Assembly: GCA_964552755.1 (NCBI GenBank) | Contig: CAZKHX010000002.1 | Location: forward strand, 88,903-152,902 | Direction: 5' to 3' | Length of the DNA: 64,000 bases | Source of the DNA: Candidatus Micrarchaeota archaeon | GTDB taxonomy: Archaea; Micrarchaeota; Micrarchaeia; Anstonellales; Bilamarchaeaceae | Shown: positions 1 through 64,000 of the stretch, in pieces | Position numbering within the stretch: position 1 is the first letter of the stretch | Layout of the letters: each line of letters begins with the position of its first letter | Made by a program: the position numbers and the translations under genes | Notes under the pieces: model-generated | What the model was told of the DNA's origin: nothing | The model's database searches: none | Seen by the model: only the letters and a program-made list of their open reading frames with translations

Positions 1-330
1 CGAAAACGTCACTCCGAGCGGCACCCCAGCCTCAACGAACCCTACGAATATAGGAACTGCGGAGCATGAGCAGAAAGGCGTAGGAACCCCGAGCAGGGCT
101 GCAAGCAGGTTTCCGTATCCTTCCCTCTTTTCCCCCAGGATTTTCCTGATCCTGTCCCTCGTTATGTACGTCCTGAGTATGGATATGAGGAATACTATCA
201 TCACGAGCAGAAGCAATACCTTTATCGTGTCGTATATGAAAAAGTTCAGGGTTTCTGCCAGCGGGGCCCCTTCCTGCAGCCCCATTATTCTGTAGACAAT
301 CCACGAAGCGAAACCCTCAAGCGCTCCCAT
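1..330 (-). CDS. Predicted permease, COG0701/ArsP-like family (first 110 codons only; gene continues beyond window start)
   Basis: Manual minus-strand translation from ATG at 330: MGALEGFASWIVYRIMGLQEGAPLAETLNFFIYDTIKVLLLLVMIVFLISILRTYITRDRIRKILGEKREGYGNLLAALLGVPTPFCSCSAVPIFVGFVEAGVPLGVTFS. It is open to position 1, with a TM helix plus the TPFCSCSAVP motif typical of this permease family. The ATG overlaps the arsR stop (TGATG). It is absent from the ORF track because it has no stop inside the window. Confidence 0.55.
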   Translation of the reverse strand, partial: MGALEGFASWIVYRIMGLQEGAPLAETLNFFIYDTIKVLLLLVMIVFLISILRTYITRDRIRKILGEKREGYGNLLAALLGVPTPFCSCSAVPIFVGFVEAGVPLGVTFS

Positions 331-578
331 CACCATCCCTCGATGTCCCTCAGTACCTTCCTTCCCCTTTCCGTAACCGAATAGAGAATCTTCGCCCCGT
401 CCCTCCTTGATCTCACAAGGCCCGCTTTTTTGAGAATCTTGAGATGCTGGGATATGGCCGGCTGCGTTTTCCTGGCCAGCACAGGGAGCTTGCATGCGCA
501 TATTTCGCCTTTTCCCACCTCCACCAGCATCCTTATCCTTGTCTCGCTCGATATCGCCCTGGTTATATTAGTATTCAC
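330..578 (-). CDS. ArsR/SmtB-family winged-helix transcriptional regulator
   Basis: 82 aa. It has the ICACKL metal-site-like motif and the QPAISQHLKILKKAGLV recognition helix characteristic of ArsR. A TATA-like TTTAAATATA (minus strand) lies about 25 nt upstream of the ATG. Confidence 0.85.
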   Translation of the reverse strand: MNTNITRAISSETRIRMLVEVGKGEICACKLPVLARKTQPAISQHLKILKKAGLVRSRRDGAKILYSVTERGRKVLRDIEGW

Positions 579-666
579 GAATATAAGTATAAAATGATAT
601 ATTTAAAAGACCCACCGGCACCGCACCCCCGAATACCTTTATAACCTCTTATTGCGATTTTACGGC

Positions 667-2202
667 ATGAAGCCCCTCGGCACAGTGATTTCCACCGAAG
701 AAAACCCCACCACAGTGGACTTCGCATTCGTCCTTGAAAAAGAAGCAGGAGTGAAGAAGAACCAGTTCGTGCAGACCATGAACCACGAAGGCACGGTCTT
801 CGGCCTGCTGAAGGAAATCACGCGCGCAAACCGCTACTTCGAGCGCGCGGAATCCGTTGCCGAATATGAAAAGGAAGGCCCAATCTCCGCGCATTTCCCG
901 GTTGATTCATGGGAATATACCGTTGGCGAAGTGAAAATCCTCGGCCTCATGCTCGAGCAGGATGGGAGGTACCGCAACTGGCGCGTCTCCCTCCCCCCGT
1001 CCCCAGGCGCAAAAGTCCTCCCGGCGCCCGACCGCATGCTTAAGGATTTCGTCGGCTTCAGGGAGAATGGCCTCATGCTCGGCAAGCTCCAGAACCACAA
1101 CGTTGACGCAAAAATAGACATGACGCGCCTGCTCCAGAAGCACCTTGCGGTGCTTGCGCAGTCCGGCGCGGGGAAAAGCCACACGGTTGCGGTGATGCTG
1201 GAGGAGCTCCTGGGCCGCAAGGCCGAGGACGGCAGGATATCCGTAGTGATAATAGACATTCACGGAGAATATGCCGGCTTCAAGTCCGACCCCAGCTATT
1301 CAAAGAAAACCCGCATAATCATGGGCAGGGACATCTCGGTCCCGTTCTCCCACCTCTCGCCCGGCATGCTCGGCACATGGTTCCCGAACATGAGCGGCCC
1401 GGCAAGGCAGGAAGTTGCGAAAATCCTCAAGGCACTGCATTCCGAATCGAAAACAAGCAGGCAGCTCTTCGGCCTCAAAGACCTCATCGACCGCGTGCTT
1501 TCTTCAGGAATCCACCAGAACGTCAAAGGCACCATCCTCCGCGACCTGTACGAGCTTCAGGCGATGCGCTTCATCCACCCGTCCAAGCAAAAGCCCAACC
1601 TCTACGAGGCGGTGAAACCCGGCGAGATGCTCGTGCTCGACCTTTCCGACCTGGACGAAGCAACCAAGAAGAAGATGCTGGTCACCTACATCGCCTCCCG
1701 CCTCTTCAAACTGAGGAAGAAAGAGAAAATCCCGCCTTTCCTTTTGGTAGTGGAGGAGGCGCACAATTTCGCCCCGGAAAAGGTGAAGATGGCGCATTCC
1801 CCCTCCAAGTCCATAATAGAGAAAATCGCAAGGGAGGGCAGGAAGTTCGGCGCAGCCCTGTGCGTGGTTTCCCAGCGCCCTGTCCAGCTCAGCACGACCA
1901 CGCTCAGCCAGTGCAACACCCACCTCATCCTACGCGTCACCAACCCCAACGACCTGGACCACATAGGCAAGAGCTCGGAGGGAATAGATTCCACCATGCT
2001 CCGCTCGATAACCGGCCTTAAGGTCGGCGAGGGCATAATCGTTGGCGAAGCGGTCAACTATCCAATCTTCGTGGAAATCCGCGACCGCAAATCAAAGAAA
2101 ATGGAGAAGGGCAGGCCCCTCCACGAGCAGGCAATTTCCTTCGAGAAGGAGGAACGCAGGAAGGAAGAGGAGGAAGACGAGGAGCTGGAAGCGTTCCTCT
2201 GA
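667..2202 (+). CDS. HerA-like (FtsK/HerA superfamily, DUF87-type) P-loop ATPase
   Basis: Walker A LAQSGAGKSHTVAV, Walker B LLVVEEAHNFAP, an N-terminal HAS-barrel-like region and an acidic C-terminal tail. Start moved from the TTG at 652 to the ATG at 667, which lies 26 nt downstream of TATA-like CCTTTATAACC (636-646). Confidence 0.8.
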   Translation: MKPLGTVISTEENPTTVDFAFVLEKEAGVKKNQFVQTMNHEGTVFGLLKEITRANRYFERAESVAEYEKEGPISAHFPVDSWEYTVGEVKILGLMLEQDGRYRNWRVSLPPSPGAKVLPAPDRMLKDFVGFRENGLMLGKLQNHNVDAKIDMTRLLQKHLAVLAQSGAGKSHTVAVMLEELLGRKAEDGRISVVIIDIHGEYAGFKSDPSYSKKTRIIMGRDISVPFSHLSPGMLGTWFPNMSGPARQEVAKILKALHSESKTSRQLFGLKDLIDRVLSSGIHQNVKGTILRDLYELQAMRFIHPSKQKPNLYEAVKPGEMLVLDLSDLDEATKKKMLVTYIASRLFKLRKKEKIPPFLLVVEEAHNFAPEKVKMAHSPSKSIIEKIAREGRKFGAALCVVSQRPVQLSTTTLSQCNTHLILRVTNPNDLDHIGKSSEGIDSTMLRSITGLKVGEGIIVGEAVNYPIFVEIRDRKSKKMEKGRPLHEQAISFEKEERRKEEEEDEELEAFL

Positions 2203-2291
2203 CGTTTTCTCCGGGAGCGCCCCAAGGAATACGTTTATAAACTCTTACTACCACTATATTATCACAATTTGACACAGCATAGCTGGTATTT

Positions 2292-4673
2292 ATGGCACAC
2301 AAACTAATGGGGCCCAAAGCAAGGGGCGCCCAGACCGCAGCCGGGAAAATGCAGGGGCAGAACCTCGCTTCCGAGACGGAGGCAAAGCTCAGGCCCACCC
2401 AGATGGGCCTTTCCTTTGATTCCGAGCAGAAAGCAGTCGCAAACCGCCTCCTGCACACGTTCTTCATCGCTCCGGAGAAGTGGGAGAATGCAATCAATTC
2501 CGAGCTCGCGAAGTGCCCGGAAAACCAGAGGGAGCATTTCCTCAAGTGGCTTGCAAGGAGCCCGTTCTCAAGGACCCCCTCCAACTGGAGCAGGGAGGAC
2601 ATCCCCCGGTTCCTCAGGGGCAGGGTGGACACCCCGCTCGACGAGCTGAGGTACCGCCTCGAGCTGTTCATAAGCTGCTGCGACCCCACTGCCGAGCGCA
2701 GTGTCGTGCAGCACACCCAGCAGAAGCACACCCTCCTGGAATTCCCCGGGGCAGTCACGTTCATTGACCAGTCCAACTCCACCAAGATGGCCCGCGGCAA
2801 GGGCGCGAAGGAGCTTTCCGCGGTCACCGACTGGATGCACCTCTACCTCCGCGCGGCGAGCATCCCCTTCCGCACCATGAAGGACGTGCTGGTGGGCGAC
2901 GCCCTATCAGGAGTGAATATCGCGCCCGAAGGCAACATGGTAGCTTGCGCGACCGACGCCGCGAGGTTCCTGGTGACCGTGCGTGCGTTCTTCCGCCTGC
3001 ACAACGAAATCGTGGACTACGAGCTTGAGCATTACGGCCACTCCCGCTCGACCAAGATAAACGTGAGGAGCGCGCTCGCGCTCAGCGACCCCTCCCTCGG
3101 CAACATAGTCATCAACAAGAACGACCTCCAGCCGCTCGCGGTCTGCGACGTGATGAACTTCGCGGCGCGCATTTCCGGGGTTCCGCAGGAGGGCCAGATA
3201 ATCGTCTCCAAGGAGGCAAGGAAGCACCTCAACCCGTTCTTCATACTCGAGAGGATAGACCCAGGGGAGAGCATAAAGGCCCTTCTCCGGAAGACCGAAG
3301 AAGGGCTTGAGCCCCTCATGCACTCCAGCCCGAAGAACAAGGCGGAGCTGATGCAGAAGCTTGAGCTGCTCTACACTGCGGCGAGGCTGAACTACCTGCT
3401 CTTCGACATATTCGAGAGGCCGAACATAAAGGACGCCGACATGGAGAAAGAAGAGCCGCCCTTCCTTTCCCAGAAGGAACTCTACATGCGCGAGTTTGAG
3501 AAGGCGGCCGTGGAAGGCCTCAAGGGCAAGATTGTCACCGAAGGGGAATACCTCGATGGCGTCCAGCAGGTGAAATTCGACGTCGAGAGGGAATTCGCGA
3601 AGGAGCAGTACTCCAAGAGGCCGAAGTTCAAGGGCTACGACGAGGAGCAGCTGAACGAGCTGTACATCCTGGTGGACTACCGCACCTTCAGGAGCGACAG
3701 GATGTCTGCGCCGCCCACCTCCCGCTTCGAATCGCTTTATCTCCACAGGCTCCCTGCGGAGGAGAGGGAGCAGATGACCGGCGCGGAGAAGAACGCCGAC
3801 GACATGAAGCTTTGCGCGATAGAGCAGTTCGTCGACGACGTTGCAAAGGCGTACGGCATCCCCACGAAGACCAACTTCAACCCGCTCGCTTCCGCGTACG
3901 TGATGTACACCATGCAGATGACGGGCGCACCCGCCTTCGCCTACAACGTTGCCACCAGGGCGGCCGGAGTAATGCTCTATACGCTCGAGCACATGCAGAA
4001 GAACTGGGGCCGCCAGCCCGACCAGTACCTCACCCAGCTGCAGGGCAAGCTCGTGGATCTCGGCGTATTCGACGGCGAGGGCAACATCAACGAGGAGAAG
4101 CTCAAGGACTACCTCGCAAAAGACGTCATCCTGCCCGCGCTCTCCGCGGAGTTCGGCCTCATGAAGATGTTCGACGACAGGGAGCAGTTCGACGCGTTCC
4201 TACGCACCGAAGCGACCGCCCGCCTCATGGGCCGCAAGATTTACTACGTGAACCAGGAGCAGGGCGAGGACGTCGCGGACGACATAATCAACATGCATCT
4301 CGTCTCCAGGAGCCTGCTCGAGGGCATGAACGCACGCTGCAGGGAAAGCGGAAACCCCGAGCCCATCCCCCAGGAAACCCTTTCCGTGCTGGAGAGGATT
4401 TCATTTAGCGAGAAGAACAGGGGCATCGAGGCGGCGAACGGAGACGAGCACGACCTCGCGGCGCAGGCAATTGTGATGTGCAGGATAATCGAGACCGACC
4501 GCCACAGGAAGGCGTTCGAGAGCGAGAGGCCGCCCCAGAACTGGGTCTCCATCTACGATGACGACATAAAGGGGACTAACGGAGTGGTCTACCCCCATCT
4601 CGCGACCGTCTTCAGGGAGCTCTTCCTCCTCACCGCGGACGGCAAGCGGGTGAAAGGGGAGCTTCTCCAGTAG
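2292..4673 (+). CDS. Large protein with a class III nucleotidyl (adenylyl/guanylyl) cyclase-homology domain (about aa 150-325) and an unassigned 470-aa C-terminal region
   Basis: Motif pattern matches the class III cyclase fold: AVTFIDQSNSTKMA (F-x-D metal Asp), VLVGDALSGV (G-D-A second metal Asp), INVRSALALSD, and CDVMNFAARISGVPQEGQIIVSKEARKHL (N-x3-R plus the 'pgqIlvs' strand). Recognised by eye only. Confidence 0.6.
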   Translation: MAHKLMGPKARGAQTAAGKMQGQNLASETEAKLRPTQMGLSFDSEQKAVANRLLHTFFIAPEKWENAINSELAKCPENQREHFLKWLARSPFSRTPSNWSREDIPRFLRGRVDTPLDELRYRLELFISCCDPTAERSVVQHTQQKHTLLEFPGAVTFIDQSNSTKMARGKGAKELSAVTDWMHLYLRAASIPFRTMKDVLVGDALSGVNIAPEGNMVACATDAARFLVTVRAFFRLHNEIVDYELEHYGHSRSTKINVRSALALSDPSLGNIVINKNDLQPLAVCDVMNFAARISGVPQEGQIIVSKEARKHLNPFFILERIDPGESIKALLRKTEEGLEPLMHSSPKNKAELMQKLELLYTAARLNYLLFDIFERPNIKDADMEKEEPPFLSQKELYMREFEKAAVEGLKGKIVTEGEYLDGVQQVKFDVEREFAKEQYSKRPKFKGYDEEQLNELYILVDYRTFRSDRMSAPPTSRFESLYLHRLPAEEREQMTGAEKNADDMKLCAIEQFVDDVAKAYGIPTKTNFNPLASAYVMYTMQMTGAPAFAYNVATRAAGVMLYTLEHMQKNWGRQPDQYLTQLQGKLVDLGVFDGEGNINEEKLKDYLAKDVILPALSAEFGLMKMFDDREQFDAFLRTEATARLMGRKIYYVNQEQGEDVADDIINMHLVSRSLLEGMNARCRESGNPEPIPQETLSVLERISFSEKNRGIEAANGDEHDLAAQAIVMCRIIETDRHRKAFESERPPQNWVSIYDDDIKGTNGVVYPHLATVFRELFLLTADGKRVKGELLQ

Positions 4674-4713
4674 AGCAATCCTCTTTAAGTTTTCCCCATC
4701 TCTTATTTATCGT

Positions 4714-6054
4714 ATGCGCTCGCTTTTGCTTTGTTTGCTGCTTTTCAGCTTCATTGCTTCGGCTGCCGTGCCGCCCGAAGCCCCTGAAAAGCTGCAGCAG
4801 GTGCAGCAAGAACACGCACTTGCTCCGGAGCCGGCCCAGAGCGAGCTCCTCCGGGCAGAAGGGGCACCGGTAAAACTAAGCCCGGAATCCATGGAAAAGA
4901 TTGCCGCCGTAGAGCGCGCAATCGTGCACAGCTTCCCAGAGCCCACCCTGCGGGGCGTCGTCTCCTCCCGCGGCTACCTCGTGATGGGCGAGGATGTTTC
5001 CATCCTTGAAAAGGCGCTTGTCGCCAGCCTTGCCCAGCGCGATGCCGTTTTCTCCGCATTCCGCAAGGTGCCCGGCCCGGAAGAGGCGGAAAAGCTTCTT
5101 GTGGGCGAGAACTTCATTCTAGTGATAGGCGGCCCGTCCCAGAACGAGTTCGCGGCGGAACTCGAAAAGCAGGGCCTTGCAACGGACGAGCAGGTTCTCG
5201 ATGAAGGCATGATACTCCGCAGCGGGGAGCTCCCCTCCGGCGCGGAATTCCTCATAGTTTCCGACAAGCGGGGCTACATGAACGTGCGCAAGGAGGGGCT
5301 CTACAGCTCCCCCCTCGCCTCTTTTCTGCCCCACTGGGCGGTCGCCCCCGCTGCGTTCCTGCTATCGGTCCTCGGCCTTGCCGCAATCCCGGTCATCCGC
5401 ATCTATCTCGCGGGCATCTTCAAGTCCAAGGAAAAGCCGACCAAGGGGAAGCCCGAGCCCGAGGCTCCGGGCATACAGCTGTTCGGGGTAAGGGTGCGCT
5501 ACCAGGAGGTATTCTCGGTCTTCATAGGCGCATTCGTCTATGGCATGGGCGTCGCCTACCTGTTCACCGGGCTTAGCTGGGACATTCTCCTCATGGGCAT
5601 CGCCTCCGTAATCTTCGTCGCAATCCTATACTACCTCCGCTCCCTCACCCGCTGGATATTGGACAGGCGCCACGGCACCGACTCGGAATACGTGGTCTGG
5701 AAGACCGGCAGCGCGCTCTGCTGGGCAACGGCGCTCTGCGGCTTCACCCTCCAAACGCCCGGCTTCGAGGTGGACGAGGTTCCGGAGGAGAAGAGGCCCC
5801 ATTCCGCGAAGATGAAGCTCGCAGTGCTGGGCATGGCGATGGCGGTCGCCCTCATAATATTCGCCATCAATTTCCTCTGGCCCCACCCTTGGCTCCAGGC
5901 CTACATGTGCGTCGCCTCGGCAATCGCGGTGACCGAAATACTGCCGTTCAAGCCCATGCCCGGCGCAGACATCAAGTCCTGGGATGGCAAGGTGTGGGCA
6001 TTTACATTTTTCACCTTCATCCCCACCTATTTCCTGATAAACTTCCTGCTTTGA
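4714..6054 (+). CDS. Secreted/membrane protein, unknown family (signal peptide + soluble domain + C-terminal multi-TM domain)
   Basis: 446 aa. It has signal peptide MRSLLLCLLLFSFIASAAVP, a roughly 190-aa soluble part and then about 6 hydrophobic helices. TATA-like CTTTAAGTTTT lies 21-31 nt upstream of the ATG. A T5 tract follows the stop. Confidence 0.6.
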   Translation: MRSLLLCLLLFSFIASAAVPPEAPEKLQQVQQEHALAPEPAQSELLRAEGAPVKLSPESMEKIAAVERAIVHSFPEPTLRGVVSSRGYLVMGEDVSILEKALVASLAQRDAVFSAFRKVPGPEEAEKLLVGENFILVIGGPSQNEFAAELEKQGLATDEQVLDEGMILRSGELPSGAEFLIVSDKRGYMNVRKEGLYSSPLASFLPHWAVAPAAFLLSVLGLAAIPVIRIYLAGIFKSKEKPTKGKPEPEAPGIQLFGVRVRYQEVFSVFIGAFVYGMGVAYLFTGLSWDILLMGIASVIFVAILYYLRSLTRWILDRRHGTDSEYVVWKTGSALCWATALCGFTLQTPGFEVDEVPEEKRPHSAKMKLAVLGMAMAVALIIFAINFLWPHPWLQAYMCVASAIAVTEILPFKPMPGADIKSWDGKVWAFTFFTFIPTYFLINFLL

Positions 6055-6089
6055 CTTTTCTGCCATTTTTAAATGTTTCGCAAAAACCC

Positions 6090-6162
6090 CTCCGACGGCT
6101 ACCGTCTTCCCGTCTGAAGCCCCACCGAATAGCCGCTATTCGGAGAATGCCTTACGTCGGAG
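6090..6162 (+). ncRNA. Candidate structured RNA element (nested stems)
   Basis: Outer stem CTCCGACG (6090-6097) pairs with CGTCGGAG (6155-6162). It encloses a perfect 8-bp hairpin, CCGAATAG (6125-6132) / CTATTCGG (6136-6143). The element lies in a 234-nt intergenic gap downstream of TTTTTAAAT (6066-6074). No known RNA family recognised and the strand is uncertain. Confidence 0.2.
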
Positions 6163-6204
6163 AGCTCCAGCCTTTATATTTACTTGCCCCCATAATCCTC
6201 TTCC

Positions 6205-6280
6205 ACGGGCAGGCGAACACTACTGGTTGCCGTCTCAATCACAACCGGTCACCTCCGCCTTGCCCGTTTTCCCTATTTTT
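6205..6280 (+). ncRNA. Candidate small RNA or 5'-leader hairpin with U-tract
   Basis: TATA-like CTTTATATTT (6172-6181) lies about 24 nt upstream of a long hairpin. The basal stem pairs 6205-6215 with 6256-6267 (11 bp, one bulge) and the apical stem pairs 6223-6229 with 6242-6248 (7 bp). T-tracts follow at 6267-6270 and 6276-6280, 9 nt before the ATG at 6289. Confidence 0.25.
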
Positions 6281-6288
6281 GCAAATCC

Positions 6289-7227
6289 ATGGGGCTTTAT
6301 AAACTGCTTAATACACTATATATAACTGGTGGGACCGTGGGAGCAAAACTCGCCGCCCCCGAGAAGGCGCGGCAGCCGAAGAGGGAGCGGACCAAGTCCG
6401 AGCAGTTCCGGGCACTCCAGCTGGAGCCGCCCAAGGCACTTTCCCTGCCCGCCACCGCTGATTACCACCGCATAGAAAAAAAGTTCGCAAAGAGCGGAAG
6501 CGGCCGCACCCCTGTGCCAATAGTGCAGGACACCGACCGCATCGCCACTGAAACCTACGAAGACATAATAATGGGCAGGATGCTCCCTGCAGGCCCCGGG
6601 CTCCCGGAGATGGAGAAGCCCTTCCACGAGGATCTCATGAAGAGCCTCAAGTCCGCAATAGACCAGCTCATACTCCTCCTCGACCAGTACAATACCGCTT
6701 CCCTCACGCTCAAGCGCAGGTTCAGGCGCCGCGTAAAGGAAACATGGGATGAGCTCCCCAAGCTCGCAACTGTGGCCCACAAGGCCGCCGCAAAAGTCGC
6801 AGGCATAGGCATATTCGGCTCCTTGTGGGGCGCAGTCTACCTTGCAATCAACCAATATGTCTCCCAGCCGGTCGCCCTAATAATCACCGCAGGCGCCGCG
6901 TTCGTGGGCTTTTTCGCGGCCAACCGCACAACCGCGAAGTTCGCTGCGCCATGGCTGCGCGCATTTGACGAATGGCAGTTTGGCGCTCGCCTGTCCATTG
7001 TGCGCTGGAGATATTCCCGCAAGAAGGTAAAGAAGCTCCAGGCCCTTGCCACCGTGGTGCGGGATGAAATCTCGCGCGTGCACGACCAGAAGCCGCCCCA
7101 GACCAAGGAGGGGCGCAAACTCATGGAGGCAGCGATAAAAGAGCAGAACCGCACGATAAAAGAGCTCTGCTCCACCCTGCCCAACCCCCGCGAGCCCAAG
7201 AATCCCGACTACGAAATCTCCGGCTGA
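6289..7227 (+). CDS. Hypothetical membrane-associated protein
   Basis: 312 aa. It has a basic N-terminus, a central pair of hydrophobic helices (GIGIFGSLWGAVYLAINQYV, ALIITAGAAFVGFFAA) and a basic/coiled C-terminus. No family recognised. Confidence 0.5.
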   Translation: MGLYKLLNTLYITGGTVGAKLAAPEKARQPKRERTKSEQFRALQLEPPKALSLPATADYHRIEKKFAKSGSGRTPVPIVQDTDRIATETYEDIIMGRMLPAGPGLPEMEKPFHEDLMKSLKSAIDQLILLLDQYNTASLTLKRRFRRRVKETWDELPKLATVAHKAAAKVAGIGIFGSLWGAVYLAINQYVSQPVALIITAGAAFVGFFAANRTTAKFAAPWLRAFDEWQFGARLSIVRWRYSRKKVKKLQALATVVRDEISRVHDQKPPQTKEGRKLMEAAIKEQNRTIKELCSTLPNPREPKNPDYEISG

Positions 7228-7282
7228 GCCACCGGAAATGCACCCTCATTTTCTTTAAAAGCATCATTCCCGCGCTAAATCC

Positions 7283-8455
7283 ATGGTTTCCCCCCAGAAG
7301 GTCTCTTCCCTCTCGGGAAGCGCCTTCTTCGACATGGAGAACTGCGATGCGGCCACCCACATCCCGCTGGGCAGCTCCAGCGTGCCCATATACAAGGCCA
7401 CCACCCCGAGGGGCAACTGCAACCTCTTCAAGACGCTCCTCACGAACCACTGCAAGATGGACTGCAGGTACTGCATGAACTCAAAGTGCAGCAGCCGCAG
7501 GCAGCCCGCGTCCTACAAGCCCGCGGAGCTTGCGCAGGTATTTCACTTATTCTGGAGGAAGGGGCTCGTTCAGGGCCTGTTCCTCAGCTCCTCAATAGAG
7601 GACCCGGTGAAAAACATGGAGGAGATGCTCGAGGCAGTGGCCATATTGCGCCACCGCTACTTCTTTGGGGGCTACGTGCACCTCAAGATACTGCCCGGGG
7701 CTGAGAGGGACCAGGTTGAAAGGGCCGCCCGGCTTGCCGACCGCCTCTCGATAAACCTCGAGAGCATCTCCCCATCTCACCTTTCCGAGCTTTCATCCAC
7801 AAAGGACTTCAAGAATGACATACTCAAGAGGCAGGGCTGGATCAGGGAAATCCTCAAGAGGAAGGGTCGGACCAGCAATGCGGGATTGCCCCCTGAAAAC
7901 GGGGCCAAAGGCGCTGCGCGCCACCCCCGCACTGCTGCTAGCCATACCACCCAATTGATCGTGGGCGCCCTGGGCGAAACCGACCGTGAAGTCTTCCGCA
8001 CAGCAATACTGGAATACAGGCACATGGAGATCAGGCGCATGTACTATTCACCGTTTTCACCCCTGGAAGGCACCCCGCTTGAGCGCGGAAACCCCGCGCC
8101 CAGGTGGCGGGGCCACCGATTGTACCAGCTGGACTGGCTATACCGCGAATACAGGTTCTCCGAGCGCGAGGTGTTCTCCGCAATGGAGGAGGACTTCCTC
8201 CCCAATGCAGACCCCAAGGTAACAATCGCGCGCGCCTTCTTCGGGGAGAAGCGCCAGGAGCTGAACGGCCTCTCCTATGATGACCTCATCCGCATCCCGG
8301 GCATAGGGCCCAGGACCGCCCAGAAGCTTTCAGAAGCGAAGGAGCCGCTAAGGACCTGCACCCAATTGAAGAAGCACGGCGTTAACCTCCGCCGCGCCCT
8401 CCCCTTCATAAAAGTGAACGGCCACGCGCAGACGACGCTCGCCGGCTTCAACTAG
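7283..8455 (+). CDS. Putative DNA modification/repair radical SAM protein (TIGR03916-like) with C-terminal helix-hairpin-helix
   Basis: CX3CX2C cluster motif (NHCKMDCRYCMN), HRLYQLDWLYREYRF and an HhH motif LIRIPGIGPRTAQKL. The roughly 390-aa length matches that family. Confidence 0.7.
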   Translation: MVSPQKVSSLSGSAFFDMENCDAATHIPLGSSSVPIYKATTPRGNCNLFKTLLTNHCKMDCRYCMNSKCSSRRQPASYKPAELAQVFHLFWRKGLVQGLFLSSSIEDPVKNMEEMLEAVAILRHRYFFGGYVHLKILPGAERDQVERAARLADRLSINLESISPSHLSELSSTKDFKNDILKRQGWIREILKRKGRTSNAGLPPENGAKGAARHPRTAASHTTQLIVGALGETDREVFRTAILEYRHMEIRRMYYSPFSPLEGTPLERGNPAPRWRGHRLYQLDWLYREYRFSEREVFSAMEEDFLPNADPKVTIARAFFGEKRQELNGLSYDDLIRIPGIGPRTAQKLSEAKEPLRTCTQLKKHGVNLRRALPFIKVNGHAQTTLAGFN

Positions 8456-9582
8456 TCCCTGAGCGTAATCCCGTACCATACGACCAGCCCTGCAATTATG
8501 AACGCGCCGGCCCTCCCAAGGAAAACATACGCATAATCTATTTCCGCAATCATGCCCGCAAGGGAAACCGAAACCAGCACCCCAAGGGAGTGCGCGTACC
8601 CGAACACAGAAATGTCCCTGCCTACGTTTTCCTCCTTTGGTATTACCGATGCGAGCTTTGTCCCGGCAAGGTTCATGAGCGGAAAGGTGAAGTTCTCCAG
8701 CGCAATGAATGCGAAGAACAGCCAGAAGTCCCCCAGAAACGCCGCCGCCCCGAGCCAGCACGCCCCGTTTATCAGCCCTCCGTACAGGTAGCTCTGCCTC
8801 ATTCCGAGCCGGTCAACAAACTTGCCGGTGAAATAAGATGCAATCCCCCACAGGCTGAACGTCGCGGCAATGAAAAGCCCTATCTGCGCAGGGGAGAACA
8901 GGTACCTCTCCGCAAGGAAGATGTAAAGCACATATGAATATACCGCGCTGGTCCCTATCCCGTTCATGAATGACGCAAGCGCGTGTACCTTCCCGTTCCT
9001 GCTCTTAAGCACCTCAAGCGAAAAGTGGTGTGTTTCCCTCCGCCTCCCCACCTCATTGAACAGCAGGGTAACGGCTACCCCCAGCAGCGCAACCACGATT
9101 ACCGCAATGAACAGGAACGTGAACCCGAACCGCTCAATAACCTCGCCCGCAAGCAGCTGCACCAGCGCAAAGGAAAGCGCGAAAACCCCCAGGTACTTCC
9201 CAAAATAGAGCGCCCTCTCGTTCTTCTTCGATATGTCGCTCATGCGTGAAAGCAGCGCGTTCCACAGCCCCGCACTCGCAAAATTCCCAAGAGACTTCCC
9301 GGCAATGAATGCATATGCCCCGCCCACCCCGGCTATTATCGCTGTCGCAGCCACGGTAAGCAGGTTGTATAAGGCAATCAGCGGCTTTCTCCCGAATTTG
9401 TCGCTCAGCGCCCCCAGCCCTATCCCCAGCAGCCCGGAGATGAGCACCGCCGCGCCGAAAATCCATCCTATGGATGCGATTGAATATCCCTGTGCATCAA
9501 GGAAAAGCGGCAAAGCCAGCGAGAGCGCCCCCATCATTGAGCCGTATATGGCTGCAAGTAAGAGAGTCTTTTTCATCTCCAT
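8452..9582 (-). CDS. MFS transporter
   Basis: About 12 TM helices and MFS motif A GLGALSDKFGRKPL. Start set at ATG 9582 (MEMKKTLLL) rather than the track start 9651. Confidence 0.8.
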   Translation of the reverse strand: MEMKKTLLLAAIYGSMMGALSLALPLFLDAQGYSIASIGWIFGAAVLISGLLGIGLGALSDKFGRKPLIALYNLLTVAATAIIAGVGGAYAFIAGKSLGNFASAGLWNALLSRMSDISKKNERALYFGKYLGVFALSFALVQLLAGEVIERFGFTFLFIAVIVVALLGVAVTLLFNEVGRRRETHHFSLEVLKSRNGKVHALASFMNGIGTSAVYSYVLYIFLAERYLFSPAQIGLFIAATFSLWGIASYFTGKFVDRLGMRQSYLYGGLINGACWLGAAAFLGDFWLFFAFIALENFTFPLMNLAGTKLASVIPKEENVGRDISVFGYAHSLGVLVSVSLAGMIAEIDYAYVFLGRAGAFIIAGLVVWYGITLRD

Positions 9583-9635
9583 TGCAAAATCCTTGCCTTG
9601 AAAGGTTTTTAATGCTGAAATGCCATCCTGCACCC

Positions 9636-10931
9636 ATGAAAAGGAAGGCAATAATCCTCGGGGCGGCGGGCCGGGACTTCCATAACTTCAACACCTTCTT
9701 CCGGGGCAACGAGCAATACGAAGTGGTATGCTTCACCGCGGCCCAGATCCCCGGCATAGCGGAAAGAACTTACCCTGCATCGCTCGCAGGCGCCCAGTAC
9801 CCCGCGGGAATCCCAATCCACCCGGAAGAAGACCTCGAAAAGATAATAGAGGAAAACAAGATTGATGCCGCGGCCTTCTCCTATTCCGATGTTTCCTATG
9901 CCCACCTGATGCACACCGCCTCAAGGGCAATGGCCGCCGGCGCATCCTTCCTTCTCCTCGGCCCCAACGACACAATGATAAAGAGCAGCAAGAAAGTGCT
10001 CGCAGTGTGCGCCACGCGCACGGGCGCAGGCAAGAGCCCGCTCTCCAAGCTCCTCACGAAAACCTTCGGCAAGAAGCTCGCGGTAATCCGCCACCCCATG
10101 CCCTACGGCGATTTGGAAAAGCAGGCAGTGCAGAAATTCGAAAAGCTGGAAGACCTTGATAAGCATGAATGCACAATAGAAGAAAGAGAGGAATACGAAG
10201 GCCACATAAAGAACGGCGCAGCCCTCTTCGCGGGCGTAGATTATCAGAAAATACTCACGGGGGCGGAAAAGGAAGCGGACTTCATCCTCTGGGACGGGGG
10301 CAACAACGACTTTCCATTCTATCGGCCGGACCTCATGATTACGGTTGCCGATGCCCTGCGCGCAGGCCATGGAATGGAATACTATCCGGGAGAAGTGAAC
10401 TTTCGCATGGCAGATATAATACTAATAAGCAAGCACTCTCAGAACCCCGAAGGCGCAAAAGAAATTGAGGAAAATGCAAAGCAGGCAAACCCCAAGGCAA
10501 AAGTGTTCAAGGCCGACCTCGAGCTGGCAATCGACGCAGACATCGGGGGGAAGAAGGTAATAGTGGTGGAAGACGGCCCAACAGTAACCCACGGCGGCAT
10601 GGACTACGGAGCCGGCTACCTGGTTGCGGAGCGCGAAGGCGCGGAAATCATCGACCCGAAGCCCCATGCAAAAGGCAGCATCCTGCAAACCTACGCTAAA
10701 TATCCGCACATGAAAAACATCCTCCCCGCAATGGGCTACGGCGAAAAGCAGATGAAGGAGCTGGAAGAGACAATCAATTCCTCCGAAGCGGAAATGGTGG
10801 TCACCGGAACGCCCATAGACCTCTCCCTCTCAATAAGCACGGAAAAGCCCATTGCCCACGTGAAATACGCGTACAAAGAAAGCGAGGTCGCTCCCCTGCT
10901 GGAAGAGGTCCGCAGCAGGTTAGGCATATAA
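9636..10931 (+). CDS. COG2403-type P-loop protein (predicted GTPase / cyclic 2,3-diphosphoglycerate synthetase-like)
   Basis: MKRKAIILGAAGRDFHNFN N-terminus and P-loop-like CATRTGAGKSPLS, about 430 aa. Start moved to ATG 9636 to clear the divergent MFS gene. Family call is from memory of similar archaeal proteins. Confidence 0.45.
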   Translation: MKRKAIILGAAGRDFHNFNTFFRGNEQYEVVCFTAAQIPGIAERTYPASLAGAQYPAGIPIHPEEDLEKIIEENKIDAAAFSYSDVSYAHLMHTASRAMAAGASFLLLGPNDTMIKSSKKVLAVCATRTGAGKSPLSKLLTKTFGKKLAVIRHPMPYGDLEKQAVQKFEKLEDLDKHECTIEEREEYEGHIKNGAALFAGVDYQKILTGAEKEADFILWDGGNNDFPFYRPDLMITVADALRAGHGMEYYPGEVNFRMADIILISKHSQNPEGAKEIEENAKQANPKAKVFKADLELAIDADIGGKKVIVVEDGPTVTHGGMDYGAGYLVAEREGAEIIDPKPHAKGSILQTYAKYPHMKNILPAMGYGEKQMKELEETINSSEAEMVVTGTPIDLSLSISTEKPIAHVKYAYKESEVAPLLEEVRSRLGI

Positions 10932-10954
10932 GCGTTTCCTGCAATCCATAGCCA

Positions 10955-11641
10955 ATGGAAGACTGGCTCGTCCCCATTGCCGCAGGTTTCCTGCTTTCCC
11001 TCATCCACATCATAGGGCCGAGGTTCGAGAAATTCGCCAGCGGCAGGCATGTGCAGATCACAAGCCTGAGCGCGGGGCTGTTCCTCTCCTACATTTTCCT
11101 GGAATCCCTTGAAACGATGTTCCAGGCGCACGTTGCGCTCGGCAAAACCGTGCTCCTTGCCCTCTTCCTCGGCTTCATTTCCTACCATGCCCTGAGCAAA
11201 TACCTCTACCAGCACGTGAAGGACAAGAGCAAGAGGGAAAAGGAGCTTGACGAACTGCAGTTCGCGGGCACGGTGCTGGATTCGGTATTCGCAGGGTTTG
11301 CCCTCGCAATACTCCTTGACATAAGCCGCCCCCTCTACTTCGCATTAATCCCCTTCGCCCTCCACACGTTCTCCGCAACCCTTGCCTATGAGGCGCACCA
11401 CAGGCGCTTTAGCACCCCCGCGCCCATCAGGCTCCTCTCCCATTTCGCGCCGCTCCTCGGGGCAATAATCGCGCAGCTCCTCCTTTTCGAAACTGGTGCA
11501 TTCTACCTGCTATTGGCATTCGTGACCGGCGCGGTGCTCTACATCGCAATCAGGCACATGCTCCCGAGGGGGAGCCGCGGGGACCTCGGGTATTTCCTTG
11601 CAGGCGCCGCAATCGGGATAATCCTTCTCTTCAGTACCTGA
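10955..11641 (+). CDS. Integral membrane protein (possibly degenerate ZIP-like metal transporter)
   Basis: 228 aa, 6-7 hydrophobic helices and a central basic loop (HVKDKSKREKELDE). Weak ZIP-like patterns only. Confidence 0.35.
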   Translation: MEDWLVPIAAGFLLSLIHIIGPRFEKFASGRHVQITSLSAGLFLSYIFLESLETMFQAHVALGKTVLLALFLGFISYHALSKYLYQHVKDKSKREKELDELQFAGTVLDSVFAGFALAILLDISRPLYFALIPFALHTFSATLAYEAHHRRFSTPAPIRLLSHFAPLLGAIIAQLLLFETGAFYLLLAFVTGAVLYIAIRHMLPRGSRGDLGYFLAGAAIGIILLFST

Positions 11642-12854
11642 GCGACTCGACCGCAGGGATGACCGAAGCGTTCCTCGCAGGTATCAGCCCCGCAACAGCC
11701 CCCACGCCCGCAGCAAAAAGAAGCGCGAATACAATTGCCCCCGGGGTAATTATATAAGGCACGCCAAAATTCCCCGCGAGCACCATCGCCCCTATCCCCA
11801 GGAGGAGCCCCAGGATGCCCCCTGCAAGCCCGATTATTGCGCTCTCCACAATGAACAGAAGCAGTATCTCCCTCTCTCTCGCCCCTATTGATTTCATCAC
11901 CCCTATCTCCCTTGTCCTCTCAAGCACGTTCATGAACATGGTATTGGAGATCCCGATGCCCCCGACGATGGCAGAAACCAGTGAAATCGCGAACAGGAAG
12001 GCGGTGAGAAGGCCGATTACCTGCCCCACCATGTCGTTAAGCATTGTGGGCGTAATCACGCTGAAGTCAGCATCCTCCACGGTGGTGCGGTGTGCGTCCG
12101 CAAGCTTTTGCTCTATGTCCTCCCCGGCCGCATCCACGTCAAACCCTTCCCGTATCGTCACCATGAAGCCGAAGACCTCGCCCTCCGCAAGCTGCTCGGA
12201 GAAAACTTCCACCCCCTGCTCGTAAGGTATGTAAATTGCCGAATCGTCCTGCGCGGAAAGCGAAGTGCCGATTTTCTTAAGCACCCCCACCACGCGGTAG
12301 GTCTCGTTCTTTACCTTCAGCTTGCTGTTCACCTTGAGCGGGTCGTCAAACAGCTCGTTTGCCGCGTCATTCGCAAGCACGACCACCTTCTTTTCCCCGG
12401 CCTGGAAATACCGGCCGCTCTCAATCTCCAAATAATCGGAATACACTTCAAAAATCCCTTCGTCCACCCCGTAAACAAACCCCCCTATTTCCTCGTCCCT
12501 GAATCCCAGGCTCGCCTGCCCGTAGTTCATCCTCACCACTTTGTCCACCGCGGGCACCCGCTTGATGTACTCAATATCCGATTCGTAGAGCTTGCCGGTG
12601 GTTTTACCCGTCCCGAATGAGGCTGCGGAGGAGGTAAACCCCTCGTCCATCGCAACCGGGTAAACCACTATCATGTCCGAGCCGAATGCCTCCATCTGGC
12701 TTTCTATATCCACTTTCACCCCGTCGCCTATGCCCATGAGCGTGACTATCGTTGCAATCCCGATGATGACGCCTATGATGGTAAGCCATGAGCGGAGCCC
12801 GCGCATCCGGATGTTCTGCAGGCTGTAAGCCACCATGTCGGAGAACTTCATCAT
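11631..12854 (-). CDS. ABC transporter permease, MacB/FtsX-like
   Basis: N-terminal TM, large extracytoplasmic domain and C-terminal FtsX-type 3-TM bundle (NTMFMNVLERTREIGVMKSIGA). 4-nt overlap with the upstream paralog. Confidence 0.85.
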   Translation of the reverse strand: MMKFSDMVAYSLQNIRMRGLRSWLTIIGVIIGIATIVTLMGIGDGVKVDIESQMEAFGSDMIVVYPVAMDEGFTSSAASFGTGKTTGKLYESDIEYIKRVPAVDKVVRMNYGQASLGFRDEEIGGFVYGVDEGIFEVYSDYLEIESGRYFQAGEKKVVVLANDAANELFDDPLKVNSKLKVKNETYRVVGVLKKIGTSLSAQDDSAIYIPYEQGVEVFSEQLAEGEVFGFMVTIREGFDVDAAGEDIEQKLADAHRTTVEDADFSVITPTMLNDMVGQVIGLLTAFLFAISLVSAIVGGIGISNTMFMNVLERTREIGVMKSIGAREREILLLFIVESAIIGLAGGILGLLLGIGAMVLAGNFGVPYIITPGAIVFALLFAAGVGAVAGLIPARNASVIPAVESLRY

Positions 12855-14056
12855 TCATACCTCAGCGCATTCATCGCGGGCACCTTTGCCCCCTGCCTCG
12901 CCGGGAAGGTCCCGGCTACCAGCCCAACGCCCATCGCAACAATGAACGACACTGCGACCATGAGCAGGGAAACCTGGGTATGCAGCCCCACGAGCGGGAG
13001 GAGCGAAAGCACGCCGATGCCGACCAGCACGCCGCTCACCCCGCCTGCCAGCCCTATCATCGCCGCCTCCACCATGAACAGCTGCTCTATCTGCCTGCTG
13101 TTGGCGCCTATCGCCTTCAGCACGCCTATCTCCTTTGTCCTTTCCATCACGCTCATGAACATGGTATTGGAGATCCCTATTCCTCCGACAACCAGCGCAA
13201 TCCCGGAAACCGCCCCCAGGAAAAGCGTAAGCATCCCGATTATGGAGTCAATCTGCTCCGTGATATACTGCGCAGTGACGACCCCGAAGTCCTTGTCGTC
13301 CAGCGGCACCTTGTGCGCGGCCGCGAGGACCCATTCAATATCCTCGGCGACCTCCTCCACATCGTATTCGTCCGCGGATTTCACCCTTATGGAGTTAAGC
13401 TCGCGCGGGGCGAGCTGGCTGCCGGCGAGGTCCCTGCCATCCTGGTAGCTCACGAATATGAAATCGTCCACTGGCGCGAATGACGCCCCGCTCTCCGCAA
13501 GTATGCCGACTATGCGGTATTTCTCCCCCCTAAACTCCAGCACGCTGTTTACGCGCACTTCCTCGTCGAATGAATCCATGGCGATGCTGTGCCCGATGAC
13601 TGCCACGTGCCTGTCCCCGTTTTCCAGCCAGCGCCCCTCTTCCACCTCAAGGCTTCCTATGGTATATTGAAAAGTGTCCGGGTCTATCCCGTATACGGAA
13701 CTGGTTATCGAGTCCTTTCGGTACTTAATGTCAACGAGCCCGCGGACCATCCTGGACACGTATTCCACGCCGTCCACGGATGCGACCTTGTCCGCGTCCT
13801 TCTCGAAAAGCTTCCCCGCAGTCGACAGGAAAGCGGTGCTCGCGCCCCCGCTGGTGCCCATCGGGGTGATGATTATGGTCTGGGCGCCGAACAGGTCAAG
13901 CTCGCCTATTATGCTTGCCCTGAGCCCATCCGCCAGCCCCACCAGCACTATCACCGCGGCTATGCCGGCCACTATGCCCAGCACTGTAAGCCACGTGCGC
14001 AGCCTCCTGTGCGTCAGGTTCCTCCAGGAATACCTGAGCATGTCCTGCGTCTTCAT
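12851..14056 (-). CDS. ABC transporter permease, MacB/FtsX-like (paralog)
   Basis: Same architecture as the neighbouring permease; motif NTMFMSVMERTKEIGVLKAIGA. Confidence 0.85.
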   Translation of the reverse strand: MKTQDMLRYSWRNLTHRRLRTWLTVLGIVAGIAAVIVLVGLADGLRASIIGELDLFGAQTIIITPMGTSGGASTAFLSTAGKLFEKDADKVASVDGVEYVSRMVRGLVDIKYRKDSITSSVYGIDPDTFQYTIGSLEVEEGRWLENGDRHVAVIGHSIAMDSFDEEVRVNSVLEFRGEKYRIVGILAESGASFAPVDDFIFVSYQDGRDLAGSQLAPRELNSIRVKSADEYDVEEVAEDIEWVLAAAHKVPLDDKDFGVVTAQYITEQIDSIIGMLTLFLGAVSGIALVVGGIGISNTMFMSVMERTKEIGVLKAIGANSRQIEQLFMVEAAMIGLAGGVSGVLVGIGVLSLLPLVGLHTQVSLLMVAVSFIVAMGVGLVAGTFPARQGAKVPAMNALRYE

Positions 14057-15537
14057 TTCTTTTTCCTCATCCTGAAGTACCAGTACAGCACTGCCACCAC
14101 TATGATGAGGAGGGCGAACATCTCAATGCCGGAACCGCCGTCCGAAGCCATTGGCGCGACCAGCACGGTAAGCTGCTGGCTGTCAGTCACCCACCTTCCG
14201 GACGCGTCCTTGTACTTCACGTTCACGTCTATCGGGTAGGTCCCCGCTTCCGTTGCAGTCACCTTTACCTTGTACTGCACCGAACTGAAATCGTCGGTGT
14301 TCAGCCCGCCGATGTACTGCTCCGGCTGTATGGTGAGCAGCTCCATCGCATCGCTGGAAACGTCAACCGTGACGCCCTCAATGTTGTAGGAGCCCAGGTT
14401 GGAAACAGTCACCGAAAGCGTGTGCTCCATCCCGGGGTAAAGAGGGGTGGGCTTTGCCTCAAGGTAGACGCCGACCTCCGAGTCCGAAGTGACCTCGATG
14501 GGCACGGTAATCGTCCCGAGGCGGTCCTCGCCGCTCTCAACCCATTCGATAACAACCTCCACGTTGTTCGTGCCGGGCGTGAGGTCCGCGACCACGGGCA
14601 CGAAAACCTGCCTGCTATCGCCCTGCCCCAGGTCGCCCACGCGCACCTCGTTCATGCCGCGCAGCCTGACCTCGTCCCCTGAAAAATGGAACGTGATGTC
14701 CTCCACGCCCTTCCCCTCGTTGCTGATGGTGAAGGTGATGGTCTCGTACTGGCCGGTAACTATCGGGCTCTCCTGGCTGAAGACAAAGTTCCCCTCAGTC
14801 TTCTTCACGGTGACGGGTATTTCCTTGGTTTCAGTGTATTCGTTCCCGATTTCATCCTGGTAAACCAATGTTATCTCAAGCTTTGATGCGCCTTCGCTCG
14901 CTCCCCTCGCATCTATTGTCGCCTCAGCGCCAACAGAATCCGCCACATCCCCGACAATGAGCTGGTCGACGTTCGTGAACCCGAAGTCGCCGCCCAGGCT
15001 GAGCTTCACCTTCTTTGCCGGCCCTCCGGCATTCGTAATAGTGAACGTTTCCGGAGTTATGTCTTCGATATTGTCCTGGCTCAGGGAGATGCTCAGCACC
15101 GGCTTCTCCACCACCTCCACGGGTATGGTGGCAATCTTCTCCACCGTCTCGGTCTTGGTCTTGAAGTTTCCGCTCGTTTCGCTGTAATACTCTATTTCCG
15201 AAATGCCCCTTGCCTGTATGTTTACGGTATATATCCTGCTGGGTATCCCCTCCCCTGCTTGGAAGGGCACGGAGAGTATCGTGGAAGACCCTGCCTCAAG
15301 GTCCCCCACGGAGAATACCCTGTTTATCCCAAGCTGCGTGGCCGAAGAAACGGTGATGCTCACCGTGTCCACCGCACCCGTAGCCGAGGGGTTGGAAATG
15401 GTCAGCGTAATCACGCCGTAATCCCCGGGCTCGACCGTTTCCGGGGAAACCGAATAATCCGAAATCGAAAGCCCTGCAAATACACACCCAACTGCCAGAA
15501 GCGCCAGAAGCGCATTCAACATCTTCATCCCATTCAT
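14053..15537 (-). CDS. Surface-exposed beta-rich protein (COG1361 'S-layer domain'/CARDB-like) with C-terminal membrane anchor
   Basis: Signal peptide MNGMKMLNALLALLAVGCVFAG, repeated beta-sandwich-like modules, and a C-terminal TM plus basic tail (LLIIVVAVLYWYFRMRKKK). It sits inside the ABC operon with 4-nt overlaps on both sides. Confidence 0.6.
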   Translation of the reverse strand: MNGMKMLNALLALLAVGCVFAGLSISDYSVSPETVEPGDYGVITLTISNPSATGAVDTVSITVSSATQLGINRVFSVGDLEAGSSTILSVPFQAGEGIPSRIYTVNIQARGISEIEYYSETSGNFKTKTETVEKIATIPVEVVEKPVLSISLSQDNIEDITPETFTITNAGGPAKKVKLSLGGDFGFTNVDQLIVGDVADSVGAEATIDARGASEGASKLEITLVYQDEIGNEYTETKEIPVTVKKTEGNFVFSQESPIVTGQYETITFTISNEGKGVEDITFHFSGDEVRLRGMNEVRVGDLGQGDSRQVFVPVVADLTPGTNNVEVVIEWVESGEDRLGTITVPIEVTSDSEVGVYLEAKPTPLYPGMEHTLSVTVSNLGSYNIEGVTVDVSSDAMELLTIQPEQYIGGLNTDDFSSVQYKVKVTATEAGTYPIDVNVKYKDASGRWVTDSQQLTVLVAPMASDGGSGIEMFALLIIVVAVLYWYFRMRKKK

Positions 15538-16238
15538 CTCCTTTTCCTGTGGTTTTCCTCTTTCTTGTAAAGCATCCCGTCCCTTATCCTTATCGTCCTC
15601 TGCGCGCGCCTTGCAATATCCACGTCGTGCGTGACCGCCACGATGGTCTTCCCCGCCTTGTGCAGCTCATCGAATATCCTCTCCACCTCGTCCCCGGTCT
15701 TCGTGTCCAGGTTTCCGGTCGGCTCGTCAGCAAGTATGAGCTCGGGGTCGTTCGCAAGCGCCCTGCCTATCGCAACCCTCTGCCTTTGCCCGCCGCTCAG
15801 CTCGCTGGGCAGGTGGCCAAGCCGGTCACCCATCCCGAGGTCCCTGAGCACCTTCTCGGCCTTTGCCTCCCTTTTCCCCCTGTCCACGCCCGCAATCATC
15901 AGCGGCAGCGCCACGTTCTCAAGCGCGGTGAGCGAAGGCACCAGGTTGAAAACCTGGAAAACGAACCCGATTTTCTTCCCCCTGAGCCCCGCCCTCCTGT
16001 CCTCGCTCATCTCCGAAGCGTCAATGCCGTCTATGAATACCTTCCCCTCGGTGGGCACGTCCAGCAGGCCCATCATGTGCAGCAGCGTGCTCTTCCCGCT
16101 GCCGCTGGGGCCGAGCACGGAAATGTAATCATTCTGGTATACCTGCATGGAGAAGTCCCTGAGCGCGTGCACTTTCGAGCCCCCCATGGCATATGTCTTC
16201 CATACGCCCTCCAGCTTCAGCACTTCCTTCTTTGCCAT
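15534..16238 (-). CDS. ABC transporter ATP-binding protein (MacB/LolD-like)
   Basis: Walker A GPSGSGKSTLL, signature LSGGQRQRVAIGRAL and Walker B ILADEPTGNLD. Confidence 0.92.
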   Translation of the reverse strand: MAKKEVLKLEGVWKTYAMGGSKVHALRDFSMQVYQNDYISVLGPSGSGKSTLLHMMGLLDVPTEGKVFIDGIDASEMSEDRRAGLRGKKIGFVFQVFNLVPSLTALENVALPLMIAGVDRGKREAKAEKVLRDLGMGDRLGHLPSELSGGQRQRVAIGRALANDPELILADEPTGNLDTKTGDEVERIFDELHKAGKTIVAVTHDVDIARRAQRTIRIRDGMLYKKEENHRKRR

Positions 16239-16239
16239 C

Positions 16240-16611
16240 TCATTTCACCATGTACCTGAAAAATTCCCCTTTCACTCCGCTTCCGAACCATGCCCTGGAT
16301 GCCTCCAGGAGCTTCCTGCCCTTCTCGGTGATTTTGTATTCCTTGCTCATCCTCTTGTCGCCTTTTATGCTTTTGCCGGCTACGAGCTCCGCCTCTTCGA
16401 GGTCCCTGAGCCACGGGTAGACCCGCCCGGGGGTGGCGACGTACAGGTGCTCCTCATTCAGCAGCTTGATTATCGCATAACCGTGCATCGGCTTCTTCCT
16501 TAGCATGAACAGCACGAACAGCTTCCCGAGGCCCTTCATCATCATCTTCCCGGGGTCCCTTTGGCCTTCGGGCATCTTGAGCTTCAGCATCATTTCATGC
16601 AGTTTTTCCAT
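16240..16611 (-). CDS. PadR-family transcriptional regulator
   Basis: 123 aa. PMHGYAIIKLL...GRVYPWLRDLEEAELV is the typical PadR wHTH. It is the first gene of the ABC operon. Confidence 0.8.
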   Translation of the reverse strand: MEKLHEMMLKLKMPEGQRDPGKMMMKGLGKLFVLFMLRKKPMHGYAIIKLLNEEHLYVATPGRVYPWLRDLEEAELVAGKSIKGDKRMSKEYKITEKGRKLLEASRAWFGSGVKGEFFRYMVK

Positions 16612-16615
16612 CGTG

Positions 16616-16667
16616 ATATCTATTTTCGGATATATTTAAAAATCTAACTATATCTATTTTTTGATAT
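16616..16667. promoter_or_regulatory. Two copies of the inverted repeat ATATC-N8-GATAT (candidate PadR operators) flanking the padR TATA box
   Basis: Site 1 is ATATC 16616-16620 / GATAT 16629-16633. Site 2 is ATATC 16650-16654 / GATAT 16663-16667. The 22-nt sites are about 19/22 identical. TTTTTAAATATA (minus strand, about 16631-16644) lies between them, about 27 nt upstream of the padR ATG at 16611. Confidence 0.45.
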
Positions 16668-16748
16668 ATACAAAAAAATATTCATTTGCCCAACCTTTAA
16701 TAATCTTTTCCGGGAATTAAGCGCAACCGGCTAGTTAGGTGAAAATAC

Positions 16749-17849
16749 ATGTACAAGCGAGACGAAATCGGACCGGAGTATGTGATAGAAGTATACGACC
16801 AGAATACCGGCATGAAGGGCATAACCGTGATAGACAACACTGCCCTCGGCCTAGGGAAAGGCGGGATACGCTTCGTCCCGGACATCACCACCGAAGAGGT
16901 GATGGGCCTTGCGCGCGCAATGACCTGGAAGAACGCCCTCGCGGGCCTTCCCTTCGGCGGCGCGAAGAGCGGCATAATGGGCGATCCCAAAAGCCCGCAC
17001 AAGGAGGCCTTTGTCCGCGCTTTCGCGCAAAAAATAAAGCAGTACATGCCAGGCCTATACATCGCGGGCCCGGACATGAACATGACCGAGGTTGAAATGG
17101 GCCAGATGGCGGAGGAGCTCGGCAACCCGGGGGTGGCCACGGGCAAGCCCGCCTCAATGGGCGGCCTCCCGCACGAGCTCGGCTCAACCGGCTACGGAGT
17201 CGCCCTCGCAACCAAAGTCGCAATCGAGCACCAGGGCAAGCCCCTCGAAGGCATGACTGTTGCAATCGAGGGCTTCGGCAACGTGGGCACCTTCACGATG
17301 AAGTTCCTGACCGAATGGGGCGCGAAGGTGGTTGCGGTTTCGGATTCCAAGGGCACGATTTACGACGAGGCCGGCCTCGACTATGAAGAGCTGTTCAAGA
17401 CAAAGCAGGAAAAGCGCACAGTCACCGCGCACGGCAAGGGCAAGGTGCTCGATGGCAAGGACCTGTTCACCCTGCCCGTAGACATCCTGGTGCCCGGCGC
17501 CCGCCCGGACGTAATCACAATGGGCAACGTGAACGGCGTGAAGGCAAAGTACGTTCCCGAAGCGGCCAACATCCCCATGACCTACGAGGTTGAGAAGGTG
17601 CTCATGGGCAAGGGCGTGCTCATAATCCCCGACTTCCTCGCGAACGCGGGCGGCGTAATCAGCTCCTACTGCGAGACCGAGGGCTGGGACGAGAAGAAGA
17701 TGTTCGAAGTGGTCACCGAGAAGATCACCCACAACACCAAGCTCATGATGGAGCGCCTCGGGGAGGACAACGACTCCCGCGCGGCCGCGATGGGCATTGC
17801 GCGCGAGCGCGTCGAAGAAGCGATGAGGGGGAAGGGCTGGAAGGGCTGA
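16749..17849 (+). CDS. Glu/Leu/Phe/Val dehydrogenase family enzyme (short, about 366 aa)
   Basis: GLGKGGIRF and PFGGAKSGI catalytic-Lys motifs, and a Rossmann GFGNVG. SD AGGTGA lies 7 nt upstream of the ATG. Confidence 0.85.
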   Translation: MYKRDEIGPEYVIEVYDQNTGMKGITVIDNTALGLGKGGIRFVPDITTEEVMGLARAMTWKNALAGLPFGGAKSGIMGDPKSPHKEAFVRAFAQKIKQYMPGLYIAGPDMNMTEVEMGQMAEELGNPGVATGKPASMGGLPHELGSTGYGVALATKVAIEHQGKPLEGMTVAIEGFGNVGTFTMKFLTEWGAKVVAVSDSKGTIYDEAGLDYEELFKTKQEKRTVTAHGKGKVLDGKDLFTLPVDILVPGARPDVITMGNVNGVKAKYVPEAANIPMTYEVEKVLMGKGVLIIPDFLANAGGVISSYCETEGWDEKKMFEVVTEKITHNTKLMMERLGEDNDSRAAAMGIARERVEEAMRGKGWKG

Positions 17850-17935
17850 CGCCTAACAAAAACCCTTACCTTTATATACTATATACACCCTTAGTAAATC
17901 CGAAAAGCGCATTCTATGCTTTAATTGGTGAAAAA

Positions 17936-19039
17936 ATGACCAAGGAACAGAAGAAAGAGGGCGCCAAGGTTGATGCAAATGCGATGCCGTACCTATTGCT
18001 GGTCGCCGGCTTCGTAATCGGCCTTATCGTCGCATATGCAGTGTTCCCGCCGGCCGCAGCGCCCGCGGGCGAGGGGGCGGAAGCGCCCGCCGGTGGCGAA
18101 GGGGCGCAGCAGCCTGCGTTCACGGTCAATGAGGCGAAAATCAGCGAGCTCGGGCAGGCAATTGCCGACTCGTACTACCTCCAGACCGGAACCGAGACCG
18201 CCGCCACGTTCGTCGGCTATGAGGACAATGGCTACTACGCAACCCTCAATTACGAAGTTGACGGAGAGGTAATGCCGATTTATGTCACATATGATTACCA
18301 GTACATGCTCGGCAGCATGATGGAGCTTGATGCGGTTATAGAGCAGATAAACGCCGCGAAAGCGCAGGCCGAGATGCAGCAGCAGGCGGCGGAAGTTGGC
18401 TACCCGCAAACCGAGAGCCCCACCGTAATGCTGTTCGTGATGAGCTACTGCCCCTACGGCAACCTTGCCGAGGACGCGATGGAGCCGGTCGTTGATGCGC
18501 TCGGCGACACCTTCACGGTGAAGCCAATCTACATAATCTACGACGAATCCATCAACCCAGGCTACAACGCGGAGAACACCGACTACTGCATCGCGGATGA
18601 GAATGAGACCTACTGCTCGATGCACGGCATGCCCGAGCTTGACCAAGGCGTGCGCGAGCTGGTCATCTACGACCTCTACGGCCAGGGCGCCTGGTCCGAC
18701 TACGTGAAGGCGGCGAACGCCCAGTGCGACCTCAGCACAATCGAGACCTGCTGGAAGGCCGTTGCGGAGGCCCAGAACCTCAGCGTTGAGGACATCCAAG
18801 CGGGCTTTGATGAGAGGCAGTTCGAAATTCTCGCGGAGCAGAAGGAACTCACCTTCACTTACCAGAAGTTCGGCTCCCCCAGCATCGTAATCAACGGCGT
18901 TGACTACTCCGGGCAGAGGACGGCCGAGACCTTCAGGGACGCAATCTGCGATGCGTACGTGGAAGAGCCGGATGGCTGCACCGTGGACCTTTCCGGTGCC
19001 ACCACGGCCACCACTACCACTGCCGGCTCCTGCGGCTGA
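17936..19039 (+). CDS. Membrane-anchored thioredoxin-fold (DsbA-like) protein
   Basis: N-terminal TM (PYLLLVAGFVIGLIVAYAVF), CPYG redox-type motif (FVMSYCPYGNLAE) and FGSPSIVINGV. A long T-rich tract follows the stop (19044-19078). Confidence 0.55.
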   Translation: MTKEQKKEGAKVDANAMPYLLLVAGFVIGLIVAYAVFPPAAAPAGEGAEAPAGGEGAQQPAFTVNEAKISELGQAIADSYYLQTGTETAATFVGYEDNGYYATLNYEVDGEVMPIYVTYDYQYMLGSMMELDAVIEQINAAKAQAEMQQQAAEVGYPQTESPTVMLFVMSYCPYGNLAEDAMEPVVDALGDTFTVKPIYIIYDESINPGYNAENTDYCIADENETYCSMHGMPELDQGVRELVIYDLYGQGAWSDYVKAANAQCDLSTIETCWKAVAEAQNLSVEDIQAGFDERQFEILAEQKELTFTYQKFGSPSIVINGVDYSGQRTAETFRDAICDAYVEEPDGCTVDLSGATTATTTTAGSCG

Positions 19040-19302
19040 GCCCTTCCTTTTCCTAATTTTCTTTTTGTTTCTTTTTCCCCAGCCCCAAGCATATTTAAGC
19101 ATTTCTGCACACTTCCCTCCTCATGCACAACCGCAGGCTACAGATTGCAGCTGGCTCCAGGGCTACGCAGCCCCACCGCCGCCCCGGGGGCAAGCCCCAT
19201 GGTAGGGAGGATTCCGAAAGGGGTGCCAGGTGGCTCCGTGCTTTTGCCGCGCCACCATTCATCCCTGCGACGCTGGTTAAGTCAGTGGACCTCAAGAAGG
19301 AG

Positions 19303-19755
19303 ATGCAGAAGCCCGCGAAGCGCAAATCATACTCAAAGGGGGAATCTTCATTATCTGCAGGGGAAAACGAAGGCATTGCAGCGGAATGCGGGCGGGAAAG
19401 TGCACGCGCCCCAGGCCATGACCCGTCAACCCTCATCGCCGCGCTCGGCTTGGCGTATTTCGCCTCCCATGCCATGGCCAAGTTTGTTTCAGACAAATTC
19501 GATGAATCGAAGGGGATGCGCGCAGGGATGCTTGCCGCCCCGCTGGTTGCGGCTCCGCTCCTGCTCCCCGAAGATGCACAGGCAGGGCCAAAGGACGTGC
19601 AGGGATATGCCGCAAAGGCGGAGCAGTTGCCAAAGCTCGACATGGATGATGCGCCCCTGGCAGCCGCTGCCACTGCATTCATCATAGTATCAATAGTCCT
19701 CCTCGCGAAGGAAGGCAGCCCGAAGCTCGGGCGCGGAAGCAGGGACAAGTTCTGA
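19303..19755 (+). CDS. Hypothetical small membrane protein
   Basis: ATG preceded by AAGGAG. It has three hydrophobic segments (LIAALGLAYFASHAMA, MLAAPLVAAPLLL, AATAFIIVSIVLLA) and is followed by a hairpin plus T-tract. Competing ORFs in other frames look like GC-shadow ORFs. Confidence 0.4.
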   Translation: MQKPAKRKSYSKGESSLSAGENEGIAAECGRESARAPGHDPSTLIAALGLAYFASHAMAKFVSDKFDESKGMRAGMLAAPLVAAPLLLPEDAQAGPKDVQGYAAKAEQLPKLDMDDAPLAAAATAFIIVSIVLLAKEGSPKLGRGSRDKF

Positions 19756-19790
19756 AGGTGCGCACATTAGGGACTAGGCAAGGCAGGCAA

Positions 19791-19817
19791 GGCGGAAATC
19801 CGCCTGATTTTTATTTT
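19791..19817 (+). terminator. Hairpin + T-tract terminator candidate
   Basis: GGCGG (19791-19795) AAAT CCGCC (19800-19804) followed by TGATTTTTATTTT. Confidence 0.45.
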
Positions 19818-19843
19818 CTTCTCCCCCAATTCCCCCAATAACG

Positions 19844-21373
19844 GTGATAAAAATAGAAACATATTACATCACTACTGCAATCCCTTACGTCAATGCGGCG
19901 CCGCACATAGGCCACGCGCTGGAGTTCGTGCAGACCGACGCGCTCGCCCGCTACCAGCGCCTCTTGGGAAAGGACGTCGCATTGGTAACCGGCTCAGATG
20001 AAAACAGCCTCAAGAACGTGCACGCAGCTGAAAAGCTCGGCATCACCACCGCAGAGCTCTGCAAAAACAATGCCGCGGCATTCAGGAAGCTCGCGGACGA
20101 AATCGGCCTCTCCTACACCTCCTTCCAGTACACTTCCGACAAGGAAAAGCACTCCCCGGGCGTGCACCGCTTCTGGGAGCTGTGCAACAGGTCCGGGGAC
20201 ATCTACAAGAAGAAATACCGCGGCCTCTACTGCGTGGGCTGCGAGTCCTTCTACGAAGAGAGCGAGCTCCCCGAAGGCGTATGCCCCGAGCACAAGACAA
20301 AGCCCGAAATAGTTGAGGAGGAAAACTACTTCTTCAAGCTCTCAAAATACGCAAAAAAATTGGAAGAACTAATAGAGAGCGACGAGCTACTCATTCTCCC
20401 GGAATCAAGAAAAAACGAGATGCTCAGCTTCATCAGGGGCGGCCTGAACGACTTCAGCATCTCCCGCTCAGTGGAGCGGGCAAAGGGCTGGGGCATCCCG
20501 GTCCCGGGGGACCCGTCCCAGATAATGTACGTGTGGTTCGATGCGCTGGACACTTACCTTACCGGAATCGGCTACGGCACAAACGAAGAAGAGTTCAGCA
20601 AATACTGGCCTGCAAACGTGCACGTAATCGGGAAAGGAATATTGCGCTTCCACGCAATCTATTGGCCCGCAATGCTCCTCTCAGCAGGCCTCAAGCTCCC
20701 AAAGACGATATTCGTCCATGGCTACATTACGGTGGAAGGCCAGAAGATGAGCAAGTCCCTGGGCAACATAGTGGACCCGCTCAAGCTCATTGAAAAGTAC
20801 GGCGCGGATGAGGTGCGCTACTGCCTGCTCAGCGAAGCCCCGACTTTCGATGACGGCGACTTCTCCGAAAAGGCCCTCATAGAAAAGAACAACAACGAGC
20901 TCCTTGCAAACCTCGGCAACCTCGTGAACAGGGCAATGGTCTTCACGGGCAAGAATTTTGGGGGGAAAGTCCCGGAGCAGGGCGCCCCTACGGAAGAAGA
21001 CAAGAAATTCCTTGAAGGGCAGGGGGAAACAATCTCAAAAATCAAATCAAAATCGGACGCCCTTGAGATAAGGGACGCCCTGCAGTTCACAATGGCATTT
21101 GCAAAGAACGCAAACAAGTATTTCCAGGACACCGCCCCGTGGGTGCTCATAAAAGAGGACAAGGCGCGCGCAGGCACGGTGCTCAGCACAATCCTCTCCC
21201 AGGCAAAAGACCTCAGCATACTTATCGAGCCATACCTCCCAAGCAAGAGCGAAGGCATTTCCCGGCAGCTAAACCTCAATTTGGAAGAAAGGAAATGGGA
21301 AAACCTCGGGAAGCCGCTCCCCGCGGGTCACCAGCTCGGTGAGCCGAAGGTGCTTTTCAAAAAGCTTGAATAG
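19844..21373 (+). CDS. metG: Methionyl-tRNA synthetase
   Basis: Class I motifs [10 protein letters not shown] (HIGH) and [10 protein letters not shown] (KMSKS), and a CVGCES...CPEH knuckle. GTG start. Confidence 0.93.
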
Positions 21374-21486
21374 GAAAAAAAGGGGGGGTTGGCCGGGGAG
21401 CCCGCGCAATGCAGGCCGCCCCGGCCGGAGGGAGCGTAAATCAGGTTCTAAGCGCTGAACAACATCAAAAACTTCAGAATTTTCCC

Positions 21487-21870
21487 CTACTTCACCAGCA
21501 CTCCGTTAACAGAGCCATCCTGCCCAACGCGGTTGGTCACGCGGACCTTGCCCGCCTCGGTGTTCAGGATTGCGCCCTTGGTGATTATGTTCTGCCTCGC
21601 GTAGTGGGGGTTGTGCGATTCCACAACTCCTATGATTTTCACTTTCTTCGCCTTGCCTTCCGCCATGACGTTCACGTAGGCCGCTTTCTTGAGCTTCTCG
21701 CGGACCTTTCCGCCGCGGCCCCTCTTCTTCACACGGACATCCTTGTCCGCGACCTTGGTGGCAGTAAAGGTGCCGCCCATGTGCGCGAGCTTCTTGTCCC
21801 TGCCCTTGCGCCTGCGGCCCCCGGTTCCCGAGGATACCTTTTTCTTTCTCGGTTCGTGATACTGATCCAT
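21487..21870 (-). CDS. rps8e: 30S ribosomal protein S8e
   Basis: MDQYHEPRKKKVSSGTGGRRRKGRDKKLAHMGG... is a typical S8e N-terminus. Start set at ATG 21870. Confidence 0.85.
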   Translation of the reverse strand: MDQYHEPRKKKVSSGTGGRRRKGRDKKLAHMGGTFTATKVADKDVRVKKRGRGGKVREKLKKAAYVNVMAEGKAKKVKIIGVVESHNPHYARQNIITKGAILNTEAGKVRVTNRVGQDGSVNGVLVK

Positions 21871-21926
21871 AATTTTCACCGCAAAAAACGGTAAAGGTTT
21901 TATTCCTAACATAGTTTTATAATGCT

Positions 21927-22319
21927 ATGCTCGCCTTCCCCGCATCTTCGGCCCTCCCGCTGAAAGAGGCGCTCGAAAAGCTTGGAAAGAAGCCCGTGCT
22001 GCTGCTTGACGCGTCCAAAGTGCGCTCTGAAGAGGAGCTTCTGCTCGCAGCCCGCCTCGCCAAAAAGTCAACCGAAGAAAAGCGCGCAATTTCCAGGTCC
22101 CGCACGGTAGAGTTCCTGCTATGGCTCTCAGGCAAAACGGACATACGGAGCGCCTTCTCCTCATTCGGCGCAAAAAGCCCGAAGCACATGCTCGTTGTCT
22201 CTTTCGGCCCAGGCAAAAAAGAGCTGGTTTCCCTGCTCCGGCTGAAGCCGGGGAAAAAGAAGCTCAAAAAAGATGCGGTCATGGAAAGAATAGAGGAAAT
22301 ATCGCTTTCCCGGGCCTAG
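21927..22319 (+). CDS. Cgi121-like KEOPS subunit (tentative)
   Basis: 130 aa. The pattern LLLDASKVRSEEELLLAARLA...RTVEFLLWLSGKTDIRSAF resembles archaeal Cgi121. Recognised by eye only. Confidence 0.4.
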   Translation: MLAFPASSALPLKEALEKLGKKPVLLLDASKVRSEEELLLAARLAKKSTEEKRAISRSRTVEFLLWLSGKTDIRSAFSSFGAKSPKHMLVVSFGPGKKELVSLLRLKPGKKKLKKDAVMERIEEISLSRA

Positions 22320-23827
22320 GGCTCTTCCTTTTTTTTCTTCTCCACGCCAAGGCGCTGATACAGGATATCCGCATCAATTGGCAGGTCAATCCCGAGCAGC
22401 TTGTGTATGAACATGAACATCTCCACGACCTTTTCATTGTCCATGGAGGTGAGCTCGGCCATCTGCTTAAGGTTCAGCTCCTTCCCTATGAGCTGGTACA
22501 GCATCACCCCGTCGCGCCCGTACTTCTTGTAGACCGAATACCCGTCCTCCCCGTATTTTGCGCGTATCTGGTCCCTGCTCATGGGCTTCAGCTCAACCGC
22601 CTGCACTTTCTTCAGCAGGTCAATCAGGGTGTATACAAAATACAGGGGCACACCGGATTTGTAGGCAATGTCGACAACGTCGTTCTTCCCGTCCATCAGC
22701 TCGTACGCCTCGACGCCCTTCTTGCCCAGCTTCACCATTATCTTTGCCTTGAGCTGTATTTCCGAAAAGATGTTTGCCTTGACTTTTGAAGGCACGTCCA
22801 CGCCATGGCCCTCAAGCTTGGAAATGGGCTGCTCCAGCTTCGACTCCTCTTCCACGAGCGGTGCGAACAGCGACCTTTTCTCCTCGGTAACCGCGCCCCT
22901 CTTCTTCTCCGGGTGCTCAAGGCGGATGATGCCCTCCTTCTCCATGAAGTCCAGCATCTCTATGAGTTCGCTCTCGGTGATTCCAGTCTCCTCCATTATC
23001 TCTTCCGCGGTGCGCTGCCCGTCAATAAGGTTGTAGACCTTTATCCCGACGTTCCCATACTTCTTCTGTATCATCAGCTCTGAAGGCGTGAGCTCCCCGC
23101 TTTCCTCCTCTTCCTCAGGCTCTTCCTCTTCCACTTCCTCGGGAACCTCCTCCTCTTCCTCCTCAACCGAAACTTCTTCCGGCTCCCCTTCCTCAGGCGC
23201 CTCTTTTTCTGCAGCTTCTTCAGCGGGCCCCTCTTCCTTTGGCGCCTCCTCCCCAGCCGGCTCTTCTTCTTCCGGAGCTTCTTCGGCCTCCTCCGCGGCA
23301 GGCGCCTCCTCTTCCCCAGGCTTCTCTTCCTCGGGCTCCTCCTCCGGCTTCTTCCTGCCAAGTTCCTGCCCCTCCTCGCCTATGGGCACTATCAGCCCCT
23401 TCCTCTTCGGCTTTTTCGGGGCTTCCGGAATCTCTTCGGGCCCGGGCGCCTCCTCCTCAGGAGCCTCTTCTTCCTCCGGCTTCTCCTCAAGCGGCTCTTC
23501 CGCAGGCTCCCCCTCTTCCTCGGGGGGCCTGGGGGCCGGGAGCCTCCCCTTCGCTTCCGGAGCCTTGGGGGGCGCAGCCTTCTCATCACCCTCGTACTCC
23601 GCCATGCCGCCGTCGCGCATGAAATCCAGTATCTCGTTGATTCGCGCCTTCGCAAGCCCGGTCTTCTCCGCAATCGCAGAAACAGTAGTGCCTTTCTTGA
23701 AAACCGCCTTGTAAACCCTGAGCCCGTCCTTCCCGAATTTCTTCAGCATGCGGTTCTGGTTCTTGAACTTCTGCAAAGAGCCTTCTTCCATTTTTTTTAC
23801 CGTTTTTTCCGAATTGCCGCCTGCCAT
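22316..23827 (-). CDS. Acidic protein with four winged-helix-like repeats separated by a long E/P-rich disordered linker
   Basis: Four similar roughly 45-aa modules: VYKAVFKKGTTVSAIAEKTGLAKARINEILDFMRDGGMAEY; VYNLIDGQRTAEEIMEETGITESELIEMLDFMEKEGIIRL; AYELMDGKNDVVDIAYKSGVPLYFVYTLIDLLKKVQAVEL; LYQLIGKELNLKQMAELTSMDNEKVVEMFMFIHKLLGIDL. The linker is about 170 aa of E/P/A/K. Start set at ATG 23827 (the track start is a GTG). Confidence 0.6.
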   Translation of the reverse strand: MAGGNSEKTVKKMEEGSLQKFKNQNRMLKKFGKDGLRVYKAVFKKGTTVSAIAEKTGLAKARINEILDFMRDGGMAEYEGDEKAAPPKAPEAKGRLPAPRPPEEEGEPAEEPLEEKPEEEEAPEEEAPGPEEIPEAPKKPKRKGLIVPIGEEGQELGRKKPEEEPEEEKPGEEEAPAAEEAEEAPEEEEPAGEEAPKEEGPAEEAAEKEAPEEGEPEEVSVEEEEEEVPEEVEEEEPEEEEESGELTPSELMIQKKYGNVGIKVYNLIDGQRTAEEIMEETGITESELIEMLDFMEKEGIIRLEHPEKKRGAVTEEKRSLFAPLVEEESKLEQPISKLEGHGVDVPSKVKANIFSEIQLKAKIMVKLGKKGVEAYELMDGKNDVVDIAYKSGVPLYFVYTLIDLLKKVQAVELKPMSRDQIRAKYGEDGYSVYKKYGRDGVMLYQLIGKELNLKQMAELTSMDNEKVVEMFMFIHKLLGIDLPIDADILYQRLGVEKKKKEEP

Positions 23828-23899
23828 TAGCTCCCCGCCGTGTCTTCTCACTTATTCTTTTCCAAAATCTTTATTAAGCATACCTTTAACATATACGCC

Positions 23900-25654
23900 A
23901 TGGAGTTCGATGAGCTGCTCATCAGTACAGGAGTGGATGCGCTAATTCGCCTTCTGAAGGAAAAGAAGCGCATCGAAATCGGGATGGCGTCGAAACTCCT
24001 CAACATCCCGCAGGGAACGCTCGAGGACTGGGTATCCGTCCTGGAAGACCAGGGCATCATAAAAGTTGAATACCGGCTCACCGATGTCTACCTTGTCTGG
24101 GCCGCGGCAACCCCCGAAGAGATAAAGGAGGAGAAAAAGCAGTTCAAGGCAAAGAAGGAGGTTGTCGAAAAGGAGCTCAAGCTCCTCGACAGGACGCAGA
24201 AGGTGGGGAAGGAGGAGCTCGACAAGCAGGCCGAGGCGGTCACCCGCCTGTACGCCCATTTTGAGGACTCGTTCAAGAAGCTGGAAATCCTTTCCGAGCA
24301 GCTCAGGAACATACAGGAAATGCGTGCGGACATCGCGCAGAGCTCCCTGAAAAAAATCTCCGACACCACTGAAAAGGTGAAGGACATCAACGACTCGGTC
24401 ACCCTGCTCGAGGCCGAGCTCGGCGAATACCGGAAGATGTTCGGGAAGACCGACGTCCTGGAGAAGATGGAAAACGTTTCCGAGATGAAGGGCCGCGTTG
24501 ACGCCCTCGACAAAAAAGTGAAGGAAGTGCTGAAAAAGGCGGAGCCGGTGCTAAAGGGGGGCAAGGCGAAGCCGGGCGTGGAAGTGGGCTCGCTATCCAA
24601 GGATTTCGAAAAGCTCGCGGGCGAATTCACGAAAATGAAGGCGGAGTCCGCCGCCCTCAAGGCAACCATTGGCGATTTCAAGAAGAACGCGGAGGTGCTC
24701 GCTACCGCGCAGGACCTCGTGACCGAAGTGAACAGGCGCGCGACGACCCTGCGCACAAAGGTGGACTCCGCATACTCGAAGCTCCAGTCCCTGAAGGCCG
24801 AAATCCCGGACATGGAGAAGCACCTCCAGGACGACATGGAGCTGATGGAGCATTACGAGGACGCGATATCGGTCGCAAAGGAAATCTCGGACAAGATACC
24901 CACAACCGCGGAGCTGGAGTCCAAGCTTTCCGAAATAGAAAAGTCCGAGCGCATGCTTGATTCCGACTTCAGGAAATTCGAGGCCGCGATTTCCGGGGTT
25001 TCGGGCAGCACGCTGGAGCTCGGCGACCTCATCTCGGAGCTCTCCACGCTCAAGGAAGAGGTTGACGACCTCAGGAAGCAGATGAGCGAGAGCGCGGGCG
25101 AGATATTCGACACGCTTGAGGAGGAAAAGGCAACATACACCACGTTCCAGAAGATAAAGGCAAAATCCAAGCTGTCCCTGGATGGCTACCTGTCCCAGCT
25201 TGAGAAGATAAAGGGCGAGATACGCTCCCTGCTGGACAGGCTTTCCGCACTGGAGGCGGAAACAACGCAGAAGATAGACTCCCTCTCCAGGGAGCTGGAG
25301 AGCGACAGCACTAAGAAGGCAATCGTGCTGCTCGAGGAGCTCATGCGCAAGCGCGACGAGCTGAAGCGGATACGCGAGATAATCGGCGACCTCAACGCCC
25401 GCGCCACGCGCGTGCAGAAGAACATACGGCTGCTCTCCCGAGAGGCGGAGCTCATACACCTGCGCGAGCCAGAGGGCCCCCCCCCGGGTGCGGCGCCCGC
25501 AGCCCCCGCGGAGAAGGGCGGGCTTCCGGAAGGCGTCCCCGTCCCCGAGGGCAGGGCAAGCAGGGTAAAACTCACGTCAACAGAGCAAAAGGACTTCGAG
25601 AGAAAGAGGGCGGAGCTGAAGGATTTGATTAAAAAGTTATGGGATATAGAATAG
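23900..25654 (+). CDS. Winged-helix + long coiled-coil protein (first gene of the pilus-like operon)
   Basis: The N-terminus, GVDALIRLLKEKKRIEIGMASKLLNIPQGTLEDWVSVLEDQGIIKVEY, resembles the wH repeats of the divergent gene. It is followed by about 480 aa of heptad-rich K/E/L sequence. ATG 23900 lies downstream of AT-rich TATA-like elements. Confidence 0.6.
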   Translation: MEFDELLISTGVDALIRLLKEKKRIEIGMASKLLNIPQGTLEDWVSVLEDQGIIKVEYRLTDVYLVWAAATPEEIKEEKKQFKAKKEVVEKELKLLDRTQKVGKEELDKQAEAVTRLYAHFEDSFKKLEILSEQLRNIQEMRADIAQSSLKKISDTTEKVKDINDSVTLLEAELGEYRKMFGKTDVLEKMENVSEMKGRVDALDKKVKEVLKKAEPVLKGGKAKPGVEVGSLSKDFEKLAGEFTKMKAESAALKATIGDFKKNAEVLATAQDLVTEVNRRATTLRTKVDSAYSKLQSLKAEIPDMEKHLQDDMELMEHYEDAISVAKEISDKIPTTAELESKLSEIEKSERMLDSDFRKFEAAISGVSGSTLELGDLISELSTLKEEVDDLRKQMSESAGEIFDTLEEEKATYTTFQKIKAKSKLSLDGYLSQLEKIKGEIRSLLDRLSALEAETTQKIDSLSRELESDSTKKAIVLLEELMRKRDELKRIREIIGDLNARATRVQKNIRLLSREAELIHLREPEGPPPGAAPAAPAEKGGLPEGVPVPEGRASRVKLTSTEQKDFERKRAELKDLIKKLWDIE

Positions 25655-25672
25655 AATGGGTCTGGTGAGCTG

Positions 25673-27316
25673 ATGGCCGAAAAGAAATCCGGAAAAAATT
25701 CTTCGAAGAAGGAAGAAAGCATGGAAGAAAGGAAGAGCAAGCTTATGTCTGAATTTGAGGACGAGCCCGAGGACGCCGGGGAGGCCCTTGAGGCCGTCGA
25801 GGGGCAGCCCGAAGTCTACGACCCCATGAAGAGGGGCAAGGAGAAGGTGCTGGAATCATATTCCTTCCTCAGCGAGAACATCCCGGTGGAAGTCTCCATC
25901 GTGCAGAAGGACGATTTCGTCCCCTACTACACCGTCTCAATCCCCGGGATTGCCGGAGGGACCAAGCTGCTACTTGAAACCAAGCTCCGCGGCGAGCTCA
26001 TCACGCGCGTGAAGCTGGACATCACCGATATCCTCGACCCGAAAAAGGCGCCGGTAGTGAAGAAGAAATTCGAGGATGCGGCAATGCAGGTGCTGCAGGC
26101 CAACTTCCCGCAGCTTACCGAAGAGAAGATGAAAATCCTCGCATCCTACCTCGTGCAGGGCACCCTTGGCCTTGGCGAGCTGGAGACGCCGCTCCACGAT
26201 GAATACCTCGAGGAAATCGTTGTCAACAACGCAAAGGACCCGGTATGGATATACCACAAGAGGTATGGCTGGTGCAAGACCAACATACGCATGAAGGACG
26301 AGGAGCAGATATACGACTACTCTTCGCTCGTCGCGAGGAAAGTCGGCAGGCAGATAAACATACTGTCCCCCACCCTCGATGCGCATCTCGCCTCCGGCGA
26401 CCGTGTAAATGCGACGCTCTCGCCCGTTTCCTCGTTCGGGAACACCCTCACAATCAGGAAGTTCTCCAAGAACCCGTGGACCATCACCAACCTCATCCGC
26501 ACCGAGTCCATCACGCCCGATGTCGCGGCGCTCATCTGGACCTGCGTGCAGAACGAGCTCTCGCTCGTAATCTCAGGCGGCACCGGTTCGGGCAAGACGT
26601 CTTTCCTGAACGCGCTCTCCGGGCTCATCCCGGCAAGCCAGCGCATCGTTTCAATTGAAGACACGAGGGAGCTCACCCTTCCGTCCTTCCTGCACTGGGT
26701 GCCCATGGTCACCCGCGAGGCGAACCCCGAGGGCAAGGGCGAGATAACGATGCTTGACCTCATGGTGAATGCCCTGAGGCAGAGGCCGGACAGGATAATC
26801 GTCGGTGAAATAAGGAGGCAGCGTGAGGCTGAAATCCTGTTCGAGGCAATGCACACCGGCCACGCAGTATATGCAACCCTGCACGCGGACAACACGGAAG
26901 AGACAATCTCGAGGCTCACCAACCCGCCCCTCAACATCCCGGAGGAAATGCTCGACGCCCTTTCAGGAGTTATCGTGCAGTACAGGCACAGGCGCCTCAA
27001 CATCCGGCGCACGCTGGAGTTCTCCGAGATGCTCAAGCGCGGCGAGTTCAACACAATCTACCGGTGGGACTCCAAGACCGACAAGACCAACAAGGTTGGC
27101 AACCTCGACCGCATCGCGGACCTGCTCAACCTCTATTCCGGCATGACGCCCAAGGAAATAGATGCAGACGTCAGGGAAAAGGTGGGAGTGCTCAACTGGA
27201 TGGTCGACCACGGCTACGAAGCTGTGAATGAGGTCGGCGCCCTGGTTTCCCACTACTACGCGAACCCGGAAGAAGTGCTTGAATCGGTAAAGAAGAATGA
27301 GAAGTGGACTTTCTGA
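25673..27316 (+). CDS. Type II/IV secretion-family ATPase (archaeal FlaI/PilB/TadA-like)
   Basis: Walker A SGGTGSGKTSFLNAL, Asp box RIVSIEDTREL, Walker B-like DRIIVGEIR and His box GHAVYATLHA. SD GGTGA upstream. Confidence 0.88.
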   Translation: MAEKKSGKNSSKKEESMEERKSKLMSEFEDEPEDAGEALEAVEGQPEVYDPMKRGKEKVLESYSFLSENIPVEVSIVQKDDFVPYYTVSIPGIAGGTKLLLETKLRGELITRVKLDITDILDPKKAPVVKKKFEDAAMQVLQANFPQLTEEKMKILASYLVQGTLGLGELETPLHDEYLEEIVVNNAKDPVWIYHKRYGWCKTNIRMKDEEQIYDYSSLVARKVGRQINILSPTLDAHLASGDRVNATLSPVSSFGNTLTIRKFSKNPWTITNLIRTESITPDVAALIWTCVQNELSLVISGGTGSGKTSFLNALSGLIPASQRIVSIEDTRELTLPSFLHWVPMVTREANPEGKGEITMLDLMVNALRQRPDRIIVGEIRRQREAEILFEAMHTGHAVYATLHADNTEETISRLTNPPLNIPEEMLDALSGVIVQYRHRRLNIRRTLEFSEMLKRGEFNTIYRWDSKTDKTNKVGNLDRIADLLNLYSGMTPKEIDADVREKVGVLNWMVDHGYEAVNEVGALVSHYYANPEEVLESVKKNEKWTF

Positions 27317-27325
27317 GGAGAGCTG

Positions 27326-28894
27326 ATGGATTTCCGCGAGGCGCAGGAGGAAGTCGCCAAGGTCGAGTCAAAATCCCTTGGTTACGAGACCCCCAGCGGC
27401 CCTGCACCCCAGAAGCTCAGGCAGGCGCTGACCGTTTCGCCCCCTTCAATTACGCAGATGTCTTACCTTGAGGCGCTGGCAGGATACAACCGCATAGAGA
27501 AGGTGATAGGCGCTTCCCGCTTTGAGGAGCTCCTGCTGCCAGAGGGCGAAAAGCCCGCGGAGGAGATGCCCGCTCCGGAAGCGATGCCTGCCCCCGAGGA
27601 GGCAAAGCCCCCAGAAAAGAAAGAGCTCCCCAAGCCGGAAAAGGAAATCCCGGCCCCGGAGAAAGAGGAAAAAGAAGCAATCCCCAAGAAGGAAGAAGCA
27701 CCCGTTCCCCGGAAAAGGGAAGAGCCGGAATTCGAGGAAATTCCGGAAGAAGAGGAGCCCGCAATGCCGGCAGTCCCCCCGAAGGCCCCGGAAGTGAAGA
27801 AAGAGCTCCCTGTCGAATTCGAGGAAATTGAGGAGGAGGCGGAAAAGCCAAAAGAGGCGAAGCCGGAGTTTGAGATAGAATTCGAAAAGCCGGGCGGGGA
27901 AACCGCCGCCCCTCCTGCAGCGCCCCCGCCGCCCCCGCCTTCGGAGGAGAAAGCCGAAACAAGGCCCATCGAGCCCAAGCCGTCGCCGGGCGTTGCGTTT
28001 CCCCCGGTTGAAATCCCAATCCCGCCCGAGCTTTCAGCTTCCCCGGAGGAAGCCGCGGCGAAAACAATGGGGCGCCTCAGGGCGCAGTATGGCGCGAAGA
28101 AGGGCAGGAGGCCCGCCGCCGCGGACAAGACCGAAGTGAAGAAGCGCATGCTCGAGCTCACCCGCGAGCTTTTCAAGGAAAAATCCGTGGGCAGGAGGGA
28201 AGAGCTGAAGAAGGAAATCGTTTCGCTCAAGAACATGCTTTCCGCGCCCGGAGGCGGCAGGGCCAAGAAGGCCGACTTTGCAGGCATACTTGAAAAGGAG
28301 CAGGAATATGAGCTCTCCGAGGCGAAGAAGGGCATCGAAAATGCATACCAGTCCTCGCTTGTCCCCCTCAAGTCCACGCTCGCAGAGCAGGTTGCCCTCG
28401 GGAAGGCGGAGCAGGCATACCCCCAGTTTTCCCAGCGCTTGGGCGAGCTTAAAGGCCAGCTGCAGGCGCTCACCCAGTCCTACCAAAGCTACCTGCTGAA
28501 GAAGCACTCCGCGGAGCTGGAAGCGCTCGTGCCCGAATCAAAGTCTGCGAAGCTCAGGAAGCGCCTCTCCTCCATCCAGGCCGATTATGCGGAAGCCTTT
28601 TCCGGGATGGGGGAAGCGCTCGACAGCCAGATGGCCTCCCTGCTCGCGAAGCAGGAGGCGCTCGGGAAGGGCAGGCTGGACGAGAAGACGCGCAAGGTTA
28701 TGGAGATTTCCGAGAAAACCGACGAGGAACTGCTCATCGCGCTGCAGAAGGAAGACCCGCGCATGTACGCAAAATACTCGCGCGGCGAGCTCTCCCGCCT
28801 GGAAGCGCTCTCAAATGCGCGCCGCACGCTGGCGAAAAAGGCCGGGCTGCCGGCATCTGTCATTAATAAATATTTTGGTGGTAAAAACAAATAG
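27326..28894 (+). CDS. E/P/K-rich disordered + coiled-coil protein, unknown family
   Basis: About 230 aa of PAPE/PEKE-type low complexity including PPPPPPS, then about 270 aa of helical heptad-like sequence. SD GAGGAG upstream. Confidence 0.6.
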   Translation: MDFREAQEEVAKVESKSLGYETPSGPAPQKLRQALTVSPPSITQMSYLEALAGYNRIEKVIGASRFEELLLPEGEKPAEEMPAPEAMPAPEEAKPPEKKELPKPEKEIPAPEKEEKEAIPKKEEAPVPRKREEPEFEEIPEEEEPAMPAVPPKAPEVKKELPVEFEEIEEEAEKPKEAKPEFEIEFEKPGGETAAPPAAPPPPPPSEEKAETRPIEPKPSPGVAFPPVEIPIPPELSASPEEAAAKTMGRLRAQYGAKKGRRPAAADKTEVKKRMLELTRELFKEKSVGRREELKKEIVSLKNMLSAPGGGRAKKADFAGILEKEQEYELSEAKKGIENAYQSSLVPLKSTLAEQVALGKAEQAYPQFSQRLGELKGQLQALTQSYQSYLLKKHSAELEALVPESKSAKLRKRLSSIQADYAEAFSGMGEALDSQMASLLAKQEALGKGRLDEKTRKVMEISEKTDEELLIALQKEDPRMYAKYSRGELSRLEALSNARRTLAKKAGLPASVINKYFGGKNK

Positions 28895-28907
28895 GAGATG
28901 GTGAAAA

Positions 28908-29798
28908 ATGGCCGAGAAAAAGAAAGTCTCTCCGGTTGCCGTTCCAGTAAGGTCAAGGAGGAAGGCGGCAAAGCCGGTCCGTTTCATTTCGGAAAAGCTG
29001 TTCCCCTACTTCCCTGACCTGAAGAAGAAGCTGGTTGTCGGGGACATCCAGCAGACTTCCGAGGACTTCCTCGACAAGGTCGTGGTCTCGTCCATCTTCA
29101 CCGCAATCGCGCTCACAATCGTGACGTTTGTGTTCTTCAATATGCTGTTCATCAACATGATGTTCCTCATCCCCCTGTTCTTCCTGTACCTGCTCCTTTC
29201 CTTCGGGTATTTCATGATGTACCCCTCGGTCAGGGTGCTGAAGCGCAGGAGGGACATCGACTACGAGCTCGTGTTCGCGGGCAGGCATCTCCTGATTGCG
29301 CTCAAGTCGGGCATGCCCCTCTTCGATGCCCTCGTGGGCGTGTCCCGCGGTTATGGGGCGGTTTCCGAGGAATTCAACAAGATAGTTGAGAAGGTCACGC
29401 TCGGCGTGCCGATGTCGCAGGCGATGCGCGAGGTAATCCAGACTTCGCCTTCCCCGGACTTCAACCGCGTAATCCTCCAGATTGCCAACTCGCTCTCCTC
29501 AGGAGCAGATGTCGCAGAGGCGCTCGAGGTGATACTCAACCAGATATTCCGCGAGCAGATCATCGCGCTGAAGGCATACGGCCAGAAGCTCAACCCGCTG
29601 GTGATGTTCTACATGATTTTTGGCATCATCTTCCCCTCGCTGGGGATGGCGTTCGCGATAATCCTGTTCTCGCTGCTCGGCGCAGGCAGGTTCGGCATGT
29701 CCGGCTCCCTGCTCGTGCTGGCGTTCATACTGATAGCAGTAGTGCAGTTCCTGTTCCTCTCCATGGTGGAGAGCTCCAGGCCGAGGTACGCGATATGA
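28908..29798 (+). CDS. Type IV pilus/Tad platform protein, single T2SSF domain (TadB/TadC-like)
   Basis: T2SSF-like helical domain (DYELVFAGRHLLIALKSGMPLFDALVGV...SSGADVAEALEVILNQI) flanked by TM helices. SD GGAGATGGTGA upstream. Confidence 0.7.
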   Translation: MAEKKKVSPVAVPVRSRRKAAKPVRFISEKLFPYFPDLKKKLVVGDIQQTSEDFLDKVVVSSIFTAIALTIVTFVFFNMLFINMMFLIPLFFLYLLLSFGYFMMYPSVRVLKRRRDIDYELVFAGRHLLIALKSGMPLFDALVGVSRGYGAVSEEFNKIVEKVTLGVPMSQAMREVIQTSPSPDFNRVILQIANSLSSGADVAEALEVILNQIFREQIIALKAYGQKLNPLVMFYMIFGIIFPSLGMAFAIILFSLLGAGRFGMSGSLLVLAFILIAVVQFLFLSMVESSRPRYAI

Positions 29799-29807
29799 GG
29801 GATTGAA

Positions 29808-30872
29808 ATGGGAGTGCTCATGGGATTTTATGAAACGGTCGGCAGGCTTCTGTCAAGGGAAAGGATAAGGAGCACGGAAAGGACGCTCAGGAATGCGGGC
29901 ATTACCGCCCCTGCGGAAAGCTTCGTAGGCTTCCTGCTGGTAGTGAACATCCTGCTCACCCTCGTTGTGTTCTTCCTTGGGCTCCACTACCAGGTGCTGC
30001 CTTCGTTCCTGCTCTCGGTGCTCGGCCCCACGGTCTTCCTGCCGGAATGGGCCAACATAATCTTCACATTCGTGCTTGCTCTGGCGGCGGTGTTCCTTGC
30101 GAGCGCCACCCTCGTGTGGGTGCTGCTCCTGCTCCAGATTGAGGCGCGGAGGATGGCCGTCGAGGCCGTGCTCCCCGACTTCCTCGGCCTCATGTCCGGG
30201 AATGTCCGCTCCGGAATGACGATAGACCAGGCGATGTGGTACGCCGCAAAGCCGGAGTTCGGCATCCTCTCAATCGAAATCAGGAATGTAATCAAGAGCG
30301 CATTCTCCGGAGAGCCCTTTGAGAAGGCGCTTGACCGCCTTTCCGCGCGCTTCAACTCGAAGATACTGCGCAGGACCATCCTGCTCATCAAGCAGGCGAT
30401 GGCCACGGGAGGCGAAGTCGCGGAAATCCTAGAGATTACTGCGGAGGACGCAAGGGAAGTGGCAATCCAGAAGAAGGACATCTCCTCAACGCTCCTCATC
30501 TACATCATCTTCCTCATATTCGCGGCTGCGGTGGGGACTCCGTTCCTGTTCGCGGTCTCGAACAAGCTCATAGGCGTGCTGTTCGTGGCATTCTCATATA
30601 TGCCCGCGGGCGCGCCGGTGGAGGGGAATGTGCCCTACACGTTCTTCGTGCAGCCCAGCGCTCCGCTGATCACCACGGAGGAGTTCTTCTGGTTCAGCGT
30701 CGCGACGCTCTTCCTCACCTGCCTCATCTCCTCGCTACTGCTCGGAGTGATACAGGCAGGCTCGAAGATGCAGGGGCTGAAGTACTTCCCCTTCATGCTG
30801 GTGCTGGCGTACATCATCTATTTCGTGGTGTCGTCCGTGCTGGAGAGTTACTTTGCGTCAATGCTCATATGA
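29808..30872 (+). CDS. Type IV pilus/Tad platform protein, single T2SSF domain (second paralog)
   Basis: LPDFLGLMSGNVRSGMTIDQAMWYAA...ATGGEVAEILEITAED plus TM helices. SD GAGGGA upstream. Confidence 0.7.
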   Translation: MGVLMGFYETVGRLLSRERIRSTERTLRNAGITAPAESFVGFLLVVNILLTLVVFFLGLHYQVLPSFLLSVLGPTVFLPEWANIIFTFVLALAAVFLASATLVWVLLLLQIEARRMAVEAVLPDFLGLMSGNVRSGMTIDQAMWYAAKPEFGILSIEIRNVIKSAFSGEPFEKALDRLSARFNSKILRRTILLIKQAMATGGEVAEILEITAEDAREVAIQKKDISSTLLIYIIFLIFAAAVGTPFLFAVSNKLIGVLFVAFSYMPAGAPVEGNVPYTFFVQPSAPLITTEEFFWFSVATLFLTCLISSLLLGVIQAGSKMQGLKYFPFMLVLAYIIYFVVSSVLESYFASMLI

Positions 30873-30882
30873 GGTGTAAAAC

Positions 30883-31398
30883 ATGAAGACCATGAAAGGA
30901 CAGGCGGCCATGGAATACCTGATGACCTACGGGTGGGCTCTGCTCGCGATAGTCATTGTTATCGCAGCACTTATCTACCTCAACCCATTCAGGGCTCCTG
31001 AGATCTGCCTTTTCCAGCAGCAAGGATTTAGTTGCAGCGAGCCGAACCCCCAGCTGTATGTTGATACCCATGGGGACCTGAACATGAACGTCCGCGTATG
31101 GAACAGGCTCGGACAGACCGTGGAGATTGACAGCGTGATGTGCACCAGCTCTCCGTCTTCCGACATTTCCTACAGCGACGCGACTTCGCACGATGAGACG
31201 GTGTTCACCGGCTCCTCAACCGTTGTCGAGGGCCTCGAGTGCGTTGACAGCGAAGGCGACGTCATCGAGATGAGTCCGAACCAGGAATTCAGGGGCAGGC
31301 TCATCGTGTGGTATAACTACGCGGATGACATCGACAAGTCAATCAAGCACCAGGCACAGGCGAACGTCATTTCGCTGGTTGTAGAGGAAACCACTTAG
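30883..31398 (+). CDS. Archaeal type IV pilin-like protein with class III signal peptide
   Basis: MKTMKGQAAMEYLMTYGWALLAIVIVIAALIYL has a KG/Q processing site and a Q-x-A-x-EYL hydrophobic N-terminus typical of class III signal peptides. SD GAGGTG upstream. Confidence 0.8.
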   Translation: MKTMKGQAAMEYLMTYGWALLAIVIVIAALIYLNPFRAPEICLFQQQGFSCSEPNPQLYVDTHGDLNMNVRVWNRLGQTVEIDSVMCTSSPSSDISYSDATSHDETVFTGSSTVVEGLECVDSEGDVIEMSPNQEFRGRLIVWYNYADDIDKSIKHQAQANVISLVVEETT

Positions 31399-31415
31399 GT
31401 TCCCTTTGCGAGCAT

Positions 31416-31452
31416 GGCCCGGGCCTTCCCGGGCCGCCTGTCTTTTCTTTTA
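31416..31452 (+). terminator. Hairpin + T-tract terminator candidate for the pilus-like operon
   Basis: GGCCCGGG (31416-31423) CCTT CCCGGGCC (31428-31435) followed by TGTCTTTTCTTTTA. Confidence 0.5.
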
Positions 31453-31490
31453 TGTTGTGCCCGCTTTCCGCGGGCTCCGATTTCTTAAAA

Positions 31491-32690
31491 TCAGGTTCCA
31501 ATCATCTTCGCCTTGTTCATCTCGTTGAGCACTATGTCCATGAGCTCCGTGCCGACTACGTGGCACAGCCCTCCGCTCATGCATGCCATCTCGTCAAACC
31601 TGGAGACGGTGTCCTTCCTCACGCCCCTCCCCGAGATAAGCAGCGGCGTAGGGTGCCCGGAATGGCTCCTCCTCTCCACGGGCGTCGAATGGTCTCCCGT
31701 TATGACAAATACTGCCTCCTCTTCCATGAGCTTCGAAACGAGCAGCTCATCCACTTTCTCGATTATTTCCTTCTTCCCGCCAAAGTTCCCGTCGTGGGAG
31801 AAATTGTCCGTCGCCTTCACGTGCACGAACACATAATCATGGTCCTTGAGCGCCGCTGCCGCCGCATCCGCCTTTGCCTTGAGGTTGGTCTTCTTGTCGC
31901 CCGTGGCCCCCTCGACCTCAAGCACGTCCATGCCCACGTACTTCGCGACGCCCTTATACAGCGCGCCCCCGCCAACGCAAGCTGCGCTTATCCTGTACCT
32001 GTCTTCCATCGAGGGCACAACTGCATAGGCCCCGGCGCCCCGTGCAATAATCGCGTTCGCAGGCACCCTGCTCCCCCTTGTTTCGCCCGCGCCCTCCAGC
32101 TTCTTCATCGCGGACTTGGTGAACTTGTTCAGCACGTCTGCGGTTTTCTTGTTCTTTGCACCGGGCGCAAGCGGCTTGGAAACCCCGAGCGGCCCGAGCA
32201 CGTGCGGGTCCGTCCCCGAAACCTCCGCGCCAAGCCCTTTCCCGCGGAAAAGCAGCACCCCGCGGTGCTCTACCGTATTCATGAACTGCACGGTCACCCC
32301 GTCAATCCTGCTCTTCTCCACGTACCTTGCGAGCTTCCGAGAGGTTGCGGTGGGCAGCCTGCCCGCCCGCCTGTCAATAATCTTCCCGCCTTTCACAGAG
32401 GCAAAATTCGCCCTGAAGGCAATGTCCCCGGGCTTCAGTTCAATACCCGCGCCCAGCGCCTCAAGCGGCCCCCTGCCAGGGTAATACTCCCTGTAGTCAT
32501 ACCCGAATATGTTCAAATGCGAAGTGTCGCTCCCCGGTATTACCCCGCGCGCAATGGAAGAGTACAGCCCCGCCTGCCCCTGCCCCGCAAGCTCGTCCAT
32601 GTTCGGCTTGCTTGCGGCGGAGAGCGGCGTCTGGCCTTTTGCATTGGGCAAATCGCCCAGCCCGTCCATAATGAGAACAATTGCCTTCAT
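31491..32690 (-). CDS. apgM: 2,3-bisphosphoglycerate-independent phosphoglycerate mutase, archaeal type
   Basis: MKAIVLIMDGLGD N-terminus, VITGDHSTPV and about 400 aa. Start set at ATG 32690, with TTTATAA about 27 nt upstream on the minus strand. Confidence 0.85.
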   Translation of the reverse strand: MKAIVLIMDGLGDLPNAKGQTPLSAASKPNMDELAGQGQAGLYSSIARGVIPGSDTSHLNIFGYDYREYYPGRGPLEALGAGIELKPGDIAFRANFASVKGGKIIDRRAGRLPTATSRKLARYVEKSRIDGVTVQFMNTVEHRGVLLFRGKGLGAEVSGTDPHVLGPLGVSKPLAPGAKNKKTADVLNKFTKSAMKKLEGAGETRGSRVPANAIIARGAGAYAVVPSMEDRYRISAACVGGGALYKGVAKYVGMDVLEVEGATGDKKTNLKAKADAAAAALKDHDYVFVHVKATDNFSHDGNFGGKKEIIEKVDELLVSKLMEEEAVFVITGDHSTPVERRSHSGHPTPLLISGRGVRKDTVSRFDEMACMSGGLCHVVGTELMDIVLNEMNKAKMIGT

Positions 32691-32851
32691 GCTCCGCAAT
32701 TTGCAGGGATTAGTTATAAATGTTCCGCATGCCGCTTTTGTCTTAGTCATACTCCGGGCAAAAGCAGCAGCGCAAAACCCTTAGGTCCACTTCGCCTTCC
32801 TAGCGGCTCGCTATTCCGGCGCATATGGTAAAAACCTGCACTAACAACCTG

Positions 32852-32887
32852 GAGAAAACAAAATGAGAGGAAAGGCCTAGCCTTTCC
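32852..32887 (-). terminator. Hairpin + T-tract terminator candidate for the dps-sor operon
   Basis: GGAAAGG (32869-32875) / CCTTTCC (32881-32887) overlaps the sor stop codon. On the minus strand it is followed by TCTCATTTTGTTTTCTC. Confidence 0.45.
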
Positions 32888-33251
32888 ACAATCCGTGCAC
32901 GTTGCAGTATTCCCGCGCAGTGACGTTCTCTGCTTTTATCTCAAATTCCGCCTCGGGCAGCTCTCCCGGCTTAAGGAACTTCCTGTAGGCCTTCCCGTCC
33001 GCAATCACCTGCACCCATTCTATGTAATGCGCCTCTTCCATGGGATGCGGCACCGAGCCGACCTTCACCGTCACGCCCGTTTCCGTCTTCTCGATTACGG
33101 GCACATGCTTCTCGTCCCCTTCCTCCTCGGTTTTCTCCGCCTGAAGCTCCATGGGCTGGCCGCAGCACACGAGCTCCCCTTTCCCCGCGTGCAGCACTTC
33201 AACAATGTTGCCGCAAACGTTGCACTTGTATATCTGCAGTTTCTCGGTCAT
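32877..33251 (-). CDS. dfx: Desulfoferrodoxin (2Fe superoxide reductase)
   Basis: N-terminal desulforedoxin Cys motif [10 protein letters not shown]...CCGQPM, and a C-terminal SOR domain with [17 protein letters not shown] and CNVHGLW. Confidence 0.88.
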
Positions 33252-33252
33252 C

Positions 33253-33732
33253 TTATTCCCCCAGGGAATCAAGTATGTCCTCGAACCTCTGCTCGTGGTC
33301 CATCTCCTCCTCCATGATGTGGAGCATGAGCTGGTAGGTCACCGCGTCCTTGCCCGCGGTCATCTTCATTATCTTGTTGTACACCCGGATTGCGCAGCCC
33401 TCGCCTTTTATCGCGTCCTTGAGCACCTTCGGCACCTCTTCAGTGGGGATCTCGTACCCGCAGTTGGTCTTCTCAAGGTATTCTTTCGGGTCCACGATGG
33501 GCTTCCCGCCGAGCTTCGTTATCCTGTCAATGAGCTCATCCGCATGCTCCAGCTCTTCCTTCGCAATTGCCTCAAGCTCGCCCACGACCTTGGGGAACAT
33601 CCTCCCCTTCACAATCTTTGCGGCATTGGTGTACTGAAGGTATGCAAGCCACTCATCACACAGCGCCTTGTTCAGCTCCGTAACGAGCTCTTCCACATTC
33701 AAATCCGCTATTTCCTGTGCTGTTTTTCCCAT
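33253..33732 (-). CDS. DPS-like / ferritin-like di-iron protein
   Basis: Four-helix ferritin-like pattern with [11 protein letters not shown] and [22 protein letters not shown] upstream of ATG 33732. The stop lies 1 nt from the sor ATG. Confidence 0.7.
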
Positions 33733-33806
33733 TTGAATCACCTAGAATATTGCATCAACTATTGTACCTATAGCTTTAAAAATCTATGTTTGAATAATAT
33801 TACTAT

Positions 33807-34229
33807 ATGGTTCGAATATCAAACCTAAACCTTCTGAAAATATTGCAAAAAAACTCGCGCACCCCGGCAGTCGAAATCGCCCATCGGCTTGGAGTGAGCG
33901 AGACTGCGGTGCGCAAGCGCCTGCGCAAGCTGGAGGAGGACGGCACCATCCGCGGCTATACCGTGGATGCCGACCCCAGGAAAATCGGCTATGAGGTAGA
34001 CGCGCTGATAGGGATAGATGCAAAGCCGGAGGCCCTCCTGGAAGTTGCGGAGAAAGTCGGCAAGATGAAGGAAGTGATGAGCCTCCACTCTTCGAGCGGG
34101 GACCACATGCTCATGATGGAATGCTGGTTCAGGGACTCGAAGGAGCTCACCCGCTTCACGAAGAAATTGAAGAAAATAAAAGGGGTTACTCGCATCTGCC
34201 CGGCGGTGATGCTGGAAAAGCTGAAGTAA
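33807..34229 (+). CDS. Lrp/AsnC-family transcriptional regulator
   Basis: LNLLKILQKNSRTPAVEIAHRLGVSETAVRKRLRKLEEDGTIRGY HTH plus a RAM-type C-terminal domain. Confidence 0.88.
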   Translation: MVRISNLNLLKILQKNSRTPAVEIAHRLGVSETAVRKRLRKLEEDGTIRGYTVDADPRKIGYEVDALIGIDAKPEALLEVAEKVGKMKEVMSLHSSSGDHMLMMECWFRDSKELTRFTKKLKKIKGVTRICPAVMLEKLK

Positions 34230-34230
34230 G

Positions 34231-34707
34231 CTAATTCTCCACAAGCACCTTCCCGAACATCTCGCCGTTTGTCCCGCAATGGTAGTCGTATTCCCCGCTT
34301 TCTTTGAAAGTAACCGAATACGTGTCCCCCATGTCGAGGCTGCCGCTCTGGAAGAGCCCGCCTTCCTCAAGCCCCTTCTGCGGGTCGCTCACAATGCTGC
34401 ATGGCTCGTCATCCTCGTTTATCCACACAACTGTAGTCCCCGGCTCCACGGTGAGCACCTCGGGCCAGAACTGGGAATGCCTTACGTAGATGGGCGCGTC
34501 CTCCGGCCCCAGCACATTCCCAGGGGATTCCTCAACTGCGGCCCCCGCGCCCCCGCCTCCGGAATCAGAACTGCCGGAACCTCCATCCCCGGAGCCGCCG
34601 GCCCCCGAAGCGCCATCCCCTGCACCTCCGGATGCCGCATTTCCCCCTTCCATCGCGCAGCCGCCCAGCAGGAGCAGCCAAAGCGCCAATACAGCCAATA
34701 TTTTCAT
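34231..34707 (-). CDS. Cupredoxin-fold (plastocyanin/amicyanin-like) lipoprotein-like protein with non-canonical ligand pattern
   Basis: Signal/lipobox-like MKILAVLALWLLLLGGC, a G/S-rich linker, then TVVWINEDDEPCSIVSD...GEYDYHCGTNGEMFGKVLV. Start set at ATG 34707. Confidence 0.6.
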   Translation of the reverse strand: MKILAVLALWLLLLGGCAMEGGNAASGGAGDGASGAGGSGDGGSGSSDSGGGGAGAAVEESPGNVLGPEDAPIYVRHSQFWPEVLTVEPGTTVVWINEDDEPCSIVSDPQKGLEEGGLFQSGSLDMGDTYSVTFKESGEYDYHCGTNGEMFGKVLVEN

Positions 34708-34711
34708 AGTA

Positions 34712-35344
34712 TCACGCAAGCGTAATCTCAATCCTCTCCTTCCCCGCGCCTATGTTCTTCCTCTTCAATTTTATCTTACCTATCTCCTTCGCGTCCCGCG
34801 GGTGCGTTCCCCCGCACGGGCACCTGAATCCCCCGCACTCCCACCACCTCCTCATCGGGTCCGCATCATCCGCATGGGTCCTGATGGGATGGGATTCGGA
34901 AACAAACGCATTCGCCTCTTCCTCAATCCCCGGAAGGAGCGGTCCAATTGACTCGGGGTATTCGTAGTCAATCCTCGCCTTTTCCTCGGTAACATTGGAC
35001 CCGATCAATTTCCTGGTAGACAGCCTCTTCTCGGCAATGAACCATACAATGTGCGCGGCGGAGTGCAGCCTCATTATCCTCCCCCTCTTCCCCCAGTCTA
35101 CCTCAACTTCAACCTCGTCCCCTGCACCGAATTCCGGCTCACGTTCCAATGTATATGCTATTGTTTCCCCCTTCTTCTCCGCCCTCTCCACCGGGATGCC
35201 GCCGATGCTCCCCGAATCAGACTGCTGCCCCCCGGAAAACGCAAAGAAGCAGGTACTTTCCAGCTCAACCCCCTTCCCATCGACCTTTTTCACTTTCGCC
35301 CTGCAGCTCTTCATGTAAGGGTCTTCCCAGAAAAGCCTCCTCAT
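34712..35344 (-). CDS. alaX: Alanyl-tRNA editing protein AlaX
   Basis: 210 aa from ATG 35344. Editing-domain zinc motifs MRLHSAAH and CGGTH (FRCPCGGTHP). This is only the 3' third of the 654-aa track ORF. Confidence 0.8.
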   Translation of the reverse strand: MRRLFWEDPYMKSCRAKVKKVDGKGVELESTCFFAFSGGQQSDSGSIGGIPVERAEKKGETIAYTLEREPEFGAGDEVEVEVDWGKRGRIMRLHSAAHIVWFIAEKRLSTRKLIGSNVTEEKARIDYEYPESIGPLLPGIEEEANAFVSESHPIRTHADDADPMRRWWECGGFRCPCGGTHPRDAKEIGKIKLKRKNIGAGKERIEITLA

Positions 35345-35404
35345 GCAAATCAATTGAAGTGAAAACCTTTTTATGCGCAACTGCTTTATCCTAGCGGTGC
35401 AGAC

Positions 35405-36814
35405 ATGGTCTACGGCGGATACGGCTATTACGACCCAAAATACAGGCCGAAAGAGGACACGGATTTCGTGGTGCTCTTCTGGGCAAAGGGCTCCATGCCC
35501 ATAGAGAAGATCGCGGAAGCGATTGCCGCGGAAAGCAGCGTCGGCTCCTGGACCAAGCTCCAGACAATGAACGACTTCGTCTGGAAGCACTACCGCGCCC
35601 GCGTGTTCCGCATAGACAAGGTGACGAAGAACAGCGGCTTCATGCGCATCGCCTACCCCCTCGAGCATTTCGACGCCAAGAACGTGATGCAGTTCCAGGC
35701 CTCGGTGCTCGGCAACATATTCGGCCTGAAGGAACTGGAAGAGCTCTACGTTTTCGACATCTCCTTCCCCTCCAAATACCAGAAGCAGTTCAGGGGCCCC
35801 TATGCGGGCGTGGAAGGCATAAGGAAGCTCGCGGGCACGCAGAAGTCCCGGCGCCCCCACGTAGGCACCATAGTGAAGCCGAAAGTCGGCCTCGCCCCGA
35901 AGGAATGGGCCAATGTCGCATACGAATCCTTCGCAGGCGGCCTCGACCTGGTAAAGGACGATGAGAACCTCGTCGACCAGGATTTCTGCAGGTGGAAGGA
36001 CCGCCTGCACGAAACCGTGAAGGCAATCGAAAAGGCAGAAGGCGAAACCGGCCAGCGCCACCTCTATTCCTGCAACATAACCGACCGATTCTACCGCATG
36101 GTCGAGCGCCTTGAATACCTCCGGGAGCTTGGCCTCCAGAAAAACATACTGGTAATGCTTGACGTATACGTAATGGGCATGAGCGCCCTGCAGGACGTGC
36201 TCTCCCTCACCCGCCAGTACAAATTCGCAACCCACGGCCACCGCGCGGGCTTTGCCGCCGCAAACCGCGGCAGCTTCGGGGTGAATTTCCAGATATATGA
36301 AAAGTTCTACCGCCTCCTCGGAATAGACCAGATGCACATTGGCACCGGAGTGGGCAAGATGGAGGGCACCGCCCTCATGATACGCCGCCTCCGCGACATT
36401 GCGGAAGAGCAGGGCCTGAAAGAGAAGATGTACTTTGGCTCCCTCGAAATGCAGTTCGGGAAGCACATCAGCCCGATGCTCGCGATTGCCTCCGGCGGCG
36501 TGGATGCCGGCAAGGTGGACGCATTGGTTGCCCTGCAGGGCAAAGATGTAAACATCCAGGCGGGCGCCGGCGTGCACGGCCACCCCGGGGGCACCCGCAG
36601 GGGTGCGATGTCCATGCGCCAGGCGGTTGATGCTGTGATGGAAGGCGTTCCCGCGCCGAAGTACGCGAAGGCGCACCCCGAGCTTGCGCAGGCGCTGAAG
36701 CAGTGGGGCTACTTCAACCCCTCAAAGATAAAGGCGGAACTTGCCTACGAGAAGAAGAACGCGAAAAAGCTCACTGCGGCCGCGCTGAAGAAGGGCAGGA
36801 AAGGCACTCTTTAG
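35405..36814 (+). CDS. rbcL: RuBisCO large subunit, form III(-like)
   Basis: GTIVKPKVGL, GGLDLVKDDENL (carbamylated Lys motif), HGHRAG, GTGVGKMEG and ASGGV. No small subunit or PRK in the window. Confidence 0.88.
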   Translation: MVYGGYGYYDPKYRPKEDTDFVVLFWAKGSMPIEKIAEAIAAESSVGSWTKLQTMNDFVWKHYRARVFRIDKVTKNSGFMRIAYPLEHFDAKNVMQFQASVLGNIFGLKELEELYVFDISFPSKYQKQFRGPYAGVEGIRKLAGTQKSRRPHVGTIVKPKVGLAPKEWANVAYESFAGGLDLVKDDENLVDQDFCRWKDRLHETVKAIEKAEGETGQRHLYSCNITDRFYRMVERLEYLRELGLQKNILVMLDVYVMGMSALQDVLSLTRQYKFATHGHRAGFAAANRGSFGVNFQIYEKFYRLLGIDQMHIGTGVGKMEGTALMIRRLRDIAEEQGLKEKMYFGSLEMQFGKHISPMLAIASGGVDAGKVDALVALQGKDVNIQAGAGVHGHPGGTRRGAMSMRQAVDAVMEGVPAPKYAKAHPELAQALKQWGYFNPSKIKAELAYEKKNAKKLTAAALKKGRKGTL

Positions 36815-36869
36815 GCGCTTAAATACACTTTTAAACAGTTTCAAACAGTAGTATTTAGGGGATAAGCAA

Positions 36870-37514
36870 ATGAAAGTCCACTATAATGCAGGAAAGGGGA
36901 ACGGGAGCGAATCAAAATCTGCAGGCAGGAAATCAGCTGTTGCACTTGTTTTCGCATCTGCCGCGCTTTTGCTAAGCGGGACCTCGGTTGCGGTGAACTG
37001 GGACCGCGTAAAGGCCACGTGTGGGAAGGCACATTCCGCGCTTGTCGGCACGCAGGCGCCTAATCCGGAAGCAAAGGAGGAGGCTCCGGCCAAATCCATG
37101 TCAGCGCCCATTTCTCCGCCCGAAGCCAAGGGAGGGGGCGCGCTGGAACAGACAAATGAGGAATGGATTGAGGAGCACTTCGGGAAAAAGCAGGCACCTG
37201 AGGGGCAGAAGCCGCCAACAATAAAAATTATCAAGCAACCGGCAGCTGAAGCCGGGCCACTCAGGATAGAGCCATGGCAGCTTCCGGATTACCATGGCAA
37301 AAAGGCGAAAAAGAAGCCCAATGCCGGAGGCAGTGGTTCAGAAGGTTATGGCAGCTCTTCCGGGGAAGGGGGCTTCGTACCCCCGCCCACCGCAGTTGCA
37401 GGGAGCACCGGGAAGTCCGGCTCCGCGTCCACACCGAAAAAAGCCCCCGCAACTTCCGCAGAGGAGCTCCCCGAGGGCTTCACGCCGCCGCCTACTGCGG
37501 TGGCGGGCAAGTAG
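36870..37514 (+). CDS. Hypothetical membrane-anchored low-complexity protein
   Basis: One TM (AVALVFASAALLLSG), a K/E/P/A-rich ectodomain and a duplicated C-terminal motif GF(V/T)PPPTAVAG. Confidence 0.45.
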   Translation: MKVHYNAGKGNGSESKSAGRKSAVALVFASAALLLSGTSVAVNWDRVKATCGKAHSALVGTQAPNPEAKEEAPAKSMSAPISPPEAKGGGALEQTNEEWIEEHFGKKQAPEGQKPPTIKIIKQPAAEAGPLRIEPWQLPDYHGKKAKKKPNAGGSGSEGYGSSSGEGGFVPPPTAVAGSTGKSGSASTPKKAPATSAEELPEGFTPPPTAVAGK

Positions 37515-37994
37515 CTATCTCTTTTTCTTCTCCGTTTCCAGCGGGTTGTACTCGTCCGGAGTCTTGTAGGCGTAAAGCACGAGGTGCGTGTTCGTCCTAT
37601 ATACCCATTTGTTGTCCTCTATCCGCCTCAGCAGCGCGCTCAGCCCGTCCCTGTCCTTCACGTACGCCACTACGATTACGTCGTAATCCCCGGTGCACGC
37701 ATACACTGCCTGCACCTCCGGGATTTCCCAAAGCTCCTTCAGCTGGGGAAGGTCCCCAACCCTGCCCTTATTGACGCGCACCATGACGACCACGTGCAGG
37801 TCGTACCCCAGCTTCTTGTAGTCCGCCGCGGCCATGTACTTCTTTATCACCCCGCCTTTCTCCATTTTCTTTATCCTCTGCATCAGGGTGTTGGTGTGCA
37901 CCTTCAGCTTCTTCGCAAGCTCCCTGTGCGGGATTTTCGCATCCTTTATCAGGTTAAATAATATATCTTTATCCAATTTATCGAGCTCTTTCAT
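37515..37994 (-). CDS. Lrp/AsnC-family transcriptional regulator
   Basis: LDKDILFNLIKDAKIPHRELAKKLKVHTNTLMQRIKKMEKGGVIKKY HTH plus a RAM domain. Confidence 0.88.
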   Translation of the reverse strand: MKELDKLDKDILFNLIKDAKIPHRELAKKLKVHTNTLMQRIKKMEKGGVIKKYMAAADYKKLGYDLHVVVMVRVNKGRVGDLPQLKELWEIPEVQAVYACTGDYDVIVVAYVKDRDGLSALLRRIEDNKWVYRTNTHLVLYAYKTPDEYNPLETEKKKR

Positions 37995-38081
37995 GTGTTT
38001 TCACCTATAAATATTCTAATTATATGTGTTAAACCACACCTTTTTTAAATATTGCTGTGCACAATACATAGCGGGGTAAAC

Positions 38082-39422
38082 ATGGTTTCAGCAAGGCCAG
38101 GGGTTGTAATCGGGGAAAAGGGAAGAAGGAACGGCGCGCAGTTCAGGGGCAGGATAAGGGATGCCTCGCGCGAAGCGGAGATAAGGCAGCTCAGGGGCTT
38201 CCTTGCGGAAATGCAGCAGAACCTTGCCGCTGCCCAGAAGCGGCTTGACGCGCTGCTGGGGGCGGGGCATGAGCGGATTACCGTGACTTTCATAGAAAAC
38301 GACCTCCCTCTGGCCGCGCTGCCCATGGAAACGGGCGGCATGCCGTTCAGCCCGAAGGCGCTGCCTGCGAGGGGAACCCCGGAGCGCATTGAAGAAACCG
38401 GGCGCACAGTTGAACCGAAGCGCATTGAGGAACTCAAATGTGCGGCGGAACCAGTGCACGCGGAGGAAGCCGCTCACACCGCAGAGAATGCGCCGTATGA
38501 AAAATGGCTGTGGTCCTGGGCGCTCATAAAGAAAATCGCAAGGCGCGCGGAGGGGCAGGATTTCTCCAGCGAGAGGGTGGAGGACTTCGCCAGGAACGTC
38601 GTGCTCAACGAATCCGACCTCGACATGCTGGAGATGAGGATGCACGCGGAAAGCGACTGGAAGGCATTGGGCGCTTTCCTGGAGAGCCTTTATGATTTTG
38701 CGGAGATGGAGGCAATCCCCGCAGTTGCCCTGCCTGCGCTCAGGGGCGCGATAAGGGAATGCAGGCACATCAACCTGAAGATAGACGGGATAGATTTCGA
38801 TATATACGCGCTCAATGCGGCGATGGCCGTTGCGAAGATGGTGATGGCCGGCGAGGTGGACATCGGGGATACCCGGATAGATGCGGACGGGCAGTACCTT
38901 TCCGAATGGATTGCAAGGGCAAGCGGAGCGGCCATCCCGGAAACCATGGAAATCGGCTTTGGTGCGGAAGACGCTCCGGTAAGGGTTGGCAGAGGCAGGT
39001 TTGCAAGGGCCGCGGCAATCGGCGCAAGCGTGCTGGGGCTGGCCGCTGCGTCCTTCGCGGGATGGATGCTCCTGAGGCCGGTGCCCGGGAGCGATGCCGA
39101 AATGCCAAATGGGCAGAATGCCGCCGTTTCCGCAGAGCCTTCTGTTGTTGCATCCGCTGCGGGAACATCGCCCTCTGCAGCGGCGCAGCAGCCTGAAGCA
39201 AAATCGAAGGCAGCGGAAGAAGTGCCGGGGAAAGCCGATGCTGCCCCTGAAGGAACCAGCGCGCCTGCGGAAAAACCCGGTAAAAAAGCGAAAGCAGCGC
39301 ATAGTGCTCACAAGGGAAAAGGGCCGGGCGAAAAGCCGGTTCCGCACCCGCACAAAAAGAAAGCCGGGCACAATCAGGCCCTGCAGGCAAAGCCCGCAGG
39401 GATAGATTTGGACGAGTGGTGA
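38082..39422 (+). CDS. Hypothetical protein with single TM and basic/Ala-Pro-rich C-terminal tail
   Basis: Start set at ATG 38082 (the track start is a TTG), about 30 nt downstream of TTTAAATA. TM AAAIGASVLGLAAASFAGWMLL. The stop overlaps the next ATG (TGATG). The antisense 427-aa ORF looks like a shadow. Confidence 0.5.
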   Translation: MVSARPGVVIGEKGRRNGAQFRGRIRDASREAEIRQLRGFLAEMQQNLAAAQKRLDALLGAGHERITVTFIENDLPLAALPMETGGMPFSPKALPARGTPERIEETGRTVEPKRIEELKCAAEPVHAEEAAHTAENAPYEKWLWSWALIKKIARRAEGQDFSSERVEDFARNVVLNESDLDMLEMRMHAESDWKALGAFLESLYDFAEMEAIPAVALPALRGAIRECRHINLKIDGIDFDIYALNAAMAVAKMVMAGEVDIGDTRIDADGQYLSEWIARASGAAIPETMEIGFGAEDAPVRVGRGRFARAAAIGASVLGLAAASFAGWMLLRPVPGSDAEMPNGQNAAVSAEPSVVASAAGTSPSAAAQQPEAKSKAAEEVPGKADAAPEGTSAPAEKPGKKAKAAHSAHKGKGPGEKPVPHPHKKKAGHNQALQAKPAGIDLDEW

Positions 39423-41929
39423 TGTTTATGAAAGGCAATTCAAGGACTATTGGGGTTGGGAAGGGGATGCAGGGAATCGGGGCTGCTGCGCCCGCGGAGC
39501 GGACATTCGGGAAGCGCATGCTTGAGGGGCCGCTTTCGCTTGCATGGAAACTGCCCGCAGCGGCACTTGGCGCATACCTGCTAATTGCGAGCCCGGCAGT
39601 GCGCAACGCCGCTGAGAATCTCTTCGGCCCAAGGCCGGCCGCTGCGGCGGAATCGGACTTCTACGGGTTCGACCTGAGTGAAACCCCTGGCCTAGGAATG
39701 GCATATGCGGAAGTGGGGGACAAGGAAAAGGCGAAGAAGATAGCGAACAAGCTGCTCAAGAAAGCGAAAGGCGATGATTTCATAGACGGTGCGGCGGAAA
39801 TCTTCATGAAGCTGGGCGACAGGCAGGGCATAAAGGCATGCATCTCCCTGCTGGAAAAGGATGCAGTTTATTCCGAAGCCGGCGAGCAGCATCTGGCGGC
39901 CCGGCTGTACAAGTCTCTGCACGGCCTTTCTTCAGGGGACGAAAGGGAAAAATACAGGGAAAAAGCGCTCGAGGCGCTGGATGGCGCTCCACAGGGCCCG
40001 GAGTCCGCCCTCCTCTACCTTGAGCTGGGCGAACGCGAAAGGGCAAAGGCGGCGATGGATGCCGCAGAGCAGGAGATAACCAAGCATTTCGACCTCAAGG
40101 GCAAGTACATAATGCCCGGAGAGCAGGAGTTCTTTGAAAACGCCCTACGGGCCTACCTGGAGCTTGGGGATGCGGAGAAAGTGGCTATGCTCGTCAAATA
40201 TGCAAAGGCAAAGGACCGCTTTACCCCCGGCGCATCAGTGGGCATTTTAACCTCCGTCGGCCTCTATGATGATGCACTATGGATTGTGGAAAATGCCGAG
40301 AAAAACGGAGAATCCCTGGGCGTCATGGGCGAAGAGCTAAAAGCCGTCCTTTACGCACGCAAGGCGGCCAGCATGGGCTGCTACGTAATCTGGGGCGAGG
40401 GCGGCTCGGTAAAGGTGTTCGTGCCGGAAGAGCTGGCAGAAAATGAAGAGCTCAGGCAGATGCTCAAGCTCGATTCTATAGAACGAAGCAGGGAGCTGGC
40501 AAAATGGCTTGAAAAGAGGGGCAGCCCCGGAACGGCCGAATCGAAAGACGCAAAGCAAGCCTTACAGTATATCGAAAAAGCAATGGAGATTGCACACCAG
40601 ATGGACTGGAAATACCCATCTGCGCTCGTATATTATGAGCTGGGCATGGAAAACGCAATGAATGAGGTCCTCGACGCCCTTGAAATCGGGGGGGAGTTCA
40701 ATGAAGCAGCGGACATAGCGCTGCTTCTCGGAGACAAGGAACGCGCCTCCAAGAACCTTGATAAGGCAATATGGCGCGAGAGCCTCCCGGGCTGGAGCCC
40801 GTATATTGGCATGGGCATGGACTATGCCACAAAAGTGGAATATGCGGAGGCATTTGCAAAAATGGGGAAGAAGGGCGAGAAATGGGCGAGGCAGATATCC
40901 GAAGGGCTTCTCTGGGACGATGAGCCGGAGACCTCCGCGCAGGCTCTCCTCGCCGCCAGGGACCAAAAAGGCATGGAATCCGTCCTCGAATGGAACAAAG
41001 CCGTGGACGCACTGGATTCGGCCACGGTCGCGGAGCTGGAATGCTCGCTCTGGGAACTTTCAGGTAATGAGGCGCTCCGCAACGATGCAATGCACTCCGC
41101 CGAATGGCAGGCGGAAGAATCAAGCCTGTACATAAACGCCCTCTTTATTGACATCTCGGACGGCAAAAAGCCTTCCGATGGGAGGATGCACGAGATATTC
41201 ACCCGGGAGTATTCGAAAGCAGTCCGTGCGGTCAACGTGCTCATTAAGCTGGGCGAGACAGAAAAGGCAAGGAAGGCGTACGAGAGCACTTTCTGGTGGT
41301 CAGAGGGTTTCAAAGAAAGTGAAGATGTGCACATTGAGGTTCCCGCGGAGCTTGCATATGAGCTGACCAAAGTGGAGCACCTCCTGGGCGGGGGGTTCGA
41401 AAAGGGTCCGCTTTACGATTTCCTGGTGGCCGGAAACTTCCATATGCAGTTCAAGGGGGCGGCGTTCGAAGGGGAATATGGGCTTGCGGAGCAATATTCG
41501 CAGTATCTCAGCCCAAAGGACCCCGAGGCGATGTTCTCCCTTGCAAATTTCTACATCCAGCGGCCCAAGGAAGGGGAAGCGGAAAAAGCCGCAGACCTTG
41601 AAAAGGCATACCAGGTTGCAAAGGGGATTGAGGACTACGACGACATGCTGGCAGGGATTGCCTATGCGCTGCTGGGGAAAACCGGTGATGCCATGAGGTG
41701 CATAAACTCCATGAAGGAAGATGGCGGGGCTTACGATTTTGCCTATGAAATCTCCCGGGTCTACCTTGCGCTTGGAATTAAAGACAAGGCCCGGGAGAGC
41801 CTTGTCAGGGGCTGGAGGTACGAAAACGGCTATTATGACAAGGATTCCGAAGATGGCTGCCTGGAAACAAAAGGCTGGGCCGGGCCGGTCACAGAGTGCC
41901 CCGGTGAAATGGGCGGCTATGCCGATTAG
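39422..41929 (+). CDS. Large alpha-helical repeat (TPR/HEAT-like) protein with N-terminal TM
   Basis: About 835 aa. It has an N-terminal hydrophobic segment (AAALGAYLLIASPAV) and recurrent LELGD/LELGE...A helix-pair repeats (YLELGERERAKAAMDAAEQ, YLELGDAEKVAMLVKYAK, YLALGIKDKARESL). Confidence 0.5.
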   Translation: MFMKGNSRTIGVGKGMQGIGAAAPAERTFGKRMLEGPLSLAWKLPAAALGAYLLIASPAVRNAAENLFGPRPAAAAESDFYGFDLSETPGLGMAYAEVGDKEKAKKIANKLLKKAKGDDFIDGAAEIFMKLGDRQGIKACISLLEKDAVYSEAGEQHLAARLYKSLHGLSSGDEREKYREKALEALDGAPQGPESALLYLELGERERAKAAMDAAEQEITKHFDLKGKYIMPGEQEFFENALRAYLELGDAEKVAMLVKYAKAKDRFTPGASVGILTSVGLYDDALWIVENAEKNGESLGVMGEELKAVLYARKAASMGCYVIWGEGGSVKVFVPEELAENEELRQMLKLDSIERSRELAKWLEKRGSPGTAESKDAKQALQYIEKAMEIAHQMDWKYPSALVYYELGMENAMNEVLDALEIGGEFNEAADIALLLGDKERASKNLDKAIWRESLPGWSPYIGMGMDYATKVEYAEAFAKMGKKGEKWARQISEGLLWDDEPETSAQALLAARDQKGMESVLEWNKAVDALDSATVAELECSLWELSGNEALRNDAMHSAEWQAEESSLYINALFIDISDGKKPSDGRMHEIFTREYSKAVRAVNVLIKLGETEKARKAYESTFWWSEGFKESEDVHIEVPAELAYELTKVEHLLGGGFEKGPLYDFLVAGNFHMQFKGAAFEGEYGLAEQYSQYLSPKDPEAMFSLANFYIQRPKEGEAEKAADLEKAYQVAKGIEDYDDMLAGIAYALLGKTGDAMRCINSMKEDGGAYDFAYEISRVYLALGIKDKARESLVRGWRYENGYYDKDSEDGCLETKGWAGPVTECPGEMGGYAD

Positions 41930-42001
41930 CCGCGCCTTCCCGCCATCGGCAACACCCCCCACCAACCTTTTTTAACATGACACCCTAATACTATCAATCC
42001 T

Positions 42002-44050
42002 ATGGGGGAGAAGGACTTATCCTCTTTGGTGGGGGTATTCGATGAATTCTTCAATTCCGTTTACAAGGAGAGGGTTTCAGATGTCGCGCTCTCCTATCCC
42101 CGGATAAGGAGCGTGGAGGTGGACTACAACGACCTGGAGCGCTTCGACCCGGGCGTGGCGGATGCCCTGCTCAACGACCCGGATGATGTGCTCGAGGCCG
42201 CAAGGCAGGCAGTCGCAAACATGAAGCTCCAGCTCCCGGAGGGCACCGGCGATTTCAAGCCCAACGTGCGCTTCCACGCCCTCCCGGGCTCCGAGGTGAT
42301 GATTGAGCGGCTCAGCTCAAAATCCCTCAATGAGCTCGTATCTTTCAAGGCAGTCATCACCAAGCGGACCGATGTGATGCACAAGGTGAAGCTGGCATTT
42401 TACCGATGCCAGGCCTGCGGGGCAACCTACCGCGTGCCCGTGGAGCGCAATTTCAAGGAGCCCAAGAAGTGCGAGGCATGCCAGAAGTTCGCTCTCGTTC
42501 CCGAAGAGGAAAAATCCACGTTCATAGACATGCAGCGCGCGGAGGTGCAGGACATGCTCGAGAAGGTGAGCGGCGGCGCCCCGGCGGCAAAGATAGACCT
42601 CTGGATGGAAGATGACCTGGTGAACCGCATAAATCCCGGAGAGAATGTTGAAATAGTGGGGGTGCTCAGGATAAAGGTCCCGTTCAAGCAGAGGCAGAAG
42701 AAGGAATTCGTTTACGGCCGCTATGTGGAGGTGCTCCACCTCAAGTCCCTGAAGCGCGATTTCGAGGAGATAGAAATCAGCAAGGAGGACAGGAGGAGGA
42801 TACTCGAGCTTTCGCAGGACCCGGAGCTTGAGAAGAAAATCTTCTCTTCCATAGCCCCTGCAATCTACGGCTACGATGAGGTGAAGAAGGCCCTTGCGCT
42901 CCAGCTTTTTGGGGGCACGAAAGGCAAGGTGATGAAGGGAGACGCGCCCGTGCGCGACGACATCCACATTCTCCTGATCGGCGACCCGGGCATCGCCAAG
43001 ACGAGGTTCCTGCAATCGACCACCACAATCGCGCCCAAGAGCATCTACGTGAGCGGCAAGAGCGTCAGCGGGGTCGGCCTTACCGCATCCGCGGAAAAGG
43101 ATGAGCTGGGCGATGGCGGATGGACGCTGAAAGCCGGGGCATTGGTGCTGAGCTCGGGCGGCATGTGCGCAATAGACGAATTCGACAAGATTGACGAGGA
43201 AGACCGCGCCTCCCTCCACGAAGTGATGGAATCCCAGAGCGTTTCCCTTGCAAAGGCGGGCATAGTGGCAAAGTTCAAGGCAAAGACCGCAATTGTCGCG
43301 GCCGCGAACCCCCGCCACGGCCGCTTCAACCAGACCAAGAACCTCGCGGACCAGTTCGACGTCCCCCCGTCACTGCTTTCAAGGTTCGACCTCCTGTTCC
43401 CCATCACGGACGTGCTGGACGAGGAGAAGGATTCACGCCTTGCGGAGCACATACTCACTTCCCATTACGATGCTGCACGCGGGATAGGCTCCCCCGTGGA
43501 AGAGGATACGATAGACCGCACCTTCCTGCGCAAGTATATCGCATACGCGCGCCGCTATATCCACCCGGTCCTCAGCGAGGGCGCAAAGGCAAAGATAAAG
43601 GATTTCTACGTTGAGCTCAGGAGGATGGGCAAGAGCTCCGGCTCGGTCCCGATCACGCCCAGGTACCTCGAGGGGCTCGTGCGCCTTGCGGAAGCGAACG
43701 CAAAGCTCCGCCTAAGCGAGGAAGTGACCGAGCGCGACGCCGACGTCTCAATCGGCCTCCTGAACTATGTCCTCTCAAAGGTGATGACCGACCGGGAAAC
43801 AGGCAAGCTTGACGTTGACATAATCGCCGCCGGCAAGCCGCGCTCCTACTTTGACAAGATAGAGGCCATAGTAGGAATAATCAAGGAGAAGACAAGGGAT
43901 ACCGAGGCAGTGGAGATAGACCAGGTGATTACCGAAGCAGAATCCGCGGGGGTCGACGCGCCGCTCGCAAAAAGGATAATACGCGAACTGCTCAGCAAAG
44001 GGGAGATTTACGAAAAGGAGCCCGGCTGGATAGGGCCGGTGAACAGGTAG
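42002..44050 (+). CDS. mcm: MCM replicative helicase
   Basis: Zn finger CQACGATY...CEAC, Walker A LLIGDPGIAKT, Walker B CAIDEFDK, Arg finger SRFDL and a C-terminal wH. No intein. Confidence 0.95.
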   Translation: MGEKDLSSLVGVFDEFFNSVYKERVSDVALSYPRIRSVEVDYNDLERFDPGVADALLNDPDDVLEAARQAVANMKLQLPEGTGDFKPNVRFHALPGSEVMIERLSSKSLNELVSFKAVITKRTDVMHKVKLAFYRCQACGATYRVPVERNFKEPKKCEACQKFALVPEEEKSTFIDMQRAEVQDMLEKVSGGAPAAKIDLWMEDDLVNRINPGENVEIVGVLRIKVPFKQRQKKEFVYGRYVEVLHLKSLKRDFEEIEISKEDRRRILELSQDPELEKKIFSSIAPAIYGYDEVKKALALQLFGGTKGKVMKGDAPVRDDIHILLIGDPGIAKTRFLQSTTTIAPKSIYVSGKSVSGVGLTASAEKDELGDGGWTLKAGALVLSSGGMCAIDEFDKIDEEDRASLHEVMESQSVSLAKAGIVAKFKAKTAIVAAANPRHGRFNQTKNLADQFDVPPSLLSRFDLLFPITDVLDEEKDSRLAEHILTSHYDAARGIGSPVEEDTIDRTFLRKYIAYARRYIHPVLSEGAKAKIKDFYVELRRMGKSSGSVPITPRYLEGLVRLAEANAKLRLSEEVTERDADVSIGLLNYVLSKVMTDRETGKLDVDIIAAGKPRSYFDKIEAIVGIIKEKTRDTEAVEIDQVITEAESAGVDAPLAKRIIRELLSKGEIYEKEPGWIGPVNR

Positions 44051-44054
44051 CCCG

Positions 44055-44885
44055 ATGCACATCCTCGCCAAAATACTCATATTATTCGTAGCAGCGCAGC
44101 TGCTTGGGGCGTACACAGGCGTATTCATAATACAGGATGCACCCGCGAACCCGATAGTGCAGGACATGATTGCGCAGGAGCCCGCCCCCTCTTTCCCCGC
44201 ATTCCTCTTTTACATACTAATCGGGGTTGCGGTATTCCTCATGCTGATCCGGCTCAGGATAGGAATACTGTTCACGCTCCTCGAAGTAATGGTGGTTTCA
44301 GCAACCTCCTCAGTATTCTTCTATTCCCTGGTCCGGCCCTTCATCGCAGATGCGGTATCCGCGACAGCAGCGGCTGCAGCGCTCGGCCTCGCGCTCGCAT
44401 TCGCAAAGCTGCTCCGGCCGCAGCTCAAGAACATTGCCGCAATCGCGGCAAGCATAGGCGCGGGCGCCGCGTTCGGATTCTCATTCAGCTTTGCCGCGGC
44501 AATGCTCTTCATGCTGCTCATGGCCGCCTACGACTACCTTGCTGTCTTCAGGACAAAGCACATGGTGCACATGGCAAAGGAGATAGTGAAAAGGAACCTG
44601 AGCTTCACGATAACTTCCGTGCAGAAAATGCCTTCCGGCAAGGTGTCAAGGATGGACCTAGGCACGGGCGACATCGCGCTCCCGATAATGGTTGAGGTCT
44701 CCGCATTCGCGGTGCACCCCGGCCTCGCAGTTGCCTCGTTCCTCGGTGCACTCGCCGGGGTCGGCACGGTGCTCTTCTACGCATGGAAAAACAGGACCCT
44801 GCTCCCCGCAATACCCTTTATCGCAGGGGGCACATTCCTTGCGGTAGCAGTCTTCCTAATCGCAGCCATGCTCATTCCTGCCTAA
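44055..44885 (+). CDS. Presenilin/signal-peptide-peptidase homolog (A22 intramembrane aspartyl protease)
   Basis: Polytopic protein with catalytic motifs AAYDYLAVF (YD) and LGTGDIALP (GxGD), plus a PAL-like LLPAIPF. It starts 4 nt after the mcm stop. Confidence 0.7.
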   Translation: MHILAKILILFVAAQLLGAYTGVFIIQDAPANPIVQDMIAQEPAPSFPAFLFYILIGVAVFLMLIRLRIGILFTLLEVMVVSATSSVFFYSLVRPFIADAVSATAAAAALGLALAFAKLLRPQLKNIAAIAASIGAGAAFGFSFSFAAAMLFMLLMAAYDYLAVFRTKHMVHMAKEIVKRNLSFTITSVQKMPSGKVSRMDLGTGDIALPIMVEVSAFAVHPGLAVASFLGALAGVGTVLFYAWKNRTLLPAIPFIAGGTFLAVAVFLIAAMLIPA

Positions 44886-44887
44886 AA

Positions 44888-45265
44888 TCAGAGTGCGCCC
44901 CTGTCCAAGTGCTGCACTTCAATTCTGTGGGCCTTAAGGTGCTTCTCCATTTCCCTCAGGGCATTTTCAGGGTTCCCGCCGCAGGTGAATATGTCCATCG
45001 CGGCATAGCCGTACTCCGGCCAGGTATGGATGGAGATGTGGGACTCCGCAAGGAGCAAATATCCGGTTACGCCCTGAGGGGAGAACTTGTGCATGCCCAC
45101 GTCAAGGATGGTCATCTTCGCGGAGTTTGCCGCCGCTATCATTGCCTTTTTGAGGTAGTTCTCATCATTCAGGAGCCCGGCCTCGTTTGTGAACACTTCA
45201 GCAATGATATGCCGCCCCAGCGAAGTAGCGGTTCTCCCCACCACTGCACCTTCCATCATGGGCAA
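44888..45265 (-). CDS. speD: S-adenosylmethionine decarboxylase proenzyme (small, SpeH/SpeD type)
   Basis: LLLAESHISIHTWPEYGYAAMDIFTCG, with the self-processing E-S site and conserved HTWPE. Confidence 0.88.
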   Translation of the reverse strand: MPMMEGAVVGRTATSLGRHIIAEVFTNEAGLLNDENYLKKAMIAAANSAKMTILDVGMHKFSPQGVTGYLLLAESHISIHTWPEYGYAAMDIFTCGGNPENALREMEKHLKAHRIEVQHLDRGAL

Positions 45266-45334
45266 TTTCTGTTATTGAAAGTATTTAAAATAACTACTTT
45301 TAGGCACCCCTAAAAATTTTCTCCCGCTAAAAGT

Positions 45335-46354
45335 TTAGGTGCACCTAAAATCTATTGCAAGCTGCTCCCGCGCCGCGGAGAACGGCCGCACTGCTTTCAC
45401 CCGCAGCGCCTTTGCCCCCCTCTTCGCTTTCCGCGCAGCCATGAGCACCGCTTCCCATGCCTTTTCCGCGCCCCCTTCCTTCTCTGCAATCGTGTACAGG
45501 TGCACGATTCCCCCCTTCTTCACCGCCATGATTGCCTCGGGCAGGAACTTCTCCGCGGAGTGCGGCAGGGGCATGAGCACCCGGTCCGCGAATCCCCGGA
45601 ACATCTTCGGCACGACCTTCTTCACGTCACCCTTAACCACTTTCACGTGCCCCCTCAGCTTGTTCATGCCGATGCTCTCCCCAAAATGCCTCACAGCGGA
45701 GGGGTTCAGCTCGATGCCCGCCACTTCCGCATCCTTCCTTTTTGCAATCGCAAGCGCATAGGGACCCACGCCCGCAAAGAGCACGAGCACTTTCTCCCCG
45801 TCCTCCACAAGCCCGGCAACCCTTTTCCTCTCAGCCGCCAGCCGGGGCGTGAAGTATTCCTTCGCAATATCCACTTTCATGCGCACTCCGTTCTCGGCAT
45901 GCACGGTCTCCGTCCGCATGTCCCCCGCAAGGTGCGCCAGCCGGGTGACACGGTACCTGCCTTCCCTTCCGCCTGCCTTCCTGAAAACCGCCTTCAGCTT
46001 CGAGTCCGATTCGAGAAGAAGCAGCCCAATCTCCCGGGCTTTCTTGGAAAATTTTTCCGGCACTTCCAGCACCGCAATGTCCCCAATAACGTCGTATGAG
46101 AAAACAGCATCCCCCGCGCCTTTCCCGAGCAGCTTCGCAAGCAATTCCCTGAAAGCGGGCTTCCTGCGCACGCGCGCCATCCTCCGCTTCACCAGTTTGT
46201 GCCCCGGCACCTTCCCGCGCACCGGGAAATAGACAAATCCCCCCTCCGTCTCCGCCTTGTGCAAACTGTCGAGCAGCCCGGAGGATGAGAGCTTTTTCCT
46301 CATTTTCTCGGCTTCCCGCGCCTTCACTTTCACCGCAGTCGCCATCCCGCTCAC
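45335..46354 (-). CDS. trm5: tRNA (guanine37-N1)-methyltransferase Trm5 / Met-10+ family
   Basis: SAM motif VLVLFAGVGPYALAIA and Met-10+-like NPSAV...LP. A GTG at 46354 overlaps the leuS stop; the alternative ATG is at 46345. Confidence 0.75.
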   Translation of the reverse strand: MSGMATAVKVKAREAEKMRKKLSSSGLLDSLHKAETEGGFVYFPVRGKVPGHKLVKRRMARVRRKPAFRELLAKLLGKGAGDAVFSYDVIGDIAVLEVPEKFSKKAREIGLLLLESDSKLKAVFRKAGGREGRYRVTRLAHLAGDMRTETVHAENGVRMKVDIAKEYFTPRLAAERKRVAGLVEDGEKVLVLFAGVGPYALAIAKRKDAEVAGIELNPSAVRHFGESIGMNKLRGHVKVVKGDVKKVVPKMFRGFADRVLMPLPHSAEKFLPEAIMAVKKGGIVHLYTIAEKEGGAEKAWEAVLMAARKAKRGAKALRVKAVRPFSAAREQLAIDFRCT

Positions 46355-49092
46355 TCCAGCATTATCGCGGGCTTGCCCGGCGCGGCAACAGAGGCCTTCT
46401 CATGCTTTGCGCCTTCCTCGCTGCCCACCACCACTTCGCAGCCGCACTCCTTTGAGAGGAATTCCGCAGCGCCCTCAAGCGCCTCCAGCTCCTTTTCCGG
46501 GGGCAGCGCCTCAGGGAGGGCATGCACTTTAGGAAGCAGCGACTTCGCGAATCTGGACGCTTTCCCCATGTCCGCGCCTCCCGCTTTCGCGGCCTCCATC
46601 GCGGCAGGCACCTGTTTGCTTTCCCTCATTGCATTGTAAACCGCAAATTTCCATCCCGCCGGCACATAGATGTACGCCTTCTCCGGCGACGAGCCGAGCC
46701 GCTCAGCAATCCGCTCCACGTCCTTCTTCACGGTTGCAACCAGCTCCTCGCCCATCTCCAGCTCAGGCTCCACCAGTTCCGGGGAAACCTCGGGGAATTT
46801 CGCATTCACCACAAAGGGCTTTTTCCCGAGCCGCTCCCATACCTCCTCCGCAAAGTGCGGCATGAAGGGCGAAACCGCAACCGCCCAGTTCTCGAAGAAC
46901 CACTTGAGCTTGGGCTCGCCCGTGCGCCTCTCATACCACTGCAGGTCCGCAACCGCGCCGTAGAAGAGGTTGTGCGCAAGCTCCCTCATCTCCAGCTTCT
47001 CGTACATGGAGGGCAGGGCCATCAGCCGGCCGGCAAACCTTGACCTGAGCCACTTCTCCATCCTGCCCTTCCCGTCCCCCCTTGCATGCGCAAGCATGCC
47101 TTCAAGGTAGCTGAGCCGGCTCTTCACGCCCTCTGCAACGCTCCGCTCGAAATTGGAGTCCTGCGAAATGTCCGCGCCCGCCACGACCGAGAACCGCACG
47201 ACGTCCGCCCCGTATTCCCTTATCGCCTTCCTGAGGGGCAGGATGTTGCCGAAGGACTTGCTCATCTTCTTCCCCTCCATGAGCACGAATCCGTTTGTGG
47301 TGATGCCGCACGGCCACAAATCCTTTGCAAGCACCGCAACGTGGTTGAATATGAAGAACGGCAGGTGGTTCCTTATCAGGTCCGAGGCGCTGTGCCGCGC
47401 ATCCAGCGGATACCAGTAGAGGAATTCGGAGCGCAGGCGGTCCCAGCCCTTCTTTCCCTTCCCCTTCCCCAGGAAAACGTAATCGAACATCTCCTCCCCG
47501 ACTTCCTCTTCCGGAAACTCCCCCAGCAGGTGGGAAATGGTATAGAACGCCATGTAGAGCGTGGAATCCGAAAGCGCCTCGATCATCTTCGTCTCGTCGA
47601 ACGGGAAGCGCGTGCCCAGCCCGGAGGAGCGCGTGCATGCCTTCTCCCTGAGCCATTCAATCGTTGCAAGATAATCCTTCCTCTCGCGCTCCGGCAGTAT
47701 CTCCATCTCCCCAAGGCATTCCCTTGCCTTCGCCTTCCATGCCTCGTCCCCGTAGCTGATGAACCACTGGTCCTCGACCTTCTTCACCCCAATCTGCGCG
47801 CCGCACCTGCAGCGCACCGGGCCGTTCCCGATTATGAAAAGCGCAAGCGCCTTCCCTTCCTTGAGCAGCTTCTCCTTCACCCTGTCTTTCGCGTCCTTTA
47901 CGGGCACGCCCCTGAAGTCGCCCACGAGCATCACGCCCTCGTGCGCCTCCTGCTTGTAAACTTCTTTCGTCGCCTTCTCCGCTTTCGGGTCGCCCTGGTT
48001 TTTCACGCCCAGCCGCTCAACGGCCTCCTGCGCGGGCGAGGCCCGTTTTCTGTTTCCAGTTCCCGGTTCCCTGCCCAGCCCCTCCCTTTTCCCTATTATT
48101 ATGATGGGCTCAATCTCCCCCAGCTTCCCGAGGTCCCTGAGCGCAAGGAAATCGTATGGCGCGTGCGCGGGCACACTCATCACCACGCCCGTGCCCGAAT
48201 TCGCGTCCACGAAACCCGCAGGAAGTATGGGCACCTTCCTCCCGAAGGGGGTTTCGCACTCGCCGCCCGCAATCTCCTTCCCGGGGATTTCCTCAACCTC
48301 ATGTATCTCATGCTGCAGCCTGAAGAAGGGCGCAGCCTTTTTCGCAAGATAGAAGAACTCGCCCCCGTGCTGAACCTTCAAATACATCTCCTCCGGGTTC
48401 ACCCACACATTGGTGAGCCCGTAAACCGTTTCCGGCCTGTAGGTGGTGGTTACGAGGTAGCCCTCCTTGTACGGGAATTTCACCACCGTTGCCTCCTCTA
48501 TTTCCGGGTCAACGTCGCCCTGCGTGTCATGCGCGCCAACCACGTTCGAATCCTTCGGGCACCAGGCGACCCTGTGGCTGCCCTTCGCAAGGCAGCCCGC
48601 ATCCTTCAGCCTCCTGAACTGCCACTGTATGAACCTGTTGAAGAGCCTGTCAAAAGTGTAGAATTTCCTTCTCCAGTCAATCGCATAGCCCATCTCCTTC
48701 ATGCCCTCCTCGATTTCCCTTGAGAAGTACAGCACGAGGTCCTCCGGCTCGGTGAGCTGCCCGGCCTGCTCCCTGCCTATCCCGTAGACCTTGTCAAAGA
48801 TTTCCAGCAGCTCGTCGTCCTTCTCCTCAAGCCGCTTCGCCATCGCGATGATGGGCGTGCCGGTCACGTGGAACGCCATGGGGTAGAGCACATTCCTGCC
48901 CCTCAGCCTCCAGTACCTCGCGGAAATGTCAGTAACGGTATATGTCCTGCCGTGGCCTATGTGCTGGGGCGAGTTCGGGTAGGGGAAAGCCGCGGTGAGG
49001 AACCACTTCTCCCTTGCATCCGGGTCGCTCCCGTAAACGCCTGCGCGCTCCCACCTCTCGCGCCATTTCCCCTCAATGTCCCTGAAATCCAT
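46351..49092 (-). CDS. leuS: Leucyl-tRNA synthetase (archaeal type)
   Basis: PYPNSPQHIGHGRTY (HIGH), GKKMSKSFGN (KMSKS), a CP1 editing insertion and 913 aa. Confidence 0.95.
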   Translation of the reverse strand: MDFRDIEGKWRERWERAGVYGSDPDAREKWFLTAAFPYPNSPQHIGHGRTYTVTDISARYWRLRGRNVLYPMAFHVTGTPIIAMAKRLEEKDDELLEIFDKVYGIGREQAGQLTEPEDLVLYFSREIEEGMKEMGYAIDWRRKFYTFDRLFNRFIQWQFRRLKDAGCLAKGSHRVAWCPKDSNVVGAHDTQGDVDPEIEEATVVKFPYKEGYLVTTTYRPETVYGLTNVWVNPEEMYLKVQHGGEFFYLAKKAAPFFRLQHEIHEVEEIPGKEIAGGECETPFGRKVPILPAGFVDANSGTGVVMSVPAHAPYDFLALRDLGKLGEIEPIIIIGKREGLGREPGTGNRKRASPAQEAVERLGVKNQGDPKAEKATKEVYKQEAHEGVMLVGDFRGVPVKDAKDRVKEKLLKEGKALALFIIGNGPVRCRCGAQIGVKKVEDQWFISYGDEAWKAKARECLGEMEILPERERKDYLATIEWLREKACTRSSGLGTRFPFDETKMIEALSDSTLYMAFYTISHLLGEFPEEEVGEEMFDYVFLGKGKGKKGWDRLRSEFLYWYPLDARHSASDLIRNHLPFFIFNHVAVLAKDLWPCGITTNGFVLMEGKKMSKSFGNILPLRKAIREYGADVVRFSVVAGADISQDSNFERSVAEGVKSRLSYLEGMLAHARGDGKGRMEKWLRSRFAGRLMALPSMYEKLEMRELAHNLFYGAVADLQWYERRTGEPKLKWFFENWAVAVSPFMPHFAEEVWERLGKKPFVVNAKFPEVSPELVEPELEMGEELVATVKKDVERIAERLGSSPEKAYIYVPAGWKFAVYNAMRESKQVPAAMEAAKAGGADMGKASRFAKSLLPKVHALPEALPPEKELEALEGAAEFLSKECGCEVVVGSEEGAKHEKASVAAPGKPAIMLE

Positions 49093-49134
49093 GAAAACCG
49101 CCTCCCGCGTGGTGTTCTTTTACGCCGGAATAGA

Positions 49135-49142
49135 TTTATATT
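49135..49142 (+). promoter_or_regulatory. TATA-box candidate for the six-gene membrane operon (leaderless start at 49166)
   Basis: TTTATATT lies 24-31 nt upstream of ATG 49166, in the 73-nt divergent gap between leuS and the first paralog. Confidence 0.4.
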
Positions 49143-49165
49143 CCTTAGTCGCCTTGTATAAAAGC

Positions 49166-50386
49166 ATGCTAGAGGGTGCAGCTCTGCCGCTACTGACAAC
49201 ACTGTCCTCAGTGCCAACCCCCACGCTTGCAATCGCTGCGCTCGCGCTCACTTTCGTGGGCATAATTGTCGTCTACATGCTTTCCCGGATTGTAAACTCC
49301 CCGCCGCTCGAGGCGTTCATGCGCGAGGAGTTCGCCCACTTCATCCTCACGGTCGCAATCTTCGCATTGTGGCTGGTTTTCTATTCCATATTCCTTGGCA
49401 TCGCCTCCGCCACGGTGTGCGGGGGCGCATCCTGCGACATAATGGCAGTCGCGCTCTATTCCCTCAGCATAATCAAGGCCAAGCTCTTCGGCATCTACAT
49501 AAACATCCTCGGCTACGAGGCAATAATCGGCTTCCTTTCCACAGTAGGCGTGAGCCTGCCTATCCCGATGGCGAACATGATTGCCTCAAACACGTGGATT
49601 GGCTTCTCCCCCCTCGGCGGCCTTGGCATACTCAGCAACGTCCTCATCACCCTCGTTGAATCCGTCGGTTTCCTCATCGGGCTGGTAATCGGCAGGATTT
49701 TCCTGCTCAATTTCTTCTCCGCGATAGTCCCATACGTGATGCTGCCCATGGGGCTGGCGATGCGCGCCCTGCCGTTCACGCGCAGGACCGGCTCATCCTT
49801 GATTGCCCTTTCCTTTGCCGCGTACTTCATATTCCCCCTCTCGGTAATCCTTTCCCACGGCCTGATATTCGGCTCCGCATACACCCCGGACCTTGACACC
49901 AGCACGTACATCAGCGACGTGCCCACGTTCGCGAAAATATGCGACGACCCGAATGGCGACTACGCGACAAGCACCTCAATCGAAGCCGGGGAAAAGCTTG
50001 CTGGGGAGAGCCAGGTCTCCTACGAAAGCTGGTGGTGGCAGAGCAAGGCGTTCGTGGGCGAGTCCGCGGATTTCGCGGGCGAGCAGCTCTGGGAGGAGGG
50101 CGGCTTCATAGACTACTTCAAGACGCACTACAACACCGGAGGCGCCTGGCTGGCGATGGCGGGCAAGTATGCGACGATGGGGCCCTCAGCCGCAATAAAC
50201 CCGGTGACGTTCGCGCATGCCGCATACTACTTCTCCATGGCGCAGATACCAAATATCATGCGCTTCGCGGTATTTGTAATGACGACTTTCGTGCTTGAGA
50301 TAATCATAACCGTGACCGGCTACCGTGCAATAGCCCATGCAATAGGCGGCGAGCTGGAGATACTGGGGCTTACGAAGGTGGTGTGA
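49166..50386 (+). CDS. Polytopic membrane protein, paralog A of an uncharacterised six-member family
   Basis: 406 aa from ATG 49166 (the track start 49076 would overlap leuS). Family motifs: PPLEAFMREEFAHF, LPMGLAMRALPFTRRTGSSLIALSFAAYFIFPL and C-terminal IGGELEILGLTKVV. Confidence 0.8.
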   Translation: MLEGAALPLLTTLSSVPTPTLAIAALALTFVGIIVVYMLSRIVNSPPLEAFMREEFAHFILTVAIFALWLVFYSIFLGIASATVCGGASCDIMAVALYSLSIIKAKLFGIYINILGYEAIIGFLSTVGVSLPIPMANMIASNTWIGFSPLGGLGILSNVLITLVESVGFLIGLVIGRIFLLNFFSAIVPYVMLPMGLAMRALPFTRRTGSSLIALSFAAYFIFPLSVILSHGLIFGSAYTPDLDTSTYISDVPTFAKICDDPNGDYATSTSIEAGEKLAGESQVSYESWWWQSKAFVGESADFAGEQLWEEGGFIDYFKTHYNTGGAWLAMAGKYATMGPSAAINPVTFAHAAYYFSMAQIPNIMRFAVFVMTTFVLEIIITVTGYRAIAHAIGGELEILGLTKVV

Positions 50387-51358
50387 ATGCTGGACTTCTT
50401 CGCTTTCGTGGCCTCCGGGACGGTGCTCGTGCTTTCCGCCTACCTCGCCCTCGTCTACATGGCATCCAGGGTATTCAACAAGCCGGAGCTCTCGGCATAC
50501 GCGCGCGTGGAGCTCTACCAGCTCTTCATCTCAGCAATCATATTCGTTGTCGCATTCGGCGCATTCGCCTTCTCGCAGGAGGCGGGCAAGGCCCTCGTGG
50601 GCGGCGAGCCCATAACGGTTTCCCTCAACTACCTCCAGAAAATAATACAGCGCGGCGTGCTGCCCGCCTATATGGACCTCATTTCCCTTGATGTGCGCCT
50701 CACGTACTTCTCTGCGCTGGAGGGAAGGCAGGGCCCGGGGGTATGGCATTACGCAGTAAAATCCATGCCCGGCCTTGAGCCGGTGATAAGCGTGGTGCGC
50801 ACCCTCACGTTTACGATGACCGCCATTTTCGGCACGCTCACCGCGCAGGTGCTGATATTCAACCTCATACCAGTCCTCACCGCGGGCTTCATGCTGCCTG
50901 CGGGGGTGCTGCTCAGGTTCTTCCCTCCCACGCGCGACGCGGGCATATACCTCATCGTGCTGGCAATCGCATTCCAGTCATTCTTCCCGTTAATCTATTC
51001 CCTCAACAGCATGGCGATGGACGACATATGGAAAGCACACGGCTGGGGCGACGAGTACCAGCCCTACACGTCCCTTCCCGCGAACCTCTTCGGCAAGGAA
51101 TTCTCCCTGCTCGACCCTGAGGCGATACCTGAATGGCTTCACATCCCGGATGCGGCGCAGGTCGCCCACCCAACTTTCGTGACAGAGGTATTGCTGTTCC
51201 TGCCGTTCCTGAGTTTCCTCAACTTCGCCGCGCTGGAGCCGTTCTTCGAGGGGATTGCGTCGCTCTCGCTGGTTGCTCTTTTCCAGCCCGCTCTGGCAAT
51301 GTCCGTAACAGTTGCATTTGTAAATGCAGTGACAAAGTTCATCACGGGGAGGGGCTGA
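50387..51358 (+). CDS. Polytopic membrane protein, paralog B
   Basis: 323 aa. Motifs PELSAYARVELYQLF and LPAGVLLRFFPPTRDAGIYLIVLAIAFQSFFPL; C-terminus AVTKFITGRG. The ATG directly abuts the stop of A (TGAATG). Confidence 0.8.
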   Translation: MLDFFAFVASGTVLVLSAYLALVYMASRVFNKPELSAYARVELYQLFISAIIFVVAFGAFAFSQEAGKALVGGEPITVSLNYLQKIIQRGVLPAYMDLISLDVRLTYFSALEGRQGPGVWHYAVKSMPGLEPVISVVRTLTFTMTAIFGTLTAQVLIFNLIPVLTAGFMLPAGVLLRFFPPTRDAGIYLIVLAIAFQSFFPLIYSLNSMAMDDIWKAHGWGDEYQPYTSLPANLFGKEFSLLDPEAIPEWLHIPDAAQVAHPTFVTEVLLFLPFLSFLNFAALEPFFEGIASLSLVALFQPALAMSVTVAFVNAVTKFITGRG

Positions 51359-51359
51359 C

Positions 51360-52625
51360 ATGGACCCGATAGGCACTCTGCTGGCGATATGGGTTCCGGT
51401 CATTGCGGCCGCAGTACTCGTATCCATAGCCCTTTCCGCCCTTATCTACGCAGTGGGTTCCTTCCTCAACAATGAGCAGGTGAAGGCGAACGCCCGCATG
51501 GGCGTGGTTGAGGCATTCTACTCCATCGTGATACTTGTGCTGGCAGGCATGCTCTTCTCCCTTGCAAACGGAGTTGCGGAAGGCGTGATAGATGCCTCGC
51601 ACCCCGCGCCCAATATCTGCTCCAGCCCGATTTTCTCCTCTCCCGCCTACCAGGACCTTCCGTGCCACCTTGCATTTGCCAAGAGCTTCCTGAATTCCCT
51701 TTTCGCGCAGGGCGCGGACCATGGCTTCGGCATGCTCCGCACGAACATATGGTTCTCCTTCATCTCGAGCATAGGCATAAGCATAGACTTCAAGGAGCAC
51801 AGCATGGGCTCGCCCAGCATGAGCCCGTTCAGCGGCATATTCGACATGCCCTCCTCAACATATTCCTATATGTTTGACTTCACCAGCAAGGCGCTCATGC
51901 TGACCAAGTTCCAGGAGATATTCATCTCGTTCATAGGCATTTCTCTGGGCCCCGTCCTTTTTGTCGTGGGCACCGTGCTGCGCGCGTTCAACCTCAGCCG
52001 CAGGCTCGGCGGCCTGCTGATGGCGATTGCCGTCTCCCTCTATTATGTCTACCCGATATTCATGGTGATGGGCGGCATAGTGTTCGACAGCATCGCCGCG
52101 GCCGCGCCGGACAACAAGGTGCTCTCTGCGATGTACGTGGACATGGGCCCCCTCTACCCGCCCGGCTACACTTCCGATGGGCAAATGATTGGCGAGGCCG
52201 GGTTCACGGACGAGCAGATAGCGAGCGGCGAGGCCCTGCAGGCCTACGGCGGGGCCCTCGAAAGCATCTGCCAGCCAACATCCGATGAGGATTTCGATGC
52301 CGCAACCACCGAAGTCAGCGCATGGACCGACAGCCTCGCGGAGATGGACTGGTGGTCCTTTGCCACCGGCAAGACGTTCTCCTCCATCCGGGGCTTCCTT
52401 TCCCCCAGCGGCCTCACGGCCGGCGGCTCCGAAGCAACCCGCGATTCCCTCCTGATACAGGGCATAACCGGCAAGCGCGGCATAATAGACAACACCTCAC
52501 GGCTCGTGTTCTTTTCATTTTTCTTTTCGTTCCTTTCGATAATGTCTACAATCGCGGCCATAAAGGGCATTTCGGGGATGCTGGGAGGGGACATAGAGAT
52601 AGCGGGGCTTACGCACCTGGTGTGA
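51360..52625 (+). CDS. Polytopic membrane protein, paralog C
   Basis: 421 aa. Motifs NEQVKANARMGVVEAF and GTVLRAFNLSRRLGGLLMAIAVSLYYVYPI; C-terminal LGGDIEIAGLTHLV. 1-nt gap after B. Confidence 0.8.
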   Translation: MDPIGTLLAIWVPVIAAAVLVSIALSALIYAVGSFLNNEQVKANARMGVVEAFYSIVILVLAGMLFSLANGVAEGVIDASHPAPNICSSPIFSSPAYQDLPCHLAFAKSFLNSLFAQGADHGFGMLRTNIWFSFISSIGISIDFKEHSMGSPSMSPFSGIFDMPSSTYSYMFDFTSKALMLTKFQEIFISFIGISLGPVLFVVGTVLRAFNLSRRLGGLLMAIAVSLYYVYPIFMVMGGIVFDSIAAAAPDNKVLSAMYVDMGPLYPPGYTSDGQMIGEAGFTDEQIASGEALQAYGGALESICQPTSDEDFDAATTEVSAWTDSLAEMDWWSFATGKTFSSIRGFLSPSGLTAGGSEATRDSLLIQGITGKRGIIDNTSRLVFFSFFFSFLSIMSTIAAIKGISGMLGGDIEIAGLTHLV

Positions 52626-52628
52626 AAA

Positions 52629-53897
52629 ATGAAGATGGAAATGGGGAAACCGGCGCTGCTCGTTGCGTTGTTCCTAATCTTGATGCTGCCCCTCCATGCA
52701 CAGGCCTCCACGCCGGGCATCCCCGCGCCCGCGGCCCCCGCAGAATCAATTGAAGCCCCGGATGAGCCGGTGGGTGCCGGCTTCACCACGCCCATTATTG
52801 GGGACACGATAGACCGCTCCCTGATTAGTTTCTCAAACGAAATGGACAGGCTGGGCACGTGCGGTGTCGCGGATGAGGACCTCAGCACATGGATATTCAC
52901 GCCAATGTTCATCGCCCTCATAGTGGTCATTTTTGCAATCACCATAATGTACATGCTCAGCACGCTTTTCACCGCGCCTGCGCTGGAGGCGTTCTCAAGG
53001 CAGGAAGCCTATGAGGTGATGCTGACCGTGGCAATCGCCCTCACATTCTTCTCGGTCGCCGGCCTCGTGGACAGCGTGGTGCTGGGCACGAGTGGCGAAA
53101 CCGGCCTCTTTGACCGTGGCATGGAATACTCAAAGGTAATCGCCCTCAAGCTCACGGGCGACATAGTCTACGTGGGCGTGATGAACACCGGCCTGTACAT
53201 GTACTCCTCCACCACCTTCCGGTTCGGGGGGCCGCTGCACCAGGCGGTGCGCTTCAACATCGGCCCCATACTCAAGCCGCTGGTGGACCTTTTCGGAGTT
53301 GCTGCCAACCTCCTGGCCCTGTCCCTTGGCACGTGGCTTGCGAACATAAACCTGCTCTGCTTCATAAAGCGGGTGGCGATGCCGATATTCCTGCCCCTTG
53401 GGCTGTTCATGCGTGCGGTGCCTCAATTGCGGGGCGGCGGCAACGCCCTGATAGCGTTCGCCTTTGCCTTCTTCATCATCTATCCGCTCATGCTCAGCAT
53501 AAACTACGACATATACAATTTCAAGTATGGCGCGTACACCCACGAAAGCTTCACCAGTGACCATGACAACGACCCCGCCACCCCCGAAATAACGCGCTAT
53601 TACAGCAGCCCGCTCAGGAACCTCATGAACAATTTCATGCTTGACAGCGGCCTCATCGGAATGGGCATAATGCTGGCAGGAATAGTGCTTTTGGGCGGCG
53701 GCGCGCTGGGCACCCTTTGGTTCTTCTTCATCACGTTTGGCTCGATTGCGATGATATACGACCTGGTATTCACCGTATTCATACTCAGCATATTCCTCCC
53801 CCTGCTCAACATATTCGTGACGCTCACTTTCGCGAGGGAAATCGCGAAATTCCTGGGCACTGAAATAAACATAACTGCATTCACCAAACTGATATGA
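52629..53897 (+). CDS. Polytopic membrane protein, paralog D (with cleavable-looking signal peptide and N-terminal extension)
   Basis: 422 aa. Signal peptide MKMEMGKPALLVALFLILMLPLHAQAS; motifs APALEAFSRQEAYEVM and LPLGLFMRAVPQLRGGGNALIAFAFAFFIIYPL; C-terminal LGTEINITAFTKLI. Confidence 0.8.
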   Translation: MKMEMGKPALLVALFLILMLPLHAQASTPGIPAPAAPAESIEAPDEPVGAGFTTPIIGDTIDRSLISFSNEMDRLGTCGVADEDLSTWIFTPMFIALIVVIFAITIMYMLSTLFTAPALEAFSRQEAYEVMLTVAIALTFFSVAGLVDSVVLGTSGETGLFDRGMEYSKVIALKLTGDIVYVGVMNTGLYMYSSTTFRFGGPLHQAVRFNIGPILKPLVDLFGVAANLLALSLGTWLANINLLCFIKRVAMPIFLPLGLFMRAVPQLRGGGNALIAFAFAFFIIYPLMLSINYDIYNFKYGAYTHESFTSDHDNDPATPEITRYYSSPLRNLMNNFMLDSGLIGMGIMLAGIVLLGGGALGTLWFFFITFGSIAMIYDLVFTVFILSIFLPLLNIFVTLTFAREIAKFLGTEINITAFTKLI

Positions 53898-55003
53898 GGC
53901 GAAGCATGGCAAGCGCAATGTCGGAGGCACTCTGCCCGGACCTGGCCGCTGGGTTCTTCATCCCCACATGGCAGGCGCTGGTAGGCGCGGCCCTTCTTGC
54001 CTCCATCGGCCTCATCGCATTCCTCTACATGGTGAACCGCTTCTTCCAGAACGAGCAGGGCGTTGCCTGGGCAAAGGTGGAGCTCTTCGAGGCCTTCATA
54101 ACCGTTGCGATAATGATAGGGGTGATTGCGCTCGCCAACGCCGCATGCGGAGTGAATGTGGGCATCCTGTTCCCCAGCTCGGATATTGCGGACATGAACA
54201 TATATGACGCCTCTACCTACTACCTCGAGACCTTCGGGGACACCATGACCACGATAATGAGCACTGTCTACTATTTCTACGTTTTCTACATAGACATCCC
54301 AAGCACGATGACCCTCACTGCATGGCCCATGGGCCTCGGCACCCGCATCCAGCCCCTCGCGGGCGCGGGCGCAACGGTAAAGCCGCCCCTCATCAACGCA
54401 ATGAACATGATGACGATGGCCATAATAATCACAAAGGCCCAGCAGTTCCTCGTGGACTTCTTCACATTTGCATTCATGAAATACTACCTGCCGCTCGGGG
54501 TCATAATGCGCGCATTCGCGCCCACCCGGCGCATAGGCGGGACACTGATAGCGATAGCGCTGGGCTTCATGTTCGTTTACCCGTTCCTCATTATCCTCGA
54601 CGGCGAGATGATGATATGGCCGTTCAACTCATTTTGGGAGTTCGTCGCAAGGGCATGGACGCTGAGCGGCGAAGAGGGCGGGATAGGGGGTTATACATTC
54701 GGGGGGGACTTTGGAGTCCCTTTCAAGGATTTCTGGGACTCGGCCAGGAACTACATCAGCAGCGGCTGGGGCCTGCTCAACCCGGCCAGCGGATTCGACG
54801 TGCTGAGCAATTTCATGTCCGGCCTCATAGGGGCCGCCGCATTCGTTGTGCTGTTTTTCATCGCCAACACGATTGCCTTCGCATTCCTGATGGGACTGTT
54901 CTTCCCGGCATTCAACACGCTTATATTGGTAACAACGATAAGGTACCTGAGCAAGACGCTCGGTGAGGAGGTCGACGTGACGAACCTTACGAGGATGGTA
55001 TAA
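53894..55003 (+). CDS. Polytopic membrane protein, paralog E
   Basis: 369 aa. Motifs NEQGVAWAKVELFEAF and LPLGVIMRAFAPTRRIGGTLIAIALGFMFVYPF; C-terminal LGEEVDVTNLTRMV. ATGA overlap with D. Confidence 0.8.
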   Translation: MRRSMASAMSEALCPDLAAGFFIPTWQALVGAALLASIGLIAFLYMVNRFFQNEQGVAWAKVELFEAFITVAIMIGVIALANAACGVNVGILFPSSDIADMNIYDASTYYLETFGDTMTTIMSTVYYFYVFYIDIPSTMTLTAWPMGLGTRIQPLAGAGATVKPPLINAMNMMTMAIIITKAQQFLVDFFTFAFMKYYLPLGVIMRAFAPTRRIGGTLIAIALGFMFVYPFLIILDGEMMIWPFNSFWEFVARAWTLSGEEGGIGGYTFGGDFGVPFKDFWDSARNYISSGWGLLNPASGFDVLSNFMSGLIGAAAFVVLFFIANTIAFAFLMGLFFPAFNTLILVTTIRYLSKTLGEEVDVTNLTRMV

Positions 55004-55977
55004 TGGCATGGGAGACGGCTGCTTTCGCCGCGGTGCTGCTTTCCTTCGGGGTAGCCGCGCTGCTGATTGCGCTTTCCCGCGCCTTCCAGTACAAGGAGCT
55101 CGAGCAGTGGGCAAAGGCGGAAATGATTTTCGCCCTTTCCACCGTATTCATAGCCGCGCTGCTGGTCGCGCTGTTCACGCAGGGCGAGCAGATCGCGCTC
55201 GAGGTCGCGAAGCACTTCATGATGCTTGGCTATGCGCAGCAGGGCATTTACGTCAGCGAAGCCGCCCTCGGAGGCGGAGAGGCGACGCTCCTCTCCTTCG
55301 CGAAATTCTACATGTCGCAGGTTTTCGACTGCATGGTCACCTACTATTCATTCATCTACTTCATCAACATCCCGATTGCCCATGGCGCAAGCATGTCGGC
55401 TGACGCATGGATGGCGGACGCGATTTCCGGATGGTTCCTGAACAGCTTCGTGCAGACGTTCATGAACTTCTCCAACCAGATTGCCTTCACCCTCTTCATC
55501 TACTACGTATTCGTGCACATGCTCAACTTCGTGGAAGCCACCGCGCTGCAGGTATTCCTCCCCGCGGGGATACTGCTCCGCGCCTTCCCGCCCACGCGGG
55601 GCGTCGGCGCCTACGTGCTTGCATTCGTAATCGGGTTCTATTTCGTATTCCCCCTCGCCTACATAATGCTCGCTGCGATGTATCCCGTTTCCCACGTTGC
55701 CTGCGACATATTCTCCGACGTTTCCCCCACGCCCGCGATGTGCGGGCTGGAAAATCCGGGCAAGCCCTTCGAAACGCTCCTCTGGGCCGATGCGAACACC
55801 CAGGCGCTGCAGGCCTCCCTCTCCAGCATCCAGCAGGCAATCAGCGGCTTCTGCGTGGGCATGTGCTGCCTGCCGTTCCTTGCGATGGTCGTCACCATGA
55901 GCGCTATCCTTTCCGGCACCAACCTTCTCGGGGCGAATCTCCCGGAAATCGGCCGCGGCTTCGTCAAACTGATATAA
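55003..55977 (+). CDS. Polytopic membrane protein, paralog F
   Basis: 324 aa. Motifs KELEQWAKAEMIFAL and LPAGILLRAFPPTRGVGAYVLAFVIGFYFVFPL; C-terminal LGANLPEIGRGFVKLI. TAATG overlap with E. Confidence 0.8.
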   Translation: MAWETAAFAAVLLSFGVAALLIALSRAFQYKELEQWAKAEMIFALSTVFIAALLVALFTQGEQIALEVAKHFMMLGYAQQGIYVSEAALGGGEATLLSFAKFYMSQVFDCMVTYYSFIYFINIPIAHGASMSADAWMADAISGWFLNSFVQTFMNFSNQIAFTLFIYYVFVHMLNFVEATALQVFLPAGILLRAFPPTRGVGAYVLAFVIGFYFVFPLAYIMLAAMYPVSHVACDIFSDVSPTPAMCGLENPGKPFETLLWADANTQALQASLSSIQQAISGFCVGMCCLPFLAMVVTMSAILSGTNLLGANLPEIGRGFVKLI

Positions 55978-56010
55978 AGTTTTAAAAGCTCCACAGAAGA
56001 GTGTGTTCCC

Positions 56011-56559
56011 ATGAAAAAATTCATCCTCGACACAAGCCTATTCGTGAACCCGGCCGCGCGCACCGCCTTTGGCAAGACCCCGCAGGCCTCTGTGGACGGC
56101 TTCGTGAAGAAAGTGAAGAAGGCGGACGCGGAATTCTACATGCCGCCCTCGATATTCAAGGAGCTCTCCTACTTTGCCGAGGACCTCAGCAGGCTCGAAA
56201 CCATAGTGAAGAAGCGCGCACCGAACATCTATTCCATTTACCTGCCTGCTGCAGTATTCCACGAGATAATTGACGATGTGCGCAGGAGGATGAACAAGGG
56301 CCTCAGGCTCGCGGAGGAATTTGCGCGCGACAACCGGCCGGACAACGACGAGAAGCTCCGCAAGCTGCGCGAGAAGTACCGCGAGGCGGTGCGCACCGGC
56401 ATCGTCGACTCGCAGGAGGACTTCGAGATAATACTCCTCGCCTACCAGCTCGAGGCGACCATAATCACCCTGGACGAGGGCATCATCCGCCTCGCGAACC
56501 GCATCGGTGTGCAGTACCTTGAGGCGAACAAGTTCCCCGCGCTTCTCAAGACGCTCTAA
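56011..56559 (+). CDS. RNA ligase partner protein (MJ_0950 family, PIN-like)
   Basis: MKKFILDTSLFVNP N-terminus (PIN acidic residue), about 180 aa, adjacent to an Rnl3-type ligase. Confidence 0.7.
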   Translation: MKKFILDTSLFVNPAARTAFGKTPQASVDGFVKKVKKADAEFYMPPSIFKELSYFAEDLSRLETIVKKRAPNIYSIYLPAAVFHEIIDDVRRRMNKGLRLAEEFARDNRPDNDEKLRKLREKYREAVRTGIVDSQEDFEIILLAYQLEATIITLDEGIIRLANRIGVQYLEANKFPALLKTL

Positions 56560-57614
56560 TCAGTCTGCGCATAGCCCTCAAGCGCCCGCCGCGCGCGGCG
56601 GCTCCCTTCCTTGTATACTTTATAGAATACTATAGCAATGTGCTTCCCGCTTTTCTTGGTGCTCTCCACCTCTATCCTCACTTCCTTCCCCATCTGCCGC
56701 TTTATCTTCTCCCAGGTATCTTCGCTGCTCACGCGCACCCTGAACCGTTCGCGCACCTCCCCTCCGCCGGATGCAAGCATTTCCTCCAGCCCGGAGTGCA
56801 GCGCTTCCCCAAGCCTCTGCGCATACTTCCTCTTGTCCAGCCCGAGCTCGTTCACGGAAATCGCGGAGCGGAAAACCCTCTGCTTCATGAAGCCCGCGGG
56901 CATGTCAAAGACCTGCGCGGAATTCTGCGCCAAATCATGGATGTCTGAAGAAGGCACAACGTATTTCATCAATTCGCGCTTCCCAATCCCGCGCAGGACC
57001 ATCCCCTCTTTCCCCTGCGCATCCAGTCTCCGCGCAAGCTTCCTCAGCCCTTCGGCATCGCCTTTCCCGAACTTCCCGAGGAAAGGCACCATCTCCAGCC
57101 CGGCCTTCCCCCCCTCTTTCCTCCGGTCAAGCGCCTTCAGGTACCTCTTCCTGCCGTTCCCTATGTCGAACACGAGATATTTCACATCGTATTCATCGGT
57201 GGGCGGAGTATGCGGCGTATTCCCAACCATCTCGCCGTACAATACGGCATGGGGGTGCGCCTCAAGGAACCCGAGCACCTTTTCATCCATGTTAAGCTTC
57301 TCTGAGCAGAAATGGTCCACGAGCCCGCTGCGGGAGAAGCACATCACCTTTCCGCCAAAAAGCGCGGCCCGCACATTGAATCCGTCTATTTTCTCTTCTG
57401 CAATAAATTCAGGGGAATTCATGTTCCTTCCAATGCCCGCCCCCAGCGAGAAAATCCTCCTTATTTTCGGGAAGCCGTAAATCACCCTTTTGCCCACTAC
57501 TACCGTCCCGCGCGGGACCGGGCCAACTGCCTGGGAGAAGCGGTAAACGCCGTCACTTAGCGTGATGCGCTTTTTTCTTAGCCCCTCCCTTATGTGCTGC
57601 CTCAGGCTTTTCAC
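56556..57614 (-). CDS. ATP-dependent RNA ligase, Pab1020/Rnl3-like
   Basis: Nucleotidyltransferase motif I EEKIDGFNVR (KxDG), LYGEMVG and EGMVL. The N-terminal region resembles Pab1020-type ligases. Confidence 0.75.
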   Translation of the reverse strand: MKSLRQHIREGLRKKRITLSDGVYRFSQAVGPVPRGTVVVGKRVIYGFPKIRRIFSLGAGIGRNMNSPEFIAEEKIDGFNVRAALFGGKVMCFSRSGLVDHFCSEKLNMDEKVLGFLEAHPHAVLYGEMVGNTPHTPPTDEYDVKYLVFDIGNGRKRYLKALDRRKEGGKAGLEMVPFLGKFGKGDAEGLRKLARRLDAQGKEGMVLRGIGKRELMKYVVPSSDIHDLAQNSAQVFDMPAGFMKQRVFRSAISVNELGLDKRKYAQRLGEALHSGLEEMLASGGGEVRERFRVRVSSEDTWEKIKRQMGKEVRIEVESTKKSGKHIAIVFYKVYKEGSRRARRALEGYAQTD

Positions 57615-58941
57615 TGTGCTCTCCCTCCTCCTCTTTCTCTTCCCCGGTTTCTTCCTCCGTTTCCTCGACCCCCTTTACCTCCTCGACCTCCTTCTCAACC
57701 ATCTCTTTCTCTTCTGTGGAGGGCTCGCCCCTTTTCCCGAGGTACACCCAAATGGTGGTGAGCACAATCGAGCCCACAATCACCACGAAGGCAATTTCAG
57801 GGAACGTGCTCGCCTCGTTGTACAATTGCGTGAACGTGTCATGCGCAAGGTATGGGGAGTTGTCCAGTATGTACATCATCGGGTAGCTCGCAAGCACCGC
57901 AGTTGCAAGGCCCCTCGGCATTACCGAATTGAACTTTGAGCGGTACGCCGCAAGGTCGCTCTTCCAGAATGCAATCTTTGTGGCAGCCCAGCGCGCAACA
58001 ATAAGCGCGGCAATCAGCCCCACCCCTATCCCCACGAAATAGGTGCTGCTGATGGAAACCAGTATGCCCATGTAGACGAAGAAGAAAGTCCGCACCAGGA
58101 AAGTGATCTCCCCATGGAACTCCACCACCTGCGTGCGGCCGGAAACGTTGAACTTGAACATCTTCCCGATTTCCCGGTAATTGCCCAGCACAATGCCGAA
58201 GAGCAGGGCGGCGATCGCGCCGCTGCCCCCTATGAAATCGGTAAGCACGTATGCGATCAGCAGTATCGCGAGCGTGAGTATGTAAGAGAACTTGTAGCTC
58301 TCCATCCTCTTGCTCAGGCTTATCCAACCCATGCCGAAAACGAGCCCCATCACCACGCCTATTGAGATGAAGGAGGCGATTTCCTTCCCTGCGCCCTGTA
58401 TGGTGATTTCGCCGCCCACAAGCAGGGTAGTGAGTATGATGGTAAGCACGACGCTGAGCACGTCCGTGGTCGCGGATTCGAGGGAAAGCGCCTGCACCGC
58501 CTTCTTTGTCATTGTGAGCCCCTCAGCAATCGGCCCGACCATCTCCGAAGCGGTGCCCGCAAGTATCGCGCCGAGTATTATCCCGAGCATCAGGTTGTAG
58601 CCCAGTGCCACCCATATCCCCGCAACTACGGCGATAGAGAATACAGTTACTATGGCCGCAAGCAGCAGCGCCCGGTTGCTCTCGTGCACAAGGCGGTAGA
58701 TGTTCATCTGCATGCCGCCCCCGAACGTGAGCAGCAGAAGGGCGAGCGGGTTGATGAGGAACTGCATGCTCTCCAGCAGCTGCACGTCAAGGAAGCCCAG
58801 CGCGGGCCCCAGCGCGTACCCGATGAGCAGCAGCAGGAGCACGCCCGGGATGCCTATCTTCCGGAACATCACTTCCCCTGCGAACCCCACGAATATTATC
58901 CCTGCAATCAGCGCGAAAAAGATTTCAGTTTCAAAAGCCAT
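57553..58941 (-). CDS. Cation/proton (Na+/H+) antiporter, CPA family, with acidic/basic C-terminal tail
   Basis: About 11-12 TM helices with typical CPA1 N-terminal organisation (IGIPGVLLLLLIGYALGP). The roughly 70-aa tail is E/K-rich. Its last 62 nt overlap the start of the ligase gene. Confidence 0.75.
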   Translation of the reverse strand: MAFETEIFFALIAGIIFVGFAGEVMFRKIGIPGVLLLLLIGYALGPALGFLDVQLLESMQFLINPLALLLLTFGGGMQMNIYRLVHESNRALLLAAIVTVFSIAVVAGIWVALGYNLMLGIILGAILAGTASEMVGPIAEGLTMTKKAVQALSLESATTDVLSVVLTIILTTLLVGGEITIQGAGKEIASFISIGVVMGLVFGMGWISLSKRMESYKFSYILTLAILLIAYVLTDFIGGSGAIAALLFGIVLGNYREIGKMFKFNVSGRTQVVEFHGEITFLVRTFFFVYMGILVSISSTYFVGIGVGLIAALIVARWAATKIAFWKSDLAAYRSKFNSVMPRGLATAVLASYPMMYILDNSPYLAHDTFTQLYNEASTFPEIAFVVIVGSIVLTTIWVYLGKRGEPSTEEKEMVEKEVEEVKGVEETEEETGEEKEEEGEHSEKPEAAHKGGAKKKAHHAK

Positions 58942-58945
58942 TTCC

Positions 58946-59449
58946 TCACCATGGGACCGATTTCAGGCCCAGCCTGTTCGCTGCGAAATTTGCCGCTATG
59001 TGCAGCAGGTATGTCAGTATGAGTATAAACACTATTGCCCCGGCATCATACATGGAGGCCGCGAACGGGTATGCGAGCAGCAGGCCCACCAGCACGAAAT
59101 CCAGCTGGTCCAGCAGGAACGGCTCGCCCTCGCCCAGCCCCATCCGCCTCTTTATGAAGCTCCCGAGCACATCCCCGATGAGCGCGCCGAAGGAGAGCGC
59201 AATGCCGGAGAGCATCTGCGCGTGCGCCCCAATCGCGAGCGGGTATGCGTAAACAAGAATCCCTGCCGCAAGCGTGCCTGCAGCCACCCCTCCAGCGAAG
59301 CCCCGCATGGTCTTGGTTTTCCCGAAGATGGGCTTCCCGTCGCCCCACTTCGCCCCAAAGTCGAGCGGCGCCCCACCCCCGAGCAGCACTGGCGCTGCAT
59401 TGGCAACATAGCACGGGAGGACGAACGCAAGCGCAGCCACCAAATCCAT
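58946..59449 (-). CDS. carS: CDP-archaeol synthase (DUF46 family)
   Basis: LPCYVANAAPVLLGGGAPLDFG...GKTKTMRGFAGG, about 167 aa and 5 TM. A TTTTATAAAT box (minus strand) lies 22-35 nt upstream. Confidence 0.75.
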   Translation of the reverse strand: MDLVAALAFVLPCYVANAAPVLLGGGAPLDFGAKWGDGKPIFGKTKTMRGFAGGVAAGTLAAGILVYAYPLAIGAHAQMLSGIALSFGALIGDVLGSFIKRRMGLGEGEPFLLDQLDFVLVGLLLAYPFAASMYDAGAIVFILILTYLLHIAANFAANRLGLKSVPW

Positions 59450-59541
59450 TGCTTCCCATTTGCCCAGGTAAATTTATAAAATGAGTTCGCCCTCGGCCCC
59501 AATCGAAACCTATAAATACCTTCATGTTCATAATTAAACAC

Positions 59542-61098
59542 ATGGAAACACATTCACGCGCAATTTCCCACAGCGCGCATTCTGCAGAAAGGAAGAGGGC
59601 CGATAGGAACAAGGGCTTTGTGCTCAAGGCATGGAAGGCCGCAAAGGATGCAATCGAAAAGGCAATCGAAGCGACCACTCCCACTGGCCTCAAGAAGGCG
59701 GCAGTTGCCGCAGGCATGGTGGTTGCGCTCGGAGGAGGGATGGCCGCGTGCAGTTCCGAGAGCCCCAACCATGACACCAATACCGATTCAGACACCGATG
59801 CGGAAGTCACCGACGGCGAAACCGACGGAGACGCGCTCCCAGACATAATTGAAGACCCTGTTGATGATGAGATTGAAGATGGGGATGCGGACGAAGACGG
59901 AGAGGTAATCCCGCCGGTCTGCCCGGAGCAGGAAGGCCCGCTCGAGCTTGTCTTCAACACGGACAACGCGGGCACCGCCCGCACAGTAGTTACCTTTGAA
60001 GGCCCCGATGGCGAGGAAGTCACCGCGGACGCCGAGCTTACCGTCAGCATGGAAGGCGACATTTCCGGCCTCACCTACATCGGCACCTGCGACGACGGAG
60101 AAACTCCCGTCTACCTTGCGTCCCCTGACGATTCCCTTGAATTTGAGCCCCAGATTGTTTCCGAAGTGGGCGACCTTGGAGATGCCGGCTGGGACGCAAC
60201 AATCCCCGAAGGCGAATGCGAGCCGCTCGAGTCAGATGCCACTACCCTCAGGACAAGCGGGAGCACCACGAAGCCGATTGCGAAGAACGCAACCTCGGTG
60301 GACGGGGCAACCCGCGCGCTTTTCGAGCTCATGCCCGACCTCAGTACCTACGGCCTCTACGTAGACGGGGTTGAGACATCGGGCGCATTCTCCCTTGCAA
60401 GCGCCGGCTTCTCCGGCCACGCAGTGGTTGCGCAGATTGGCGAGAGCGAATGGACGCTAGGCGTGACTACCTTCTTCAGCGGCGGCAGCAACGAATACGC
60501 TTACACCGGCACGATGCCTGCGGCCAGCTCTAAGACGTTCGTAATATACTCTATGCTGCCCGAAGCAGTAATTGTATATCCCACCACCATATATTCTCCT
60601 GCACTGGAATATCACTTCTTCAGGTGCGGCCCCGGCACCCCGGGAGGCAGCCTCGACACATTCGAGATGGTGTTCGAAGTACTGCCCACCTCATGTATGA
60701 TTGAAGATGGATGTGGCTGTGCCGGGGACGGCGTAGTTCCGGTCGTAGACAACGCCTCTTTGGACATACGCCCGCCCCACCTCGCAGGCTTCTACAGCAT
60801 CTCTGGAATCACAATTGTTCCGGTGAGTTCAATGGGCGCAAGGGACCCCACTACTGGTGAAATGGTGCCTGGCCAGATAATCCTGTCCATACTGCGCACC
60901 AATGTTGACCCCGGCTACGATGAAGGGGAAGAGACAGATATAGATGCCACAGTCAATTACCACACTGTGGGGCAATATTCTTCTTACATCGGCCCTTCAG
61001 GGATATTATACGGCACCGTCAGGGATGCGGAGACCCGCGCCCCGGCATCTCCGAGCTATGAGAGTGACGCGCCCGCAGGCTGCGTGCTCGACATGTGA
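59542..61098 (+). CDS. Secreted/lipoprotein-like protein with D/E-rich linker, unknown family
   Basis: Start set at ATG 59542, 24-32 nt downstream of CTATAAATA (59510-59518). TM/lipobox-like AAGMVVALGGGMAAC, then DTNTDSDTDAEVTDGETDGD..., then a Cys-containing beta-rich domain. Confidence 0.55.
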   Translation: METHSRAISHSAHSAERKRADRNKGFVLKAWKAAKDAIEKAIEATTPTGLKKAAVAAGMVVALGGGMAACSSESPNHDTNTDSDTDAEVTDGETDGDALPDIIEDPVDDEIEDGDADEDGEVIPPVCPEQEGPLELVFNTDNAGTARTVVTFEGPDGEEVTADAELTVSMEGDISGLTYIGTCDDGETPVYLASPDDSLEFEPQIVSEVGDLGDAGWDATIPEGECEPLESDATTLRTSGSTTKPIAKNATSVDGATRALFELMPDLSTYGLYVDGVETSGAFSLASAGFSGHAVVAQIGESEWTLGVTTFFSGGSNEYAYTGTMPAASSKTFVIYSMLPEAVIVYPTTIYSPALEYHFFRCGPGTPGGSLDTFEMVFEVLPTSCMIEDGCGCAGDGVVPVVDNASLDIRPPHLAGFYSISGITIVPVSSMGARDPTTGEMVPGQIILSILRTNVDPGYDEGEETDIDATVNYHTVGQYSSYIGPSGILYGTVRDAETRAPASPSYESDAPAGCVLDM

Positions 61099-61160
61099 GC
61101 CGGAATCCCGCGCCGGGGGCCTCTCGGAACCTTTTTAATGCTTATTTTAGAATAAGCGCC

Positions 61161-64000
61161 ATGAAGTTTAGGGTATTGCTCCCTGCATTGGTATTGCTGT
61201 TCCTGCTCCCGGCGGCAAGCGCCGCGTGCCAGACGCTCCTTTCGAATACCAACACCCTGCTTGCCGCAGACGAATACGGCAATAAGTCCGACGAAGCCTG
61301 CTTCACAATAAAGGACGTAAATGATGTGGTGCTGGACTGCAACAGCTTCAGCATAATCGGCTGGGGCATGGGCAAGGCAGTCCTCATTGAAAACTCCACC
61401 AACGTCCTAATACGGAACTGCAACGTACAGAATTACTCTTATGGCGCGCATATATTAGATGGGGCAGGCAACGCCACCGTAACTGGCACCAACTTCTCCA
61501 ACAATACCTTTGCCGCCTATATTGAAGACAACTGCTGGGGCAACTACATCCTCAACGCGAATTCATACAACGCCACCAACCAGGCCTTCGTAATCGAGTC
61601 CAACTCTTCCTACAACGTGATTGACAACTGCGTTGCGGAGCTCAACGGCAACGATGGCTTTGTTATCGGAGTAGACACCCCTGTTTCCTCCTACAATAAC
61701 ATAACCAACGCGTTTGCGAACAACAGCGGAAGGAGGAACTTCTACCTCAATTATTACCATTCACAGACCCTGCTGCAGAATACCTATGGTGAAAACGCAG
61801 GGGAATACGGATATTACATTCGCTTGGGGGACAATGCAACATTCGTGAACGGCACCTCAGTTGACAGCGGCTATGCGGAGTACTACCTTCGTCAAACCGC
61901 GGACAATGTGCTACTTGAGCAGTACGCATACGACAGCAACGTGAGCTTCTGGCTGGACAGGTCAGATTATAACCTCGTCGGCAATTCCTTCTCGCATGCA
62001 AGCATGGAGCACGGCTTCTACATAGACGATGCGGACAACAATACCATAGAGAACTGCACCGCCCGCCACCAGGTGCCCGGCTTCGGCCAGTTCAGCGGCT
62101 TCTTCGTGGACGACAGCTGGGACGACACGCTCTTCAACTGCACCGCGTTCAACTACACGCGCGCGGGCATCACCCTCTACGCTTCCGCAGTGGGCCAGAC
62201 AAGGGCGATCAACGTTTCTGATTCCGTCGCGTACAACAACACCTACGGGTTCGAGACCCTGCTGGTGCGCACCGCCGTCATCCAGTACAGCGATTCATAC
62301 TCCAATACGCTCGACGGGTTCTATTTCAACACCAGCGGGAACACGGTGTGGGGCATCGAATGCGACGCCTACGACAATTCCCGCGACGGCTACAGGCTCC
62401 ACTCCTCTTCGATAATCAACCTGACCGGCTGCGAGGCGTACAACAACAGCGGGGACGGCGTAGGATTCCTCAGCGGCGGAGTCAACCTCTTCGCTTACGG
62501 CGAGTCCTATGGGAACCAGGGCAATGGGGTGCATTCCTCCGGCCCCTCCACCGGGAACTTCGTCACCTTCAGCGAAATCTACGACAACATCCAGCACGGA
62601 ATTTACGTTGAGGACGGCTGCAACCTGCACGCCATGCGCTTCGACAACATTTCAGGCAACGGCGGCTGGGGCTTCTACTCCAAGAATGCCAACATACACA
62701 TATTCATAAACTCCAGCATCTTCGACAACATCGGGGGCGGCTTCCTGTTCGCAAGCTCGGACTCCGGAGCATACGGCGACCTTGAGTTCTACAACAACAG
62801 CGAAGGGGGCAACTACAGCATCTGGATGAGCTCCGGCTCCAACAGCAACGTTTTCGTAGACGTCCTCATAGTGAACGACAGCAACTACATCTACCAGCAG
62901 CCCACCGCGCCGAGCGAAAACAACTTCACCGGCCTCACAATCGGCTACAACTTCAGCATCGGCCTCGTGAAATGGGGCTTCATGAACATCACCGAGCTCG
63001 CCCTGAATTCCTCGAACTTCATCCCCTACTGGGACTTCGTTTCATTGGATGACGCGCAGAACCCGCAGGCGAACAGGTCCGCGAACATCACGATATGGAG
63101 CCCATACTGCTCCCCCACCCCCAGCGTGTGGTACGCCACGGGCTTCCCGCAGAGCAGGGCCGCGATATTCGCAGCAAACATGCTCTACCCCGGCGCAAAC
63201 GTCTATTCCTGCTCCAACAACATAGTCACATTCGACGTGCTGTCCTTCTCGGGCTACGCCGTGAACGTGACCTTCGATGAATGCTTCTATGCGAATGACG
63301 ACGACACGCTCTACATGCTCACGGGCAACCTGGAGGGCAACAAGTCCGACCAGATATGCATCACCATAAATGCCTCCAACATAATGATAGACTGCTCCGG
63401 CTTTAACGTCACGGGCAACCACTCCGGCATCACGGGAGGGATTTCAACTTACGTCACCAGCGGCGTCGAGAACGTGACTGTGGCGAACTGCTTCGTGAGC
63501 AACTACACAGTTGACGCATTTTTTGACCTTGCAACCAACGTGACAATCTACAACAACACGATGTACAATTCCACCAACGCCATTAGGTTCGTCAGCGGCA
63601 TCAGGCACAGCCGCATAGTGGACAACGTCGTGCACGACACCAGCGACTGGGGCATCCGCATAGACCAGGCCAATTACACCAACGTCACGGGCAATTTCGC
63701 GTACAACAACACGGGCACGTGCGCAATCGGCACTTCTGCCAGCGCCCTCTCCTCCAACTACATGCTCTTCGAGGACAACATTGTGCTGGACAACACCCTT
63801 GGCATGTGCGCCCTCATAGCCCACAACAGCACGTTCTACAATAACACCGTGCGCAACAACACCGACGGCTTCGTCGCCTTCGCCGCATGGGACAACGACT
63901 TTGAGTATAACCGCATATACGACAACACCGCAAGCGGACTGATTGTTGCCGTTTTCTCCCAGTACAACGAATTCACGGACAACGAGATTTACAATAACTT
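61161..64000 (+). CDS. Very large secreted parallel beta-helix (PbH1/NosD-like repeat) surface protein, 5' part (runs off window end)
   Basis: Manual translation from ATG 61161 is open to 64000 (over 946 codons). Signal peptide MKFRVLLPALVLLFLLPAASA. It has many repeats of about 22 aa of the type N-x-I-x-x-N-x-x-x-x-N-x-x-G-I and about 50 N-x-S/T sequons. It is absent from the ORF track because there is no stop in the window. Confidence 0.75.
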   Translation, partial: MKFRVLLPALVLLFLLPAASAACQTLLSNTNTLLAADEYGNKSDEACFTIKDVNDVVLDCNSFSIIGWGMGKAVLIENSTNVLIRNCNVQNYSYGAHILDGAGNATVTGTNFSNNTFAAYIEDNCWGNYILNANSYNATNQAFVIESNSSYNVIDNCVAELNGNDGFVIGVDTPVSSYNNITNAFANNSGRRNFYLNYYHSQTLLQNTYGENAGEYGYYIRLGDNATFVNGTSVDSGYAEYYLRQTADNVLLEQYAYDSNVSFWLDRSDYNLVGNSFSHASMEHGFYIDDADNNTIENCTARHQVPGFGQFSGFFVDDSWDDTLFNCTAFNYTRAGITLYASAVGQTRAINVSDSVAYNNTYGFETLLVRTAVIQYSDSYSNTLDGFYFNTSGNTVWGIECDAYDNSRDGYRLHSSSIINLTGCEAYNNSGDGVGFLSGGVNLFAYGESYGNQGNGVHSSGPSTGNFVTFSEIYDNIQHGIYVEDGCNLHAMRFDNISGNGGWGFYSKNANIHIFINSSIFDNIGGGFLFASSDSGAYGDLEFYNNSEGGNYSIWMSSGSNSNVFVDVLIVNDSNYIYQQPTAPSENNFTGLTIGYNFSIGLVKWGFMNITELALNSSNFIPYWDFVSLDDAQNPQANRSANITIWSPYCSPTPSVWYATGFPQSRAAIFAANMLYPGANVYSCSNNIVTFDVLSFSGYAVNVTFDECFYANDDDTLYMLTGNLEGNKSDQICITINASNIMIDCSGFNVTGNHSGITGGISTYVTSGVENVTVANCFVSNYTVDAFFDLATNVTIYNNTMYNSTNAIRFVSGIRHSRIVDNVVHDTSDWGIRIDQANYTNVTGNFAYNNTGTCAIGTSASALSSNYMLFEDNIVLDNTLGMCALIAHNSTFYNNTVRNNTDGFVAFAAWDNDFEYNRIYDNTASGLIVAVFSQYNEFTDNEIYNN

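Follow-up and report, generated by a model that had tools for sequence, protein, structure and literature searches.

Introduction

NurA is the operonic partner of HerA, as are Mre11 and Rad50 in thermophiles, and known defense systems pair HerA with effectors. Class III nucleotidyl cyclases carry their metal-binding Asp residues in the motifs FxDxxxxT (beta1) and GDA (beta2-beta3), an RxG motif in beta4, and a base-specifying pair, Lys/Asp for ATP or Glu/Cys for GTP; to our knowledge, all of them act as dimers. In receptor-type class III cyclases (Rv1625c, mammalian tmACs, CHASE-domain enzymes), the cyclase comes with a sensor part that is extracellular or spans the membrane several times, and Pycsar consists of a PycC-type cyclase and an effector in which a cNMP-binding domain is fused to TM or TIR.

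The locus described here, from a Candidatus Micrarchaeota archaeon, resembles each of these systems in part. It lies in the window, the whole stretch of 64,000 nucleotides that was analyzed. Its HerA was similar to both the repair (archaeal HerA-NurA, 4d2i) and the anti-phage HerA structures; unlike HerA-NurA, it had no adjoining NurA in the window, and unlike SIR2-HerA and DUF4297-HerA, no adjoining SIR2 or DUF4297 effector. The following gene product, p793, appeared to share with class III cyclases (PF00211; RhGC 6sir/6ao9, CyaC 1wc1, Rv1625c 7yz9, CyaB 3r5g) a fold of about 180 residues and, in register, the metal Asp pair, the beta4 Arg and the Asn-x3-Arg motif. Unlike those cyclases, p793 was missed by PF00211, lacked the canonical purine-specifying residues, had novel N- and C-terminal regions flanking the domain, and belonged to a family restricted to a few Micrarchaeota.

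Locus organization

The original prediction described two co-directional ORFs 89 nt apart, encoding a HerA-like ATPase and a 793-aa protein with a class III cyclase-homology domain, and the ORF coordinates agreed. On the plus strand, ORF1 spans 652/667-2202 (516/511 aa) and is followed by 89 nt (2203-2291) and the 793-aa ORF (2292-4673). The features, in window coordinates, are as follows.

330..578 (-): ArsR-family HTH regulator, divergent from HerA (Pfam HTH_5, 1.5e-11)
612..628 (+): promoter-proximal element CCACCGGCACCGCACCC upstream of HerA; common to the radical-SAM gene, not p793
632..644 (+): BRE/TATA-like element AATACCTTTATAA, about 23 nt before the HerA ATG at 667
667..2202 (+): HerA-like hexameric-type ATPase, 511 aa from ATG 667; alternative start TTG 652
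2203..2291 (+): intergenic spacer of 89 nt, holding the p793 TATA-like element
2228-2240 (+): p793 TATA-like element AATACGTTTATAA, about 50 nt before the p793 ATG
2292..4673 (+): p793, soluble 793-aa protein, first member here of a Micrarchaeota-restricted family
2409..2726 (+): helical N-terminal part of p793, roughly residues 40-145 (model secondary structure)
2727..3266 (+): p793 predicted class III cyclase-homology domain, about residues 146-325 (Foldseek, profile alignment to RhGC, conservation)
3267..4670 (+): p793 C-terminal region, residues 326-793, largely helical in the model, with invariant motifs
4714..6054 (+): p446, conserved downstream partner, 40-nt gap to p793
6289..7227 (+): p312, single-TM protein, present only in the window clade and lineage L001
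7229..7245 (+): the promoter-proximal element again (CCACCGGAAAnGCACCC), here ahead of the radical-SAM gene
7283..8455 (+): radical-SAM protein, putative "DNA modification/repair" type, with C-terminal HhH (NCBIfam, Pfam)

The radical-SAM protein matched Pfam Radical_SAM and NCBIfam TIGR03916 (9.7e-72, 242 bits, below the 343.5 cut-off). Its gene was syntenic with HerA in L001, L002 and the P0023 contigs; it is part of the HerA backbone and lies outside the cyclase cassette. A promoter-like element at 6296-6321 suggested that the true start of p312 lies downstream of 6289.

We lean towards reading this locus as two unrelated units that lie side by side, a housekeeping HerA and a p793-p446 cassette that would work as a split receptor-cyclase.

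A predicted cyclase domain in p793

Among 1.84 billion proteins, about 13 represented the p793 family, whose proteins are 730-810 aa long; all came from a few Micrarchaeota. Searches of p793 against Pfam, NCBIfam and PADLOC (E<=0.1) and a phmmer search of the PDB gave no match, and PF00211 was detected neither in the isolated domain at E<=10 nor in any of the 13 family members at E<=5. The original call of a class III domain was notable in that no sequence library detected it.

The family profile and the structure model bore out that call. When the profile was compared with PDB sequences, the top four matches were class III cyclases (E 0.1-0.8), in alignments that spanned the whole domain with the catalytic residues in register. 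The AlphaFold (AF2) model, a prediction built on a 13-sequence alignment, reached a pLDDT of 84.1 and a pTM of 0.84 and displayed the beta-alpha-beta-beta-alpha-beta cyclase-homology fold. All 50 of the best 50 Foldseek matches in the PDB were class III AC/GC domains (E 4.6e-8 to 1.4e-5, prob 1.00, target TM 0.64-0.79); the most similar viral structures were also guanylate-cyclase domains, and GGDEF matches were far weaker. D159, D203, R259, N289 and R293 aligned to the RhGC catalytic residues (Asp, Asp, Arg, Asn and Arg, respectively), with D159 and D203 as the two putative metal ligands and N289, R293 and the beta4 residue R259 in register with "VNTASR" and "NIRIG". Both metal Asp residues, R259 and the Asn-x3-Arg motif were present in 12 of 12 full-length family members, down to 22% identity.

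These results showed that p793 does contain, at residues ~146-325, a very divergent class III nucleotidyl-cyclase domain, and the aligned residues that its catalytic core is apparently intact. The canonical base-specifying pair was absent, as position -4 from D203 was V/T/A/G and position -7 from N289 was variable in a weak alignment, and an invariant Asp198 was found at -5 from D203. Because these canonical residues are missing, the cyclase activity of p793 is only putative and its cyclic nucleotide product is not predictable. The N-terminal region (about residues 40-145) had no homolog in Pfam or PDB profile searches, and the C-terminal region (326-793) showed no PDB or Pfam similarity and carried the invariant motifs FERPN, KFKGYD, TNFNP and YxMxTMQxTGxP. 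There was no TM segment; p793 is a cytoplasmic, soluble protein, and its cyclase family is new and moderately interesting.

A different reading takes p793 for a pseudo-enzyme scaffold or a nucleotidyl-transferase of some other kind, acting with p446 in S-layer biogenesis or metal homeostasis. The unconserved Lys/Glu and Asp/Cys positions with the invariant Asp198 instead, the escape of the domain from PF00211 and the large conserved C-terminal region are consistent with it, as are the ArsR regulator in the window and two lineages in which the pair is flanked by a DtxR-type metal repressor on one side and a metal permease (FTR1 or ZIP) on the other. However, the metal-gene context was confined to those two related lineages, and the best structural matches were all cyclases, GGDEF domains lagging far behind. 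The retention of the five catalytic positions (Asp/Asp/Arg/Asn/Arg) in very divergent members argues for cyclase-type catalysis, and we consider the non-cyclase reading unlikely.

The downstream partner p446

For p793 as a putative cyclase, the most constant neighbor was p446: of the 10 lineages with contigs long enough to tell, 8 carried it directly downstream. The gaps were 29-53 nt (window, L001, L002, L006, L008, L011, L012 and L013); L008 carried two tandem copies, L005 a weaker match to the N-terminal part of p446, and in the L007/L014 lineage a Methyltransf_28 gene took its place. The protein begins with a signal peptide (1-19), followed by an ectodomain that is S-layer-like (20-203); its TM segments make up a polytopic membrane domain, which carries the invariant motifs TLQTxGxE, E..P..PMPG..IK.W and YFLINF. 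Four of eight p446 members matched S_layer_C (7.9e-7), and the top PDB match was the S-layer protein 9fsa. Between L006 and the window, identity was 37% for p793, 52% for p446 and about 71% for HerA, the last over the 65 N-terminal HerA residues on that contig. The best reading of p793 and p446 is an accessory two-gene cassette beside an unrelated housekeeping HerA.

The most likely mechanism for this cassette is that of a receptor-cyclase, in which p446 would sense a signal on the cell surface or within the membrane, and p793 would dock through its non-catalytic regions, act as a dimer and make a cyclic nucleotide from an NTP. The likeness to receptor-type class III cyclases is a functional analogy; unlike in those enzymes, the cyclase and its putative sensor are separate polypeptides, the p446 ectodomain is S-layer-like, and the partnership is known from the genes.

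An anti-virus role similar to that of Pycsar or CBASS, in which infection would trigger a cyclic nucleotide and p446 would be a membrane-disrupting effector, would also account for two genes encoding a cyclase-fold protein and a membrane protein, for their sporadic, accessory distribution at varying positions, and for the fast evolution of both relative to HerA in L006. Pycsar cyclases, known from some euryarchaea, are class III-like and their specificity residues are altered (PMC10249747); those of p793 are non-canonical as well. Unlike in Pycsar, though, neither p793 nor p446 had a PADLOC match at E<=0.1, no p446 member contained a cNMP-binding Pfam domain, and p446 resembled a surface protein. 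The cyclase protein is also much larger, with ~600 residues beyond PycC, and the neighbors were housekeeping or metal-homeostasis genes, with no defense islands. An anti-virus pair is improbable on these grounds, and the split receptor-cyclase is still the favored reading of p793-p446.

HerA and its neighborhood

The identification of ORF1 as a HerA-like ATPase was confirmed by matches to Pfam DUF87 ("Helicase HerA central domain", 4.6e-32), PADLOC HerA (2.8e-56) and Sulfolobus HerA 4d2i (4.8e-33). In addition to the DUF87 RecA-like core, Walker A (AQSGAGKSHT) and Walker B (LLVVEEAH) could be read off the sequence, and the N-terminal HAS-barrel, weak here (0.0074), is on record for many orthologs. 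ORF1 scored below the NCBIfam equivalog cut-offs, repair and anti-phage alike (HerA_antiphage, 143 bits vs 800). Orthologs at >=52% identity numbered at least 120, and those with names were nearly all from Micrarchaeota. As originally noted, no nuclease partner was nearby: an operonic NurA, Mre11 or Rad50 was not found among the scanned window ORFs, from window position 1. No SIR2 or DUF4297 effector lay next to HerA, the neighbors p793 and p446 having no PADLOC matches. The P0023 contigs, with a HerA 66% identical, had the same backbone as the window, lacked the cyclase gene and carried NurA (PF09376) 3.5 kb upstream of HerA, non-adjacent. The conserved backbone order was HerA, radical-SAM, p485 and ABC/CARDB/FtsX, with other genes between. 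The HerA of the window is an ordinary, slowly evolving Micrarchaeota ortholog and does not belong to the cyclase cassette.

The central idea of the original prediction was that HerA and p793 form a functional module, in defense or as a DNA-damage-linked generator of a second messenger. In such a module, the HerA hexamer would sense DNA and control the cyclase. The two genes are adjacent and co-directional, with HerA directly upstream of p793, in the window and L001 only; in L002 and L006, HerA was 3.7 and 2.4 kb downstream of p793, respectively, with other genes between. Despite rearrangement, four lineages (window, L001, L002 and L006) thus kept HerA less than 4 kb from p793-p446, and a functional link confined to them is conceivable. 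However, this proximity was seen in the closest relatives only, with the side differing between clades, in a comparison base of only about 10 p793 lineages, several with short contigs. In four more distant lineages, L008 (10 kb on either side), L011, L012 and L014, the available flanks of p793 held no HerA, and HerA occurred in contexts without p793 in L016, L017, L018 and the P0023 contigs (same backbone, NurA near), with no cyclase gene within 6-10 kb in L016, L018 and P0023. Abundance differed as well, with at least 120 close HerA orthologs vs about 13 p793-family representatives.

The upstream regions gave a similar picture. Both genes had a TATA-like element of their own, as predicted, and the p793 homologs of L001, L002, L005, L006 and L013 conserved the TATA element and the leader of about 50 nt. 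Within the window, the 13-mer AATACNTTTATAA occurred only upstream of HerA and p793 (chance 0.04), and the two promoters shared it in L001 too, which favors a module; the similarity was not kept in L002 or L006. The CCACCGGCACCGCACCC-type element was kept upstream of HerA in L001, L002, L006 and L019, and HerA had it in common with the radical-SAM gene instead of p793, the CCACCGGCACCGCACCC/CCACCGGAAAnGCACCC element preceding radical-SAM in the window and L001. The statistics of this HerA/radical-SAM element were weak (chance 0.34; 6 of 100 shuffles with at least 2), because the pattern was derived post hoc.

Known defense HerA proteins have effector partners and the PADLOC HerA models match ORF1, but with variable adjacency, a widespread HerA, separate promoters, an anti-phage score far below cut-off and no defense genes around a p793 that has no PADLOC match, the module was rejected; given the neighborhood data it is largely refuted and very improbable. 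The adjacency of HerA and the cyclase gene is a neighborhood coincidence. The original interpretation was partly supported: its two identifications were right, and its central pairing idea failed the refuting conditions that the prediction had set for itself. HerA with the cyclase is not worth pursuing as a defense module.

Implications for archaeal cyclic nucleotides

A 2023 review reported that cAMP is present in archaea, that annotated archaeal class IV/CYTH "cyclases" functionally diverge from true cyclases, and that no function has been demonstrated for candidate archaeal phosphodiesterases (PMC10249747). Given this picture, any bona fide archaeal cyclase-domain family is a testable lead. 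The p793 family is of real but moderate value, its narrow distribution limiting its general importance, and it illustrates that divergent cyclase domains can slip past sequence-profile annotation (Pfam, NCBIfam, PADLOC).

The two-unit reading has a bolder form, which we hold only tentatively, in which p793-p446 would be a previously unrecognized split receptor-cyclase native to DPANN (Micrarchaeota), with an S-layer-like sensor and maybe an unusual cyclic nucleotide, which is possible because the specificity residues are non-canonical. Such a cassette could report host contact or metal status. If the split receptor-cyclase is true, p793 would be a concrete candidate for the largely missing archaeal cyclic-nucleotide synthases.

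Cyclase domain of the 793-aa protein

The original prediction of a class III cyclase-homology domain in the 793-aa protein p793 was borne out by structure prediction; its proposed functional module of this protein with the adjacent HerA-like ATPase was not supported by the gene neighbourhoods. The features of the window considered here were:

652/667-2202, co-directional with ORF2: ORF1, HerA-like ATPase (HerA; 516/511 aa)
2292-4673, co-directional with HerA: ORF2, p793 (793 aa)
4714-6054, next gene after p793: p446, with a signal peptide, an ectodomain of ~185 aa and a polytopic membrane domain
23840-30872: type IV pilus or archaellum-like locus, with a T2SSE ATPase and two T2SSF platform proteins

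p793 had no Pfam, NCBIfam or PADLOC match at E≤0.1 and no phmmer match to PDB sequences at E≤10, and PF00211 matched neither its isolated middle segment at E≤10 nor any member of its family. When a p793 profile was compared with PDB sequences, the best four matches were class III cyclases (RhGC; 6aoa, 6ao9, 5oyh and 6sir), with CyaB seventh; E-values were only 0.1-1.9, yet the alignment spanned the whole catalytic domain. In this weak alignment, D159 and D203 were paired with the two metal-binding Asp residues, R259 with the Arg of "NIRIG", and N289 and R293 with the Asn and Arg of "VNTASR". A 10-sequence alignment of the middle region showed G153, D159, S163, R194, D198, G202-D203-A204, R225, T229, R259, C285, M288-N289, R293 and G296 to be invariant, and, when two sequences from MAGs were added, all but T229 stayed conserved throughout the 12 full-length members. 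The catalytic residues were mapped from the weak HMMER alignment together with this conservation, since the Foldseek results gave no residue-level alignments.

An AlphaFold model built from five near-identical sequences (pLDDT 42.6) was discarded, and one built from a diverse 13-sequence alignment reached a pLDDT of 84.1 and a pTM of 0.84. In the latter, which is a prediction and not a solved structure, residues 153-322 formed a beta-alpha-beta-beta-alpha-beta unit. Every one of the top 50 Foldseek matches in the PDB was an adenylyl or guanylyl cyclase domain of class III (probability 1.00, E 4.6e-8 to 1.4e-5, 14-23% identity), with target-normalised TM scores of 0.64-0.79 for isolated cyclase domains. 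Guanylate-cyclase domains were also the best matches in a viral library, where GGDEF proteins first appeared at E~0.4. On the basis of this model and the conserved residues, we conclude that p793 contains a cyclase domain. In canonical class III cyclases, the residue four positions ahead of the second metal Asp helps to specify the base; in the p793 family it is V, T, A or G, with the invariant Asp198 adjoining it, and the second specificity position is variable. These non-canonical positions mean that the substrate is not predictable.

No transmembrane segment was found in p793. The regions on either side of the cyclase unit (N-terminal, ~40-145; C-terminal, 326-793) were helical, with invariant motifs and no known match; the C-terminal half had no sequence matches, and the Foldseek list for the whole model was filled by cyclase-domain matches.

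Distribution of the p793 family

The family is small. A word-indexed search of 5.8 billion proteins returned just four homologs, with no further members when repeated with the p793 profile, and 1.84 billion representative proteins, searched exhaustively with a profile, gave 13 matches, six of them distant full-length members at 22-37% identity. P0015, a 1973-aa protein with nine matched stretches, was rejected as a spurious, low-complexity repeat protein. In a profile scan of genome contigs, a shallow p793 alignment found nothing and the diverse alignment found members in three reference MAGs, all labelled Candidatus Micrarchaeota. The window contains no second gene related to HerA, p793 or p446.

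The titles and abstracts of the literature searched gave no description of a HerA-cyclase system, the p793 family or Micrarchaeota cyclases. According to a 2023 review, archaea contain cAMP, their annotated class IV/CYTH proteins differ in function from true cyclases, and their candidate phosphodiesterases have no demonstrated function (PMC10249747).

HerA and its neighborhood

The identification of ORF1 as a HerA-like ATPase was supported by Pfam (DUF87, "Helicase HerA central domain", 4.6e-32; HAS-barrel weak), by the PADLOC HerA models (best 2.8e-56) and by PDB relatives that included Sulfolobus HerA 4d2i (4.8e-33) and several anti-phage HerAs. Two NCBIfam models, helicase_HerA (187 bits) and HerA_antiphage (143 bits), scored far under their equivalog cut-offs. 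The described arrangement was also present, with a co-directional 793-aa ORF starting 89 nt downstream of HerA.

The surroundings were those of an ordinary archaeal chromosome, encoding MetRS, glutamate dehydrogenase, ABC/FtsX transporters, MCM, Trm5, LeuRS and a type IV pilus-like ATPase with platform proteins, and no Rfam families or tRNAs were found in the window. Unannotated ORFs of 604 and 522 aa flank the pilus or archaellum-like locus, and large ORFs without a Pfam family occur at 38052-41929 (456 and 837 aa, directly upstream of MCM) and at 49076-55003 (five in a row, of 436, 323, 421, 422 and 369 aa). The 456- and 837-aa ORFs were considered as p446/p793 paralogs and are not.

Adjacency was compared in few lineages, some on short contigs, and two of the loci (L003 and L004) came from the same organism as the window. 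HerA lay immediately upstream of p793 only in the window and in locus L001, where it was 84% identical. It lay downstream of p793 in two other relatives, at 3.7 kb in L002, past three or four genes, one of them on the opposite strand, and at 2.4 kb in L006. HerA was not found near p793 in L008 (10 kb each side), L011, L012 or L014, or within 10 kb upstream in L013. Conversely, relatives with a HerA 54-55% identical to that of the window (L016/L017 and L018) had no p793 within 6 kb; there, HerA was followed by one or more unannotated genes of ~265-275 aa and an ELP3-like radical-SAM gene. The 275-aa protein of L016 (7567-8394) and the 268-aa protein of L018 are homologous, with signal-peptide-like N-termini, and the 264-aa protein directly adjoining HerA in L018 is unrelated to them; the unannotated L018 genes lie at 7551-9202. 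In both clades a radical-SAM gene is found close to HerA, of a different type in each. Neither the window radical-SAM gene (rSAM) nor p312, a single-TM protein gene downstream of p446, is homologous to the genes downstream of HerA in L016/L018.

Gene tables were used to compare four contigs carrying P0023, a HerA ortholog 66% identical to that of the window. These read NurA (PF09376), four genes, HerA, a 316-aa gene on the minus strand and radical SAM, and further on a 435-aa gene, PadR, ABC, CARDB, FtsX and FtsX, with no gene of 730-810 aa within 10 kb of HerA. The window shares this backbone, as HerA, rSAM, the backbone protein p485, and FtsX, FtsX, CARDB and ABC. We infer that the 435-aa gene corresponds to p485, because a 433-aa protein in the same position in a further relative (L019) is 66% identical to p485. 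The P0023 NurA (342 aa) is on the same strand as HerA and ends 3.5 kb upstream with four genes between, so that herA and nurA are linked, not operonic, in this clade. Among the ORFs scanned, from window position 1 onward, there was no NurA, Mre11, Rad50 or defence gene.

HerA had 3877 matches at E≤1e-20, and the best 120 of these, nearly all Micrarchaeota or Micrarchaeia where named, were all at least 52% identical, forming a smooth series from 97% down. Since at least 120 orthologs at this level stand against ~13 p793 representatives, most HerA orthologs can have no p793 neighbour. HerA is not the partner of p793, and their adjacency is without functional support. A functional link limited to one clade could be argued from the position of HerA less than 4 kb from the p793-p446 cassette in four related lineages although the relative order changes; we consider it very improbable, and attribute this closeness to residual synteny with local rearrangement.

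Promoters and upstream elements

Both genes have their own TATA-like elements, as had been proposed; that of p793 lies ~50 nt before the ATG (2228-2240) and is kept in L001, L002, L005, L006 and L013. The 13-mer AATACNTTTATAA occurs in the window only upstream of HerA and of p793 (chance 0.04), and was rejected as a co-regulation signal because the likeness is lost in L002 and L006, where the genes are separated. HerA and rSAM have in common the element CCAC(C/T)GGAAAnnCAC(C/T)C (CCACCGGAAA), which ends ~6 nt short of the TATA box on its upstream side, at:

612-628, window
7229-7245, window
13927-13943, L001
8196-8212, L002

The copy before HerA is kept in L001, L002, L006 and L019, and that before rSAM in L001, being degenerate in L002; p793, p446 and p312 have no such element upstream. 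HerA and rSAM may belong to a DNA-repair regulon with this element as their common operator, though the pattern was derived post hoc and its statistics are therefore weak. The called p312 start (6289-6340) overlaps a promoter-like element at 6296-6321 (TTTATAAACTGCTTAATACACTATAT) that is 73% like that of p793. Judging from the L001 homolog, translation of p312 probably begins further downstream, at a GTG (~6337).

The p793-p446 pair

A p446 homolog directly follows the p793 homolog, at gaps of 29-53 nt, in eight lineages (the window, L001, L002, L006, L008, L011, L012 and L013), and we take p446, not HerA, to be the real partner. L008 carries two tandem p446 copies, L005 has a weaker, N-terminal p446 match downstream of p793, and the L010 contig is too short to show the downstream gene. 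The L007/L014 lineage departs from this pattern: there, the gene after p793 is Methyltransf_28 (PF02636, 9.1e-16):

3197-4012, L007: Methyltransf_28 gene
3570-4532, L014: Methyltransf_28 gene

No repeats marking a mobile insertion flank the cassette. The pair diverges fast: between L006 and the window, identity was 37% for p793 and 52% for p446, against ~71% for HerA (across the 65-residue stretch present in L006).

The p446 ectodomain matched S_layer_C in four of eight members (best 7.9e-7), and its best PDB sequence match was an S-layer protein (9fsa, E 0.031). The polytopic membrane domain carries invariant motifs, and its predicted cytoplasmic loops span residues 233-265 and 306-368. One at the C-terminus (5900-6054), E-(I/L/M/V)-(L/M/I)-P-x-x-P-M-P-G-x-x-I-K-x-W, presumably resembles the NxxPxxPLDG of M50 site-2 proteases; p446 has no conserved HExxH. 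In L008 (9506-15812) and L012 (3893-8812), both from Micrarchaeota MAGs, the pair is bounded upstream by a DtxR-type iron-dependent repressor and downstream by a metal permease (FTR1 at one locus, ZIP at the other), and both blocks adjoin MCM. This hints at a link to metal homeostasis, from two related lineages only.

Proposed mechanism and implications

The cyclase fold and conserved catalytic residues of p793, as seen in the model and alignments, are set against a less likely rival reading, in which p793 would be a pseudo-enzyme, or something other than a cyclase, that works in surface or metal biology. A second rival, a Pycsar-like defence pair, is opposed by the lack of PADLOC matches for p793 and p446 and of a cNMP-binding domain in p446. 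Class III cyclases must dimerise to form active sites. As a cyclase, p793 would likewise dimerise, and the dimer would turn an NTP into a cyclic nucleotide, with p446 controlling the reaction, so that the two proteins would form a split version of receptor-type cyclases. The coupling of the p793 and p446 genes is tight and conserved, the cassette has an accessory distribution, and it pairs the gene of a soluble protein with that of a membrane or surface protein. What is new here is a narrowly distributed version of a known enzyme class, with a novel architecture and a novel partner.

Follow-up and report, generated by a model that had tools for sequence, protein, structure and literature searches.

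The genomes of Micrarchaeota and other DPANN archaea are tiny and lack most biosynthesis, generally including that of lipids. We know of few recognisable transporters or interface structures in these organisms, and how they acquire material from their hosts is, to our knowledge, an open question. The window analyzed here, a 64-kb stretch of DNA from a Micrarchaeota genome (NCBI phylum Microcaldota, DPANN), contains six tandem genes for polytopic membrane proteins, a hexad that raises the question of whether the products belong to any known family and whether they act separately or together. Our preferred reading, to which we assign a probability of about 0.55, is that the six genes make up a single operon for the six distinct subunits of one integral-membrane complex, and that this complex represents a new, Micrarchaeota/Microcaldota-specific family serving as an envelope conduit or platform.

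Organization of the array

Six co-directional ORFs, A–F, fill positions 49166–55977 of the + strand (Table 1). The ORF lengths and junctions reported in the initial annotation were reproduced from the coordinates, the junctions measuring 0, +1, +3, −4, and −1 nt in order, and every motif quoted there was found in the proteins. The start of E overlaps the end of D by 4 nt (ATGA), and the start of F overlaps the end of E by 1 nt (TAATG). Starting A at a longer in-frame ATG (49076) would make it run into the start of LeuRS, and gene calls made independently on identical contigs have the 406-aa form. Paralogue D begins with a signal-peptide-like segment (aa 1–27) and has an N-terminal ectodomain of ~55 aa ahead of TM1. 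A T-run lies after the F stop codon (55980–55983). The TATA-like box noted earlier upstream of the first ATG is also present: TTTATATT falls within the 73-bp divergent intergenic region common to A and LeuRS. Judged from sequence, and in the absence of functional data, it is likely the promoter of a nearly leaderless hexad transcript.

Table 1 Features of the six-gene array, in window coordinates.
Feature	Position	Strand	Length (aa)	R-loop	C-terminus	Remarks
TATA-like box TTTATATT	49135–49142	+				Read from sequence; 24–31 nt before A ATG (49166)
Paralogue A	49166–50386	+	406	49751–49792	Tail IGGELEILGLTKVV at 50342–50383	
Paralogue B	50387–51358	+	323	50903–50944	…VTKFITGRG	
Paralogue C	51360–52625	+	421	51969–52013	Tail LGGDIEIAGLTHLV at 52581–52622	
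Paralogue D	52629–53897	+	422	53400–53441	Tail LGTEINITAFTKLI at 53853–53894	
Paralogue E	53894–55003	+	369	LPLGVIMRAFAPTRRIGG at 54497–54541	Tail LGEEVDVTNLTRMV at 54959–55000	
Paralogue F	55003–55977	+	324	55567–55608	Tail ANLPEIGRGFVKLI at 55933–55974	

Pairwise identity among the six window proteins is 19–27%. Comparison of the six orthologue-group profiles by hhalign returns probabilities of 98.2–99.8% with E-values of 3e-14 to 2e-28, and on these profile alignments A–F are mutually homologous, well past chance. The only DNA-level similarity left among the copies is one 41-bp, 78% match between B and F, which indicates that the copies are old. The earlier description of the array as old and strongly diverged is upheld by these values and by the fixed positions described below.

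Copy number and gene order in related loci

Related loci were retrieved from GTDB species genomes via orthologue A motifs; genomes without A or without an array would be missed by this approach, and a "universal" hexad means only one present in every locus recovered. All 46 complete loci contain exactly six family genes in the order A-B-C-D-E-F, with no copy gain, loss, or reshuffling. Each of the six positions best matches its own window paralogue in every one of these arrays (best/second bit-score ratios of 2.4–4.0), and no further family copy was found elsewhere in the window. In a deeper-branching locus, L068, six tandem family genes are again present; five positions keep the order and the fourth is ambiguous. 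A full HMMER scan recovered 2,933 cluster representatives (~2,900 clusters at 50% identity), and all members that carry a taxon name are Micrarchaeota. In one JGI record, an orthologue of A bears the name "ABC-type multidrug transport system fused ATPase/permease".

The tight junctions also persist in related arrays, where ~90% of 228 are ≤10 nt; the B/C junction is +1 in 32 of 46 arrays and the E/F junction −1 in 18 of 45. These lengths were computed with the ATG nearest the upstream stop, a choice that biases them to small values. Their conservation indicates co-transcription and coupled translation. Wherever the initial interpretation could be put to the test it was upheld, including its suspicion of an archaeal source with a small genome, which proved to be Micrarchaeota.

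The arrays are flanked by housekeeping genes (LeuRS or AspRS, MCM, Trm5, CarS), and the only neighbors conserved across the window and 47 loci encode a PIN_5 "RNA ligase partner", an RNA ligase, CarS, and SurE/aaRS. GC content is uniform, and a search for relatives encoded on viral contigs found none. Such surroundings suit a core component of the cell better than a mobile or defence element. No VirB4, VirD4, or ABC ATPase gene lies beside any array.

The family has no known relative

Scans of the six proteins against Pfam and NCBIfam gave no match at E ≤ 1. Among 32 diverse family members no match recurred in either database, and none reached E ≤ 0.1 in Pfam, TrbL/VirB6 (PF04610) included. 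PHROGs and PADLOC yielded no significant match to the family, nor did PDB sequences, including by profile search. Foldseek searches of the A and E models against PDB and BFVD were likewise without a significant match (best E = 0.25–0.39, TM-scores ≤0.22); the non-significant matches are headed by membrane proteins with long helices, among them PCAT1, TTYH2, and YbtPQ. The initial annotation could assign no characterised family, and sequence searches and predicted structures agree: this is a previously undescribed protein family without known relative.

Several candidate families were considered individually. VirB6 had been offered purely as an analogy, and no homology emerged: hhalign of a six-paralogue profile against VirB6 of Agrobacterium fabrum C58 gives a probability of 0.08%, and the remainder of a type IV secretion setting (VirB4, VirB8–11, VirD4/coupling protein) is not near the window array or the 47 loci. 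The six proteins show no match to T2SSF/ArlJ-PilC (PF00482). As a positive control, two genuine T2SSF genes in the same window were detected at 1e-16 to 1e-21, and this pair together with a T2SSE ATPase, 20 kb upstream, at 1e-16 to 1e-40. The MCE domain (PF02470), which follows a single N-terminal TM helix, gave no Pfam match, and both models show polytopic hexad proteins made entirely of helices; the ABC components of an Mce-type operon (YrbE permeases, MceG-type ATPase) are beside no array. GT-C glycosyltransferases and O-antigen-type polymerases gave no Pfam or NCBIfam match, and the conserved acidic catalytic motif expected in their first outside loop is lacking, the family-wide invariant residues all lying in short positive (cytoplasmic) loops and none in outside loops. 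For MotA/ExbB/ZorA stators the only signal consists of PADLOC ZorA matches to D (E = 0.046–0.075, ~50–60 residues), with Pfam and Foldseek support absent. ABC_membrane and ABC_tran domains occur on no member, and ABC exporters score E ≥ 0.39 with TM-scores ≤0.16 in Foldseek.

Topology, conservation, and predicted structure

A net positive charge and a near absence of Cys mark the short loops 1–2 and 3–4 and the C-tail; the cysteines, along with a net negative charge, are found in the N-terminus and in loops 2–3 and 4–5. The topology inferred for the family from sequence statistics has the N-terminus outside, about five TM helices, and the C-terminus inside. Outward placement of the N-terminus is supported by the fourth gene of L068 (749 aa), whose product carries a signal peptide and a 430-aa N-terminal domain. 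Hydrophobic stretches of 55–75 residues in D and E could conceal extra TM segments.

The features that mark the hexad family are all present: about five TM helices, an invariant Glu at the start of TM2, a G-x3-R-x5-R-x2-G loop (R-loop) followed by an invariant Pro in TM4, and six collinear paralogues. Across 282 sequences (A numbering), conservation reaches 98% for E55, 95% for G196, 97% for R200, 99% for R206, and 100% for G209 and P224. Inside orthologue groups the best-conserved blocks are the R-loop and the C-tail (62–95% identity), and identity in the TM4–TM5 loop is only 4–25%. No segment of any paralogue is better conserved than the F tail, which has 95% mean identity to the window sequence. 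Under the inferred topology, the invariant cytoplasmic face would consist of the single Glu, the R-loop, and the C-terminal tail, the last missing from B. The initial annotation had counted VTKFI of B as a form of the shared tail; alignment instead places VTKFI in the last helix, and the acidic G-G-E-x-E…T-K-V-V extension found in the other five paralogues is absent from all 47 B orthologues.

The putative ectodomains (the N-terminus and two outside loops) are hypervariable, carry the cysteines, and may reach several hundred residues. A variable ectodomain loop accounts for the length range of B orthologues (296–638 aa), and the third gene of L068 (best match C) encodes 1281 aa with a Cys-rich insert of ~960 aa in the TM4–TM5 loop.

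AlphaFold models of A (pLDDT 71.6; TM core >90) and E (pLDDT 81.9, pTM 0.74; helices of 52, 45, and 59 residues) independently show a common all-helical plan with very long helices. The predicted lengths of the last three TM helices and of one extra helix (45–59 residues) far exceed the bilayer. The long outside loops were modelled at low confidence, and which portion of the 45–59-residue helices lies in the bilayer is uncertain.

A proposed six-subunit complex and its alternatives

The genes, their homology, their order and number, fixed phylum-wide in the loci recovered, and the lack of a known relative are established. Since the hexad order is kept in every sampled genome and no known family or fold is matched, the products probably form one unknown six-subunit envelope complex. 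The hetero-oligomer itself is inferred from comparative genomics, without a multimer model, expression, or proteomic data; a ring, a 1:1:1:1:1:1 stoichiometry, and any function are hypotheses for which there is no direct physical evidence. We envisage that one copy of each subunit would assemble into a closed or spiral six-membered ring in which neighbors follow gene order. Three invariant residues, the Glu at the TM2 start and both Arg of the R-loop, would hold the ring together at its cytoplasmic face, and the acidic tail (…G-G-E-x-E-I-x-G-L-T-K-V-V-COOH) of the five subunits other than B may add to its cohesion. The long, rather hydrophobic helix extensions would build a stalk or tunnel above the membrane, capped by the lineage-specific ectodomains. 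The weakest step concerns the role, which may be that of a core envelope conduit or platform by which these host-dependent cells, poor in biosynthesis, exchange material with, or attach to, the surroundings or a host. Because no ATPase adjoins the array, transport, if it occurs, would have to be passive or rely on a partner whose gene lies elsewhere. Genes for an energising or partner protein are absent from the vicinity, so that as far as mechanism is concerned the idea of transport rests on analogy alone.

The complex could instead be a surface scaffold that transports nothing and mainly anchors and displays lineage-specific ectodomains and secreted proteins, whether to hold an S-layer or adhesins in place or to recognise the host. 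This is possible, if doubtful. The outside loops are hypervariable and differ greatly in size, as in B and in the enlarged Cys-rich ectodomains of the third and fourth L068 genes. Two large secreted Cys-rich proteins are encoded on the same strand only 4 nt downstream of the sixth L068 gene, and conserved residues are confined to the cytoplasmic side, with none lining a putative outside-facing pathway. These secreted partners, however, are not conserved beside the arrays of other loci, and the window lineage and many others keep all six genes despite short ectodomains. Nor is it evident why a simple anchor should require six different polytopic subunits, an invariant cytoplasmic Arg/Glu face, and conserved tails.

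Six independent channels or transporters, each a homo-oligomer with its own substrate and kept together by operon inheritance only, would be consistent with the self-contained helical bundles of the monomer models and with the strong divergence of the paralogues, and tandem paralogue batteries of transporters are common. We nevertheless consider this decidedly unlikely. Copy number should vary if the transporters were independent, whereas exactly six genes occur in fixed order in all 46 complete arrays, a contrast that supports a complex, and L068 also has six, albeit with an ambiguous fourth position. Junctions of 0–10 nt imply equal dosage. Conservation falls in short cytoplasmic elements and the C-tail, not in the membrane-embedded polar residues expected of substrate sites, and the tail is systematically absent from B, as if this position had a role of its own in an assembly. 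That the family is an unrecognised, divergent branch of TrbL/VirB6, T2SSF/ArlJ, MotA/ExbB stators, GT-C enzymes, or ABC permeases is very unlikely: the earlier VirB6 analogy, the JGI record name, the weak ZorA matches to D, and the long-helix Foldseek matches can be cited for it, but none of the Pfam, NCBIfam, PDB-profile, Foldseek, or hhalign comparisons above gave a significant signal, the genuine T2SSF genes of the same window were readily detected, and no array has an adjacent VirB4, VirD4, or ABC ATPase.

Comparison with known systems

Partial parallels exist among known systems. LRRC8/VRAC channels and the pseudo-hexameric FliP5-FliR1 export gate place paralogous membrane subunits at distinct positions of a six-membered assembly. 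Their subunits come from between one and five genes, in ratios that vary, whereas the hexad has six fixed genes, and no sequence or fold similarity between them and the hexad was detected. TTYH proteins have five TM helices in an N-out/C-in arrangement, with TM helices that extend into an extracellular helical bundle. TTYH1–3 recur among the top Foldseek matches for both models, at non-significant values (E = 0.8–3.4, TM-score 0.14–0.20), and their plan resembles that of the hexad; they are, however, eukaryotic homodimers or homotetramers and share no motifs with it. The VirB6 proteins of Rickettsiales (RvhB6) are likewise tandem, paralogous, and polytopic; their extensions outside the membrane vary, and the organism has a reduced genome and depends on a host. 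Unlike them, the hexad is missed by Pfam TrbL and by VirB6 profile alignment, has no VirB4, VirB8–11, or VirD4 nearby, and is fixed at six copies whose orthology follows position.

The mycobacterial Mce1–4 systems offer a precedent for a six-subunit complex and resemble the hexad in having six tandem, co-directional, very divergent paralogues in fixed order; in Mce1A–F the MCE domains are ~17% identical and the proteins form a heterohexamer (PMC9882608). The Mce complex spans the envelope with 1:1:1:1:1:1 stoichiometry, and long helices of all six subunits form a hydrophobic tunnel in a nutrient-scavenging organism (PMC9882608), whereas for the hexad only the fixed six-gene order is observed. 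There is no sequence or fold relation: the hexad has no MCE domain by Pfam and no Foldseek match, and its polytopic, all-helical proteins differ from the single TM helix and β-barrel MCE domain of Mce proteins. Mce operons also encode the YrbE permeases and need the MceG ATPase; the Micrarchaeota arrays have no such neighbors. The parallel is one of genetic logic only. By extension, the hexad might be a phylum-specific heterohexameric host-interface conduit, an all-helical archaeal counterpart of the Mce needle in logic and not ancestry, whose tunnel of hydrophobic helix extensions lets lipid- and metabolite-auxotrophic Micrarchaeota take up host lipids or other large or hydrophobic molecules and whose hypervariable ectodomains set host specificity; we regard this as unlikely on present evidence.

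Implications

At minimum, the hexad proteins constitute a new family of ~2,900 clusters at 50% identity that is unannotated in current databases. Its place on the core chromosome, its presence in every recovered locus, its six fixed paralogues, and a new predicted fold with hypervariable surface domains make the operon an experimentally tractable candidate for a lineage-defining envelope machine. If the six-subunit reading is true, the hexad would be a rare prokaryotic example of a fully differentiated six-paralogue membrane complex, and would be useful for understanding how homo-oligomers evolve into obligate hetero-oligomers.

Six ancient paralogues in a tightly packed array

Six open reading frames, here termed A to F and collectively the hexad, lie back to back on the plus strand of the window between positions 49166 and 55977, with junctions of 0, +1, +3, -4 (ATGA) and -1 (TAATG) nt in order. 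Gene calls made independently on identical metagenomic contigs start A at 49166, and a longer version from the in-frame ATG at 49076 would run into the divergent LeuRS gene. The region is even in GC content, and a T-run lies 3' of the F stop codon. One assembly of the same population (L001, JGI 3300017971) is otherwise 100% identical to the window over the array and carries a 1-nt deletion at ~14066 (window ~53231), ~603 nt into gene D, that splits it into ORFs of 239 and 172 aa. Gene D is intact in three other assemblies of this population, and the deletion probably reflects an error of assembly or sequencing, or else a rare variant.

Features of the hexad and of its surroundings, in window coordinates
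Feature	Position	Strand	Description
HerA-like DUF87 ATPase	652-2199	+	At window start
MacB/FtsX-type permease paralogues	11631-15537	-	Two in tandem (407, 401 aa), adjoining a CARDB-domain protein (494 aa)
Type IV pilus/archaellum-like cluster	25673-30872	+	T2SSE ATPase (547 aa), two T2SSF platform proteins (296, 354 aa)
RuBisCO large subunit	35405-36814	+	469 aa, probably form III
Two large proteins	38052-41929	+	Upstream of MCM
TTTATATT box	24-31 nt before the A ATG (49166)		Within 73-bp intergenic region; read from sequence
A	49166-50386	+	406 aa
B	50387-51358	+	323 aa
C	51360-52625	+	421 aa
D	52629-53897	+	422 aa
E	53894-55003	+	369 aa
F	55003-55977	+	324 aa
PIN_5 protein	56011-56559	+	176.9 bits vs TIGR03875 'RNA ligase partner' (cutoff 95.3)
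Pab1020-type RNA ligase	56556-57614	-	PF09414 + PF18330; adjoins PIN_5 gene
524-aa and >968-aa proteins	59524-64000	+	4-nt overlap; the second runs past window end

Pairwise identity among the six proteins is 19-27%, and the orthologue profiles of each paralogue match one another with hhalign probabilities of 98.2-99.8%. The initial annotation, made from the sequence alone, had read the array as an old one and not as a recent duplication or assembly artefact. This reading is borne out, since the sole surviving similarity at the DNA level is a 41-bp match between B and F; the motifs that it quoted are also all found in the six proteins. A 3+3 block duplication is unsupported, the nearest profile pairs being A-C, D-E, C-E, A-D and B-F, and no second copy of the hexad was found elsewhere in the 64-kb window.

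Distribution and fixed gene order

When 1.84 billion cluster representatives were searched in full with HMMER, 2,933 qualified as members at E <= 1e-3, of which 2,094 also passed E <= 1e-10; the best 150 of the 2,933 matches were inspected. Word-indexed homology searches matched only unannotated proteins, and such taxon names as they carry are Candidatus Micrarchaeota, Micrarchaeia, Bilamarchaeaceae or 'ainarchaeum', with the exception of one MAG record labeled '[bacterium]' (the NCBI name of the phylum is now Microcaldota, in the DPANN kingdom Nanobdellati). With motifs of the A orthologues, a scan that took a single genome for each GTDB species yielded 59 loci; all those named to a lineage are Micrarchaeota, and five are titled just 'archaeon'. 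No hexad relatives were found on IMG/VR viral contigs, and a word-indexed search with the core-motif alignment for relatives outside the phylum gave no match. The hexad proteins constitute a new, phylum-restricted family, with two provisos: relatives outside the phylum are not excluded, and retrieval of loci hinged on the A-orthologue motifs, such that absence of the hexad from some Micrarchaeota is not excluded either.

ORFs were called in every fetched locus and screened with an HMM built from the six paralogues of the window. Wherever the available sequence sufficed, a locus carries exactly six tandem family genes, the sole apparent exception (L063) having split ORFs. The best-matching window paralogue is the one at the same position in 46/46 complete arrays, with best-to-second bit-score ratios of 2.4-4.0 for positional matches at just 25-55% identity. 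Junctions are short throughout, about 90% of 228 being <= 10 nt, with B/C at +1 in 32/46 arrays and E/F at -1 in 18/45; lengths were assigned by a nearest-ATG rule, which skews the values downward. The deeper-branching locus L068 also contains six tandem genes (404, 294, 1281, 749, 353 and 337 aa) in a neighborhood that differs from the other loci (TBP, L21e). Order is kept in five of them; the fourth is ambiguous, its best window match being E instead of D.

The genes could in principle encode six independent homo-oligomeric channels or transporters, but such a battery would not show fixed number, fixed order and equal-dosage packing. A phylum-wide set of six differentiated paralogues, in which none is gained, lost or moved and which is packed for equal dosage, would instead be the signature expected of an obligate 1:1:1:1:1:1 hetero-complex, an expectation drawn from gene arrangement without data on the complex itself.

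Conserved residues and predicted topology

Across 282 sequences, the near-invariant positions (A numbering) are Glu55 (98%), Gly196 (95%), Arg200 (97%), Arg206 (99%), Gly209 (100%) and Pro224 (100%). Glu55 opens the second helix, inside what had initially been described as an amphipathic linker. Gly196, Arg200, Arg206 and Gly209 form a G-x3-R-x5-R-x2-G loop that links TM helices 3 and 4, and Pro224 lies within TM helix 4. This loop and the extreme C-terminus are the best-kept blocks of each orthologue group (62-95% identity), and the long loop preceding the last helix retains 4-25% identity within groups. A C-terminal tail had been ascribed to all six proteins. A, C, D, E and F do end in G-(G/x)-E-x-(E/D)-(I/V)-x-x-(L/F)-(T/V)-(K/R)-Φ-(I/V)-COOH, but B stops ~11 residues earlier in all 47 genomes (…TKFIVxKV or …TKFITGKG) and therefore lacks the tail.

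Charge and cysteine distributions, together with the signal peptides and large inserts noted below, point to a topology with the N-terminus outside, about five TM helices and the C-terminus inside. Positive net charge and a near absence of Cys mark the short loops 1-2 and 3-4 and the tail; the N-terminus and loops 2-3 and 4-5 are net negative and are where the cysteines are located. Hydrophobic stretches of 55-75 residues in D and E may conceal additional TM segments. D opens with a signal-peptide-like segment. In L068 the fourth-position gene encodes a signal peptide followed by a 430-aa N-terminal domain, and the third-position gene has a ~960-aa Cys-rich insert in loop 4-5. Given this topology, itself derived from sequence statistics, the hexad proteins combine a conserved cytoplasmic face with variable ectodomains.

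Orthologue alignments served as input for AlphaFold2 models of two paralogues: A (pLDDT 71.6, pTM 0.68, TM core > 90) and E (pLDDT 81.9, pTM 0.74). Both follow one all-helical plan of two ordinary TM helices and a 36-residue helix, then helices of 49-52, 31-45 and 48-59 residues, the last three far exceeding bilayer length. Together with the hydropathy profiles, these long helices suggest that a helical stalk of rather hydrophobic character stands on the outer side; the geometry of the models was inferred from secondary-structure strings only.

Comparison with known families

A hidden member of a known family could likewise account for the array. Neither Pfam nor NCBIfam scans of the six proteins (E <= 1) gave a significant match, and Pfam gave no recurring or significant match on 32 diverse and six unusually long members. 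Scanned against PHROGs and PADLOC, the six returned nothing significant (best E 0.035-0.075). PDB sequences yielded no match to the six-paralogue profile, a 79-column core profile or a 1284-aa member, and HBV-capsid matches in the PDB sequence search are attributable to chance (E ~1). Foldseek comparisons of the A and E models with the PDB reached a best E of 0.25-0.39 with TM-scores <= 0.22, and that of model A with BFVD a best E of 0.47. As a positive control, the bona fide T2SSF and T2SSE genes that the window contains outside the hexad were readily detected. The initial view that no characterized family can be assigned thus stands, as does its treatment of tandem VirB6 arrays as an analogy without homology (hhalign probability against Agrobacterium VirB6, 0.08%). 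In full-text literature searches on membrane operons of Micrarchaeota/DPANN, neither the hexad family nor its operon turned up.

Genomic neighborhood and candidate partners

The hexad sits among archaeal housekeeping genes (LeuRS, Trm5/Tyw2, AdoMet decarboxylase, signal-peptide peptidase, MCM, RuBisCO and CDP-archaeol synthase). We rejected a mobile-element origin in view of uniform GC, this housekeeping synteny and the lack of relatives on IMG/VR viral contigs. No ATPase or other non-housekeeping partner conserved beside the arrays was found. Downstream, PIN_5 is present in 37-39/47 loci and the RNA ligase in 28/47, a phylum-level synteny. We rejected PIN_5 as a hexad component since it is the TIGR03875 protein paired with the adjoining ligase; the PIN_5 family also takes in RNA-free RNase P (HARP) proteins. 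Two further candidates, the HerA-like ATPase and the type IV pilus genes, were rejected as partners on distance, at 20-47 kb from the hexad (20 kb for the pilus-like cluster), and because neither keeps synteny with the arrays in other loci.

Several other features of the region merit description. Unannotated proteins of 522 and 604 aa surround the pilus-like cluster, the latter with weak coiled-coil, SMC-like matches. The MacB/FtsX-type pair is another small tandem set of membrane paralogues in this genome. The presence of RuBisCO in this small-genome archaeon is consistent with the AMP (nucleotide-salvage) pathway that has been reported for DPANN. The two proteins upstream of MCM are kept in place on identical contigs; the 456-aa one has no Pfam or NCBIfam match and its 837-aa neighbor only faint TPR signals. 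Beginning 3.5 kb 3' of the hexad, an unannotated 524-aa protein precedes one with repeated right-handed β-helix/NosD domains, likely a large surface protein. In L068, two very large secreted Cys-rich proteins without Pfam domains follow the hexad (18183-23846; JGI 3300035660, contig Ga0373629_0000124), of 1069 aa and at least 790 aa within the locus (1121 aa by gene call). The first is on the same strand, its start 4 nt past the sixth hexad gene. These proteins and the ectodomain inserts may be lineage-specific surface partners.

Discussion

The six paralogues of the hexad are ancient, constant in number and order, tightly packed and without known relative. The array first noticed in the window is thus real and recurs in related loci, and the proposal of a hetero-oligomeric membrane assembly is upheld as an inference: that A to F form one heteromeric complex is not supported by any multimer model, expression or proteomic data.

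The nearest parallel in genetic logic is mycobacterial Mce1A-F, six tandem paralogues with MCE domains ~17% identical that assemble into a heterohexamer, a hydrophobic needle for lipid import (PMC9882608). Unlike these, the hexad has no MCE-type fold, domain or partners in common with them, so the comparison is an analogy only.

We envisage that the complex would probably be a six-membered ring or spiral with gene-order neighbors adjacent. A Glu/Arg network and the tails would stabilize it on the inner side, and B, being without a tail, would mark a unique position. The helical stalk and lineage-specific ectodomains would project outward. A pure display scaffold is a rival to any transport role for such an assembly. 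Our preferred, speculative reading is that the complex serves exchange with host or environment, as a conduit or a docking platform, and that its cargo could possibly be lipids or other hydrophobic molecules. With no ATPase gene beside the hexad, transport, if any, would have to be passive or powered by a partner whose gene lies elsewhere. Cryo-ET of a Microcaldota co-culture ascribed intercellular nanotubes to the host, not the symbiont (PMC11329633). With its function unknown, the locus defines a previously undescribed six-paralogue membrane system that is phylum-wide among the loci recovered by the A motifs.
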